NCBI RefSeq assembly: GCF_035594765.1
Contig: NC_085846.1
Span: forward strand, 57,461,190 to 57,525,189
Reading direction: 5' to 3'
DNA from: Anolis carolinensis
Taxonomy: Eukaryota
DNA: 64,000 nucleotides
This document shows, one piece after another, positions 1-64,000 of the stretch. The notes under the pieces were generated by a model that saw only the letters and a list, made by a program, of their open reading frames with translations, was not told where the DNA came from and did no database searches. The position numbers and the translations under genes are program-made. Position 1 is the stretch's first letter. Each line of letters starts with the position of its first letter.

Positions 1-374
1 TTGCATAAGAATGTTTGGTTTCAAATTCCCTCTACTTTTTAACTATGCCTTATTTATGAAAGTCATTCCTATCTTAGCCCTTCATAGGTGAGCATGTACT
101 CTGTCAGTCACAAGGCAGTGTGTCTTGAGTAAAGTGACACTATCCTCTAGTCAAAGGGTGATCAGAGTACAGTTTTCTGACTGAGGAGGACTTTTAAGTC
201 CAAGTTTTGTTTGAAGGTGATCTGGCATAAGAAGAGAGAACAGGGGCACAATCCAGATGGCACTTCAAGGACATAATGAACAAGCACAGAGATCTCTGTT
301 TGTAGGGCCTTTTGCACTACACAATAGCACTAGTCAGTGGTGGCCAGGGGTAGTTTCACACAATTAATACTTGT

Positions 375-1190
375 GTGCCAGCTGCGCCCATACCTTGGGA
401 AGTCAGATTTGGCCATGGTGATCCATGCTCTCATCACATCTCGAATAGACTATTGCAACGTGCTCTACATGGGGTTGCCTTTGAAGACTGCTTGGAAGCT
501 TCAAGTAGTCCAATGAGTGGTAGCCAGGTTGCTCACTGGAGTGGTGTACAGGAAGTATACAATCCCCCCCCCAATTATATCAGCTCTACTGGCTGTCAAT
601 CTGCTACCAAGCACAATTCAAAGTGCTGCCTTTAACCTATAAAACTTTAAACGGGTCCGGTCCAGCTTATCTATTCGAATGTATCTCCCTTTATGAACCA
701 GTACGAGCATTAAGATCTACCGGGGAGGTCCTGCTCTCGATCCCACCACCTTAGCAAGCACAATTGGTGGGGATGAGAGACAGGGCCTTCTCGGTGGTGG
801 CCCCTCAGTTGAGGAACTCCCTTCCTAGCAAGATCAGATTGGCTCTCTCCTTCCTGACATTTAGAAAACAAGTGAAAACATTCATTGAACAGGTGTTCAA
901 TGAATGACCAAACTGCAATCTAACATCTTGTCCTGACATGGTTAGAAATGCTGCAGCTGAATTATGATTAGTGACTTGTGCAATGTGTCGTTTGTGTATT
1001 GGATCCATCATGTTTCAGATGTTTAATTGTTTTAAATTGTATTTTATGTCTATTGTTTTAATGATTTTATATTTTTAACTGTGTGTATAATTGAGACATT
1101 GAATGTTTGCCTAGATGTATGATGTATGCCACTCTGAGTCCAAGGTGGGGTGAGAAGAATGGGATATAAATGAAATAAATAATAAATAAA
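375..1190 (+). mobile_element. L2-clade LINE 3' fragment
   Basis: Encodes DLAMVIHALITSRIDYCN-like L2 ORF2 C-terminus; ends in a (TAAA)n-like tail. Confidence 0.8.
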
Positions 1191-1995
1191 TCATCTTTGA
1201 TTTTAACCACCTGTTACACCCCAAGGCAGCGTGAGCACTCGAAAACCAGACAGGAGTCAATATAACATATAATATCTTTATTAAAGCGAATATAAATCCA
1301 AATGAAAATAGTTATAGAGTTTGAGGAGGAAATAGTTCTTCTGAAAAGTCAATAATGATTCCAGATGGGTCATACAATAAATTTATTTATATTCCGTCCT
1401 ATCTCCCCAAAGGGACTCAGAGCGGATTCCAATCAGAAAAAGGCAAACATTCAATGCCTGAATACAACAACCAATACACGCATAATAGCAAAAAATAATA
1501 ACCCAACATATAAAAACAAATTATATATTAACATCTAAAATTAAAAGAAGACATAACCTATCAAATAAATTATGTCAACATAAAACAAAACATCAAACAG
1601 AACATTTCCCAGAGTCGACAGAATTCATTGGTGGTATATAAGTTGATTATTGCCAAAAATGTTAACTGGGCTAGCAGGGCAAACAGAGCCTGGATACAGG
1701 TAATAGATTTTAATCAGCGTTATAGTAGCAGTATCATTATCTAATCCTCCTTCTCTTCATAAGCCAATGAGCAGAAGTATGTTTTCACGGGGTTTTTTAA
1801 AGAGGAGGGAGCCAGTTTTATTTCCTTAAGGAGGGAATTCCAGAGGTGGAGAAGGCCCTTTCTCTTGTTCTTGAGATGGGGGGTGGGACTGAGAGCAGGG
1901 CCTCCTCCGATGACCACAGTGTTCAAGTTGGTCTATAAGGCGAGATGTGATTAATCAGATAGCCTGGACCTGAATTGTTTAGGGCTTTAAAGGTA

Positions 1996-2311
1996 CAGTA
2001 GAGTCTTGCTTATCCAACGTAAACGAGCCGGCAGAACGTTGGATAAGCGAATATGTTGGATAATAAGGAGAGATTAAGGAAAAGCCTATTAAACATTAAA
2101 TTAGGTTATGATTTTACAAATTAAGCACCAAAACATCATGTTAGACAACAAATTTGGCAGAAAAAGTAGTTCAATACACAGTAATGCTATGTAGTAAATA
2201 CTGTATTTATGAATTTAGCACCAAAATATCATGATGTATTGAAACTACAAAAATGTGTTGGATAATCCAGAACGTTGGATAAGCGAGTGTTGGATAAGTG
2301 AGACTCTACTG
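1996..2311 (+). mobile_element. Tc1/mariner-type MITE (family A)
   Basis: TIR CAGTAGAGTCTC(A/G)CTTATCCAAC and TA target duplication; 8 copies in the window. Confidence 0.9.
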
Positions 2312-2714
2312 TAATGACCAGCACTTTGTATTTAACCCAGAAGCAAACCGGCAGTGAGTGGAGCTGCCGTAACATGGGAGTAGTTCTCTCCCTATATGGC
2401 GCTCCAGTTAGTAACCTGGCTTCCGATCTCTCGACCAGTTAAAGCTTCTGAACTATCTTCAAAGACAGACCCACGTAGACCATTGCAGTAGTCGAAGCGG
2501 GATGTGACTAAGGCATGGACTACCATGGCCAGATCTGGCGTATCAAGGTACGGTCGCATCTGGCGCACAGGTTTTAATTGTACAAAGGCACTCCTGGTCA
2601 CCGCCAACATCCTGGGGTTCCAGGGTTAGCGATGAGTCTACGAGCACCCCCAGATTGCGAACCTGGGTCTTCAGGGGGAGTGTGACCCCATCCAACAGAG
2701 ACTGTAATCCCATA

Positions 2715-2936
2715 TTATTTATTTATTTACAGCATTTATATTCCGCCCTTCTCACCCCGAAGGGGACTCAGGGCGGATCACATTATACATATAGGCAAAC
2801 ATTCAATGCCTTTTAACATAGAACAAAGACAAACAAACATAGGCTCCGAGCCTGGCCTCGAACTCGTGACCTCCTGGTCAGTGATTCATTGCAGTGATTG
2901 ATTGCAGCTGCTCTCCAGCCTGCGCCACAGCCCAAG
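2715..2936 (-). mobile_element. tRNA-derived SINE with L2-type tail
   Basis: A box TGGCGCAGGCTGG and B box GAGTTCGAGGC on minus strand; (TAAA)n tail; CCATA direct repeat on both flanks. Confidence 0.8.
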
Positions 2937-3050
2937 CCATACCTTGATCCGCCTTCTGACTGACCAGAAGTACTGCTGTGTTGCCTGGATTTAGTTTCAG
3001 CTTGTTAGCCCTCATCCAGTCCATTACTGATGACAGGCACCAGTTTAGGA

Positions 3051-3268
3051 TCAACCTAAGGAAAGCTTGGAGAAGATCATGATGCTGGGAAAAATGGAAG
3101 GAAAAAGGAAGAGAGGACGAACAAGGGCGAAATGGATGGACGGTATCCTTGAAGTGACTGGCTCAACCTTGAAGGAGCTGGGGACGGTGACGGCCGACAG
3201 GGAGCTCTGGCGTGGACTGGTCCATGAGGTCACAAAGAGTCGAAAACGACTGAACGAGTGAGACAACG
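3051..3268 (+). mobile_element. RTE/BovB-like LINE 3' end
   Basis: MLGKMEGKRKRGRTRAKWMDGI...WRGLVHEVTKSRKRL is a typical RTE ORF C-terminus. Confidence 0.85.
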
Positions 3269-3970
3269 ACGTCCTAAACATTGGAAGATGTGTTTCTTTA
3301 AAACTCTGTATTAACGTAGCCAAGTCCACAACTGCACCATTCTTCTAAGATTTTTGAGAAAATGAATCATAAAGCAGTGTCTGTACTAAACAGCACTGTG
3401 GGAATATATCTGCAGAGTGGTTTACCAAAAATAGAAAATGTAACTGCATTTGAAAACCTGTTATTGTTTCTCCTCCCTTATAAAAACAGGCTGTTACCAA
3501 GATTTTCAGTTCTCTGCCTATGCAGTATAAAACAGTGGAACTGCCACAGATGCAGATATAGATGCTGCCAAACTGGCTGTAACTGGGACTCTGGGAATCG
3601 CATGCACTTTGTGCCAAATGGGCTCAATCCCATGAGGGCCATTGAAGCCCCAAAGCTTTTCCTCTCATTGGCTGCTATGGAATCACCTCATTGGCAGCTC
3701 AGAGACCTCTAAAAGCCAAGGTTACGGCATTGAACGAAACCAGTCTGAGGAATTCAGAGGAGTGGGAGATGGGACAGAAAGACTGTAATGTCTTTTATTC
3801 CCTTCTGAATAGAAAATGGCAAGTGTGCTCCTTGCAAAGCGAGAAGTGCAAACTAAGGCTTCCTGCAATAAATGGCATCTTGGGAACAAGAGGGCTTTGG
3901 TTCAGTGGCCAATTTCAAGCAGCCGGTTTAAGCTTCCCTAGAAATCAGGCCTGTGGCATAACTCCCAATA

Positions 3971-4291
3971 CAGTAGTCTCACTTATCCAACATAAACGGG
4001 CCGGCAGAACGTTGGATAAGCGAATATGTTGGATAATAAGGAGAGATTAAGGAGAAGCCTATTAAACATCAAATTAAGTTATGATTTTACAAATTAAGCA
4101 CCAAAACATCATGTTATACAACAAATCTGGCAGAAAAAGTAGTTCAATATGCAGTAATGCTACGTAGTAATTACTGTATTTATGAATTTTGCACCAAAAT
4201 ATCATGATATATTGAAAACATTGACTACAAAAATGCATTGGATAATCCAGAACGTTGGATAAGCGAGTGTTGGATAAGTGAGACTCTACTG
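3971..4291 (+). mobile_element. Tc1/mariner-type MITE (family A)
   Basis: Same TIRs; TA flanks. Confidence 0.9.
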
Positions 4292-5397
4292 TATATAGCT
4301 ATTTAAATTGGATTCAGAACACTGTGGAATAGCTAATGTTGTATTGTAACACCCAAAATCCATCACTTTGAAATGCAGCAAGCTGATCCAAAGTACATCA
4401 CTCAATTGCACACCCATTGAAGTCAACAGATTTTGATCATGATTCATACTATTTTCCATTCGAAATATAAAACCTGGACTCCACTTATTCTACAGTGAGT
4501 GACTGCTCTAGAAGAACTGGACTCTTCACACGTTCCATATAAGACAGCAAAATCAATGTTCACTTTGAGGTCTCTGTGTGAATGTTTTCGAGCCGTGAAT
4601 CCATGGCTATGGAAGGTCGACTGCATTTTGTATTTTATATCTGAAATCTTGAAATTTTATTTCACAACTTCCATAAATGGTACCATACAAATCTCAAAAT
4701 AAAATAAATACAAAAATACACATTACACAACTGCAAGGCAACTCATAACTTAAATATAGTCAGTTAATATGAGCTACATTCAGCTTGTTTTTTAACCGAT
4801 TCATTTCTTGGTAGCGCAGTGATTTTCTTAGTGAATAAAAAATATGTTTGAAGGGGAAAGCAATTGTTTTACCCATGTTATTTTAAAAATGACCTCCCTT
4901 CACTCAAACGGAAAGACTCAATATACAGTTTTATGGCACAGGTAACAGAATGGAGTTAGGGCACTTCCCTGATTCATACTATTGCTCTCTCAGCTTTTAA
5001 ATAACCAAAGCCACATTTTCTCAAGGAGATAATCTGAAGATGGGGAATGCCGCCACCGTCTGTTCAAAGGCTGGCACTGTTATTAATGTTACCCATTGGG
5101 TTTCATGCCACATGCTAAGTGAAGACTGGCAAAAAAATTACTTGTTTTTTTTCCATGAATCGTCCTGCATTTGCCACACTTATTCAAATTAGAATGGAAA
5201 TCATTTGAGATTTCTGGGGGAAAGACTCTGAGAATCAAAACTGAGGTTTCCCTCTTCAGATTAGATTTTAATTCTTGCCATGGAGATGCTCTAAACTAAA
5301 TTCTTAAGCATTTTAATATTAGACCATGAAAGGAGAAAAAAATTGACGGTGTAAATTTACATTTTTTTCTGAATTGTTGGAAATGGTTAATTCATTG

Positions 5398-6346
5398 TAT
5401 TGTCGAAAGCTTTCAGGGCCAGAATCACTGGGTTGCTGTGAGTTTTCCGGGCTGTAAGGCCATGTTCCAGAAGCATTCTCTCCTGATGTTTCGCCCACAT
5501 CTATGGCAGGCATCCTCAGAGGTTGTGGGGTCTGTTGGAAACTAGGCAAGTGGTGTTTATATATGTTGTAGAATGTCTAGGATGGGAGAGAGAACTCTTG
5601 TGTGTTTGAGGTAAGTGTGAATGTTTCGATTGGCCAGGTTGATTAGCATTGAATGGCTTTGCAAGCTTCAAACTCTGGCTGCTTTGTGCCTGCTGGAATC
5701 CTTTGTTGGGAGGTGTTAACTAGCCCTGATTGTTTCATGTCTGGAATTCCCGTTTTCTAAGTGTTGTTCTTTATTTACTGTCTTGATTTCAGAGTTTTTT
5801 TTTTAATACAGGTAGCCAGATTTTGTTCATTTTTATGGTTTCCTCCTTTCTGTTGAAGTTATCCACATGCTTGTGGATTTCAATGGCTTCTCTGTGTAGT
5901 CTGGCATAGTGGTTGTGTTCTCAAATAATATGCTGTGTCCAGGTTAGTTCATCAGGTGCTCAACTATGGCTGAACATGAAAATGAACAAAATCTGGCTAC
6001 CAGTATTAAAAAACGCTAAGATCAGGACAGTAAATAGAGCAACACTCAGAAAACAGGGGAATTCCAGACAGGAAACAATCAGGGCCAGCTAACACCTCTC
6101 AACAAAGGATGCCTCTGGGCACGAAGCAGCCAGGCTTTGAAGCTGAAGGGCCATTCAGTGCTAATCAAGGTGGCCAATTACAACATTCACACTTGCCTCA
6201 AACATTCCACAGATATATAAACTTCACTTGCCTAGTTTTCAACAGACTTCACAACCTCTGAGGATACCTGCCACAGATATGGGTTAACCATCAAAAGAGA
6301 ATGTGTCTGGAATATGGCCACACAGCCTGGAAAACCCACAGCAACC
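5398..6346. mobile_element. Penelope-like element with inverted arms
   Basis: Minus arm 5398-5970 and plus arm 5972-6346 are reverse complements. Contains a GIY-YIG C-terminal remnant ([17 protein letters not shown]). Degenerate 14-bp TSD TGGTYAATYCATTG. Confidence 0.85.
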
Positions 6347-7849
6347 TGGTCAATCCATTGCTTTTACTTTCGAAACAACTGTTAGCCATTAGTGTAGAAT
6401 GAAATAGAAAATTGGTTTATCTGCATTGAAAATTGAGAATGTTACATCAGAAACATATCCTATATTTGCAAGCAAATTATTGTGAAAGTAATTATTGACA
6501 CGAGCATTTTCTGCACTTTTCCAAAAAGTGGGATAATACAGAACTAGTGGGTGTAGGGATTTTTGCTTCTTAAACTGTGGGTCCTCCCAAGTTCAAATAG
6601 CTGAATTCAATGTTGGGAGTCGTGAAAAAAATGGCAACATTAAAAGGTTTCTGACCTAGCAACCGTTTTAGACATTTACATGAACCTGCTGTTCAGTGCT
6701 TACAGTCGTGTCTGCAGAAGATGCTTCAGCTGTACTTCATAAAAAGGAAAATCACTCTGTTTAGCAAGCCTTGAAAATGTTTACTTGCTATCTGTAAATG
6801 TTTGACTTGCAAATCACACTCTCTTAGCCTCAAGTGACAAAGGCAACTCCCCTGTAAAAACCTTGCCAAGAAACCCCTGTAATAGATTCTCCTTAGGGTT
6901 GCCGTTAGCTGGAAATGACTTGAAGGCACTCAACAATGACAAGAACACATTTGAATAAACTAAGTACCTTGACATAATTCCCTGAAGGAAGTTACAACGA
7001 CAAGAACAGTTTTGTAAATCAAACATTTCTTGGAATAACAATATAATGTCATGGGAATATCATAACACTAAGACATAGATCTGTCATAGATTTAGGTATC
7101 TTTACAATTTGAGATGTTTCTTGGTTACTATTTCTGGAGTAGTGTCTGAATGACTGACAATTCAATCTAAAGGGCTTCCATTGCTGAGGAAAATACAAAC
7201 AGATTCACTTAATCTGAAGTGAGCAGAGGAGATGGACTGTGGAACAACATCAATAGACTGAGATTTGATAAGAACCTACATATACTTTCTTGGGATAATA
7301 GTGGACACATTATATCCAGTATTAAAATAACATGCCACTTCAATTAATTACAAGTATTACTGTATTACTTCAATCCTGGGATGCATTTCCCCCATATAAA
7401 ATCTCTAAAAATGGGGTGTGTCTTAGAATCGGTTATATCTTATGTATTTTTGTTATTGGTGCTGGTACTGAAATTAGGGTGAGCCCTGCAATTGATAGCA
7501 TCTTACAATTGAAGAAATATGGCAAGTACCCGCTAATAAAATTTTCAAGACATAATTTTAAAAACCCTCCTGTCTATTATCTCTTTTGATTTCAAAAATC
7601 ATAGAACTAGAAAGGAGCTCAAGTGTCATTTAGCTCAATTCCCTGCTGATACAGGACACCCACAGTTCAAATATCCCTAACAGATGGCCATCTAGACTCT
7701 GCTTTGAAAATTTTCAACTCCATCAACTTTCAAGGAAAAATATCCAGACAAACCTTACCACCTGGATAATTATAGTGCTGGCAGAATTGAATCTTAAAAG
7801 CTATAAAAACGTAGGTGAGTGCCTCAAACCCAGTAAGAGATTCCAAACG

Positions 7850-8819
7850 TGAGTATGTTACATCACAATATTGTTTATTATGTGACTTTTTACAATACAA
7901 ACAAAATACAGAAATGCAGTATATGAATACAGCTAAATGCAAAATGGTGACTTTTTTTCAAGAGGCCATGAGTTTCATTTCTAGAAGACAGACCGCACAC
8001 AGGTAGAAACAGAATGGTAGTTAACTCCACATTTTCCTCTAGAAATGACCTATAAATGCATTTTCCTGCTACTTACCATAAAATGTAAAAAGGGAGTTAA
8101 GGAAAGATTTTATTCACTGGTTGCTACCATATGAAAGAAACTACATTCTATTTACCAGGGCCAATATATGGAAAAATATCTAAATTATATGTTATTATAA
8201 AAATGAAGCAGTAAACTTCTCTGACTAAAGTAGTTACTAAATGAGAATAGCATATATTTAAAGAATCCAAAACAAAAAAAGGGTTGTTATAAAAAGCATT
8301 TAGGTGCCCCATAAGCCTATATGTTTGTCTTTCCATGTGTATTTTTAAACAATGGAAGTGTCAAAAATAGGGTCAACTGTGTTAAACTAAATTACATTAT
8401 TATATATGCTGCACTGAATGGAATTTTTTTTAATAATAGAAGCATAGTTCATATTATATTATGGCAATGTATCCTTATGGAAAACCTTCCCAAGTCCTTG
8501 TATACTGGAATATCCTGTAAACAAATCAAACCACCAGAACATGAACGTACAACAGTAAAATGTTATTTTGCATTTAAGTGACTTCTTCATTTTTAAAGGG
8601 TACTTAGAGCGGTTTTATTCCTCCAAGTATACAGTACCCTAAACAATTCAAGGCAACTCAAGTGCCATCGACAATAACAAAAAAAAATTTTTCATCATGC
8701 TGTTAAATCCATAGATATGGATACAACTGGTGCAAGATTGGTCAAAGAGATCCAACACACACTGATGTCCAGGCTGGAATATTGGCAACTTAAACATAAC
8801 TGGTGGTCAGTAAATATAT
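7850..8819 (-). other. SEPTIN7: SEPT7 3' UTR (approximate end)
   Basis: Repeat-free AU-rich stretch after the stop codon, with AATAAA on the minus strand at 8614-8619, 8109-8114 and 7874-7879. Confidence 0.7.
7874..7879 (-). terminator. Probable polyadenylation signal (AATAAA)
   Basis: Preceded on the minus strand by four UGUA (CFIm-type) motifs within about 60 nt. Confidence 0.6.
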
Positions 8820-8859
8820 TTAAAATATCTTCCCTTTCTTTTTGTTCTTTTCCAAAGTT
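8820..8859 (-). CDS. SEPTIN7: SEPT7 last coding exon, [12 protein letters not shown]
   Basis: ttttgcag|AACT acceptor; TAA stop at 8822-8820. Confidence 0.97.
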
Positions 8860-11800
8860 CTGCAAAACAACAACAACACAGGATTCAAATGTATTTTTTT
8901 AGATATGTGAGATTTTAAAATCTTGATTGGATATAGCAAAGTATTACTACACTCTTCATATAAGCAAACTGCAGATTTGTGGCCAAGTGCAGACGGCCAT
9001 TTTTGCACATTTCCCACCATTCCTGCCACCCGCCACTCCCTTGAACCATCTTTATCTCCATAAAAAAGGAAGACAAATTCCCTTTTATGGAGGATTCATT
9101 AGTGGCATCTTTTCCCCATCTCACCACCACCTTTAACCATCAAAAGATACCCATTATTAAATGAGGCATTTTGGGCAGTCTGGTGCCAGGAGCAGAAAAC
9201 TGGCTATGGGCCTGGCATACAGGCTCACCTCCAATATAAACTGCCTTGGGTTGTAATCTTAAACTGACTTATATAATGGTCAGGGAACCAGAAAATGCAT
9301 TCTAATGTAAAACATATGCTGTTAGTTTGAAATATCAGGGAAAGTCCTTATTCCGAAAACCCAAATTCTTAAATCTGTATGTGAGGAATATAGCTACAAA
9401 CTACATTTAATAATATTCTCCTCTAACCTCAGAATAATTGCACATATTTAACAATTAATTTGTTAAGACAAGGTAAAGCAAATGCCACCCAATATATCCA
9501 CTGGGAGAGGCAGTTAGTGGTCATCCTTTGAAACTCTATTCAAGTAATAAGAGTTTAATTTATGGGTGGTTTGTGGTTGCAGAGATATAGCCATTTCAAA
9601 TTGGACCAATCTTTGTGTATATTTATATTATATTATGTTGTTTGTATTTTTTTATGGATAATTTGTTTTACAACTGTACTGAATATTGTTATATCTATTA
9701 CTCTTATCTATGTGTCTATGTATGCATTAGATGCTTTTGACAGAGCTGGCTGTTTCTTGGTGTCATATACACTGATACACTATACAGTATAAGTAAATTG
9801 TAGTGATAATAATGGCGATAATAATATCCCACTGATTCAACTTGTCTATTCTGTTGGGACCAGAATTTGAACTTAAGACAAGACAGACATGAGGTAATAG
9901 GAAGGTGAATAATTTTAATGAGATGAAATAGGAAAGGGATGAGCACAGCTGCCCTAAGAAGTGTGTTAGGGATTCAAGTATTGAGTAGGAACTTCTGAGA
10001 AGGAAACACCTTGAAAAGAGGGACAACAATTCCAGGTATACATAGCTACTCTGTTGAAACGCAAAAGAGAATATGAACTTTTTTCTTTTGATACAAAAGC
10101 CATAATAGTTGAATAGTATCTACTTCAACCTACACGTTTAGACATTTTAAGTGTTGGTGCAGGAGATACTGGTACAGCTACTAAATGGAATCAGAATATA
10201 CATTTTGCTGCATTATCTTCACAGCTTTAGCAAGTTATAGTTATGACCTAAACTTGCAAGTACTAGCTAACAATTGCCCAACCAGACAAAATCCAGGTAC
10301 TGCCCATACTATTTTGACATATGCAAACAGGACTGAAGCCATGGAGGCTGCTGTTCCTGTGTGGAGACAGCATATTTCTCCAAGTGCCATCAAAATGAAA
10401 CATCAGTAACCATTTAAAAAGCTTATTACCTCGAAGAATTCTGTTGCTCCAAAATACGCTGCTGAGCTTCCCAGTTTGCCTTTTCATCCTCAAATTGGCG
10501 GCGTTTTTCCTCCAATTCTTTGTGCTGTGCCTCTAAGTTCTTCTTCATTTGCTCATGACGTCGCTGGAGCTAATGAATAAGAAGGCACAACAGGGAAAAC
10601 TAGGTATGTATCCACTCAAGAATCACCCATATTTCCAATAACTTAATTTTTTTTCATAATTTCAGTTCTAAAATCCCTCGAGCACTGTGAAACATCATGT
10701 ACCAGAAGGGCAATACTGTGTTTTCCCTTTTATCTCACAAAGTCTGGACATCTCCATCCTTCTGCCGGGTCAAAAATAAGATCTAATTTGATCTATTTTA
10801 AGCAATCTGCAAGATGGATTGAATTCAGACTTAATTGTATTTACTATATATACCAGACATTGGCAAACTTTGGCCCTCCACAATTCCTTACAGCTGGTAA
10901 ACTGGCTAGGATTGAAGTTCAAAACACTTGGAGGGCTGAAGTTCGCCCATGACTGGTATATACTCAAATCGAGGACAGATTTGGGGCCAAAATTACCGAT
11001 TTTTATGTGACCTATAGATACATCAAGGATCATTCTGCAGAAGGAGGAAAGCTCCAGTGCTGACTTGGTAGGAAGCTGCCTCTGGCCACTACTATTTCCA
11101 TTCATTCAAAAAGGCCAAAAGCAGTGCCACAGTGGAGAGTACAAGGGCTCAGTTCTAGGTTCTCCCAGGCTGGATTAAGTTCTTGCCTTTTGTCACTCTA
11201 CTCAGGTAAGGGGTGGTTCATTTTTTGGTAAGTGTTAAGATATAGTATTCATACCGACCCATAGATAATTGGGTTGGTTTTTTAACTAAAACATCTTAAC
11301 TTATAAATGAGTATATAGTGTAAGCCCCACTGACAAGCTGTAACTAACTTCTCACACTCATTCCATCAGAGCAAACTGCATCTAATTTAATCCAAATCCA
11401 GCCAATCACAAATGGTTTCTTTGGCACTGGGAAAATAGAGGTCATGACATCAAAATGATAGCAAATCCATGTGTAGATAAAGCCAGGATTCACAATAATG
11501 GAACCAGTGATAGGCAGAGTAATTGTAAATTGATACAATCCAGAGGTCCTCTGGGGAGCGTCTACTTTAGCCTGCCAGAACCCAGCCGGAAACCTTCAAC
11601 CAGATGATCTTTTCACTGTCTGCCCTAAAACTGTTGAATGACCTGCCGGAAGAGCTCCGACAGCTAAATCAGCTCTTGGATTCAAGATGCAACTGAATAC
11701 CTATCTCTTCTAGCAGGCCTACCCAGTCAATTTTAATTATGGATTTTAAAATCACATTCTATTTTCATGTTTTAACTTTTGTGTCATGTATTTTAATATA

Positions 11801-12849
11801 TACAGTAGAGCAGGGGTCCCCAAACTAAGGCCCGGGGGCCGGATGCGGCCCTCCAAGCTCATTTACCTGGCCCCCGCCCTCAGTTTTATAATATAATATT
11901 TTATATCATTTTAAATAATATAATATATTGTATATACATATAATATTGATAATAATATTATAATGTTATACAATATAATACTAATAATAATACCATATAA
12001 TAATATTAATTATATGTTATATATTACATATAATATTACAGTATAGTGGTATAGTTCAATATAGTAATATATAATGCTAATATTGTGCTATGCTAATAAT
12101 ATATTGTATGTACATACAGCTTCTGAGTCCCCTTCGGGGTGAGAAGGGCGGGATATAAATGTAGTAAATAAATGTAGTAAATGAACAAATAAATAATTTT
12201 AGACTTAGGCTCGCCCAAAGTCAGAAATGACTTGAAGGCACACAACAACAACAATCCTAATTAACTTGACTATCTCATTGGCCAGAAGCAGCCCCACACT
12301 TCCCATTGAAATCCTGATAGGTTTATGTTGGTTACAATTGTTTTCATTTTTAAATATTGTATTGTTCTTTCATTGTTGTTGCTGTTTTGCACTACAAATA
12401 AGATATGTGCAGTGTGCATAGGAATTTGTTCATTTTTTTTTCCAAATGATAATTCGGCCCCTCCACAGTCTGAAGGATTGTGGACCGGCCCTTTGAGGAC
12501 CCCTGCAGTAGAGTCTCACTTATCCAACATAAACGGGCCAGCAGAATGTTGGATAAATGAAAATGTTGAATAATAAGGAGGGATTAAGGAAAAGCCTATT
12601 AAACATTAAATCACATTATGATTTTACAAATTAAGCACCAAAACATCATGTTTTACAACAAATCGACAGAAAAAAGCAGTTCAATATACGGTAACGTAAT
12701 GTAGTAATTACTGTATTTATGAATTTAGCACCATAATATCGCAATGTATTGACAACATTGAGTACAAAAACATTGACTACTAAAAGGCCAACTGTATTGG
12801 ATAATACAGTACATTGGATAAGTGGAGGTTGGCTAAGCGAGACTCTACT

Positions 12850-12889
<40 letters not shown>

Positions 12890-15800
12890 TAAAGCAGAGT
12901 AATAGAAAACAAATACACTCCTCTAAACCATAGGCAGAGGAACGTTAAGATAATACACATAAAGCAGAGTCATAGACAACAAACACACTCATCTGAACCA
13001 TATTTTCTTTGGCAATCTGAAGCTAGATAACCATGATTTAACTATTTAATATTTAACTATAGCTTAATGAAGCACAAAGGACATTATTTCCACCACTTCA
13101 GGTATTTCAGTATCAGTAAGACATTATGGTTTAAAAGTACCTGGTGTGGGTAATGATAAAATTGGCACAAAACACAGGAGCATGTTGGAGTTCTCAAGAC
13201 ACATTGTGTTTCCTTTTTCCAGTGGTAGTTACAGCATTGTTACCTGCTTCTAATGCACCACAATTCTGTGGTTGAGCCAAACTATACATAATCAGGATTG
13301 CTATACACCAACACCAATTTCATCTTTTAGAAAGCCAAGCAAGGGCGAAAAACAGATCAAATGAGGCAGTAGTTCTTCAGGATATTCTGTAAGTTCAAGC
13401 ATATCTAGGAATGAAACCCCCAGGAATGGTATATAGCAGCATTCCTCAAACTGAGCCACAGCTGTAGCCAACCTAAAAAAAATCATTGCTTATCGCTACT
13501 CATCACAGCATTTTAGTTAAATGTGTGCCAGAAGAAGAACCCCACATGTGCAAGATAAAAGCATATATTGGATCAGACACTCAGTAGAGAACAAAGCTGC
13601 TATATGCAAAGCTGGACAGAAGAAAAGAGAAGGGCACACTGAACAGCTAAATAAAAGTAGAAAGATAAAGTATGGGAAGGGGGAAGTGAAAAGTTAGTTG
13701 TTATTTTTACTGTTGATTCTATCATTTTTATATTGCATATTCCATCTTGAGGAGACTCGAAAGGGTGTTATAACCCCCCAAAGTGGATCCAGCATCTTCA
13801 ACTTTAAAGGTACAGATACTAAACGGGAAGAGGCCAAGAGACAGAAACGCCTCAGGGGATAACAGAGGAGGATGGTCAGCCCTTAATGAGAATAGAGCTG
13901 CAGTGTCTATCCCAAAGAGTCAGGCTTGCAGTCTATCTATAGACTATCATTCATGGCCAGGTATGAGGGTCTTCCAAGGGTAGAGTCTTGGTGGTGGGTC
14001 CATAAGTGACTGTGGAAACTTATTCGGGATCCACATGGTCTTTCACAAGGACATAGACTTCCAGATGGAAGGCAATCATGACAAGAGTTTGTTTGACATG
14101 CCTTCGCCTTAGTCCTGTATTTCTGCCTCCTCAAAATCCATAGCACTGTTGCTAACAGCTGATCTCCAGTTGCAATGCTCGAGTGCCAGGGCTTCCCAGT
14201 TCTCAGTGTTTATACTACATTTTAAGGTTAGCTTTAGGCCCATCTTTAAATGTCTTTTGAGGTCTAGTAACGTTTCATTTTCTGTTCTTGAGCTGAGAGT
14301 AAAGCAACTGCTTTGGGAGATAGTGATCAGACATTTGGACAACGTGGCCAACCCAGCAAGGTTCAGTTTCAATGCTGGTGGTATTTGCTTCTTTTAGAAC
14401 TCTGATGTTTGGCCGCCTGTCTTCTCAAGAAATTTGCAAGAATTTTTCCGGAATTTGAGACTGATGTTTGTAGATTGTCCATGTTTTGTAGGCATACAAT
14501 AGGCTTGCAATCTATATCTAAATCCATAATAAAAGTGAAAACCCGTATGTGTGTATGTGGCACAGGTGTCCACTCACACAGATAGCCTCCAGCCTCCACA
14601 AACAGGCTACTGTTCCCAGTGCTGAGAACCCAGCAAGTCACTCTTTTCCACTGACATTGCGGTTACAGCGAGCTCCATGAACATGTAGCCCAACCCCTGC
14701 CAATGTCCTTCCCAAACACTACGGCCCACCACCCAAGGAATGCTTTCATTTGGGGACAATTTCATCCTAAATTTTGCTTTTTCTTCCACCATAGGCAGGC
14801 ATCCCAGGGTTCTCCATTGCTGTGGAATTTGCATGACCCCGCCTACTGCCCTTCCCTTTCAAATCTGTCTTCATAACAAACAGAGCAGAATTGAGCTGCA
14901 ACTAAACTTACTGGAGGACTTTAGGGATTGACTGCACATGGTGGAAGTTGTAGTTCACCCTACATCAAGTCAAAGCACTGTGACTCCTACTGGGGAATTT
15001 AGAGGAGTTGTAGTTCACCTACACCCAGAACACTATGAATCCGAACAATGATGGGTCTGGACCAAACTTGCCAAACTTCATACCTGATATGCCCAGATTT
15101 GAATACTGGTGGGTTTGGAGGGGAATTGGCCTGGACATTTGGGAGTAGTAGGTACTGGGATTTATAGTTCACCTGCAATGAATGAGCACTTCAAACCTTA
15201 CCAATGATGGACCAGGACCAAACTTGGCACACAAAGCCCCCATAACTAATACAACTTATTGGACAAGTTTGGGGGAAAGGGAGTTATAGTTCACCTGCAT
15301 CCAGAGAAACAGTGATCCCCACTAACAATGGACCAGGACCAAACTTTGCACAGAGAAGCCTCATGACCAACTGAACATACTGCAGGTGTTTGTGGGAAGG
15401 GGCCTTTATTTTGGGAGTTGTAGTTTCACCTGCATCCAAAGACCACTGAACCCAGCTAATGACGGATCTGGACCAAATTTGGCATACAGACTGAACATTG
15501 CCTGCTGTGGATACTGACAGATGTTTTGGAGTAATTGCCCCGGGACTCTGGGAGTTGTAGTAGTTCACCCCCATCCAGAGAGTACTGCAGCCAGCCGATA
15601 ACCAACCAATGACATATCTAGACCACACTTGGTCCACAGGCCCAAAATGGCCAACTTATAATACTGGCAGGGTTTGAGGAAGATTGAGCCACGATTCTAG
15701 GAATTGTAGTTCACCCACTCCAAACAGAATACATAACATTGAAAGACAAATAATACCATTCTCAAATGACCCGGGCACCGCCGGGTCCTCAAGCTAGTAT

Positions 15801-18800
15801 ATAATAAAAGTGAATGTTTATATGTATGTTTGTGGCAGCATTTTGATTGGCCTGGCGGAATATGTGCTCGCATTTTGATTGGCCTGGCGGAATATGGGTC
15901 AGCTTTCTGATTGGCTGGGCGGAATGTGCCAGCTTTCTGATTGGCCGCCACTTTCATAGGCCACTGGGATTGCTGAGGGAAAAACTACTACCAACTGGCT
16001 TCGTTTGGCCTACTTCTCTCCTCAGAACGACACTAGCTTTGGGACAGTTAACAGCTTTCGGCCTACACTTTGGTAATCCAAAACACCACTGCCACCACCA
16101 GAAAGGCCGGACCTGGACCAAACTTGACACACATAACCTCATGAACCCACTGACAACGGATGGCCCCCTTTGGCCCCTCTGCTGACATGTTTAAGGCCTT
16201 CCAGGCTGGCCCCTCGCTGCTAGGCCGAAAAGACGCCATCTTGCCTCAGCTTTCAACTTCTTTGTAAGGCCCTACTTTCCTCAAAAGACAGCAGAGAACA
16301 TTGTTATTATCTTTTTAACGATATGCTTATGAACACTTCTAGCCCCCAAAGCCCCAATCCAAGCCTACTTTGATCATTTTGCTAACACGTTTCAGGCCTT
16401 GCAGCCTGGTTCCATTGTGCTAGGCCGCAAAAGAGGCAGCCATCTTCCCTGTTCCACATGGTTCCAAACAGAGCAGCTTTTGCCTGTGTCTTTTGGATAC
16501 AGCACTCTCCTTCAACAAGGTAAGGCGGCAGTACGTAAATACTATTCACAGCAGACTAAAGAGAAAATAATGACTATCTTTTTATTCTTTCCTTTTAAGG
16601 ATCGTTTACTCCCCCCCCAGTTTTTACTGAGGCAAAAAACTACCACAGAGCAGGCTTCGGCCTACTCACTCTAACAGGCTTGACACATACAGTCTCCATG
16701 GCCTACTATACATCCGGGTCCTGTTTGGAGTGGGATGGACCATGGATGATGGACTTGCATATGGGAGTTGTAGTTCACCTGCCCCCACTGAACCCTGCTA
16801 TTTCTTATTTATACTACTATTGCTTGACATTACTTTTATGTTTTATTTATATGGTGGATGTTAGCATGTGGCTTAATGACCTTGCAAGCCACTTTGGGTC
16901 CATTGCAGAAAGGCGGGGGAGAAATATCAGAATTAAATAAATACATAAATAAATAAATAAATGTCTCAATGGTATGTATGGTTGGAATGACCTTCTGTCG
17001 GGAGGGTTTGAATGGTCTCTTCCTTTGTGGCAGATGGGGCTGGACTGGATGACCTTCAGAGACCCCTTTCAAATCTAGGACTCTATCTATCTCCCAATCG
17101 TATTTGTGACTGGATGGCCATCTGTCAGGAGGGCTTGGATGGTGTCTTCCTCTATGGCAGAAGGGGGTTCAACTAGATGGGCACCCCTTCTAACTCTAGG
17201 ATTGTATGGAAGCCTTTAAACCAGGCACGGGCCAACTTGGGCCCTCCAGGTGTTTTGGACTCCAACTCCCACAATTCCAGAGAGCCTACCCCATGATGCG
17301 CTTTATGTCCTGGAGCCGTTTGCAGGATGATGGACCATGGGTGATGGGATATGTAGTACTTTCAATCGCTACGATTCCCACAGGCCACTGCGATGCCCAC
17401 CAGTGACGGAACTGGACCAAACTTGGCACATAGATGGGACATGCAGTACCTTCACTCGCTTCTTGAGACCACAGCAACTGCTACATATGACAGAACTGAA
17501 CCAAATCTGGTATATATATCCCAAATGACACACTTTATATGTTGCAGCAGTTTGGGGGAGGATGGACCAAGGACGATGGGATTTGCAGTACCTTCATCCA
17601 ATTCACCTCCCACAGGCCGCTGTGATTCCCATGAATGACAAAACTGTACCAAACTTGATACAAAGGTGCAATGTGGCCCCCTTTACGTCCTGATCTGGTT
17701 TGATGCAGGATGGACCTTGGATGATGGGATTTGCAGTACCCTTATCCTATTCACCTCCCACGGACCACTGTGATACCCATGAAAGACGAAACTGTACCTT
17801 ACTTGGCATACAGGTGCAATGTCACACAATTTATGTCCTGGTGTGGTTTGCAGGAGAATGCACCAAGGATGATGGGATTTCCAGTACCTTCATCCAATTC
17901 AACTCCCACAGACCACTGTGATGCCCATGAATGATGAAACTGTACCAAACTTGACCTATAGGTGCAATGTGGCCCACTTTACATCCTCCTATTATTTGAG
18001 GGAGCAACAGACCATGGGTGATGGGATTGACAGTACCTTCACTCACTTCCCCAGACCACTGCAACCCTCACCAATGTCTGATCAAGACCAAACTTGACAC
18101 ATCGAGTCCCCATGACCTGCTTTACATCCTGAAGCTGTTTGGAGGGGGATCGACCATGGACTTGCATATGGGAGTTGTAGTTCACCCGTACCAACTAAAG
18201 CCAACTGACACTGGATCGAGACTAAACTTGGAACAAAGGCAAACAATTCAGTTCTCAAATAACCCGGGCACCGCCGGGTCCCCAAGCTAGTACCTCAATA
18301 AAACCAGAAGTTGGGAGGATTTCCTAAGCCAGGTGCTAAAACCATGGAACTTAGCTCTAACTCTGAGAAAGATGGAGAAGTTTGGAAGTCTGATCACAGA
18401 GACACTATCATGGATTAAAAGCTTCTAAGTAATCGTATCAGGCCCAGGGAGCCAACAAAGACATGGCTTACCCCTCCCATTATCCTGGCCTACTGCCTGC
18501 CATCTTCATCACTAGATCATTTCCCTGCATCCTAAGACATGCAAAAAGGCAAGGAGGCTTGAAGGGATTTGTAGACTACCTGGATTCCTGAAGCTCAATA
18601 AAAACTGTAAACAGCCATTTGAGTGCCTGATTTCATTATGTCAGCAGACATCAGTATGGTGTATCTTCCCCAAGCAGGGTTAGGAAACCCAGAAGTATCC
18701 AAATAAATGAAATAACACCAGATAAACTATAGGACAAGCAAATGAGAAGCATGCAGAATTTGCTCCAAGACTAATCTACAGTCTATATGGATATGGATAT

Positions 18801-21800
18801 GCTTGTATGGGGGGAGCTGGAACTAAATAAAGGTGACCAGGAGACAGAGAAATGAAATGATCTCTTTCTTCTTAGGGAAAGGGGTTACATGGGATTTGGA
18901 AGGAAATTAGAAGAAATTAAAGATCTTTATTGTAGAATAGGTTTGAAAAGAAGAGGGAAGTTAATGTCAAAGCAAGAATAACTTGAAAGAAATTGGCTAC
19001 TCGAGCTGGAATGCAACTTAATTGTGAGAAGAGACTAGGAGAAAATGGTGTAATAGAAATAATATTTTGAGAGACATGTAAAGGTGAGAAAAAAGTTATG
19101 AAATACAAAATCTTCTCTGCTTAGTGCCTATGGAGTTGTACATTCTGATTGTAATGAGAGATGGGACTCCAGAGTCAACATACATACTTATCAAATTTAC
19201 TGCTACAACCATTTTATAAAAAACCAATCAAATAAAAGGTTGAAAATGACTGAAAGCATTAGATTGAGAAAAATATCACCTTACAAGAAATTCTAGATGA
19301 TCTTTTATAGCAAGCTTCAAAATCTCAGTAAAAATGTTCTTTAAAACAGAATAATTTCAAACACTCTTTGTAACATGACAATGGAAAAAAAAGAGTTAAT
19401 TTAAAATCCGGGGAGCGGAGTGAGCGCCCGCTATTAGCCCCAGCTTCTGACAACCTAGCAGTTCGAAAACATGCAAATGTAAGTAGATCAATAGGTACCG
19501 TTCCAACGGGAAGGTAATGGTGCTCCATGCAGTCATGCCGGCCACATGACCTAGGAGATGTCTATGGACAACGCCGGCTCTTTGGCTTAGGAATGGAGAT
19601 GAGCACCAACCCCCAGAGTTGGACATGACTGGACTTAATGTCAGGAGAAAACCTTCACCTTACCTTTAAAATTGTCAAAAGATTAGTGAATTGTTGAGCT
19701 CGCCTTTGTATGATTTTGGACTTCAGAAGAACAATTCTTTTATACAAAAGTACTTAATGGACACTGCTCATCTTCACAATGTAAAACTGAAGCACAAGTG
19801 CAAAGTTTTTTCAAGGGCCAATCTTGACTTAGCCAAGGTCATAAACAGACCTAGCATACTATCAATCTACTTACTCTTGTTATTGCCAAAATCCACAGTA
19901 TCTATATTATGCATCATTATATTTACTGGGTTCATAGGAATATAGATGAATTGTTTCTTCACATATACTTAGAAATTAACTAATATGATTTCATTTGTTA
20001 CACACACACACACACACACACACCTCAGGTTCTCAAGTAAGTCACTTTTCCAGAGAACTAAATGAATTGTACAGTAAAATATAAATATTTACAATATTTG
20101 CTTTAGTTGTATCATATGGCCCTCCAGATGCTGCAAGGATCAAACCTAGCATAGCCAATAGTGACAAATACTGGTTGCCGAAGTCCAACATCTGGAAGAT
20201 GACATGGTCCCACCCATCTGATCTAGATATAAATGTTTTGCTGTGTACCTCAGCTTCAGAATCCTTCAGTTTCTGAACCTTTTCTTTGACTTTCATTTCA
20301 AAGACTTGCTCCATTTCCATCTCCATTTTTTTCATCTTTGCCACATGCTCTCTTCTTTCTTCTTCCATCTGTGCCAGAGGGCTCCTGCCATAAATCAAAG
20401 ATGGTTGATTATTCTGTTTCCTTTTATAAATATATGATTGATATCAAATCATTAGACACACACCAAAAGGAAGCAAGCAACATTCTGACAGTGATGTAAC
20501 CCACAATTAACAGGTGTCTAACAAACTAATAGTAGTGTTCAAATGGTTTCCCATCACATTTTTTCTCTACTACAGCCACAAAGATGATGAAACCACGGGT
20601 GGGGTGGGCAGGCTCTATTCTACCCACAATGGCACAATTTCCAGGAAAAGTAACACTGTGAAGGAGGGAAAACACCAGACTGAGGCAGTGAAGCTTTAAT
20701 ACCACAGGTCTATCTAATGCAGATGTGATGGTCATTCTCAACAAGAATATACCATCACCGAAACCATCAACACAGTTACACTGAACTGTATTGTCTTTCA
20801 GTGTGAGTGGCTATTGGTCGAATAGTGTACATTTCTCCTACTACTATAATCTTATTACTGTATTAAGCCACATATTTTTATTTATAACTATATTGCATCA
20901 TTTGTGGCACTGACACTTAATGAATGAATTGGTGTGATAGCATGGAATGGTTCTTGACTGATGGCACCAAGCCATTTGCTGATCTATGTCTGTGTGAGGT
21001 CTGAGTGCTTCAATTTGACAAGGAGGCCATTTAATTGGAAAACAGACAGAAAGGAGGATGCAAAGAAAGCTTCCTGGGCGAAATTAAGAATAAAGTGTTT
21101 AAAAGAAGGTTAAATGCGCTGTTCAAAATTGGAAATAAAGAATAGAAAAGATATTGGAGGGGGATGACAAAAGAGAGAAATTAATATTTCACATATGTGA
21201 GCCAACTAGCCAATTATTTGATGTGGATTTGTAGTAAGATGATTTATTATATTAAATACTTCCAAAGTTTTCAATACTGTTATTGCAATCCTATAACCAT
21301 TCCAATAGATCCAATTGTATGGCTAAAAGGACAGAACTGTGGTATTTAACTGATTTATTATATTCAGTCACAAATGCTTCACTATTTTTCTAGCTAATGC
21401 ATTCATATCATACATAGGTTGAAACACCAAAATATACTATAGAGTACAACCTGAACATGCTATGATCCAATCACTGCTACATTATTATTCAACAAGGGAA
21501 AACTAGGGATGTGTCCAATAATGCAAGTGCATTGACTACGAATATTAATCACCAGTCGCCTGGACATTCATGCAACACAAAATGTGAAAAATATATAAAC
21601 AAGTAGCAACCAACCAAATCAAAGTCAACTTTCACTTTACCACCTATAATCGTAGTAAACAGATACTGACATTTCTTGAATATTTTTTCTTTTAATCTGT
21701 AATAGTTTAGAATCACAAGCAGTGTGATCCCAATAAGCTGTTTTCAAAATGACCCAGGCACCTGGAGAAGAATTTATATTCTATCACTAATATCACCTAT

Positions 21801-24800
21801 AAGCACTGGCCAAAAGATGCCTGTGAAGTCTGTTCAACCACATGGAAACAACACACCTAGTTGTATGACATCTGTATTGTAAATACTAATCCTTCAGCAA
21901 TTGAAGATATGTGCAGGAACAAATTTCTTAATGATGAAGAACAATGGCTAACAGAAAAGCTATTCCACTGAGATAGCTCTTAAGAAATGTTCTTCATCTG
22001 TCAGGATGGATCAATGTACAAAGAACACTTTCAAAGGAGATATAAAGAAGCAACACATGAGCTTTTAAAGTAATTTGGAGAAGATGGAGAAAGGAAATTG
22101 AATTTAAGGGTTACAAAAGAACAGTAATGAAAGCCAATTGAAAAGGACAGAAAAGGAAGGTAGGAAGAATACCAAAACAAATGATCATCTTACAGAAAAA
22201 GACAGTGAGAGTTTGTAAGTCCAATGCTCTGCTGTAACAATAAAGTACAATCCAAGATGGCTTGTAAGATTGTGTGTGTGTTTAGGTAATGATAACAGGT
22301 AACAATACTGGAGCTGTCTATTAAAATTGGCCCTCCTGCAAAAATTGTGTGCACATAGGAAAAGGCAATCTGTACTATGTTCTTTTTTAAGTGGAAAAGA
22401 TGCCCCTTTTAGAGATCATAGTCAGTACACTTTTTACTGTAACTAAAACCCCTCAATTCAACATTTCAATAATTTTAAGTAGGCTTTCATGTTCAGAAGT
22501 TTAACCAATAAAGGGTTGCTATTTTGGGGAAAAAATGTATACCATGTCTAAAGTGTTTGAAGTGTAATTTCTGTCACTTCAAAAACAAGGGTAATTTGTT
22601 TTTATATATTTTTTCACAACAGGTCCTTCTTTTCACAGAGAAGTAAAATCTTGACAGAACATAAAACTTTAAAAAGTCCCTGGAATAACTATTAATCCAA
22701 CATAAAAGGCCTATTTTATAGAGAAGTATCTTTCTATGGCTGTAAAATGTTGCAGCAGACCATTGCAAATGAAGCCCACATTCATGCTTAAACCACCATA
22801 TCTGAATCAACTAATTTATGCCTAGACAAGAACAGGTTGTTTACCTATCATCAGTGTTCTCACAAATGTGTATCAATTTATATCTAAACATAGAAGAACA
22901 TTGGAAGCTTCTAGAGCTGCATTTTGGAAGTAACCCTCCCCCCTCACTTGCACAGATATAAGTTGTGTGTTCCCACCAAAACCAAATTCCATGTATGCCA
23001 GTGGACGCTTGGAGTAAAGTAAGGCATAAAGAGAGAAGAAGTGCAAGTTGTGAGTGCAGAAATGACCATATGAAGAACCAAACTTACAGGTAGGTAACCT
23101 GTTCTTTTTCTTCATGATCTCTGTGACTCAGAGTATTATCATGGGAAAATACCAAGGAGAAAAGTGGGTCATGCAGGATTGATTGTACTCAAAGTCTCCA
23201 TCAGGTTGAATTGAGCATCCAGTCTACAATGAGGCAGAAATAGAAATGCAACCACGTAGCTGCTTGGCATATTTCCTGGAGAGGACTCTACTTGAGATAT
23301 ATATGCCAACAAGGTGGCCATTGCTCAAGTCGAACGAGATTTAATTCTTTGAGGAAAGGGGTTCCAAGCAAAGGAGTAGGTGTCATGGCCCAGAACGCAG
23401 ACTCTGGGTCAATCTGTGGAATGGCAGTTTTAGAATATGCTGAACCAGGACTCACCTGAGACTGATCAAACGCAAGCGGCACCCAAACAATTGAACAATC
23501 AAATGAGAAGGCATGGTCCTCAAACCCTTAGACCCAATGGGCGGTGGAAAAGATAAGAAAGGTATTTCATAAGGCATCTTATCCAGCAAAAGGAGAGATT
23601 CCCTGCTGGAAACAACTGTCTGATCTCCAGCTCTCATGTGGTTCAGGTTCTACGGACAACGCCGGCTCTTCAGCTTAGAAATTGAGATGAGCACCAACCC
23701 CCAGAGTCAGACATGACTGGACTTAACGTCAGGGGGAAACCTTAATTCAAAGGTATAGAGTTTTAGCTGTTCTGGGTATCTGCTCTGAAAAAGTGCCCAG
23801 ATCATCCAACAGAAAGATAGGGTTTTGTGTCCCTAAAAGGGGGTCAAGAGAGGAAGTGGAAGAGTCCTCTACACCTGAATGACTGAACTCCTTCTACAAT
23901 GACAACTTTGCAGAAATGTCACGGCCAATCCCTGTAAGAAACGGAATAATTGTAGTGAGGTGCTGAGAAGAGGCAGCATATCAGTATTAAATTGAGTTGG
24001 AACAAACAGAATCAGCTGGCTTGGAGGTTGCATAGCAGAATGAATGGATGGGCAAGGAGATGGTACTTGTACTTGTGAAGTGCCCAGAAATCACAGCTGG
24101 AGGTATAAGACTTATCTTCTGACTGAAGAGTGAAGGCTATCCCTATGGGAACCCCCTTTAGAGAGAGAACCGATATTGTAACTACTATATGGTCATATCT
24201 ATAAAGGGGGTTCATATGGGGAAATACAATTTTTCAGACAGTTTGAACCTGAGCCACATAGGGCTTTATAACATATGACAAGCACTTTGAATTATGTCTA
24301 GAAATGAACAAGAAGCCAGTGAAGCTGTTTTTAACAGGGGGGTTATATGCTCCTCATAACTGCCCGTATTAGCATTCTGGCCACCTAATTTTTAACCTAT
24401 TGAAGTCTCTGAGGAGTGTCCAAAAGCAGCCTCAGCTAGAGTAGTAATAATAGGGTGCTTGGCTATTGCTGAAACCTGGGTATGGCTTCAGATTTCAGTT
24501 CAGGAGAGTACCCAAGCTGTGAGCCTGAGATTTCAGAGGCAATGGAAACCTTTTCAACAAGGGTGGTGTCTATATCCCCTTATCTGCTTTCCGACTCACC
24601 AGAAACACCTCTGTCTTGTTTGGATTAAGTTTAAATTCATTTACCTTCATCCAGTCAATTACTGACAACAGACACTGGTGCTATACCAAGACAACTTCCT
24701 TAAAATCGGATGGAAAGGAGAAATAGTGTTTGGTGTTATCAGCATACTGATGACACCAAATCCGAAAATCCTAGATGATCTCTTCTAATAAATTCAGGTA

Positions 24801-27800
24801 GATATTAAATAGAACAGGAGACAAAACAGAATTCTGTGGGACTGTGGCCAAGGCATCAAAGAGGAGTACCCCAGCACCACCTTCTGAGTTTGCCCTCCAA
24901 GAAAGATGAGAGGCAATGCATAATCGTAACCTCATCATCCCAGATAGGTGGTCCAGAATGGTACCAGGGTTAGTGGCATCTAAAGCTATTGAGAGGTCCA
25001 CCAGACCCAAAAGGGATATATTCCTCCTGTCCGGTTTCCTGTTTACATCATTCACCAGAATGAGTAAAGATTTCCCATAACTAGGCCTGAAACTAGATTG
25101 AAATGGATCGAGATCCAGAAACCACTGGAGTGAAATTGCAGGGTTATCAAGAGGGAATAGATGACAATTGTTCCCAGTTGACTTTGACACGTTCTACAAC
25201 CTCAGTGCCAGTTGTCCTCAGGATCAAGTCTAGTGCCTTCTGATAATGGCTGAAGACAAGTCTCCATGAGAGAAGGGATCTGTTCTGAAATGCCCTATAT
25301 GAGTAGCAGCCATCAATTAAGACCTCATCCGAATAACAAATATCAATCGACCTAGCAATTATCTCCAGAATAGGACTAGGTAAGTGAGACATAGACAATG
25401 GAGAGATTAGGACCTGAGGTAAGGACAGAAGTGGCTTCTGGGTGGGGGCAGGAGGTTCCAATGTAACTGAGGGTATCTGGGATGGGCTGAGTCAATAGCT
25501 TTCTGCTTCTCCTTCTTAAGCTCCAGTGTAGCCACCGAACATTTTCTTTCTGCAGTTGCTTCTCTAGAGACTTTTAAGGAGAGGAACATCTTCAGGTTTC
25601 TGAATCCTGGAAACAGGCATCTCAGGCAGTTGAGGCCAAGGGTGCTGACACTTTATTTCAAGGAAGTCTGAGCAGCAGCTAAAGTGTTTTGGCTTGACAG
25701 GTGACCTGTTTGGTGCTCCACAGCCAAACACATGAAGAGGCACATAGCCAATGAAGTTTTATGAAGTGGCTTAATGCAAGCTGAATGTGGGGTCCTTTCC
25801 GAGGCAGAGGAGACAATATGTGTAACTATCTAACAGTGGTACTTTCACAGGACAGGCAAAAAAATATTGAAATAATGTTTTGGAGTCATATGCCCCTGGT
25901 GATGTGGAGAATGCCAAAATGCTTGAGAACTTCTTAATGATCTTATTGTGATGGTGGGCAGAAGGGAAGTAAATTTTAGTGGGAAACAACAGCTTATATC
26001 TTTGTGAATGAGGGGGCAGGGTTACCATTAAAATGCAGTAATAGGATCTCTGTGAAGGTACAGAATGACCCAACTGTGTGACCCACAGAGACCATGAAGA
26101 AGGGGATTTAAAGGCAGATGGTTAATTAGATATATTCTGATAAAAGGCAATAGTAGATGAAAGGCAGCAAGAAGCAACCACTTTGTCCTGATGGTGTTGA
26201 GGATGGAAGCACGCTTATACATATACCAGGTTGGCTGCTATTGCTGGAAGACAATACTACCTAACTATAATGAAACATGACCTCTGCAAGCCATTTATAT
26301 GATATCTACATCCTTCCCTTAACTGCCAACTCTTTGGTTGGAGAATGTTTTCAAATACTCTGGTAACTACAATAGAATCTCGCTTATCCAACGTAAACGG
26401 GCCGGCAGAACGTTGGATAAGCGAATATGTTGGATAATAAAGAGGGATTAAGGAAAAGCCTATTAGACATCAAGTTAGATTATGATTTTACAAATTAAGC
26501 ACCAAAACATCATGTTAGACAACAAATTTGACAAAGTAGTTCAATACGCAGTAATGCTATGTAGTAATTACTGTATTTACGAATTTAGCCCAAAAATATC
26601 ACAATGTATTGAAAACACTGACTACAAAAATGCGTTGGATAATCCAGAACGTTGGATAAGTGAGTGTTGGATAAGTGAGACTCTACTGTACCTACAACTT
26701 TAGAAGCAAGAATGGAAGCTGATGAAATGCTTCAGGAACAATTTACCTGTTAAATACTGAAAACCTATGAACAGATTTCTTCTTTCTAAAAATGCTCCCA
26801 GTTTCAGTCACTAAAAATATTTAACTTTTTGTTAGGGAAGCTTTAGAATAAAACCATTAAAGCAAAATAAATGCAAAAGCTGAAAATAAAAGTTTTTTTT
26901 AAAAAAAATTACACTTAACATTAAAAATCTTATTTCTTTTAAGCCTTTTTTCTACAGTCTTGAAAAATTTAAATGACCACTTACATGCCTTCAACAGTGT
27001 CAAATCTAAAAAACAAAAAATACAGATGCTTAGCATGCTTAAATAAAGCAATAAAAATAAAAGTCAGTAATTAAAAAAGCAAATTCGTTATGGATTTGAA
27101 GCTACTTTGGTTTATTTGCTCCTTGTAAGCAGGATTTCCACTGTAAAGTGAAATTCTGTTAGTTAAAGTTAGCTAAGTTTTGGTTTTCAATATTGTTAGT
27201 GACGTGTTGTACACAATTAGTGGAGAACTGATGTGCAAAGCTTTTGAGAACAATTTACTTATACCGGTATACCATAAGTCATACATGCTCTCTAAGAAAG
27301 AATTTAAATATTTTAGTGACATTTGTTTGACTTCTCAAAATAAACACAACCCACAGCTGTCTCTAGGCCTATGCTACTATTCAGATTTAAATAACTGATG
27401 CTAGAGAAATTCCATTTAACTGGCCAGCAGAGGTCTCAGGATGGGTTTTGGAAAAAATACCCACTACAATTAAGATTATAACATGGCAGCTATTAGCCTC
27501 TTCGTAAATGATTTACTAAAGTATCCAACTTTTTAAAAATGATTTTTCCAACCAGGACACACATAAACACTGAATACTGGCCAGCAACACCATCATATTC
27601 TATGACAAAAGCTGTTAGACAAGAATCTGAAACTATATGTAAGACAATGCAGCTGATACAATAAATAGATTTCCATAATTCCACTATTTTGTCCTAGCCA
27701 ATATTCTAGCTGTGATATTCAGCACTACTGAAGTCATCTAGATGTAACATACAAAGCTTAAAAAGCCGACTAGGCAAAAATTAAACATTGTCAACCCCCA

Positions 27801-30800
27801 GAAATCAAAGCCAAGTTATCATGTTTTGAAATTTTCTAGCATCATGTTCTAAAATCTACCCATACAAATGATTGACAACACTGTTAGTCATGCTTCTATG
27901 ATGTCCCACTAGAAATGTATTTTTCCCTAAAACTTGAAGTTATGGGGGAATGATGGCTGTTTGATTTTAAATGGAAATGTTCAGTATTAGCATGCTTACA
28001 GATTGAAAATCTGTTAGATTAAGAACATAAAGTTATTCTGCAAAAGTTGATTTGGTACAAAATTATGACATTTGGCATAAATTATTATGTTTGACATAAA
28101 ATAGTTTAAGAAGATAATAATTACAATCTAAATGTTTCACATGTTTAAAAATGTTACAAATGTAGCCACAGGTTCCTGAACTTTAAGAACCATCTGAACT
28201 GTAGGGATCTGATCTGCCAGTTTATAAGAAGTACACATAATACAAAACAAAAGAGATTATTGATATTGTTAAACCAAAGAAGCCAGTGTGGTTCAATGGT
28301 TTGAACCAGAATATTGGGAGACCAGATTTCAAATCTGTGTTCTGGGATGGAAGCCCACTGGGTGATCTTGGAAAAATAATATTTTCAACTTCAGAGGAAG
28401 ACGAAGGTAAACCCCCTTTGAACAAATTCTACTAAGAAAATCCCATGATAGGTTTGCCGTAAGTCAGAAATGACTAGCAGGCACACAACAACCACATCGC
28501 CAACAACAAATAAATAATTGTTTTATAGAGTCATCCATAGCATCATGCAAAAATAAAGCATTCACTCCCAAAGACACAATTGAGAAAATAAAACAAGACA
28601 AGGAATTGCAGTGACTCAAATGTCTCACATGAACATTTTCCTTTAAAAAACTTCTTCCAGATCAGGGCGCCTCTCTCTGGCCGCATCCCCAAAGGAGCCA
28701 AGACGTGGGCAACAGAAGGAGGGAGGGAGGGAGACTAACGTCCCCTTCCCGTTCTTAAAAAAAATTACATAATCCATTTCCCTCATTTTTCCAGGAAAAT
28801 GGGCTTTAAAAATACAATATGGAGATTTTTTCCTCTTAATTCTATGGTCCCCCACTTCTTCACATACCACTATGACCCATTTTCAGCAAGTTAATTCAGG
28901 AAGACATCATGACTATAATCAGCAATCCATATTTGCTAGTTTAACCCAATTATTCGCTGCCTTTCCATGGTTGCTTTGTATACTTACTTTTTCAATGGTA
29001 ATACTATCCATGTTATAACTTCACTTAGAAAAGGTAAAGGTTTTCCCTTGACTAAGTCTAGTCGTGTCTGACTCTGGGGGGGGGGGGGGTGCTCATCTCC
29101 ATTTCTAAGCCGAAGAGTCGGCGTTATCCATAGACACCTCCTAAGTCATGTGGCCAGTATGACTGCATGGAGTGCCGTTACCTTCCCGTATAAGTATTAC
29201 CTATTGATCTACTCACATTTGCATGTTTTCAAACTGCTAGGTTGGGGCTAACAAGTTCATTCCTTGTTTTCAATGCGATAAGTGGAGGGGTATTAACATT
29301 GACCAGATTCTGAGAATTACAAGATTTTTGTGATCATATATCCTGTCCTCCTCCTAAAGCTTGAGCTGCTGTGTGAATGTGCCCACAGAGGTTTCGGCTT
29401 CTTTGGAAGGAAGAATCGCTGCTTTAGCAATTGCTTACACTCCTCTCTTTCCAAAGAGCAACACTGACGTATGAATATGCATGCAGCGGCCTTAGACGGG
29501 CGGGCAGTGGCTGTGGTTCCCAACTACCAATTTTTCATGCTCCTTTTTTCAGGGGGCCCCGTTCCCAACTTAGTTGCTGGTTTCCCAGGCCTGATGAGCC
29601 TACTGTGCCTTGCTTGCCTCTGGATTTACATTTTTCCACTTTTCTGGGAGTCATACACTCATAACCTCTGTGAATGTGAGGGTTAACTCAAGTTGTATTT
29701 TAAGCTGCTGAAAGGTCCAACAAAAAAAAAGATTAATATAGTAGCAGGCCTGCAGTATACAATGCAGTGTGAAAGGATGGGATTATCCTTAGGTGATGCT
29801 ATTGTAGCTGTGTGTGCTTACATTCAACAGGCAAGAAAAACAGCTGTCAGAATCATAAGTATAAAGAGCAAACAGAAAGAAAAGGGGAAAGCACATGACT
29901 ATGCACCTCTTCCCAGTCTTACTCTCAGGCAAAGTATGCTACTAAGTGACCAAGACAATTTCTATTCTAAAACATAAAGCTAAACTGATATCCTCCCCAG
30001 TAATCAGTTTTATCCATGATTTCTTGCGTATGTAAGAATATGTGGATTGATCCTTGCTCAAATTATTTTTGACAGCTCCTCCATCTTTGAAGAGATTAGC
30101 AGGCCTCATTATCCCAAGGCACAAATTTGTCCATAACAAAACAATATACCATGATCATGCTATATAAAAATTATAGGCAGTCCCCAAATCTCAAACATAC
30201 GACTTACAAATGACTCATAGTTAAGAACATGGGTGAGACAACAAGAAGTGAAAGAAATCTATCCCCAGGAAGAGAAATTCATTCCTAAAGGAATTATCAT
30301 GGGGAAATGGTGTCTCCACTGAAGCTTTATCACCAATCCTTGACTGTTTGCAGAACTAATGTAATGCTACTACACTGATCACAAAACTATTGTACTGAAC
30401 ATCATTTTCTTTTGGATTGTATAAATTATAATCTATTTGATTTTTTATGGATTTTGCAAAAGCAATTTCCATTTTGGAGAATTCGTTCAAACTGGGTACA
30501 CACAACAATTAACATACATCTTATTACAATAGAGTCTCGCTTATCCAACGTAAATGGGCCGGCAGAATGTTGGATAAGCGAATATGTTGGATAATAAGGA
30601 GAGATTAAGGAAAAGCCTATTAAACATCAAATTAGGCTATGATTTTACAAATTAAGCACCAAAACATCATGTTACACAACAAATTTTACAGAAAAAGTAG
30701 TTCAATACACAGTAATGCTATGTAGTAATTACTGTATTTACGAATTTAGCACCAAAATATCATGATATATTGAAAACATTGACTACAAAAATGTGTTGGA

Positions 30801-33800
30801 TAATCCAGAATGTTGGATAAGTGAGACTCTACTGTACTACTTTCTTTTCTCATTTGTGAATTAAAAGTGCTGGATGCAGTATGAGCTTTCTTCCTGTTTC
30901 ACATCACACCACCCCTCCTCAGTAACACAATCCATGAAACTGTATTTGTAACTTGCATTGCAGTCTAGGCTGCTCATTAAAAGATAATTATCTGTTTGTC
31001 AAACTGAGAGGAATGTTCCCTTAAGCCCATGACTGTACATGGATACTAAACAGCTGAAAATGCAACAAATTAAAGATATGTGGTAAAACGGATTTGAATG
31101 TTCATATGTTTTAACAGGCGGACATTTGGTATTTTCTGGTGCTCTCCCTCACAAAGAGGTTATTTCAGTTGAAACCAATGGGATATTTATATACACACAA
31201 AAATGCACTAAGGCAACCCAGCTTGCGAATAAGACAACTGGTAGACCATAGTAGTGCAAATGATTATTCTGCCACAGATACAACTTGCACTAAATTTGTA
31301 TCTCATAAATTGAATTGAATAATGCCACATTTCATATTCACAATCACTACAACAAATATAACCTTGATATCAACTAAACATATTTATTTAAAGTCTGAAT
31401 GGAAATTCAATCATGATATCTGAATCCTCCACAGGAAGAGACAAAGAGAACAAATACCAGAATATTGAATCACCTCTGATAAATGTTTCCTCAGTAGGTT
31501 TCAAAAGGACATGTACACACAAATAGTAAAAGCAATTACATTTTTAGCATTCAATGGATCCTTACATCTGGTATGAATTTACAGGTTGAGAATCCCTTAT
31601 CTGAAATGCTTGGAACCAGAAGTGTTCTGGATTTTCTCAATTTTTGCACTATTTACATATACCCAATGAAATAACATGGAAACTAGACCAAGTCTCAATA
31701 TGAAATTCATTTATATTTCAAACACACTTTATATATATAGCCTATGAGTAATTTAATTTTATGTTGTCATTTAATACTTTTGTGCTTAAAATAAACCTTT
31801 GAACACCAGACAATCAGAAAATAAAGGTGTCACTATCTCAGCCACTCATGTGGTCAGTTCTGAATTACCAGATAAGGGATATTCAACCTATATCTAGAGA
31901 GAGGGAGCAGATGCACACAAGATTTCCCTATGAAGAATTTTAAATAATGTGTTGGATCAAAGTGAAAGCCTATCTCATTCAACATCTGTTTCTCATTAAA
32001 CAGTCACTCATTGAAAGTCCACAAACAGGACAAAACAGTCAAATTGCCTGCTCCTGCTTTTCCCAGATGAATATTTTCTCAAGCCATACTGCTGATTAAG
32101 TTACCACTTACTTTGTTAACTGCCCTTTGTTTTTGTTGTTGTCCACTCCATTGTATGTAACAGCTGCCAATTTCCTGCTTCTGTAGTTCTCATAATGGAC
32201 ATTATTAGTGACATCCTTCAGATCTTGCATATGAGTTCTATTTGAGAAGGGAAATTTGTCAGTAACTGTCCATCCTTGAATAAGATCAAATAAATTCAAA
32301 ATTAATTTAATAAGCAAATGCTTTAAACTGAATTATTCTGCTTATAAAAACTTCAAAAGTATATAGAAATATTGGGAAATAAAGTGTTTGCTGCAAAAAG
32401 AAAATCCAACCCACTATATATACTTATATATAAATTGAAAAATTGACAAAAATCAACTGGTTTACTTATTCATGGGTTAATGCTGGAAATTCTCTATCAT
32501 CCCTGTCATTTTGAGCATTTGAAGTGGAGTAGAATGGCTGCAGCATTTTAAAGAAGTGCTTACAGTACAAGCCTTATCGAGCTTGGTAATCTCTCTACAT
32601 TCTACAAGCCTCACAAGCCTTAGAGAAAGACTATAGTTAAGGTTCTATTAAAAATGACTGTTGCCATTCCATTCCAGTCCAAGTGCCCAAAATGACAGGG
32701 CACACAGAACTTATATAAGTCCCTATTAAAATGAACAATGCTATTCTGATTCACCTCAAACACCCAAAATGATAGCTGCACAACATTCTTCAGCCCCCCC
32801 CCCCCTCATGTTGCTGCTCTTCTCTCCCCACTTTTTTCAGGTTGCATTCTCTTTCTTTTTTTACTCATTTACATTTCTTTCCCTATCTGTATGTGTACAG
32901 ATGTGGACATGTTAAGTTTGGCAATGCAATTTACACCTCAACTGTAAATCCTTACACAAAACAGATCTAGTCTGTCTCCTTTAGTTATTCCTAAAGATAT
33001 TTCTTCTATACATTTTTCAAAAGTGAGTAAAAATATGATCATTACATGCTCCTAAGTTTTATCCTTGGCTTATCCACAGGAAGCAGTTAAAATCCATATA
33101 TTGAACTCCACAACCTATCTTCAAATTATGAGGCCAATTTATATGCAAGTACATACAGTATTTCATAAGTCAAAGACATGGAGAAAATGTTACTATTTTT
33201 CACATTTAACTTCCATCTCTTCTGGACAGAACAAGGTCCTAAAATGTATGCATTGTAAAATTGAAAAAACAAAAAGGCTGTTCTTCCATTTTATTAAATC
33301 GAAAAATATTGGTTTCTAATGTTCAAGAAGTGAATGAGTTTGATTTGCTTTTTTCAATAGCCATCTTCAAATAGATTCTGTGCTAGTCACATAATGCAGT
33401 CCAGCAGTGTTAAAGATATCCATCATATTAAATGATGAAGAGTGATCTTAACAAAAACTACATCAGCCGCTTGACCTCTGCCATAGCAAAAAATGAAAGC
33501 AAATTCTTTGAATACATTAATTTAATAACACATGAAAGCTAATGATAAGTAAAAAGAAGATTTCCAATACAGAGAACCAATACAATAGGTCTTCTTCCTA
33601 TTATATACATATAGTTTCTTCTCTTCCATCAGCGCACCACAAAGCAATATATATTTACACACACATCTCAAATCTGTTTCCAAAATCAGTATTGCGTTGC
33701 TTACCTTATTAACATGTTCCTTAGAATTGTGAAGTCGCAATGTTCACCATTTTCAACTGTAGGACAAAAATTCTGCATTTTTACAGAGAACAGACATCTA

Positions 33801-36800
33801 TTACCAGCAAGTGTGTGTATCCATCCCAATGCTTACTGGTGGATAAGGAACATAAGGAAATCAGCCCTCTCTTGACTGTCACTGATAATAATGCTGAAGA
33901 ATTCAAATAGATGTGGGAGCTGATCTAGTGATAAGTTTTACAATTAATTATTAGAATGTCCTTTATGTATCTTCTGTTAAAATGAGAGATGGTTATGTTA
34001 CTTTTCTGGACTATAACTCCCAGAATCCCCCATCACATTCAATGCATACAAGTTGGGAATGTAATTGGATTTCCTGTAATCCAAAAGAGATTTATTATTT
34101 ATGATAATTGACAGGAGCGGGGCCATATTATTTCAAATTCTTTCCCCAAACATCGTTAAATCAAATCATAAGCTGAATTTCTGGTTGGACTTCCCTTACT
34201 TCTTCACCTGATACAACAGCAAAGACTTCAGTGAGGAAAAGGCTCTTCACACTGGACATGGGATTAAGGAGTCACCTCTTGTCTATTTTTGAGTAAGAAC
34301 ATGTATAATTTCTCAAATCTAGACTTGCTGTTACTTTGAAAAGCCAGCAGTTTATAGAGCTAAGATACCTCTATGTAGTGATAAACTTAAACAGATTATC
34401 AGGAGGTTAAATAGGGACCTGTCTCTTCATCCTTGAAACTATTAAGAGTAATACAGTTCTAGAGTAAGAGAGTTCAGTGACATATACATCAATTAAATTG
34501 TTAGCTTGAACTAGAGTAAATCTATTGAATCAATAGAAGCCACATAATTATCATACAGACTCATGTAGAAGTTGACTTTATGTATAAGTCAAGGACAGGT
34601 TTTGGGGCCAAATTATGGATTTTGATATGATCCATGGGTAAGTTTAATGTTATTCCATAGAGAGGGGAAAGTGCCAATGCCACCTCTAGGGAGCCAGCCC
34701 TCTCTGGTCAATGCCACCATTTCCCCACATAGGCATTAAAAAAGGGCAGAAGAAGCATCACATGGGAGAGAGTAAGGGGTCCTTCATTTCTTTTTGGTAC
34801 TCCTAAGACAGACCAAAGCTGTGGCTTTCATAACACATTTGCCTTACCACAAAAGAACTTTCTTCAAGGAAATGTATGGTTCCTTTTTTGATAAGAGTTA
34901 AGGTACAGTACTCACAATGACCCACGGATAAGTTGTCTCAGTTTGGGTTGCTTTTTTTTTTTTATACGAAACCTTTTTGACTTATACATGAGTGTACAGG
35001 GAATTATCTTACCAATTTCCCACTGATACAAGAGTTTTACTATTGAGACTAACTGTTGGATTAGGCTACTGGCCATGCTACCTGGGGCTGATGGGAGGCT
35101 GTCCACTACCACTGAGAGTGTCACAGCTTCTCAACCCTTGACTTATAAGAAGGTTACTTGCTGAATTATTCAAATAAATACTACTTGCACTGACCTTCTG
35201 CAACTCCCCAAGGATATTGCCTTCCTCTAACTCTCTTGCCATTGACTTCAATGATAGTATTGCTACCTACCACAGCAAGAGGTAAGCGGTCCTACAAGAC
35301 AAAATAATACACATTTCTTCTTAAGGAATGTATTGACTGAACTTGCCAACATATTTCTGGATTCCTAAAACAATCAAGTTGGATATAAACAAGAGAAAGG
35401 ATTCCTGAAAATTATATGAGATACTATGAGATACGACAGAATGCTTGTTTTGCATGACCAAAGTCCCAGGTTCAATCCATCTCCATGGATTCAATTAAGA
35501 TCTTCAGTTTAATGCATTTCAAATAGCAGAACTAGGAATTACCTTTAATGTAATTATTATCTCTCATTTCAAATTAGAACAAATTTCACAACACATTTGC
35601 CTATATGACACAAAAGAATTGCAATAATTTATCACCATACACATATTTCAAACTGACAAAAGAAAGCAAGAGAAGGATATGCAAGTGTTAAATAGAAAGA
35701 GTAAGTGTTTAACCATTTTCTAGTAAAAGCAGCTTGATATACGATGATCACTTGTTATTCATTGGAGTTTGGATGCTATAAAATGGTAAAATCAAATATT
35801 GTGGGGAGGGGGTTAATTACAACTTGCTTGAATCTGTAGATAATAGGGGACTGACTGTGGTACCACTCATCTACATGTAAGGTTCTATCAATTAGCCACA
35901 AGGTGGTGCAATAGACTCTTCAGGCCTTTTATGTACTCACTGTATTCAAATACAGGATACTATAGTAGTGGAATTGCAATGGAGTTGGAACTTCATTTAA
36001 ATTATGTGGAAGTATGTAAAGACTTAATTCATATGGAAGTATCTGAGCCACACAAATACTAGACTTTGGATTTTTTAATCTCAATTTTTTGAACTGAGAA
36101 AGTGCCACTCTACCACATGAAAATCCAGAACAATTCAATTCCCATTTTTAAAAACATTAATCTTGTTTAGTTTGTCCAAGCCATGCAATGAGTTATATTC
36201 TTGCTCAATGGAAACAATCCAGACACAGAAACTATGACTGGATGTGGGGGTTGTTTTTCAACTATGTAGAATTAAGGGTAACTTCAGTTTCTCTGCATTT
36301 GGATAAAATAAAAACTTCCAAATTTCTTCTTCATGCTCTTCATGGAAGGAGGGGAAAGTACAAGAGGCCAGCTTTTGGTGCCATTGGAGCTCATAGTGCA
36401 AAACAAGTTGTCCACAAAAACAGTTAGAACTCCATAAAGATGTAAAGCTACCTGACTTAAAATGTTTATTCTCTGAAGCACATTATTCATGCTTTGAAGT
36501 ATATCAAATATAATTTTGAAATATTCATATATGAAAAATGAGAATTTATCTTCAGTCATCACAACCAAATACACACATGCACAACATTGTGCTTGAAATG
36601 TTTCTTTTAATATTAAAGAAAATATTGTTAAAGGACTGGAAAGATATTTCATCCTCAGATTCCACAATTATAATACAGCAGATTCTGGTACACATAAGCA
36701 CTTCACGAGCGAGGGCTATGTATCCAAAGGTTTATCCTGTGACTTCAACATAATGGAAAGCTTTGCATGAAGATCACCTTCTGCAGCTATCACAGAAGTG

Positions 36801-39800
36801 AAAATGAACTTCATTTGAACATACCGGTAGTTCTCTACACACCCACCACACACATCCTCAATGACCACAGAGAACTGGACGAGAGTTAAGTTGGACACTA
36901 ATTTGTGAATATTTTGTCTTAATGTATTTTATGTACCTTTATCTTTTTAACAAGTTTATTTTCTTCTTCATCATCTGTTTCTGGGAATTCATATATTTTA
37001 ATTTTATGCTCCTGGATTTCTTTCATTATCTGAAAATGAAAAAAAAAAGGTTAATGGAAGACAGAAACAATGTTTCAACATGCTTTTCAACTATGTTGTG
37101 TGCTTTCTTCTTCCACACATAAATTCCACTAATCTCCACTGATGACCGAACCCTAAGAGCCACCAGGTTATGCTGCTATATGAGTGTAATTTCTTAATTT
37201 CGGAGGTCTTTTTTGCAACCAAGCTGTGTATATATATAATAGTAACCTTTCCAGACAAATTTCAAATTCCTTATGATCTCTAACACCTAGTATACTTAAG
37301 AAACATCTTCTTTTGTTGCATGGGGCAGTAAAGGTAGACTACCTATGGCATGTGGACTAAAAGCAGCCACACCCTGGACTCTCCACAGATATATATTTTT
37401 TCCTTTCCTTGCCTAGTTTATCCATGCCTCACCGCCTCTGAGGATGCCTGCCATAGATGTGGGCGAAATGTCAGGAGAGAATACTTCTGGAACATGGCCA
37501 CACAGCCCGAAAGACATACAACAACCCTGTGATCCCGGCCATGAAAGCCTTCGACAACACATCCTTATGCACTTTGAACAATTATCCGGTTGGGCATTGT
37601 GGGAACGTAATGACGGATTTTTACTTTGGTCAAATAAAGATCTTTTTTTTTTTTGGCTCTAAGCATGGTTCACTTCCTATGAGCTCAGAAGTGAATCAGA
37701 ACCACTCAAGAATAATGAAGTGATTTCTACATTCCTGGGTATCTGCCAAGGTAACCATAAGCATGCAGTTTTAAAATGGAAAAGGTTTTTAAGATTTCCA
37801 AATTTTCAGTCATGAGGTGACCAAACATGTGGAATGTTGCTGACAGTTGAATCTATAGGTATAAGATATACTAAAAAAAGATATAGGAATACGAATTACT
37901 AAAATAACTCATCATGTTGGAATTTGAGTTTCATAGAGTGCCAAAGACAAAGACACCTGTCTTTGCTACTACAGTAGAGTCTCACTTATCCAACATAAAT
38001 GGGCTGGCAGAATGTTGGATAAGTGAATATGTTGGATAATAAGGAGGGATTAAGGAAAACCTATTACACATCAAATTAGGTTATGATTTTACAAATTAAG
38101 CACCAAAACATAATGTTTAACAACCAATTTGACAGAAAAATAGTTCAATACGCAGTAATGCTATGTAGTAATTACTGTATTTACGAATTTAGCACCAAAA
38201 TATCACGATGTATTGAAAACATTGACTACAAAAATGCATTGGATAATCCAGAACGTTGGATAAGAGTGTTGGATAAGTGAGACTCTACCGTATTTTTAGA
38301 TGTGTGCTCAATCCTAGCTGTCTTTAAAGTGTTGAATGATGTGTATTTCAATGTTCTAGATCACACTCAAGGTCTGTGGGCCAAATTCGCCCACCATGTC
38401 ATTTCATGTGGTCCAGATGCTGGACTCCCAACTCCTAAACTCCTCATCATTACACATTATGACTATAGCTGATGGGAGTTGTGACACAGTAGCATCTGAA
38501 AAAATGCTTAGTCAGGGGTTTGAATTTAGATACAAGGCTTGTGGATATGATGTCGGGCTTTAAAATATTGTTTAATCTTTCCCCAACATCAGTACCACAA
38601 GTGCTGCTGGGTTGCAATTCTCATTAATCCCAATCTGCATGGCAGATAATTAAAAGTGATGGGAGTTGTTGTTCAATAACATTTGGTGACTTAAATTGGG
38701 TAAAAACTAAAGAGCACTGAACACTATGTAAACAATATATAGTTGGCCCTCTGTATGCATGGATTCTTTGTCCACGGATTCAATGACCCTTTGAAGGCAA
38801 CCATAAGGCTAATGTGGCCCTTGATGAAAATGAGTTTGACACCCCTCTTCTAGATCCTCTCTGATTTTGGAAGCCAAGCAGGGTCAGCCCTGGTTCCTAT
38901 GTGAGTGGGAAACTACTAATAAATACTAAGCACCTTATTTCAGAGAAAGGAACTGAGAAAGCCACTTCTCAGTTTTCCTTGCCTAAAAAACTACTATGAA
39001 CGTCAAGGGCTTTCCCTAAGTTGAAACATGACACATGGGAAAACTATGCAGGTATGTTTCACAAAAAAGAAACGAGAAATTGTGAGCATGTGTCTGCATT
39101 TACACTCTCCAGAATCTTGTCAGTATTCAGAATTTCTGTATCAAAGGATGAAAATTTGATGGCTAAGCATAATTGGCCCCAGGAATGCTCCTCAGACTCA
39201 AGATTTCCCCTTGATGATTCTCTTCTCCTAATTTCTGGCAGAAAAATGGTTCTACCAGTTTAGTGATGCTTCGAAATGCTGTCTCCCAACAGTAATCCCT
39301 CCAAGAACAGCTCAATGCCTATCCCCAAAAATATACTTGAAATGATATTTCTCCTACATACCCAAAATCAGTAAAAAAAAAATGAGGTGGTGAAACCCTC
39401 AAGGCTATGGAGCACGTTTGTCTTTGCTACATATCAAAACACTTTAAAATATAGTCCCTTTTGCCATTATTGAAACTATCTTTTCTTTCCTTTAGGAGTA
39501 GAGATACACTGGAATAATTTGTTGCCACTTCCTCTAACAATCTAATATCTATTGGGTGTTAATTCAAATGATAAAATACTAATTATTTATTTCAAAGTAG
39601 GTTTGAAACTTACAAGATCTAAAATGTGCAGATTTTAAATTCTTCCTTCTTGATTCCAAGGCAGAAATACAAACTCCATGTGAAAAACTGACCAATATTT
39701 TTCAGTACGCTATATTCTTGTCTGTGATATGCATTAATTTGGTTTGGGGTGGAGGGTGCAACTTCATATTTTGTCAATGGAATTTTAAACCTGCTTTAGA

Positions 39801-42800
39801 AGTCGTCACATTCTCGTATGTAGACTCACTATCAATGTACTATGTCGTTTTTAATCACAGGGACACTACTAGCTTTGAAAAGTCAACATTAAAGCAGTGA
39901 TTGGGTATTACTGGCTGACAGCAACAAAAAGCTCGAAATACATCTAACTTTGTCATCTCTGCAAAAAGAAACTGGCAAAATGTCAAATGCATTTTAGGTA
40001 CCTAGCAATTACGATCATTCGTTTTCCAATTTATGTGGGAAGAATTAACTTTTTCATTGTTGAGATAAGATCAGTGAACACATTTCCCTTGTCAGGAGAT
40101 ATATCACGCTATTCATGTTTTTTTGCCTCCAGGGGAGAAGTGTATTCACTGGTTGAAGTGCTATAAATTACTCTGAAGATTAAATTCTGAAGTTACACTG
40201 TGAAATGGAGAAATGGTTCAGGAGTTGTACAGAAGTAATTAATGCTAGTTAATATGAGAGTTTCCACTCACCTGTTTTTTAAACTGTTGGCATTCTTCAG
40301 GTGTAAGAGTGTCTGCTTTGGCAATGAGTGGAATAATATTCACCTTTTCATGCAAGCGCTTCATGAACTCAATATCCAAAGGCTTCAGCCTAACAAGATA
40401 AAATACATATAAATATAAATCAAAATCAGCATAATTTAAAATATTGTCTACAATTCTAGCCACTGAACCGCAAAGACAACAAAACAAAACAAAACATGTT
40501 AGTAGTAGTCTAGAAAGAGGCAATCAGAAATAAAGGATTACGTTTAGAAAAAATGTCCAAGTTTTATTTACACAAAAACATTCAAAACTAATGGTGCAAA
40601 TTATGTTACCCTAAATTCAAGAATTAGCTTACAGTATTTTAAAATTAGAAAATTCAGAGGATACATACAGTAATACGAAATTAATATAAGCAGACTCAGC
40701 AGAACAAATACTGTAATCAGAAAAGTATGGTTATACAAGTCCTAGTTACTGAACATCTAATTCCTAAAGTCCAATCTGGATTTTGTGCAAACAATTAAAA
40801 TAATTTTGCCAAAAAAATTAACCATGTTTGCACAGAAAAATGTAAATTTATGGGCTGAACATTTATACTTGAAGATGTTTTAAGATAAAACAAAAATACA
40901 TTGAGTACTAACCCATGTCCTGAGGGAGCAATGAAGTATAGGCAACACTGCACCCTGTTATCTGGCATCTGACGTCTGTTCACACGTGATTCTGCATTGA
41001 GATAATCTTCAAATTTACTGTCAATGTAGTCAATAACTGGTTGCCAGCTAGGAAACACACAGTGACATTTTTGTATCAGTCATTGAACTTGTAATTCAGC
41101 ACAACACTAGATGAAGTGCTCATTTTGCTATGAAGTTTTAATATAGTCGATTAACTATATCACATGAACACAATTAACATACTGTACTTTAATATTTCAA
41201 ATCTAAGTGCTATTTTTTCAGATTATATGCAGAACTATATTTGCACTCAACATACTTATTGCCAATAAATAGGATGCATTGCTACAAGGTTTTCCAGTCA
41301 CTATTAAGTGAAAGAGCAATTGCCCACCAGAAAGTGGACAAGTGGCTAAGCACATCTGCTCCTTACAGTTTCTGCCCACTTAGAATCAAAGAAACATAAG
41401 AGTCGTAGGGTTGAAATAGACCACAAGGGCCAACCAATCCAATCCCCTGCCATGCAGAAAAACAGAACCAAAGCACCCCACTTAAAAAAACCTCCAGAGA
41501 AAAAGACTCTACCACCCTCCGAGGCAGCATATTCCACTGCCAAACTAGTTTACTATCAGGAAGCTCTTAATAATGTTTAGGTGGAATCTCTTTTTCTTGC
41601 AATTTGAAACCATTGCCATGTCCTAGTCTCTAGAGCAGCAGAAAACATGCCTTCCTGCTCCTCACTGTGATATTCTTTCAAATATTTACAAATGGCTATT
41701 ATGTTCTTTCTGAACTTTTCTTTTCTCCAAGCTAAGGATACACAACTTCCTAAGCCGCTCCTCATAGGACATAGCTTCCTGCACTTTCACCTCTCTGGAC
41801 ACATTCTAGCTAACCAAAATCCTTCTTGAGCGGTGATGCCCAGACTAGACACAGTACTCCAGATGAGGTTTGACCAAAGCAGAACAGAGTGGACCTATCA
41901 CTTCCCTGATCTGTACTCTGATGCAGCTTAGAATCACATTGGCTTTTTAGCTGCCACATCACACTGTTGACTCATGTTCACTTTATGGTCTACCAAGACT
42001 CCTAGATCCATTTTCAATATACTGTTTCCATACCAGGTGTCACCCATCCTATATCTGTGAATTTCATTTTTATTGTTAAAATTCATTTTATTAGTTTCAG
42101 CCCAACTCCCTAATCTGTTCACATCATTTTGGATTCTGATCCTGTTCTCTGGGGTGTTAGCTATCCCTCCCAATTTTGTGTCATCTGCAAATTTGCTAAG
42201 CATGCCTTCTATTCCATGTTGAATAGCACTGGACCCAGTACAGAAACCTGGGGCATCCCGATGATTTTTCCTCTCCAGGATAAAGAGGAGCCATTGGTAA
42301 GCATCCTTTGAGTTTGGTCAACCAATTCTGCCACTAGAAAACATAATGCATTTCCCATTTCCTTATGACAGTAATTAATATCTAGATGTAGGTCAGTCTA
42401 ATATCTGTACAAAAATGAAGTCTCTTGCTCATTTGCCATTTAACCAGGGCCCTCCAGATGTTCCAGATGTCAATTTCCAGAAGATCCAGCTACTATAGCT
42501 AATGGCATGGAATTATGAGAACTGAATTGTAGTCTTTAAATAAAATTTATAAAAGCCAAATGTTCCTTGCTCCTGATTTAAAGTTTGGAGAAAAGGAGAG
42601 CTGCACATTACTCTTATGTGTAGAAATACATGAGGATCTGCTGTAGTAAAAGGAAAGGAAAGATAATGTATACAGCAAGAAGACAAAGCAGAAGAAGAGA
42701 TAATAAAGTGAAGCTAATGGTACAAATGGAAAAAGTATCAGAAAATAAGCTTATAACAAACAATCCCCAACATTACTGACAAAGCATATAAAAAGATAAA

Positions 42801-45800
42801 GTACTAATACTGGACAGTAACTAGTGAAAGACACGAAGGTAGAATGAGTGGTGAAATAGTATTAAATAAAACAGATAACAGCTTATTAGGAGATTTTCTC
42901 ATACAACATCACTGAATTACAGTCAACCCCTTTGCATTTTATATATCAATCACACAATATTTACGTCAGAGCAATCAGGAAGGAACTAAAATATGTGTTA
43001 GTGAAATATGTTACATTATGTTTTTAATAATATACTACTTTTCCATTTAATACAAGGGTAGAAAGTATACATTAAGTGAAGGAATTAAGTTCCTCCTCCA
43101 AGAAATGCAAAGTTTGAGTATGTAGCTACCATTTCAATATTAAAACCTGCTTACCAATTGCTATTATCCACTGCATCACCAAATCCTGGTGTGTCTACTA
43201 TTGTTAGTAGCAGCTGGACACCACCTTCTTTAATTAAAACTTTAGACTGTTCAACCTAAAAAAATGAAAGTGGAGATAAGAAATTCATATACTTGAAACA
43301 CAGAAATGGTATTTCTCCAAGTAAAAAGGATGAAAAGTGAGCAACATATTCTGAATACAGATTGATAATATCTTATCCAGAATTCCAAAATCGAAAATGC
43401 TCAAATGCTAATTTTCTAAGCACAATTTTAATATTCTGACACGCCCTATTTCCATCTAAAACCTAAGGTAAACCAGCAGATGTATTTTGCATTTCTTCAC
43501 AAGCATCAAGAAGCTTACAGTGGTAGTTTCATTAGCTCACTTTAATGTCCTGATAATCAGCAGAACTTTCAGATCCTGTGATCATCTTAGAAAAAGGCAG
43601 ACTGACAGCTGACACAAAGGTGAATCTACATATATTGAAAGCAGATTGGTATTGTTTTTAATGACAGGGTAAAAAACTGCACAAGCAAACAGAATGTTCT
43701 AATGATGAACAGATCGAGCTGAAGACAGTCAAACTTACACTGTATCAAGCTGGTGATGCAAAGAACATCATGAATGTACAGTAGATCAGTAAGACAATAC
43801 AACATCAGAATGAAATAATAGATTTGACTTTATTATATTTCTACCCCTGATATTTGCTTTTGATGAATACTGTCTTTTCATTTTCATAACACATGAAGCT
43901 GCTTATGAATTGAGTCAGACCATTAGCACAGCTATTCCAGTACTTTCATCATGGAAAAGGCAGCAGATTTCTGGGTTTCAAACAAAATTCTTTCCGAGAA
44001 ATGCTCGAGAGTGAGCTCGATACCTTCTACATATAAGGCATATATCTATTTGAGCTGATTCCAAAATTTTGTTATCCTTTGTTCAACACACATCTATCTT
44101 TCGAAGATGAAATCTGAAATGCTCATTTGTACAGTTATTTATAATGTAAGATTTCTAACAGTTAATGCCGAAGTCTTAGATTCTTGCCATATTTTGTGAC
44201 TACTTTATTTAACACAATACACACATGATAAAGTTCCAACCAGTTCATCACTATGAACATTCCTCTTAGTATGTTTTCTTTATTAATTTGTGCATCCATA
44301 TATGGTCATATTCTCACAAAGAACCGCCATTTGGAAGAGATCCAGAAAACAACTGTAAACCAGTGTCAATCTCTATTAAGAGGCTAAATGAATCCTATCT
44401 AGTTTTAAAAGTATTCCCAGAAGGAACACAAATTCACTCCATTCTGGAATTTAAAACTTTCTTTAATAAATCTATTCCAAATGGTTATTTTCCCATGAGC
44501 TGATTTAACAGGCTGTTACAATCTAGTTTACAGCATTGTCAGATTGTAGCAAATTTAAAGCTGTTTTGTTTGCTTATCATTTCTCAAAGGAATAATGCAC
44601 TCAGTTACTTAGCCTGTGCCCCAGCCTTTAGTATTAGTGAAGCTAACAGATACCTCACCGCCCCCATGGTTTACCTAACAAACCTGGAGGTGCCCAAACA
44701 CCGAAGGGTTTTCACCCTGGCAAGATGCCATATCCTCCCATCAGCTGTATTGGAGGGGAGATATCGAAAGACCCCCTTCAAGGAGAGATTATGCTCATGT
44801 GAGTCCGGACACACAGAAACAACTAAACCTGTGCTCCTTCAATGTATGTTCTACAGAAACATTGGAACTAATCTCATCACTTCATGGCTTCTTAAATACA
44901 CAGGGCACACCAGATAATTTTATACCATCCTGCTGCTCTTGGACTCTAGCACTACAATAACTTACAGTGTTGCTAAGTTATGCGTTGCAGCACTTAAAAT
45001 TAAATGGATTATGATCAACCCCACAGGGCAGCACCCTGATGGGAGCGTAGCTGGAACAACCTGTTGCAGCTGACATGTTGCTGGACTTGCAATGTGCCCC
45101 TCTTTCTCCCACTAGTGCTCCTCTAATGTTTTGATTCCGATCAGACTTCCCTCCCCCTCCAGGTCCCATAACTGCATTGTTAAATATGTCTCTAAACAGT
45201 ACTTAAAAAAAACTGTTTTCTAATCTCTTTTATGATTGCCTCCCTAGGGAACTGTGTTTCCCATCCCAGGGCGTTTGTGCCCCTCTCTGTGATGGTCATG
45301 GACTGTAATAAAGTCTTGATTGATTGATAATCCTGTCAGTGCAGGGGTTCCCAAACTTTTTCAGCCACTGACTGAGCCCTTTTTGAAGCAAAAGTTTCTC
45401 GTGGAACCCCAAGAAATGTTTAGTGTTGAGTTCTATCTGTATATGTAGTATGAGGCATATTACACATGATATGCATATGGAAGAATGAATAATAAGGTAT
45501 ATATAAGGTATATATATTAATAAAGGAAACAATAGTAAAAAAGAACTGGAAACAATTATTTAAATCTACAAAATGATATAACAACTAGTTAAGATATTTG
45601 AAAATGGCTGGAAATGGTTTGGAGACACACAATAACAAGAATTGCCGGACAAAGGAAACTAGCCCATGTATTTTAGGGGATAGTTGTAAGCAGTCAGGAA
45701 GCACTGCCCTGAGTCTACTGCAGGAAACCAGCTACAAATTTTGATTGCTGATGTTGTAAAAATTGAAATAGCTTTGATTTTTAAATTCCTCCTGCAATTG

Positions 45801-48800
45801 TATGTAATGTATACAGATTTAAGTATAATTTTCATTGTTATTGCACGCCTAAATCTATGTCACAGCCCAGATAAAAACAGCAGAGAAGAGTGAGACTGAA
45901 CAGGATAGTGAAAATATAGACTTTCTGTCAAGTGTTTAAAGCAAGCAATTTTCTTCAACTTCTAGTTATAGTAATCTTATCCAAGAATATAAAAGAATAT
46001 CAAGTAATAACATTATCCATTTAACTTTATTTTAAATCAAGTGATATTCAATAGTGTCTGCCACAATAGAAACACAACCTCAATATTGTTCTTATTCTGT
46101 AAGCGCAATGCACAATCGCGACTCCAGATAATTCAGCAGCACTTAACTTTTCTTCAAATTACTTCTATCATTTAAGTTTATGTACAGACACCTCACTCTT
46201 CTCAAAAGGTCCTTTCCTTTCACTAAGGTGTGCATGCTTTCTCATACCATAAAAGAGAAAGCTTGCAAAGGTTCCAGTCCAGGAGAACCCACCCACCAGG
46301 CTTGAAGTTTCCCACACACCCAACAATCTCCTATGCTCTGTACACTCCTTTTCCTCCTTGTCTGCTGTCTTGCTAGAAGTGTCACAGCCATAGCATTGGG
46401 AATGATGCTAGAGAGCAACAGATGTCAGTTAATGAAGCAAAGAATGGCTCAAGCCACTTTCAATTCAAGCATCATATTGTGTAGATATATTTGCAGTAAA
46501 CAAGGCTTCTAGTGTTCTGGAAGTTATGTACAAATTGGGAAAGAACAGAATTGTGATGTAACAGTGTGTTCCATAGCTACTTCAAGCAAGAGGTCAGACA
46601 GTAGCCTCCTTTAAAAAAATCCTTACTAAGCACAGGATGGAACAGGAAAACAGTGTGAAAAAGGAAGAACAAGTAAGGATGCCTCAGCAAACTCTTCCAA
46701 GATGTCACAAATTGTAGACCTCTTCAATTTTGGAATCCATAGGATTGAAGATAGGTGAAATAAGAATTTATGTGGCACAATGTTTTGGGCTGTGAGATTT
46801 CTCGTGCTTCGTGGTTATTTCAGAAAATGATAATGTTCTGATCAAACTTTGTAAGGTGAGGAGAACTGTGCTCAAAGCCATGGGCTATTATAGTGACATA
46901 TGGGATGATAAAAGAAACAGGTGAAGCAGATATCTCTGGATATATTTTGGAAAAATCTTTCAAGTGGTCTATAGAAAATTTCAAATATTTTCATTTACTT
47001 ATGAAAACCTACTTGGCCTGGTTATTTCACTTTAAATGTGCATATTATTAGTTCTGAAAAAGGTTTGGCAAAACTTTCTGAACTACTCTTTTTTGTGGTT
47101 TATGATTTTATCCACATTCCTTCCACATTATTGCTGCTTTTGGTACCAAATTTTCTGTTAAAGAAGTAATGCAAAAAGACATCTACTCCGTTAACTGAAG
47201 TAGACCTTCATTATAGCTATTCTCTAAAGTCTCCCTTCACATCCCACCGCCATTAAAATTGAAGTAGATGGTGACTGAAAGGGAGACCACAACAGCTCCA
47301 GGTCAAGAATTTGTTTGCTACAAATATTTGAAAGGCAGAATTTCCACATCCTTTTACTTCTAGATGATACGATTTTTATTTTCTCCGACTTATTAACATG
47401 TATTTTCTTCATGTTGTGCTGTTTCTTTGTGTATCATGCTACTTATCTCCTTTAAAATGACTATTTTTATTTTTTAATCTGATTTATCTTATTATATGCC
47501 ACATCTATTAAGTTATAGAAATGCACCTGTACAATTAAACCTGTCCTTCTGACGTATGATAAACAAGAAAGTTTCTGTGTGTTGTCGAAGGCTTTCATGG
47601 CCGGGATCACAGGGTTGTTGTATGTCTTTCGGGCTGTGTGGCCATGTTCCAGAAGTATTCTCTCCTGACGTTTCGCCCACATCTATGGCAGGCATCCTCA
47701 GAGGTTGTGAGATATGGATAAACTAAGTAAGGAAAGGAAAGAATATATATCTGTGGAGAGTCCAGGGTGTGGCAAGAGTCCTTTGTCACTGGGAGCCAGC
47801 ATTAATGTTTCAGTTAATCACCCTAATTAGCATTGGAAATGTTTTGTCTCATGCCTGGGGGCATCCTTTGTTCCGTCAAGTCCTCAGAGTTTTGGTTCCC
47901 ATCTACTGTTTTGATTTTGGAGTTTTGTAATACTGGTAGCCAGATTTTGTTCATTTTCATGGTTTCTTCTTTTCTGTTGAAATTGTCCACATGCTTGTGG
48001 ATTTCAATGGCTTCTCTGTGTAGTCTGACATGATAGCTGTTGGAATGGTCCAGCATTTTTGTGTTCTCAAATAATATCTTGTGTCCAGGCTGGTTCATCA
48101 AATGCTCTGCTATGGCTGATTTCTCTGGTTGAATTAGTCTGCAGTGCCTTTCATGTTCTTTGACTCTTGTTTGGGCGCTGCGTTTGGTGGTCCCTATGTA
48201 GACTTGTCCACAGCTGCATGGTATCCGGTATCAAGACAAAGATCCACCCAGAGGAAAGGTGTTCTTACCATACATCAAGGGAACCACTGACCGCATAGGC
48301 AAACTGATGAAGAAGCACAACCTACAAACTATCTACAGACCCACAAAAAAAATCCAACAAATGCTACGGTCAGCGAAGGACAAGAGGGATCCTCTCTCTT
48401 CTGCAGGAGTCTACCGGATACCATGCAGCTGTGGACAAGTCTACATAGGGACCACCAAACGCAGCGCCCAAACAAGAGTTAGTTTATCCATATCTCCATA
48501 TCTTACTTAGTTTATCCATATCTCACAACCTCTGAGGATGCCTGCCATAGATGTGGGCGAAACGTCAGGAGAGAATACTTCTGGAACATGGCCACACAGC
48601 CCGAAAGACATACAACAACCAAGAAAGTTTCTTTTTGGAATCTCTACAGAGGATCCTTCTGTAACACTACCTAGAAATTATGTATGCATTTTCAGTTGGA
48701 GTATTACTGAAATTTCATGTAGAGAAGATTTATCTTTTTTGAAGAGGCTTCATTCCACATTCTTGCTACTAAGTCAGATATCTGTTCAACTAAAAAAAAA

Positions 48801-51800
48801 GAAAAAAAAAAGCCTGAAGCCTATACAGATTGCAAGCAACAGATGTGGCAACCCCACAGACAAAACAAATGATGTAATAATATCCGATCTAAAATATGAT
48901 TTTAAAAAAAATCACAGCTTTCTCTGAGGACAAGAGAATGTAATGTGAAAGAATGTTTTCCAAACATACCTGCACAGTCTTCTTTATTCTATGTGAAGGT
49001 CCTGGATATTCTGGAGAATACAGCTCTGTCAGGAACAGCGAATTGATTAATGTTGATTTCCCCAATCCAGATTCACCTATTGGCGAGGGAATGTCACCAG
49101 TTAGAGGGATTATCCATGGTTACTAAATGGTTTAAAATACTTTCCAAATCAATTATTTTAAAAATGATAGGAAATATTTCAAATGAGACACAAATAAGTT
49201 ACTGTGTACAACGCAAAGTAAGACTTTTCTCATTTTCCTATTCCCAGTCAACCCTGGTCATTGTCACCTGAGCCCCAAGTCTCCTTGGAAAACTATTCGA
49301 ACAACTACGGTTTTTAAAAAGGCTTGCTTCAGTATGGTTCACATGGGTGACATTCATCTGAGAATATGAGGACAAACCATAGTATCCTGTTTCATCTGAA
49401 CAGGGAAATTATATTAATTAGATCCACAAGAAGCCAGGATTTTATATACAATCAAAGCACAGTATAATAATTTAGTTCCTAAACTGGGCAAACACAGCAT
49501 CTATGTTCAGAAGAGATGAGAAAATCTTATTGGAGATCTCCTGGTTTAATGGTGGCTGAGTGTAATTTGCATCTTTTAAGACATCAATGCAACATGTAGA
49601 ATCTATTTAGTGGAAGGCCCTTGAAGCCTGAATTTCATTCCTACCAAGACCATTTATCTGCCAATAAAGGTCAAACTTAAAAGAGTTTCAGAACACATGG
49701 ATATGATTTCTGATAAAACCCAGACAAATGCTTTTTCCCAGACGTTTACTATAGGAAACCCCCATCAACATTAGAAAATTATCGTTTCAAAACAGAAAGG
49801 CAAAATAACTTGTTCTGTAGCATCTTAATATGGCAACCCCCCCCCCCAAATTGTAATTGAGACTATGTGAAGTAACTTATTTCTAAACAAGCAGGTCTCT
49901 AGTATTCTATATACTGTATATAAAAATGTTATGGACTTTTGGCCTAGAAGTAGGCAACGAAACTACACGACCAAGAACCACAAAACTTCGCAACACAACC
50001 CAACGACCTTGCCGCTAGGTTCCTACAACAAAACCCAACATCTGGGATGGAACCAGGACCCCAAAAATCCCAAAAATAGGAAAAAGCCATCTGCGCTTGC
50101 GCCGCTGCGGCCATCACGCGCCCCACCCCCCTCAAAGGTTGCTCGCACGCTCGCCTATTCCTGCTGCCACAACCATCTTCACAATGTGCGCGAGGAAATA
50201 GAGAGGGCGAATAAAGCGGTGGGTTACTCTCCGGGGCTCACCGTTTCTTCGGCGCTTTCCTTCACCGTTTCACCAAACCCACCGCATCTTTGGAAGGCGG
50301 AAAGAAAGAAACACTGCCCAGGAAGACAGCAAAGGCGGCGAAAGCAACAACTGTGGCTCAGCAAGGTGAACCCTATGCGGGGAAGGGAGGGAGGGAAGAG
50401 GCTGTGAGAGCAAGGTAGCCTCAAGACCCTGTTGGGGGGGGGAGGAAAGGGGGCGGCCGGGCGCCTTTCAGGTGACAAAAGCCCGCACCCACACGAGGGA
50501 CTCAAAATGGTGATGATGGACACACCATCCTCGAAATTGCGGCCCTCACGACCCTATCCACTGCCAGACTGCTATACATGTCTATGCCAGGCATCCTCAG
50601 AGATTATGACATCAGTTTAAAAAGAGACAAGTGGGATATTTATCTATCTCAGCAATGATATCCAGGATGGGACAACTCTTATCTGTCTGAGGCAACTGTG
50701 AATGTTCCACTTGGCCACCTTCATTACCATTGAATGGCCTTGCACCTTTAAGGCCTGCCTACTTCCTGCTTGAGAGGGGGAATCCTTTGTTCGGAGATAT
50801 TCGCTGGCCCTCATTATATCATGTCTGGCATTCCCTGATCCCTCACTGCTATTCTTTATTTAACTGTCCTGATTTCACTGATTTTTTTAATACTGGGAGC
50901 CACATTTTGTTCATTCCAGGTAGGCAGGAAGCATCCAGCTTTTGAAGCTAAAAGGCTATTCAGTGCCGATTGCAACATTCACACTTGCCTAAAGCAAACA
51001 ACAGTTCTTTCTTCCATCCTGGTCATTCCACAGAAATATAAACCCCACTTGCTTACGTTACAACACATTTCACAACCTCTGAGGATGCCTGCCATACACG
51101 CAGGCAAAATGTCAGGAGAGAATACATTTGAAACATGACCAGGAGAACTCAGAACAACCCATTACAAAGAGAAACAAAAATAATAAAATAAATACAAATA
51201 CATAAAATAAAATAATAAAATATAATATAGTAGAGTCTCACTTATCCAACGTTCTGGATTATCCAATGCATTTTTGTAGTCAATGTTTTCAAAACATCAT
51301 GATATTTTGGTGCTAAATTCGTAAATACAGTAATTACTACTTAGCATTACTGCGTATTGAACTACTTTTTCTGTCAAATTTGTTGTATAACATGATGTTT
51401 TGGTGCTTAATTTGTAAAATCATAACCTAATTTGATGTTTAATAGGCTTCTCCTTAATCTCTCCTTATTATCCAACATATTCGCTTATCCAACGTTCTGC
51501 CAGCCTGTTTATGTTGGATAAGTGAGACTCTACTGTACATACAAATAGTAAAATAAAAGAATACAAAAACCAAAGAATAACAAAGAATAACAAAAACAAT
51601 ACAATAAATACAAATAATACAATAAAAATAATGAAAAACAAGAACAAAAAATAAAACAAAATTAATACAATAAAATACTGTAATAAAATAACTAAAAATA
51701 ATATAATAAAATCATAAAATATAATAAATAAAAATAATAAAATAAAATAAAATAAAACATTTAAAAAAGGAAAATAAAAAATCCACAACAATTTTTAACC

Positions 51801-54609
51801 AATACCACCAAACTATGCCACAGCAACGTGTGGCTGGGCACAGCTAGTATTCTATATGGGAAAGCACCATAATACAAATTCTTTCCCACTCAATTATTTG
51901 TAAAATCAGTGACTGGCTTGACATGTTTCAAGTTATTTTTATATATGTTTAAGTTTAAGTGTACTAACTCATAATTATCTGGCATAAGGATCTGTTCTAT
52001 TCAAATGCAAAGATGATATACATGAATAAAGAAAAGTTACTTTGTTCTAATATGGTTGTTACATAAAAAACCCATGCCGATTATCTCAGAATTGTGACAA
52101 TGAAGTTACTGGCTCTCATAAAAAGTCAATTTGTAGTGGAAAATGGTTGAGGGCTATGTACAAACTGATAGAGTGAAAGACTGAATTATTTTCAGATAAT
52201 AATCAATAGACCTAGAATAACCTTTTTAAATTTGAAAAACAACCCTATAATACAAAGAGCAGCTTACAGTCGCCTTACTTTTGTTTGTGTATATGGAAAT
52301 TGTGTTTAAGTCTACAAATTTTGGCTCAGATTAACAGCCAATGATTATTTTCTACTCCCTAGCTGTGACACCTATTTCTACCATGATCCTGCAATAATTA
52401 TTATGTTGCTGCAAAAGCTTTTTCATTCAGGCAAAACCCATATCTCTGTGCTAGATTTGTTTACTAGACGTGCCTCAACCCAAGCAATTTGGTGCTGCTC
52501 GTCCTAAGCAATTTGTCAAGCTTCTCCTGTATCTCTCTACTGAGGATAAATGGTAACAACAGACCTAGCCTTATCGGTCAAGGGAAAGGACACTTTTTGG
52601 AGTTGGAGAAGACAAAGACCATGGCATCTACAGATGAGTGCCTGTATTTTACCATCATGGTTTTATACACATGCTCACCTAAGGTCTATACAAAACAGTC
52701 CTGCCTGCTGGCATCTGTGCATATAGTGTAAATATCTGCAATAACAAAGATATTGCTCTAATAATATTGTATACAAAGAATGGTATGAAACTCCAGCCAT
52801 GCAACATCACAGACAAGATGCCTTGCTATTTTGTGAAAGCTTATGCCATATGCACAAATGTCAGGGGCATGCCTACTTGTTATATGCAGTGTAGGCATAG
52901 TTACTCAGTATGGTTCACTTCCCCCAATGTGAATTGGACAAGTCTCAAAGTAAAATTACTAAACAAGGCTTGAATAATTTGTACCTATTACCCTATAATA
53001 GTTAAAAAAGAAATTTCTGGAAAGTAAAAAATTAGGAATTAATGAGGTTCTCTGATGATCAAATTCCTGATTCAGACAGACTTAAAATTGTGAAGAATGC
53101 GAAATATAATGATTAAGGCAGAAAAATAACATAAAAACAATAATTAAAGCAGCAAACAATTGCCCCAAAATCTTTTAGGATATCTCTCAATTAGATGTAA
53201 TAATAATATAAAACAGAGACAGAAAGGAAAATGGTCATGTCTAAAGCCAACTTATTTGCGAAATATAATAATTTTGCTTCTGTCCAGTGTATGCTAAATA
53301 CAGTTTACAAATTATACTTAAAATAACTACCATCTATCTATAATTAGCTAAATTAATTCTAACCAACTTTTTAGACATGCCATTTGGGTTCAATCCATTG
53401 TGATTGCCAACAAAGGCTCTTATTCTAGTATTTAGCTCAGTGATTCACAAACTGTGTGCCCAGGCACTGTGAGGCACATCAAGGAACCCAAAGGAGAACC
53501 ATAGAAAATTTAATCTGCATTCCTTTTTTCAATTGGTTTAAAACCTTGGCATTTCAAGTTAAAGTGCAAGAAGGAGCAAACCTATCTTTGCCCAAGAAAC
53601 TAGAGAGTGGTTGCCACACAGAATAGATTACACTAGGCTTGATAAACTGATCAACATAGCACAATAAATCCATGTGTGAGTTTATGCTAGGCTGAGCCAT
53701 ATATCACCACCATCCCTAAACAGCTCCTCATAGAGTCAGTTCTTTCTTCATGGAAGGCAGACAGGAACACAGGAGTGTCTGGCTATGTTCCCACAGCAAA
53801 ATGTGGAATGATTACAATTAAGACCTCTAAAGGACCCTGCCTATCTTTTCATAACTGGCTATAGGAAGAATTATCAGTGATCCTGTCAGCTGTCCATTAA
53901 GTAGGGGATGGTTCTTTTAGAGGCTGTTCAGAAAGCTGAAAGGTTGGTATTACATACAGATTAAAAGAACACCAACCCTCGCAGTACACCCCAAAAAGAC
54001 ATAAGCATGTGTAAGAAAAACTTATGTATGTATGTATGCAAGAGGATGCCAGGGTGCACATAAAGGCAGCTTTGATTTTTTCATTATTAAAGCATTTATT
54101 ATTTCTTTAAAATAATTAATAAGAAATAAATGTCAAAACCTGCTGAAAAACTTTTCCAAACTCTCTTCATCTAAACGTTTTTCCCAGATGTCTTAATACA
54201 GGGGTCCCCAAACTAAGGCCCGGGGGCCGGATGCGGCCCTCCAAGGTCATTTACCTAGCCCCTGCCCTTAGTTTTATAATATAATGTTTTATATCAGTTT
54301 TAATCATATAATATATTGATAATAATATTATCATGTTATAAAATATAATACTACTAATAATACCATATAATAATATTAATTATATGTTATATATTACATA
54401 TAACATTACAGCATAGTGGTATAGTTCAATATGACGATATATAATGCTAATATTGTGCTATGCTAATAATATAATGTATTGTATGTACATACAGCTGCTT
54501 TGAGTCCCCTTCGGGGTGAGAAGGGCGGGATATAAATGTATTAAATAAATGAATAAATAAATAATTTTTGACTTGGGCTCGCCCAAAGTCTGATATGACT
54601 TGAAGGCAC

Positions 54610-54650
<41 letters not shown>

Positions 54651-57600
54651 CCTAATTAACTTGACTATCTCATTGGCCAGAAGCAGGCCCACACTTCCCA
54701 TTGAAATCCTGATAGGCTTATGTTGGTTAAAATTGTTTTCATTTTTAAATATTGTATTGTTCTTTCATTGTTGTTGTTGTTGTTTTGCATTACAAATAAG
54801 GCATTTGCAGTGTGCATAGGAATTTGTTGGGTTTTTTTCCCTTTCAAATGATAATTCAGCCCCTCAACGGTCTGAAGGATTGTGGACCGGCCCTCTGCTT
54901 TAAATGTTTGAGGACCCCTGTCTTAATACTTCCATTTTCCTACATTTCTCCTACCAAGAAATTGCCTGGACAACTGCCTTGAAAATACTAGAGTTACCCA
55001 TATTTTCCAGAACAGTTTAAACTATTTCCCTTATTAGTGCAAATTAGATAGTATGTTAATTTTGTGAAATAATACTCCTTGTTGTGAGGTTACTGAAAGG
55101 ATGCGGGCAGGATAGGGATGTACTGGGAAAAACTGCAAGTTATTTTTGTTATAGTTGTACAATTGTACATAATTGCTACAATTGAGGAAACTTCAGGGGC
55201 TCCTTTCACCCTCATTTTTACACCTATTGGGGTGAAACTTGCTACAATGGTAGAACCACTTTTAGCCCACCAAGTTTCAGAACATTTCACATCCACGGAT
55301 TTTTATATAAACATTTTTTAAAAAATAACAACAGCTATCTCCTTGAATTTTCTACACAATGACACAAGATAATAGGGGATCATTCCCCCCAACTTTCAAA
55401 AATATTCATACATCTACTGATTTTAGAGAATTGTTTTTAAGAATTCTGGAAAATGTAGTTTAGGGCATGGCCTTTATCTGCTATAGGGCTTCTCACTTTC
55501 CCAAACTACATTTCCCTGAATATTGTGCTTTCTTTTCCAGAGAATCTGCTTTCTCCTGTTTTTCCTCTCCTAATGGTGAGAGGACAGGCAGCCTTTCTGG
55601 CTTTGATTTGCTTCCTTGCGCAGAAAATAAAACTGACTTTTGGGGGCTTCTGAGATTTACAAAATGCAAATGAAAAAGTACTGAGTAAGTTTAGATTCTT
55701 ACGTTTTTGGCATGGGCCATGCCCACCTGTCAAGTATTGCCTCGTAAATATGAATTTAACAAATGTAATACGACTTACGAAAACTAATGAAAAATGCACA
55801 TCTCTACTTAGTACTATTCATTTCAATGGGTTTGCCTTAGATTGGTTATCACTGGATTTCAAATAAATTTAGGAGGAAGCAAGACACAATCCACATTCTA
55901 GCACAGGGGTCCTCAAACTTTTAAAGCAAAGGGCCGGCCTACAATCCTTCAGACTGTTGAGGGGCCGAATTATCATTTGAAAAAAAATACGAACAAATTC
56001 CTATGCACACTGCACATGTCTTATTTGTAGTGCAAAACAACAACAACAATGAAAGAACAATAAAATATTTTAAAATGAAAACAATTTTAACCAACATAAA
56101 CCTATCAGGCCAATGAGATAGTCAAGTTAATTAGGGTTGTTGTTGTTGTTGTTGTTGTTGTTGTGTGCCTTCAAGTCAAGTGGGCGAGCCTAAGTCTAAA
56201 ATTATTTATTTATTCATTTACTACACTTATTTATTACATTTATATCCTGCTCTTCTCACCCCGAAGGAAACTCAGAGCAGCTGTATATACATACAATATA
56301 TTATATTATTAGCATAGCACAATATTAGCATTATATCTTACTATATTGAACTATACTGTAATATTATATTTAATATATAACATGTAATTAATATTATTAT
56401 ATGATATTATTATTAGTATTACATTGCATAACATGATAATATTATCAATATCATCTATATATATAAAAGAGTGATGGCATCACGGCGATGGACAAAACAA
56501 CAAATCTACAGCCCCCCCAAACTCGAAAATTGGCAACGCAATCCATCATCCCCGCCTCCAGTAAGATACAACAAATTTACACATAAAACACTATCACAAC
56601 ACCAAAAAATGCCAAAACTAAGTACGCATGCGCAAAAACACCATGCTTCAAACCTTTATGGCGCTCGCGCGGCTCCAGTAAGATTTATAGGACAAACACA
56701 ATCACAGGGCCACAAACGGCCAAAAACTGCAACAGGCGATGTGCGCCTGCGCGCACCCCCCATCCCTTCCCGCGCGCGCACACACACACCTCGCCTCAGA
56801 GCTGAAGGAAGGAAGGCAGGAAGGCTGATTCCTTGCTGGGCGCGGGATGGAGGAGGCCGCGCTGGGAGGCGTGCGGGCCTCACGTCGCTCTCTGCCCTCT
56901 CCCCCTCAATGTCCTCCCCCCTCAGGGCCCATGGAGGGCCCCGGTTGCCGTTCAGGCCCCCTCCTCCCGCCCCTCTCCCCTCCCCCCAATGCGAGGAAGG
57001 CCCCGCGGAGCCCCCCCCGCCTCACCCTCTCTCCTCCTCCTCCCTTCTCGGTTCTTCTCGGAGGTCTTCAAGCTCTTCAAGGTGAGGGGGGAAGAGGAGG
57101 GCACGGCCCTCGAGCAGGCCTGGACCTCCCCTCGAGTTGTTTGGGGCGCCAACCCCCGCCCTTCCCGGCCTCAGGGCCCTTCCTTTTCCCCCTCACCCGG
57201 TTAAACGGCTGATGGGGAAAAGGAAAGAGCCTCAGGCCAGGAAGGGTGGAAGTTGGCGCCCAAAACAAGTCAAGGGAAGGCCCAAGTTGGCCCAGGCTGA
57301 GCTTCCCCCTTTTCTGTTGTTGTTATTGTTGTTGTTGTTCTCACCCACAAATGACAACCCCTCCAATGCCTCAGAAGCCCCCCTTTTTCCCCTCTCAAAC
57401 CCTATCGCCCTCACCTTTCCCTTCCCTGTAATAATTATTAATATAATAACTGATCATCAGTTAAGAATGTAATAATCACCAATAATAATACTAATTTATT
57501 ATTAGTATAATACTGATAATCATTCGAGAACATAATAATTCATAATAATAGTCAGTTCTTATTATTATAACACTGACAATCATTCAACAATGTATTAACA

Positions 57601-58661
57601 AATCGTAATAATAGAAAATTATTTTTATTATTATAGTAATAATCATTCACAAATTAATAATTATTATTATAACATTGATAATCATTCAACAATATAATAA
57701 CAACTAATAATAAGTAGTTATTATTTTTATCACAATGATAATCATTCAAGACTATAATAATTATTATTGTTATAACAGAAGGCGCCTCATATAATCCACT
57801 TCTAAACAAATAATATCACATTATAAATATACACTAGAATCTCACTTATCCAACATAAACAAGCCGGCAGAACGTTGCATAAATAAATATGTTGGATAAT
57901 AAGAAGGGATTCAGGAAAACCAATTACACATCGAATTAGGTCATCATTATACAAATTAAACACCAAAACATCATGTTATACAACAAATTTGACACAAAAA
58001 GTAGTTCCATGCGCAGTAATGCTATGTAGTAATTACTGTATTTGCAAATTTACCACCAAAATATCACAATACATTAAAAACACTCACTCCAAAAACATTG
58101 ACTATTAAAAGGCAGACTCCATTGCATAATCCAGACCATTGCATAAACGAATGTTGGGTGAGATTCTACTGTAATATGAAATAATTACTGTGGTACAATA
58201 ATACACAACAATATCATCTCAGGACAGTAAATAAAGATCAACACTCTAAAAACACAGCTATTCCATCCAGGAAACAATCAGGGCCATCTAACACCTCCCA
58301 CCAAAGGATTCCCCCCTTCACACAGGAAACCACCCACACTTTGAACCTACAAGGCCATTCCGTACTCATCACTCTCTCATCTCAGCACAGTAAATAAACA
58401 ACAACAGTTTGAAAACACACAAATTCCATCCAGGAAACAATCAGGACCACCTAGCACCTCCCAACAAAGCATTCCCCCCCTCTAACACACGGAACCACCC
58501 AAGCTTTGAAACTACAAGGCCATTCCGTACTCTGGGGCCAATTTGCAATATATTAATATATATAATAATACAATACATATATAATACAATACATTGTATA
58601 TACATATAATACTGCTAATAATATTATAATACACTACAATATAATACTAATAACAAAACAA

Positions 58662-58705
<44 letters not shown>

Positions 58706-60918
58706 CTACTAATATTGTGAAATAGTCGTATATGTTATAGCGTAATATCCTATCATATGTCTTTAATGTAATAAATGAATAAATAATACTGTATAATTTT
58801 TGTTGACGGTCACAACAAAAATAAAACCCAATGTAGATTGACCAACATCACTAAAAAAAAGCCACAGCAACGCGTGGCCGGGCACAGCTAGTATGTATAT
58901 ATATTATATTATTAAAACTGATTTATTTATTTCGTGTCAAAAGCATTGGTACAGCAAATACATTTCAAATAATGGAAATAAAATAGAAAAGAAAAGAAAT
59001 CACAAGCAACTAAATAGTTTTGGACCAAAACTGATATAAAAATATTATATTATAAATGAGGGCGGGGGCCAGGTAAATGACCTTGGAGGGCCGCATCCGG
59101 CCCCCGGGCCTTAGTTTGGGGACCCCTGTTCTAGCATGTTAGAGGCAGCATAACCTCTAGGCAATTCATAAATGGGCATATCTAATCAATACTCTTCAAT
59201 TCCCACAAAGTGGAGGATTAAGTAGCAATTCCCCCCTCTAAACTACTGGAAGTAGTTTGATATCATCTGAAAAGTTTCAAAGAGCAGGATTCCATGATTC
59301 TTCCTTATCTGTTTTATAGATTATAATTGTAATTCCAACCAGTTATCTTCACAATAAAATGTTATGCTCTTCAAAAATCTTTTGAGATTTCTAAAAATAG
59401 ATGGTAGAACCCTAAGTGTTAATATCAAAAGATACTTTCAATAAAGGTGCTTCAAAACTAAATATGTGACTCTAATCACAGGTCTCACATAATATTTGCA
59501 ATCTCTGCACTTTCCACACATTAAATTTCAAAAGTATTAAAAAGGTTACTAATTTCAGTGCCATGATTTAAAACTATTGTGGCCCATTGATTGCACAAAT
59601 AGATGAATAAGCAACAGTGACAACAAATGCAGATTAAAACATAATACAGAACAATGCAGCGTAGAATGTTTCAAGCTAGGTTTCATAATCTTTCCCACAG
59701 TAGCTTCAACCCATGCTCTGCAAAACTTATAACTTAGACAGAAACCCAACAATAACAAAGAACCTGGCCACCAAAAACAAAAAAAGCTTTGACACTCCTG
59801 AGTTACTACTTCTATGCTTAACTTGCAGTCAACATAACTGCTCCGCAGACACATTTGCCTCATTTATAGCAAATAAAATGTTTCATGCATAAATACAGCA
59901 CATAAATAATGCACTTGCCAGACAGGAGCTCTCTGACATACACTTCAGATTTTTTTGTACCACCAGTATTTCGCTATACACTCATGTATAAGTCTATTAA
60001 TTTTAGTCAAAAAATCAACCCAAAAAACCTCAGCTGTGTTATTAATGAGTCAAAGTAAGTACTGAACTTTAAACCTTATAAAAAATGAACCATCATCTTC
60101 TCTGAGCAGAGCGGTGAAAGGAGAGTGCTTAATCTATACTGGGAAAAACTAAAAGAAGCACCAACTTCCCCTTATTGTCTCTGCCACAACACTGCTTTTG
60201 GCTTTTTTGAATGCCTGAGCCGGGAAATGGAGGCAGTGAGTAGGGGCTGCTCCCCCCACCTCCAAGTTGGCATTGGTGCTCTCCCCTATTCGTGGAATGA
60301 CCCTCGATTTATCCACAGGTCATATAAAAATCCAGAATTTTGTCCTCAAAACCTGCCCTTGACATGTATACATGAGTATATATGAGTACATGAGTATATG
60401 AGTATATATGGTAGATAATATTCCAAGCATGTATGAAAACACCAGTTTTAGTATTGCAAACTGTAAAAAAATCCACTAGCAGATAGGATTTCAACTAAGT
60501 GGAAGTAGATTTTAGAAAAAAAAATAAAGGAATGCAGCTACACAACTACAGAGCCAGTCTGACAATATGCAGCTTTGCCTTGTAAAATCCTGAAACACTC
60601 TGTTCCTCTTTGGCTCTGTTAATGAGGGAAATGTTAGACTACCATTGCATGCCTCTTTCAATGCTTTAGTAAAAGAAACAAAAATGCAGGAAGTTTACAC
60701 CCTAACCAGTGCAGCCTAAACAAATGAGCCAAATAAAAAACACTTCAGCTTTTGAATGAATTTAAATTAACAGTCCCCCCATCTTCAGAAAATAAAGCAG
60801 CCATCTAGGCAACACATAATGAAAGCAGTAAAAGTGCCAAAGATTAATTCTTGGCAATTCTGGATTCAATATTTCATGCATCTTTTATGAGTGCCAGTTT
60901 CATAAGGATACTTATTGA

Positions 60919-60990
<72 letters not shown>

Positions 60991-62957
60991 AAATTTGTTG
61001 TTAACACCAAACATGTTACTATGGTTTACAGAAAGATATTTGCATGCAGGTTTAACAATGTTAACTGACTTTTCACGGATGAAAAATCATGCTCTCCATT
61101 TTTAAGACCCAAAATAGAGCACCAAGCAAAGTCACCAAGATTTTTGGAATAATGCTCATTCATGTTGCTTTAGGACTTTAACACCCTCCATGGCACAGAC
61201 TGCTGCCTGAGGGTAGTGAACCTATGCCAGCCAAGTACAGATCTAAATATTTTTTACTAGTTTCCCAATATATGAACAGCAAAAAGGGAAGGATAACAAG
61301 AAAAGCCAATTACTTTATTTATTTTGAAGTTGTACACCTTGTTTTATTTAAGCAAGCTTAAAGACTGATGTCTAAGTTTTGTCATCTAAAGCTATTCAGG
61401 CTTGAGAAATAAAAGTGAGTAACTGCCCTTGGTTGGCTGCATTTTCAGTAAAGAGTAGCAAGGCAATTGAATAATTCATCTTAAGGGTACTAAACTAGGA
61501 ACTGAATTTTATATTTGAGAGTCTAATAAACTTAACTTTATGTTGTTGGTTCTATGCTAAAATATCTGGTTTAATGAAAAATAGGAATTAATTTCTGTTA
61601 TTAACAGAAATGGGCAATATTGTATATACTCATGTATAAGTTGACCTTGTGTATAAATTGAAGGCAGATTTTAGGATCCACATTATGGATTTTGAGATGA
61701 CCTTTCGATAAATCAAAGATAATTCCATATAGAGTGGAAAGCATCAATGCCTCAGCGAACAGGGTGACCCAGGTCATTATCACTGCTATTCTCCTGACAG
61801 ATATTCAAAAGTGCCAGAAGTGGTGCTATGGCAGAGAGTAAAGGAGGATGGGGTGGTTAATCCTTCTTTTATGTTGTCTTTTCTTTCATTATTAATGGTT
61901 CTTTTCTTGGTAAGAGTACGTAAACTGATCTGTGGTTAAGTTTACTAAAACGTCTAGACATATACATGGTTATATAGATTAATTTTAAAAAACTTAAAAA
62001 CATGAGGTTGAGAGAATAATGGATGTTGGTATCTTTACCACTAAGCTCCAGGAACTAAAACTGAAACATAAGCTGGTCAGATTGTTTGTTTCTAAAGGCA
62101 ATGTCTGGAACAGAGACTACTTGAGGCACTTGAAACAGCTTTCTTCTCACCTTCTCACAGAACCACCAGCTCACACCATAATCCCATAATCTTAACTCAT
62201 ATCTGATTGTAGGGAAGAAAATGAATATTCTAAGACAGGAAAGTTGTTGTACAGGGGAAAGCAGCTCAGGGTTTTAACCTTCCTATTTTAGAAGGCTGAG
62301 CCATAAAGTAAACTAACAAATTCAGCGGATTTACATGTGTTTATAATTAAAGCTTTACAGTTCTATTCATCACTCTATACTATACTGTTCAATGGATTCA
62401 TTTATAATTAAGAGCATTGATGAAATATGATTTTTAGACACCACAACAGTAACATGCATTATTCCATATCTGTTCACTGTATAACAAAATTGTGAGAATA
62501 ATGATCAAAATAAACCAACAACTAATTTGTGGACAGATTAACTTTGACATCTAAATTTGCCAGTTTTGTTACACAGTCGTACAGTTGCACTGCTCATAAT
62601 TCATGTCAGAAGCACACTTCAGAAGTCTGGAATGCCCTGAATGACTTGCATCACCAAGCAGGACAGATATGAGATCTTTCATCACCTAGCATACACACCA
62701 TTCTCATATATGTAGGCTATGCTCATCTGTCAACTGTTGTGTCACAAAGAATCACACAAACAAGTTTCCAAGAGAAAATCAGCTTGTAATAATTCTAGTA
62801 AGAGAAATTAAAAGTGTAAGAACAAAAAAGGTAATCATATCAAAAACAACTTACCTACTACCATAAGTGTGAATTCAAACCCTCTCTTCACAGACTTCCT
62901 ATAAACCTGATTGGGGAGATTTGCAAACCCCACATATCCCTCAAGATTCTTCTGTTG
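8820..62957 (-). CDS. SEPTIN7: Septin-7, spliced CDS (5' partial): join of 62855-62957, 48970-49076, 43155-43255, 40913-41047, 40272-40389, 36937-37029, 35195-35291, 33705-33756, 32112-32237, 20249-20384, 10430-10569, 8820-8859
   Basis: Twelve GT-AG exons splice into one open frame, [17 protein letters not shown]...GESGLGKS (G1)...DTPG (G3)...AKAD (G4)...coiled coil...KNKKKGKIF*. It is nearly identical to vertebrate SEPT7 as recalled. Exon lengths 103/107/101/135/118/93/97/52/126/136/140/40 sum to 1248 nt. Confidence 0.98.
10430..10569 (-). CDS. SEPTIN7: SEPT7 exon (about exon 13), [47 protein letters not shown]
   Basis: ttcattag|CTC acceptor; GAG|gtaat donor; 140 nt. Confidence 0.97.
10852..10955. 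mobile_element. Short palindromic MITE
   Basis: Ends accagacattggcaaactttggccctcca and tggagggctgaagttcgcccatgactggt are imperfect inverted repeats. Confidence 0.55.
11811..12505 (+). mobile_element. hAT-type MITE (family B) nested in the TIR of a family A MITE
   Basis: TIR CAGGGGTCCYCAAA; 8-bp TSD CAGTAGAG at 11803-11810 and 12506-12513. Confidence 0.9.
12506..12850 (+). mobile_element. Tc1/mariner-type MITE (family A), followed by (ATT)n
   Basis: Family A sequence whose first 8 nt were duplicated by the hAT insertion. Confidence 0.85.
13984..14510 (-). mobile_element. Decayed RTE LINE fragment
   Basis: Remnants such as [21 protein letters not shown] and a C-terminal C..C...H...H motif. 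Confidence 0.65.
14935..15720 (+). repeat. Degenerate ~120-bp tandem repeats inside Helitron
   Basis: Recurrent GGGAGTTGTAGTTCACC and GGACCAAACTTGGCA units. Confidence 0.7.
15846..15944 (+). promoter_or_regulatory. Four inverted CCAAT boxes in a tandem repeat (Helitron cargo)
   Basis: ATTGG at 15846, 15878, 15910 and 15940; the first three are each followed by GGCGGAA. Confidence 0.5.
17290..18200 (+). repeat. Degenerate ~150-bp tandem repeats inside Helitron
   Basis: Recurrent GATGGGATTTGCAGTACCTTC...CCAAACTTG...GGTGCAATGT units. Confidence 0.7.
19407..19667 (+). mobile_element. Sauria SINE
   Basis: Characteristic body (ctagcagttcgaaaacatgcaaat...gagatgagcacc) and (ACCTTT)-like tail. Confidence 0.85.
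19999..20023 (+). repeat. (CA)n microsatellite
   Basis: Direct reading. Confidence 0.9.
20249..20384 (-). CDS. SEPTIN7: SEPT7 exon (about exon 12), [45 protein letters not shown]
   Basis: ggcag|GAGC acceptor; GAG|gtac donor; 136 nt. Confidence 0.97.
22828..26101 (-). mobile_element. Decayed DIRS-type tyrosine-recombinase retrotransposon with nested Sauria SINE piece (~23647-23742) and L2 RT fragment (~24250-25140)
   Basis: YR C-terminal motif EICQAATW at 23252-23275. Gag-like CPVKVP...YCLLCLG at ~25800-25860. The internal region 23086-23131 is complementary to both termini. Confidence 0.7.
26370..26688 (+). mobile_element. Tc1/mariner-type MITE (family A)
   Basis: Family A TIRs; TA flanks. 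Confidence 0.9.
26985..27005 (-). CDS. SEPTIN7: Candidate alternative 21-nt SEPT7 microexon adding FDTVEGM
   Basis: Minus strand reads ttttttgttttttag|ATTTGACACTGTTGAAGGCAT|gtaagtgg. Both splice sites are strong, phase 2-2, in frame: LTK-FDTVEGM-SPLAQ. Confidence 0.8.
28280..28508 (+). mobile_element. Old tRNA-derived SINE with RTE-like (CAA)n tail
   Basis: Degenerate A/B boxes; tail gaaatgact..aggcacacaacaac is also seen at ~6900 and ~39010. Confidence 0.55.
29029..29250 (-). mobile_element. Sauria SINE (5' truncated)
   Basis: Reverse complement of the 19407-19667 family. Confidence 0.85.
30527..30834 (+). mobile_element. Tc1/mariner-type MITE (family A)
   Basis: Family A TIRs; TA flanks. 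Confidence 0.9.
31582..31890. mobile_element. Tigger/pogo-like MITE (MER46/Tigger4-like termini)
   Basis: TA-CAGGTTGAGAATCCCTTATCTG ... CAGATAAGGGATATTCAACCT inverted termini. Confidence 0.65.
32112..32237 (-). CDS. SEPTIN7: SEPT7 exon (about exon 11), [42 protein letters not shown]
   Basis: caaatag|AAC acceptor; AAA|gtaagt donor; 126 nt. Confidence 0.97.
33705..33756 (-). CDS. SEPTIN7: SEPT7 exon (about exon 10), [18 protein letters not shown]
   Basis: cctacag|TTG acceptor; AAG|gtaag donor; 52 nt. Confidence 0.96.
35195..35291 (-). CDS. SEPTIN7: SEPT7 exon (about exon 9), [32 protein letters not shown]
   Basis: ttgtag|GAC acceptor; AAG|gtcagt donor; 97 nt; start of septin unique element. 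Confidence 0.97.
36937..37029 (-). CDS. SEPTIN7: SEPT7 exon (about exon 8), [31 protein letters not shown]
   Basis: ttttcag|ATA acceptor; AAG|gtac donor; 93 nt. Confidence 0.97.
37365..37560 (+). mobile_element. Penelope pseudo-LTR fragment with hammerhead motif (37435-37474, GAAAC>GAAAT)
   Basis: Near-identical to the reverse complement of 47577-47770. Confidence 0.85.
37972..38290 (+). mobile_element. Tc1/mariner-type MITE (family A)
   Basis: Family A TIRs; TA flanks. Confidence 0.9.
38852..39035 (+). mobile_element. 5S rRNA-derived SINE (SINE3-like), decayed
   Basis: gatcctctctgattttggaagccaagcagggtcagccctggtt...gtgggaaact resembles the 5S internal control region; RTE-like tail follows. 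Confidence 0.6.
40272..40389 (-). CDS. SEPTIN7: SEPT7 exon (about exon 7), [39 protein letters not shown]
   Basis: ttgttag|GCTG acceptor; CAG|gtgag donor; 118 nt. Confidence 0.97.
40913..41047 (-). CDS. SEPTIN7: SEPT7 exon (about exon 6), [45 protein letters not shown]
   Basis: ttcctag|CTGG acceptor; TGG|gttag donor; 135 nt; lies within ORF 40795-41058. Confidence 0.97.
41381..42325 (-). mobile_element. CR1 LINE 3' fragment
   Basis: RT motif [12 protein letters not shown]...[22 protein letters not shown]; CR1-type 3' end. Confidence 0.9.
43155..43255 (-). CDS. SEPTIN7: SEPT7 exon (about exon 5), [34 protein letters not shown]
   Basis: tttag|GTTGAA acceptor; TTG|gtaag donor; 101 nt. Confidence 0.97.
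44590..45330 (+). mobile_element. Non-LTR retrotransposon 3' end (RTEX-like ORF2 C-terminus)
   Basis: RRVFTLARC...EGRY...ERLCSCE....ET...VLLQC.FY; ends AATAAA...(TTGA)n. Confidence 0.65.
47664..47704 (-). ncRNA. Minimal type I hammerhead ribozyme motif (Penelope pLTR)
   Basis: CCU-CUGAGGA-u-GCCUGC/GUGGGC stem II-GAAA-CG-UC-AGG; intact core. Confidence 0.75.
48529..48569 (+). ncRNA. Minimal type I hammerhead ribozyme motif (Penelope pLTR)
   Basis: Identical intact motif on the plus strand. Confidence 0.75.
48970..49076 (-). CDS. SEPTIN7: SEPT7 exon (about exon 4), P-loop [36 protein letters not shown]
   Basis: atag|GTGAA acceptor; CAG|gtatg donor; 107 nt. Confidence 0.97.
49906..51847 (+). 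mobile_element. Non-autonomous Helitron with CpG-rich cargo, Penelope remnant and later MITE
   Basis: 5' TCTATAT...ATAAAA; 3' GCCAC-agcaacgt-GTGGC hairpin then CTAG|T; same 3' end as the element at 56454-58891. Confidence 0.82.
51228..51535 (-). mobile_element. Tc1/mariner-type MITE (family A), reverse orientation, inside Helitron
   Basis: Near-consensus reverse complement of family A. Confidence 0.9.
54199..54920 (+). mobile_element. hAT-type MITE (family B)
   Basis: TIR CAGGGGTCCYCAAAC; 8-bp TSD TCTTAATA. Confidence 0.92.
56930..57087 (+). pseudogene. Possible captured, decayed first-exon fragment of a TESK1/TESK2-like kinase
   Basis: TTC TTC TCG GAG GTC TTC AAG (FFSEVFK), a short local duplication, then |GTGAG donor, in GC-rich context. 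Confidence 0.45.
57832..58171 (+). mobile_element. Family A MITE carried inside Helitron, heavily G>C mutated
   Basis: Aligns end to end with family A but with many G>C, G>A and A>C changes. Confidence 0.85.
58665..58702. repeat. (TA)n microsatellite
   Basis: Direct reading. Confidence 0.9.
58921..59025 (-). mobile_element. Short 5'-truncated retroposon 3' end (possibly Vingi-like)
   Basis: (TAAA)n tail on minus strand; AAAACTGA direct repeat on both flanks. Confidence 0.5.
60917..60992 (+). repeat. (GAAA)n microsatellite
   Basis: Direct reading. Confidence 0.95.
62855..62957 (-). CDS. SEPTIN7: SEPT7 exon (about exon 3), [34 protein letters not shown]
   Basis: tttattttag|CAACAG acceptor; GTAG|gtaagt donor; 103 nt. 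Confidence 0.97.
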
Positions 62958-64000
62958 CTAAAATAAAAAAAATATATGAAAGAAATATATTTAATGTCTA
63001 GTGGAAGTATGAATTCTTAAGTTTGCTTTCCCCTTACTTCACTTTTTAAGTTGATCCCTACTTCTTGCAAAGACAATTAAAATCCATCTCATGATTTGTG
63101 AATATTTCAGGACATAATGTCAGGGTATTCAAGAGGCATACAACTTCTGTTTATGCAGAATATTTGCCATCTGAGCAAAACAGCATAGAACTAAAAGACG
63201 TCTTTCTAAAAAGCTTACTGTCTGAAAGAATATTGTCATCATTGTCATCATAGATTCTCTAAACGATCTATAACTTTGTATTGTAACTTGCCCTAGCAAA
63301 TGTTTCATAAAAGGTGATTGGCTACAACTGTTTATTTTGAAGGGGAAAACCATTTTAGGAAAACATAACAAACTCTAAACTATGTGGCTTAAAAACAGTG
63401 GGTGGAACAGTATAGTTACGAATTCCTACTATACAATTAAGTGTAATTCTAGCTTATCTTTTTAATTTCTCTATTTGTTCTTAAATTTGCTTACTAACAT
63501 TACTTTCAAGCATTCTAATCTTTATACATCTTTTAAACTGGATGTTTAATATTTACAGCATGTGAGGCAGTAGCAGCAATCAACTGTACCAACAATACAA
63601 CTTAAATATGTTAATCTACATTCTGATTATGGCATAAATAACTATTTTGTTTCAATATAACAAAATTTCCTTCTGATCCTTTTTCCTTCTTAGAGGTAGA
63701 AAGAGGAACACATTCTTGTTCTTTCGAAGTCTTACATGTCTTCTCAGAGAAAAATATCGAAAAGCAGCACATGACCATGAAATGAAGAGCTGGGCAACTA
63801 AAGAGCTTTCTATGTTGGGTTGGATGCCATTTCCATCATCCTTCACCAGTGGTCACAATGGCTGACATTTATGGGAATTATACTCATGTAACATCTGGAG
63901 GACCATGGGCTTGCTAATTGGAATAATTTATAGCCTTACTGGCAGACTTTAAATGGTCATTTGCAGCAAGTATGAATCGCTTTTAGGTGACAAGACTAGG

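Follow-up and report, generated by a model that had tools for sequence, protein, structure and literature searches.

Strand-specific loss of guanine in the Penelope-like cargo of an Anolis Helitron, with a possible origin in single-stranded DNA

A non-autonomous Helitron of Anolis carolinensis (Helitron 2) carries an inverted dimer of a Penelope-like tail, and the first arm of this dimer has lost guanine on the Helitron top strand, with an excess of G>C over C>G that is well beyond chance. The excess is absent from copies of the same repeat outside Helitrons, and the cargo of a second Helitron nearby (Helitron 1) agrees with it. As our main explanation, which we hold to be possible but somewhat short of probable, top-strand G, lost mostly as G>C, would have been eroded within the Helitron lineage by damage at a single-stranded DNA (ssDNA) stage. 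All positions refer to a window of 64,000 nucleotides (contig NC_085846.1, positions 57,461,190 to 57,525,189 of the forward strand, assembly GCF_035594765.1), which is the whole stretch that was analyzed.

Structure of Helitron 2

The elements on which the analysis rests are as follows.

49906 to 51847, + strand: Helitron 2, non-autonomous, 1.94 kb; its top strand is the + strand of the window
49906 to 50078, + strand: A/C-rich 5' leader, homologous to the Helitron 1 leader, CpG not depleted
50291 to 50530, + strand: G-rich, purine-rich block with a four-tract G run at 50379; GC skew +0.36 to +0.37 (G 89, C 53)
50581 to 50915, antisense to Penelope: arm 1, Penelope/Poseidon 3' tail, with G loss on the + strand
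50916 to 51160 (alignments 50913-51161), sense: arm 2, the same Penelope/Poseidon tail, no significant skew
51226 to 51537, + strand: MITE within an A-rich tract, flanked left and right by TA; terminal inverted repeats of 25 nt
51538 to 51816, + strand: A-rich low-complexity tract, continuing the tract at 51161-51225 to the left of the MITE
51817 to 51847, + strand: 3' terminus, with the palindrome GCCACA GCAACG TGTGGC, a 9-nt spacer and CTAG at 51844-51847
5398 to 6346: control, a Penelope inverted dimer that lies in no Helitron and serves as the reference
56454 to 58891, + strand: Helitron 1, with termini shared with Helitron 2; its MITE and Penelope cargo have lost G far more strongly

Helitron 2 begins with TC, as expected of a Helitron 5' terminus, and its start (TCTATATA at 49906) is identical to the 8-mer that opens Helitron 1 (56454), these being its only two occurrences in the window. 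The 3' end likewise has the arrangement typical of Helitrons, CTRR with a short hairpin about 10 nt upstream. Its 31 nt occur twice in the window against none expected, the second time as the end of Helitron 1 (58861-58891), where 2 of the 31 positions differ. DNA folds recover the terminal stem, which is small and not significant against shuffled sequences. We found no RepHel-sized ORF in Helitron 2. Helitrons are expected to insert between an A and a T of the host and to leave no target-site duplication. The base 3' of the element is T for both Helitrons, and the base 5' is A for Helitron 1 and T for Helitron 2. Each end of Helitron 2 is spanned by one copy of a 14-nt direct repeat, CTAGTATTCTATAT (at 49899 and at 51844), which has the appearance of a head-to-tail junction more than of a target duplication.

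Between these ends, the leader aligns locally with 56454-56620 with a score of 72 (shuffle mean, 27 ± 4.4; z = 10), which gives homology over ca. 170 nt. The CpG observed/expected ratio is 1.0 across 49907-50290, against 0.15 to 0.20 in the flanks. A protein search with the 158-aa ORF of the Helitron leader gave no match, nor did a scan of the 31-nt end against metagenome and viral contigs. The G-rich block has no homologue elsewhere in the window and hence no changes that can be polarized; its candidate relationship to the GC-rich cargo of Helitron 1 was unconvincing (z about 4, in low-complexity sequence). The survival of this block argues against a uniform purge of G in Helitron 2. On the other side of the cargo, A makes up 62% and G 6% of 51538-51847 (the terminal 31 nt included), and the two parts of the A-rich tract share 85% identity (51161-51220 versus 51577-51636).

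The Penelope-like cargo and its reference copies

BLAST and pairwise alignments bore out the original prediction of two oppositely oriented Penelope arms. The window holds three inverted dimers of this tail (5398-6346, 47580-48620, and 50581-51160), and such partial tandem or inverted dimers are what a Penelope-like tail of the Poseidon type should show. In fuller copies of the Poseidon type, a GIY-YIG endonuclease ORF should precede the tail. The copy at 47580-48620 is fuller, and the relatives of the fragment that it encodes are unnamed squamate proteins with 60 to 70% identity. A protein search with this putative endonuclease fragment found no anole paralogue; the matches came from other squamates only and are too distant for polarizing the UTR. 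A Pfam search of the fuller copy gave no GIY-YIG match, and the Penelope/Poseidon endonuclease assignment is based on a motif read by eye together with PMC11167929 and the excerpted text of PMC3014272. In the pLTR, CTGAGGA...CGAAAC, a hammerhead-like motif, is visible at 48529-48555; a search of the Penelope tails with Rfam detected no hammerhead, whether at the gathering threshold or with the limit relaxed to E<=10.

An insertion of 6 to 8 nt is common to both Helitron-borne Penelope copies and missing from the reference arms, which may, from the alignments, belong to a slightly different Penelope subfamily than the Helitron cargo.

Loss of G in arm 1

Aligned directly to 5398-5960, arm 1 shows 18 G>C and 2 C>G changes on the + strand. 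When changes were polarized, by comparison with the repeat copies outside Helitrons, there were 14 G>C and no C>G (Fisher p = 0.0004), and G was lost at 30 of 78 positions versus 9 of 54 for C (p = 0.007). Among the other classes we counted 15 G>A, 6 C>T, 5 A>C, and 2 T>G, and only one of the 30 G losses was a G>T. The G>C sites of the arm are evenly spread from 50587 to 50903, with no single cluster; polarized sites in both arms include 50587, 50696, 50722, 50727, 50812, 50903, and 51097. The six examples of G>C quoted in the original prediction are all visible in the alignments.

Arm 2 and the orientation test

The prediction had G>C prevailing on the + strand of both arms, which holds for arm 1 (14 versus 0) but not for arm 2 by itself, where 3 of 42 G became C (51011, 51056, and 51097) and 2 of 63 C became G (p = 0.39). 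Overall loss in arm 2 was 11 of 42 (26%) for G versus 13 of 63 (21%) for C (p = 0.64). As to the further claim that the skew does not flip with arm orientation, a flip in arm 2 is rejected with a likelihood ratio of about 4700. The ratio of "same skew" to "no skew" in this arm is 0.62, so that both fit about equally, and an orientation test confined to Helitron 2 depends on this uninformative arm. The two arms do not differ significantly (p = 0.17 to 0.23), and the probability of three or fewer G>C in arm 2 at the arm 1 rate is 0.04.

Pooling the arms gave G>C at 17 of 120 G versus C>G at 2 of 117 C (p = 0.0005). Comparing the arms directly with each other, with no outgroup, gave G/C differences of 10:0 in the predicted direction (p = 0.002), versus 3:2 for the same comparison in the non-Helitron dimer at 5398-6346. 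The strand asymmetry expected of an ssDNA footprint is present in arm 1 (14 versus 0) and in the pooled arms (17 versus 2), with symmetric controls.

Had both arms entered the Helitron together, an equal effect on both would be expected, so the lack of significant skew in arm 2 counts against our main explanation. It fits instead with a skew unrelated to the Helitron, in which arm 1 would derive from a Penelope copy or subfamily that was already different, or that was hypermutated before capture, and arm 2 would be an ordinary decayed copy. Arm 1 alone is significant, arm 2 is as compatible with no skew as with the same skew, and the references are not subfamily matched, given the insertion confined to the Helitron-borne copies. 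We consider this reading unlikely, since there is no reason for subfamily differences to be one-directional (14:0), and the cargo of Helitron 1 bears against it as well.

Helitron 1 and copies outside Helitrons

The two Helitrons share one strand of the window, and their constant orientation relative to the host locus counts against the main explanation.

The MITE of Helitron 1 (57830-58172) lost 23 of 57 G versus 1 of 40 C, with 9 G>C, 14 G>A, and no G>T. Its Penelope pieces, which are tandem and non-inverted, lost 17 of 30 and 21 of 30 G, versus 3 of 36 C each, and each piece of cargo has 5 to 9 A>C versus 0 to 1 T>G. Helitron 1 carries the Penelope segment in sense orientation (58205-58540), and arm 1 of Helitron 2 carries it in antisense. 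The G/C differences between them are 14:0 and 16:0, all in the direction expected for G>C on the + strand. This supports, mainly through the combination of the two Helitrons, a skew that would track the Helitron top strand and not the orientation of Penelope. Two features of Helitron 1 speak against arm 1 having been acquired in its present state. Its Penelope pieces have the same insertion but change oppositely in Penelope-sense terms, as they should if the Helitron strand sets the direction, and its MITE, though from an unrelated family, has likewise lost G on the + strand.

Outside Helitrons, the same repeat families have symmetric spectra in the window. This applies to each arm of the reference dimer and to a MITE of equal divergence at 12506-12895. 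The prediction that the bias follows Helitron polarity thus gains its support from pooling both Helitrons (14:0 and 16:0) and from the symmetric copies outside them, the orientation test within Helitron 2 alone being uninformative.

The location of both Helitrons on one strand of one window would also suit a local process acting after insertion, either a transcription-coupled or replication-direction asymmetry of the host gene or transcription from the leaders, which would expose the non-template strand; the leaders are indeed CpG-island-like (observed/expected, about 1.0). Such a process appears improbable to us, given that repeats of similar or greater age outside the Helitrons are symmetric and that the flanks of Helitron 2 have an ordinary base composition. 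The MITE of Helitron 2 bears on it in both directions, as described below.

A gradient of G loss from 5' to 3' was also considered and rejected: it fits Helitron 2, where arm 1 has the higher loss of the two arms, whereas the loss in Helitron 1 increases toward the 3' end.

The MITE of Helitron 2 as a control

The terminal inverted repeats of this MITE are 96% complementary, and it is 91 to 95% identical to five other copies in the window. Compared with the majority sequence of six further copies in the window, 13 of its 301 sites are substituted (4.3%); the spectrum is symmetric and lacks G>C, and only 1 of its 40 G was lost. It is therefore near consensus, as predicted. Its proposed role as an internal negative control is another matter. 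The power is low: under the relative bias of the arms, the expectation is ca. 3.7 for lost G and 1.5 for G>C, and the counts were 1 (P = 0.11) and 0 (P = 0.21), respectively. The MITE is a weak control because it is young and few losses are expected, and the symmetric repeats outside Helitrons in the window are better ones.

At these probabilities the MITE also leaves room for a local process that is still going on. At the intensity seen in Helitron 1, however, simple arithmetic from the counts predicts about 10 G losses in the Helitron 2 MITE, where one was found.

Substitution context and possible mechanism

Under our main explanation, the asymmetry would arise during rolling-circle transposition, in which the top strand alone would be peeled off and transferred. 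Guanines of the single-stranded top strand would take lesions, for example as oxidized or glycated G, and translesion synthesis, possibly REV1-associated, would put G opposite the lesion, fixing G>C and less often G>A. The changes would accumulate round after round along the line of descent of the active copy, and the insertion of the MITE would postdate the last such round. The separate steps have precedents. Helraiser is reported to use only the top strand (PMC5876387), methylglyoxal lesions on ssDNA guanine give mainly G>C in a Rev1-dependent manner (PMC11956917), and in ssDNA viruses complementary substitutions are unbalanced on the virion strand (PMC2572610).

G with an A on its 3' side, which makes TpC on the opposite strand, was mutated at 31 of 71 sites versus 68 of 163 elsewhere (p = 0.89), and the AID motif GYW at 28 of 61 versus 71 of 173 (p = 0.55). 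Editing by APOBEC or AID was rejected on this ground, as neither the TpC context of APOBEC3 nor the WRC context of AID is present. G>C does prefer a 5' A (22 of 87 versus 17 of 147; p = 0.01).

G>T is the classic change left by 8-oxoG in ssDNA. Its rarity here (1 of the 30 G losses of arm 1) counts against the main explanation.

Depurination of the top strand was likewise set aside as the lesion, since the A rule, mostly followed at abasic sites in human cells (PMC4167244), would lead one to expect G>T and A>T, both of them rare in this cargo.

The spectrum is compatible with damage to the opposite strand as well. If peeling of the top strand exposed the bottom strand at the donor site, cytosine deamination, uracil removal, and insertion of C by REV1 would leave C>G and C>T there, seen from the top strand as G>C and G>A, and a re-used donor would pass the changes on. 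G>C close to G>A with far rarer G>T is the pattern of deaminase, UNG, and REV1, and it is seen both in arm 1 (14, 15, and 1) and in the Helitron 1 MITE (9, 14, and 0); Helraiser donor sites are re-synthesized and re-used, according to the excerpted report (PMC5876387). We nonetheless find this route doubtful, as the changes lack a deaminase context (p = 0.89 and p = 0.55) and it leaves unexplained the one-sided A>C excess of the Helitron 1 cargo and of arm 1 (5 versus 2).

Returning to damage of the transferred strand, its broader form would be that rolling-circle transposition of Helitrons in the germline of a vertebrate marks the transferred strand with a cumulative footprint of lost G, as G>C and G>A. 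The cargo would then record the rounds that it has ridden, more for arm 1 than for arm 2, with the MITE and the G-rich block as recent arrivals. We put this generalization forward more cautiously still, as a conjecture that could well be wrong.

Comparison with known systems

The closest parallel is maize streak virus (van der Walt et al. 2008, PMC2572610), an HUH Rep replicon with one strand transiently in ssDNA form, in which complementary classes are unequal and G is lost. The virus, however, shows G>T through 8-oxoG in real-time evolution, whereas the Helitrons show G>C, joined by G>A in Helitron 1, and almost no G>T, and here the replicon is a chromosomal transposon of a vertebrate with the skew deduced from decayed cargo.

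Helraiser (Grabundzija et al. 2016, 2018; PMC4778049, PMC5876387), for which "peel-and-paste" was proposed, shares the 5' TC, the 3' CTAG, and the subterminal hairpin, and its use of the top strand alone, as given in the excerpts of these reports, is the asymmetry needed. In the same excerpts of PMC5876387, "mutation" refers to engineered mutants, and no mutational footprint is mentioned; there the peeled strand is also said to be copied perhaps almost at once by lagging-strand synthesis, which would limit its time as ssDNA.

In yeast, methylglyoxal mutagenesis of ssDNA (Vijayraghavan et al. 2025, PMC11956917) produces G lesions that lead mainly to G>C and are strand coordinated and Rev1 dependent. 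In contrast with the Helitron G>C and its preferred 5' A, the motif there is a G flanked by C and G, the agent is exogenous, and the substrate is resected telomeres. APOBEC/AID with UNG and REV1 (SBS2/SBS13; retroelement editing) also gives clustered C>T and C>G on one strand, i.e., G>A and G>C on the opposite one, but the Helitron cargo lacks its TpC/WRC context, belongs to a DNA transposon and not to reverse-transcribed cDNA, and has the A>C excess in Helitron 1.

Among anole elements, in which Helitron families are known to carry Poseidon fragments, the excerpted text of Novick et al. (2011, PMC3014272) describes composite Helitrons with Poseidon and SINE fragments (Helitron-2N3_AC). Helitron 2 resembles them as a non-autonomous anole Helitron of ca. 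2 kb with Penelope-type cargo, and the capture is reported in that excerpt with no strand bias. Our literature search found no paper describing loss of G to C on one strand of Helitron cargo.

If real and tied to transposition, the skew would provide in vivo evidence, from natural copies, of a vulnerable ssDNA stage of the top strand in eukaryotic Helitrons, with a mutational signature (G>C, little G>T) distinct from that of ssDNA viruses. It could be used as a molecular clock that counts transposition rounds and orders the captures of cargo, and divergence-based ages of Helitron cargo would be inflated. The added value of Helitron 2 in this respect is modest, as a second and weaker instance in the window, and the tests with arm 2 and the MITE lack power.

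Folding of the inverted dimers

The reference dimer at 5398-6346 folds into a near-perfect hairpin (-321 kcal/mol over 949 nt; z = -40), versus -83 kcal/mol over 591 nt (z = -5) for the dimer of Helitron 2. This difference is what would be expected if selection, and not mutation bias, had acted, with a less folded top strand, its dimer hairpin broken, transposing better and changes that destroy pairing becoming enriched. We judge this very improbable: selection of this kind does not predict a single class of change (G>C) on a single strand, and in Helitron 1 both the MITE and the tandem Penelope pieces lose G with no long hairpin.

Boundaries and cargo of the two Helitrons

The window has a 31-nt end (GCCACA..TGTGGC palindrome, 9 nt, CTAG) at two places and no more, 51817-51847 and 58861-58891, against a chance expectation of none. 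TCTATATA was found within the window only at 49906 and 56454, followed in both cases by ca. 170 nt that are homologous between the two copies (z=10). From this shared 3' end, start, and leader, we infer the boundaries of two Helitrons, both with + as the top strand. Both are non-autonomous, since they contain no RepHel ORF. The features compared are as follows:

49906-51847 (+), Helitron 2, 1.94 kb
50581-50915, arm 1 of its cargo, putative antisense Penelope/Poseidon tail
50916-51160, arm 2 of its cargo, sense
51226-51537, Helitron 2 MITE
56454-58891 (+), Helitron 1
57830-58172, Helitron 1 MITE
5398-6346, Penelope-type inverted dimer outside Helitrons (reference arms)
47580-48620, young Penelope-type inverted dimer
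12506-12895, MITE outside Helitrons

The 14-mer CTAGTATTCTATAT, composed of the Helitron 3' CTAG, TAT, and the Helitron 5' TCTATAT, lies at either end of Helitron 2 (49899-49912 and 51844-51857). It reads like a tail-to-head junction flanking the element on both sides, as though a little over one unit of a head-to-tail concatemer had integrated, which differs from the usual Helitron A|T insertion without duplication. The A/C-rich 5' leaders (49907-50290 and 56462-56780) have a CpG observed/expected ratio of 1.0 to 1.16, compared to 0.15 to 0.20 in the flanking intron, suggesting that they are CpG-island-like or very young, with youth or missing methylation behind the high values. Helitron 1 is nested in a DNA transposon (55906-59126) whose terminal inverted repeats are GGGGTCCTCAAAC at 55906 and GTTTGGGGACCCC at 59114. 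In both Helitrons, the repeat cargo is adjoined by long low-complexity or tandem tracts rich in A/T and poor in G, at 57430-57800 in Helitron 1 (units of ca. 62 to 124 nt) and at 51161-51800 in Helitron 2 (AAAT-like runs).

We mapped the arms in this soft-masked vertebrate DNA by BLAST of 50400-51800 against the window and by pairwise alignments. Within the window, 50581-50915 aligned with 5500-5831 in the same orientation and 50913-51161 with 5429-5699 in reverse, bearing out the two oppositely oriented Penelope arms of the original prediction; these opposite matches to 5398-6346 indicate that the cargo (50581-51161) is a single repeat arranged as an inverted dimer, as are the reference and the young copy. 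The latter runs on into an ORF fragment whose nearest relatives are unnamed squamate proteins. Pfam recognized no endonuclease in this copy and Rfam no hammerhead in the Penelope tails, even at E<=10, so the Penelope/Poseidon label depends on an ORF motif read by eye and on the literature, which describes Poseidon elements of anoles with their pLTRs and tails (PMC11167929) as well as Poseidon fragments within anole Helitrons (PMC3014272). In the young copy, arm segments are 119/120 to 100% identical, and two GIY-YIG-like endonuclease ORF starts stand head to head, joined near 48230. The motif CTGAGGA...CGAAAC, resembling the hammerhead core of anole Poseidon, is seen in tails at 48529-48555, 5480-5505 (-), and 37440-37470, and has decayed to GGCAAAAT in arm 2.

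Loss of guanine from the Helitron top strand

Arm 1 showed 18 G>C and 2 C>G raw differences from 5398-5960, and 13 and 1 from the other reference arm. To polarize changes, nine copies were aligned and the ancestor was taken either where the two reference arms agree or by a two-thirds majority of four non-Helitron copies; the per-arm counts were taken against four copies from this window.

Polarized substitutions in the two arms of Helitron 2 (p, G versus C loss)
Ancestor rule; arm; G lost; C lost; p; G>C; C>G
Reference-arm agreement; arm 1; 24/67; 4/41 to 5/42; 0.003; 12; 0
Reference-arm agreement; arm 2; 10/32; 9/52; 0.18; 3; 2
Four-copy majority; arm 1; 30/78; 9/54; 0.007; 14; 0
Four-copy majority; arm 2; 11/42; 13/63; 0.64; 3; 2

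Of the claimed + strand G>C excess in both arms, arm 1 therefore stands (majority rule, p=0.0004 for G>C versus C>G; 15 G>A and 6 C>T), with sites distributed along its entire length, while arm 2 is not significant by itself. Pooled, the arms gave 17/120 G>C and 2/117 C>G (p=0.0005).

At arm 1 rates, a skew flipped with arm orientation is ca. 4,700 times less likely in arm 2 than a + strand skew, and the flip is rejected; "no skew" fits as well as "same skew" (ratio 0.62). Between the arms themselves there is no significant difference (odds ratios 3.0 versus 1.4, p=0.21; p=0.17 for G>C per G), and arm 2, with only three G>C, falls somewhat short of what the arm 1 rate predicts (P=0.04). In an outgroup-free test, with both arms read in Penelope sense, 10/10 G/C differences paired a G of arm 1 with a C of arm 2 (p=0.002); for the dimer outside Helitrons (5398-6346) the split was 3 versus 2. 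That the skew was older than capture by the Helitron seems unlikely to us. The strongest evidence on orientation is the comparison across the two Helitrons, with Helitron 1 counted anew: its Penelope pieces are in sense orientation and carry a small insertion that arm 1 also has, and their differences from arm 1 run 14:0 and 16:0, the way that + strand G>C in both elements would push them. These counts chiefly support the proposal that the bias follows Helitron polarity; the skew would track the top strand, with arm 2 neither adding nor contradicting.

Loss of G was not uniform, since a G-rich block is kept at 50291-50530 of Helitron 2 (GC skew +0.37; 89 G versus 53 C). No homologue was found within the window, and the block may be a late capture. 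Inside this purine-rich block, the top strand carries a four-tract G run, GGGGAAGGGAGGGAGGG (50379-50395), a potential G-quadruplex that persists although the repeat cargo lost G. Across both Helitrons, there was no consistent 5'-to-3' gradient of G loss.

Repeats as controls

The Helitron 2 MITE is near consensus, as originally described (13 changes in 301 sites, G lost 1/40, no G>C). Its value as a negative control is weak, since in so young a copy few losses are expected: the bias of the arms, scaled to its divergence, predicts no more than 3.7 lost G and 1.5 G>C, against 1 and 0 seen (P=0.11 and 0.21). It escaped anything like the process recorded in the Helitron 1 MITE (G lost 23/57, C lost 1/40), and a mild continuing local process is compatible with it. 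Repeats outside Helitrons are more useful controls. The MITE at 12506-12895, of equal divergence, is symmetric (G 11/61, C 10/42), as are both reference arms taken as focal sequences, and these, rather than the clean MITE first invoked, argue against a gene-wide transcription-coupled or a sequencing artefact. We regard a process at the level of the locus as improbable.

The observation is thus partly confirmed (arm 1, clean MITE) and its interpretation partly supported (strand polarity). In the literature searched, no paper described cargo of Helitrons as bearing a strand-specific mutational footprint. Helitron 2 is a second, weaker instance of a Helitron-linked mutational asymmetry that is possibly undescribed.

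Possible origin of the asymmetry

In both Helitrons the asymmetry lay in G>C, joined by G>A and A>C in the cargo of Helitron 1. Changes of G>T were rare, in contrast to the G>T excess on the virion strand of maize streak virus (PMC2572610). With both cargoes pooled, G>C mildly preferred a 5' A (p=0.01), and there was neither an APOBEC3-type (G then A, p=0.89) nor an AID-type context (GYW, p=0.55). The absence of these contexts speaks against an exposed bottom strand with deaminated cytosines, which we consider doubtful and yet rank first among the alternatives, followed by the pre-capture difference, the locus-level process, and selection against folding.

Studies of Helraiser show cleavage and transfer of the top strand alone, with donors re-used (PMC5876387), and in yeast methylglyoxal lesions on ssDNA guanine are fixed chiefly as G>C via Rev1 (PMC11956917). 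Plain top-strand depurination is a poor fit, because abasic sites in human cells mostly obey the A rule (PMC4167244). Given this literature and a spectrum free of deaminase context, we tentatively favor, at somewhat short of even confidence, a reading in which guanines of the single-stranded top strand would acquire lesions, translesion synthesis would fix them, and the changes would build up over successive rounds of transposition.

Selection against ssDNA folding appears very improbable as the cause. The Helitron 2 dimer folds at -83 kcal/mol (591 nt) and the free dimer 5398-6346 at -321 kcal/mol (949 nt). As ssDNA, the latter forms a near-perfect 949-nt hairpin (z=-40); the former is eroded and far weaker.

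Follow-up and report, generated by a model that had tools for sequence, protein, structure and literature searches.

Strand-specific hypermutation of guanine in the cargo of two non-autonomous Helitrons of one family

Within the window, the whole 64,000-nucleotide stretch of DNA that was analysed, a strand-specific hypermutation directed at G is limited to two Helitrons, both non-autonomous and from a single family, here termed Helitron A and Helitron B. The bias has a distinct spectrum, lies on one strand, is confined to the Helitrons and is independent of the orientation of the cargo. A preliminary description of the same DNA had read it as an acquisition of C and A by the top strand of the Helitron, defined as the strand that reads 5′-TC...CTAG-3′. 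This is borne out by the pooled spectrum and by a reversal of the bias with cargo orientation (p=2e-4). The data come from one 64-kb window, with about 140 substitutions counted over five cargo pieces of the two elements. The explanation towards which we lean, with some reserve, is deamination of bottom-strand cytosines followed by bypass during rolling-circle movement, which would lead to hypermutation of G on the top strand.

The elements and the main structural features of Helitron A are the following:

56454 to 58891, plus strand: Helitron A, non-autonomous, about 2.44 kb, with a TC start after A, a hairpin and CTAG end before T, and an empty site
58861 to 58891, plus strand: 3′ terminus of Helitron A, a GCCAC..GTGGC hairpin followed by CTAG
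57121 to 57284, no strand assigned: palindrome with 82-nt arms, 80% complementary, in the GC-rich cargo of Helitron A
49906 to 51847, plus strand: Helitron B, of the same family as Helitron A with other cargo, its 3′ end at 51817–51847 and its 5′ motif at 49917–49934

Helitron A is a genuine Helitron-type insertion. The 5′ end is a TC after a host A (boundary 56453/56454), and the 3′ terminus is an exact match to the 3′-end pattern that had been noted earlier. This pattern has two matches in the window (58861–58891 and 51817–51847), with none expected by chance. The GCCAC..GTGGC stem stops about 12 nt short of the terminus, and CTAG is followed by T at both 58891 and 51847. The 5′ motif at 56460–56477 has a single further occurrence in the window, that of Helitron B. 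Helitron A sits within a MITE-like host element (55905–59128), and its insertion is bracketed by a paralogous empty site (54262–54350) in an inverted sibling of the host element (54203–54921). After the CTAG, there are approximately 10 additional AT-rich bases similar to the 5′ end of the Helitron itself. The element contains short low-complexity ORFs only and no Rep/helicase ORF, and is therefore non-autonomous. Its cargo includes a CpG-island-like stretch of 65–69% GC. A captured kinase-like exon was considered as extra polarised cargo and rejected, as its frames are broken and of low complexity, with only FFSEVFK before a GT donor recognisable. A search of the palindrome against Rfam returned sub-threshold miRNA-like matches only. 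The window contains no runs of N.

Helitron B begins with TC at 49906, the base before it being T and not A. The termini of the two Helitrons align and their interiors differ, and within the window the 5′ motif and the 3′ end are common to these two elements alone. Across the last 31 nt of the 3′ end, two transition sites are the sole differences, whereas the sequence upstream has diverged. This is as would be expected if the termini were under selection for mobilisation. An exact-pattern scan for the Helitron 3′ end gave no match in metagenome and viral contig collections.

The bias was first described for a MITE carried by Helitron A. This copy and its closest free relative are:

57832 to 58173, plus strand: TA-flanked MITE in Helitron A with G-directed hypermutation, 25 private changes, asymmetry index 0.62
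12506 to 12856, plus strand: free MITE of the same long subfamily, a matched control with the same orientation and divergence as the copy in Helitron A

Seven siblings of this MITE had been claimed for the window and seven were located, six of them in the same orientation. The copies were aligned with MAFFT, and the counts are of private changes, those found in a single copy where all others agree. In the MITE of Helitron A these are G>C 8, G>A 6, A>C 4, A>G 3, T>C 2 and T>A 2. Compared with the seven siblings, it has zero private changes at any C and zero T>G. Loss of G amounts to 14 of 54 sites and loss of C to 0 of 38 (Fisher p=2.8e-4). A significant bias in G/C loss is absent from all seven siblings. 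The matched control, with 24 private changes, has lost G at 5 sites and C at 4, and its spectrum is symmetric.

The changes quoted in the preliminary description are all present, namely CAGTAG>CACTAG, TTGGAT>TTGCAT three times, ATGAT>ATCAT, ACAGA>ACACA and TTAGC>TTACC, together with AAGCAGCCAGG>AACCACCCACA and GAAGCT>GAACCT within 58220–58550. Its tallies for the MITE (about 9 G>C, about 4 A>C, several G>A and about 3 A>G) agree with the recount of 8 (9), 4, 6 and 3. The potential ninth G>C, CAGTAG>CACTAG, was left out since two siblings vary at that site. The reported lack of C>G and T>G was likewise accurate, with zero of either among the private changes.

The polarity of the changes can also be read from repeated motifs inside the MITE. 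The G of the TTGGATAA motif has been lost in three of five copies, which now read TTGCATAA; in the left terminal repeat, a complementary TTATCCAA copy has stayed unchanged. With three copies of the former mutated and the latter intact, the polarity is secure within the MITE itself. Some of the 25 changes are probably MITE-subfamily differences, which may be older than the capture.

Subfamily differences of this kind belong to a reading in which no special process took place, and the pattern stems from divergent subfamilies, horizontally transferred cargo, or assembly and base-calling errors. The MITE in Helitron A is indeed a member of the long subfamily, which is represented in the window by a single further copy, and the compensatory G>A / C>T pair in its terminal repeats resembles a subfamily trait. 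The motif copies inside this one MITE, however, act as an internal polarity control that speaks against such a reading. The remaining evidence on this point is provided by a second repeat family, family P, which is present in both Helitrons:

5396 to 6346: reference copies of family P outside the Helitrons, R1 (5396–5840, plus strand) and R2 (5975–6346, minus strand), from self-BLAST and alignment
58214 to 58371, plus strand: piece A1 in Helitron A, minus relative to R1, G loss 13 of 25
58374 to 58532, plus strand: piece A2 in Helitron A, minus relative to R1, a tandem duplicate of A1 to which it is 86% identical
50577 to 50915, plus strand: piece B1 in Helitron B, plus relative to R1 and thus opposite to A1 and A2
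50913 to 51161, plus strand: piece B2 in Helitron B, minus relative to R1, with few G sites

The references were R1, R2 and three shorter copies, all outside the Helitrons. Changes were scored at sites where the references agree and were read in the orientation of the Helitron. The reference copies themselves have an asymmetry index of -0.2. In A1 the spectrum is G>C 5, G>A 4, G>T 4, A>C 5 and C>G 1, and in A2 it is G>C 8, G>A 7, A>C 5 and C>G 2, with G loss of 17 of 25. The repeat pieces adjacent to the MITE had been described as equally skewed; A1 and A2 (58214–58532) have the same spectrum, and the bias extends further than was described. The label of Helitron given to the surrounding element is upheld by both ends and the empty site. 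The name Penelope for these repeat pieces was not confirmed: a search against Rfam gave no hammerhead for either the reference copies of family P or the Helitron pieces. B1 also carries the bias, with 12 G>C against 1 C>G, 10 G>A against 1 C>T, G loss of 22 of 62 and C loss of 4 of 39. The bias of B2 is not significant (G loss 7 of 27 against C loss 7 of 44; G>C 2, C>G 2), and neither is its difference from B1 (p=0.46).

When read in the orientation of family P, the ratio of G>C to C>G is 12:1 in B1 and 2:11 in A1 and A2 (p=2.1e-4 for the flip). As the changes flip with the orientation of the cargo, the bias is tied to the strand of the Helitron and not to the cargo, and a free-standing subfamily is excluded as the source. 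The preliminary description had named variants of such a subfamily as the finding that would count against it, and within the window this is countered by the flip between B1 and A1/A2. Ordinary divergence is strand-symmetric, in contrast to a bias that flips in this way. A1 and A2 share changes yet differ by 14%, which points to inherited differences, and the flanks of Helitron A and the MITE in Helitron B are clean. The absence of any special process is consequently regarded as highly improbable, and the sequence makes assembly error an unlikely source.

The tandem duplication also gives an indication of timing. A1 and A2 have 13 changes in common and 10 private changes, and 5 G sites have been struck independently to different bases. 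Since shared and private changes have the same spectrum, the process was active both before and after the duplication. Of the G sites of A1 and A2, 52–68% have been lost; in the MITE, at a distance of only 40 bp, the figure is 26% (p=0.04 and 5e-4). This inequality favours episodes over time and disfavours a single burst on the finished element. Together with the shared and independent hits, it hints that changes may accumulate over time.

The confinement of the bias was followed by a window-wide pairwise self-comparison, in which only non-Helitron partners served as references. The three affected Helitron segments have asymmetry indices of 0.37, 0.62 and 1.02, and 23 other repeat segments all lie between -0.38 and +0.38. 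The base composition changes along with the element: GC skew is -0.26 across Helitron A, compared with -0.06 and -0.07 in flanks of equal size, and the shift occurs near the ends of the element. When the C-over-G segments of the window are ranked, 57340–58709 comes first, and the second and fourth places also fall in Helitron A. Further skewed segments, 18789–19165 and 41430–42125, are found without either end motif of this Helitron family. The skew alone is therefore not diagnostic, and it is the polarised substitution counts that carry the argument. Helitron B contains an internal negative control:

51205 to 51540, minus strand: MITE in Helitron B, near the family consensus, asymmetry index 0.01, with about 6% mismatch like the free copies

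This MITE has no significant G/C bias and is probably a later insertion. Its unbiased state means that a position inside a Helitron at this locus is insufficient for the signature.

These observations bear on the possibility that the asymmetry was made in place, by R-loops or antisense transcription from a captured CpG-island promoter, or by the transcription asymmetry of a host gene. The R-loop route, in which the G-rich bottom strand of the captured island would be exposed, is in keeping with the CpG-island-like cargo of Helitron A. The splice signals of a host-gene microexon at approximately 26985–27005 lie on the minus strand. Both Helitrons are therefore antisense to the gene, and their top strand is its template strand, as the transcriptional route would have it. 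The whole window is also weakly skewed in the same way on the plus strand, with a GC skew of -0.033 and an AT skew of +0.053. However, the six sibling MITEs in the same gene and the same orientation are unbiased, one of them being equally diverged. The chief transcription-associated asymmetry is that of A>G over T>C, and these two classes are symmetric in the pooled data (12 against 9, not significant). The skew flanks the CpG island on both sides and ends near the termini of Helitron A. B1 has the signature without an equivalent skewed island beside it, and the MITE in Helitron B is unaffected. An origin in place is thus considered improbable.

For the pooled spectrum, the MITE of Helitron A, A1/A2, B1 and B2 were combined and de-duplicated. 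There are 33 G>C against 5 C>G (p=3e-6), 28 G>A against 5 C>T (p=7e-5) and 15 A>C against 3 T>G (p=0.014). No significant difference is seen for T>A and A>T (6 against 3) or for G>T and C>A (5 against 3). Of the G sites, 61 of 168 (approximately 36%) have changed, roughly evenly to C and A, whereas C and T sites stay at the background level of 7–8%. Without de-duplication, G loss is 38% against 7–11% for the other bases (C loss 7.7%, p=1.6e-12; T loss 7%). Neutral decay is expected to be strand-symmetric and dominated by transitions and CpG, and the data depart from this, the largest class being transversions to C. The preliminary description had stated that near equality of G>C and C>G after proper alignment would tell against it, and the two remain far apart in the counts given here.

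The spectrum can equally be read on the bottom strand, where it becomes 28 C>T, 33 C>G and 5 C>A, against 5, 5 and 3 in the opposite classes. Strand-coordinated C>T and C>G with a minor C>A component is as expected of an enzyme of the AID/APOBEC type. Such an enzyme should also leave A:T pairs unaffected, and the excess of A>C over T>G does not agree with this. With respect to context, TpC would be characteristic of APOBEC1, APOBEC3A and APOBEC3B, WRC of AID and CpC of APOBEC3G. On the bottom strand, changes have struck 17 of 36 GpC sites (47%), 23 of 55 TpC sites (42%), 13 of 43 ApC sites (30%) and 5 of 34 CpC sites (15%), and the sole significant effect is the avoidance of CpC (p=0.008). Sites equivalent to WRC were hit in 22 of 54 cases and equivalents of the SYC cold spot in 10 of 36. 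No clean deaminase motif emerges from the 3′ and 5′ neighbours or from the WRC and SYC equivalents, the pattern being neither that of TpC nor that of WRC. In GG pairs of the top strand, the 3′ G is struck and the 5′ G is protected. The change GGAT>GCAT, which corresponds to a bottom-strand TpC site, recurs three times in the MITE of Helitron A and once in A2. Between the arms of the palindrome at 57121–57284, A.C mismatches outnumber those of G.T by 8 to 1 (p=0.04), so that transitions are biased. Transversions are not (C.C 2, G.G 2), and the overall count of 11 against 5 is not significant.

The same spectrum could in principle arise from damage to the top strand, if G and to a lesser extent A were damaged in the displaced single strand, for example by oxidation, and miscopied during synthesis of the complement. 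The transferred strand of Helraiser, a Helitron reconstructed from bats, is the top strand. The bases that have changed here are its purines, with G at 36% and a small excess of A>C, and oxidised guanine products in single-stranded DNA can yield G>C. However, 8-oxoG, or an A inserted opposite a lost G, usually results in G>T, and this is rare (5 against 33 G>C). To produce G>A and G>C, T and G would have to be placed across from the lesion, and no common bypass rule provides for this. An exposed strand should also acquire C>T, and there are only 5/153. Oxidation in GG usually prefers the 5′ G, the opposite of the preference for the 3′ G seen here. Damage to the top strand is therefore judged to be as improbable as an origin in place.

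Selection among Helitron copies offers a different type of explanation, in which an A/C-rich top strand that is unfoldable apart from its 3′ hairpin would form an efficient single-stranded intermediate. A and C do not pair together, and the MITE of Helitron A folds as single-stranded DNA at -27 kcal/mol compared with -36 to -43 in its siblings. T is not depleted, however, with a loss of 7%, and A>C does not lower pairing. The five G sites that were independently hit in A1 and A2 point instead to a very high mutation rate. Helitron A also retains the palindrome with 82-nt arms, which has a fold of about -81 kcal/mol per 300 nt. As so stable a structure has been kept, selection against single-strand structure was rejected as a general cause, and this is the least probable of the explanations considered.

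Deamination of the bottom strand with subsequent bypass accounts more readily for the products. These are G>C and G>A opposite bottom-strand C, and A>C only opposite bottom-strand T, since A inserted there would be silent. There are two standard copying routes at a uracil or abasic site: REV1 inserts C, and templating by uracil or the A-rule inserts A. Sites opposite bottom-strand purines (T>C, T>A and C>A), at which spontaneous depurination would have its effect, show no excess. The lesions are therefore pyrimidine-specific and chiefly at cytosine, which favours deamination and uracil removal over generic abasic sites. Of the mechanisms put forward in the preliminary description, deamination followed by UNG and REV1 thus fits the spectrum, and bypass of generic abasic sites does not. 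About one third of the sites have changed, which by a rough estimate seems too much for spontaneous deamination in a brief exposure, and an enzyme therefore seems to be involved.

The Helraiser study reports that the plus strand alone is cut and moved, that the donor is resynthesised and reused, and that double-stranded circles replicate (PMC5876387). By analogy, a plus-strand transfer of this type, with the bottom strand as template, would produce the observed direction of mutation. Our view of the lesion, of the enzymes involved and of the connection with rounds of transposition is inferred and runs as follows. RepHel would peel the top strand off the donor, or the circle would replicate by the rolling-circle mode, and in either case the bottom strand would become single-stranded. 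The bottom strand of the donor or circle would thus be a lasting template that is briefly single-stranded and from which each new top strand is copied. Its exposed cytosines would be converted to uracil, probably by an enzyme of the AID/APOBEC type. The new top strand would then be copied past uracils and abasic sites, with insertion of A through uracil templating or the A-rule, or of C by REV1. The mutated top strand would move in the next round, so that changes would accumulate along the Helitron lineage. An APOBEC1 with DNA mutator activity has been reported in a lizard, together with G>A editing of lizard L1 (PMC3880073).

There are several points against deamination of the bottom strand. 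The known APOBEC signatures do not include an excess of A>C, which calls for a further assumption, for instance that uracil stood in place of T or that REV1 misinserted. If the transferred top strand were single-stranded too, C>T would be expected on it, and there is none in excess. The non-significant bias of B2, the absence of G>C bias in the palindrome and the want of a clean deaminase motif also weigh against it. The broader proposal that every rolling-circle round writes a deaminase/uracil-bypass footprint (top-strand G>C, G>A and A>C) into all Helitron cargo is put forward only tentatively, and we are inclined to doubt it.

Among the closest known counterparts are the clusters produced by APOBEC and AID on single-stranded nuclear DNA, which consist of C>T and C>G (SBS2 and SBS13), as in kataegis at resected DNA and DNA undergoing break-induced replication. 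Similar to these clusters, the Helitron changes affect one strand only, have about as much C>T as C>G on the bottom strand with a minor C>A component, and are far denser than the background. The logic would also be the same, in that an exposed single strand acquires uracil, which leads through UNG to insertion by REV1 or of A. The clusters are found in somatic tumour DNA, whereas the Helitrons are germline-inherited copies of a DNA transposon. Their signature differs by the absence of a clean TpC motif and by a T>G component (A>C on the top strand), and the host is apparently not a mammal and would lack APOBEC3. Its repeat content is suggestive of a squamate.

G>A editing by APOBEC has been described for L1 of the green anole, and the published screens cover retrotransposons and G>A only (PMC3880073). 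By analogy with these edited retroelements, the plus strand of the mobile element would lose G through deamination of its single-stranded complement. The edits of the retroelements are restricted to G>A and are made on reverse-transcribed cDNA (PMC3880073), whereas in the Helitrons G>C equals or exceeds G>A in number and no RNA intermediate is involved. The 'peel-and-paste' movement of Helraiser, as presented in the available text of two reports (PMC5876387, PMC4778049), supplies the strand asymmetry that the signature requires. That text contains no mutation spectrum, and the link to the signature is our own.

Similar to single-stranded DNA viruses and other rolling-circle replicons, the Helitrons have a life cycle that leaves a strand-specific composition. 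In the viruses and replicons it is the exposed strand that loses C and G to T and becomes T-rich. The transferred Helitron strand, in contrast, gains C and A and loses G, and the other strand therefore bore the lesions. Repeat-induced point mutation (RIP) of fungi likewise hypermutates repeated and mobile DNA, but consists of C>T at CpA on both strands of duplicated DNA, whereas in the Helitrons transversions dominate on one strand in a vertebrate. A non-exhaustive literature search, which included a 2022 review of the base composition of transposable elements, yielded no account of a strand bias in the mutation of Helitrons. The setting is thus new, and the kind of signature is that already known from strand-coordinated deamination and bypass on single strands.

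To our knowledge, the way in which Helitrons move in living genomes is still deduced from a single element, reconstructed from bats. A strand signature that is inherited and restricted to Helitrons would be natural evidence for the single-strand stage and for the identity of the exposed strand. If the mechanism is true, it would provide, for the first time, an in-vivo genomic record of the strand that is exposed and resynthesised in eukaryotic rolling-circle transposition. The signature would then serve as a counter of transposition rounds and as a clock for the capture of cargo. Captured genes and promoters would evolve far faster than by neutral decay, with approximately one third of G sites changed compared with 7–11% of the other bases, which matters for recognising and dating exons and promoters borne by Helitrons. 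A vertebrate cytidine deaminase would in that case restrict a DNA transposon, and defence by DNA editing would extend from retroelements to a class of DNA transposon.

Helitron A, a non-autonomous element on the plus strand, carries cargo (the DNA between its termini) of uneven composition. The base count over 57301-57831 is 39 G versus 99 C, and this interval includes a run of AT-rich tandem repeats.

Features of Helitrons A and B and of the surrounding window
54203-54921 and 55905-59128: MITE-like element present twice, each copy bearing the terminal repeats CAGGGGTC..CAAACT
57121-57284: spacer-free palindrome whose 82-nt arms are 80% complementary
57400-57800: AT-rich tandem repeats within Helitron A, unit roughly 60 bp, G nearly absent
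51844-51857 (Helitron B) and 58888-58901 (Helitron A): strings following the 3′ end, CTAG-TAT plus 5′-end-like sequence
26985-27005, minus strand: exon-like segment of 21 nt with polypyrimidine tract, AG acceptor and GTAAGT donor

The cargo at 50151-50576 of Helitron B, a member of the same family, is purine-rich and G-rich (GC skew +0.05) and is free of G depletion, the strand-specific loss of G to C or A on the top strand. This cargo was either captured recently or extremely G-rich at its origin. Strong skew occurs outside the two Helitrons at 18789-19165 (102 G versus 32 C) and 41430-42125 (189 C versus 98 G), and the end motifs of the Helitron family are absent from both segments.

The cargo of Helitron A at 56620-57330 is CpG-island-like, with a GC content of 65-69% and GCGCATGCGC-type motifs. 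It contains a short reading frame terminating before a GTGAGG donor, upstream of which the frames are broken and proline-rich. A search of the palindrome against Rfam returned only sub-threshold matches to miRNA precursors, as for a generic hairpin.

The two MITE-like copies are mutually inverted and lie about 1 kb apart, the second serving as host to Helitron A. The AT-rich 3′ part of Helitron A (58564-58730) is similar to the AT-rich core of this host family. The splice signals of the 21-nt segment, being on the minus strand, place the host gene antisense to both Helitrons.

Directly 3′ of both Helitron 3′ ends, CTAG-TAT is followed by a string resembling the family's own 5′ end (TCTATAT / GTATATAT). 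Directly upstream of the 5′ TC of Helitron B is CTCTAGTAT (49898-49912). These flanking end-like strings look like what is left of a junction, either head-to-tail or from a circle, or of read-through beyond the 3′ end.
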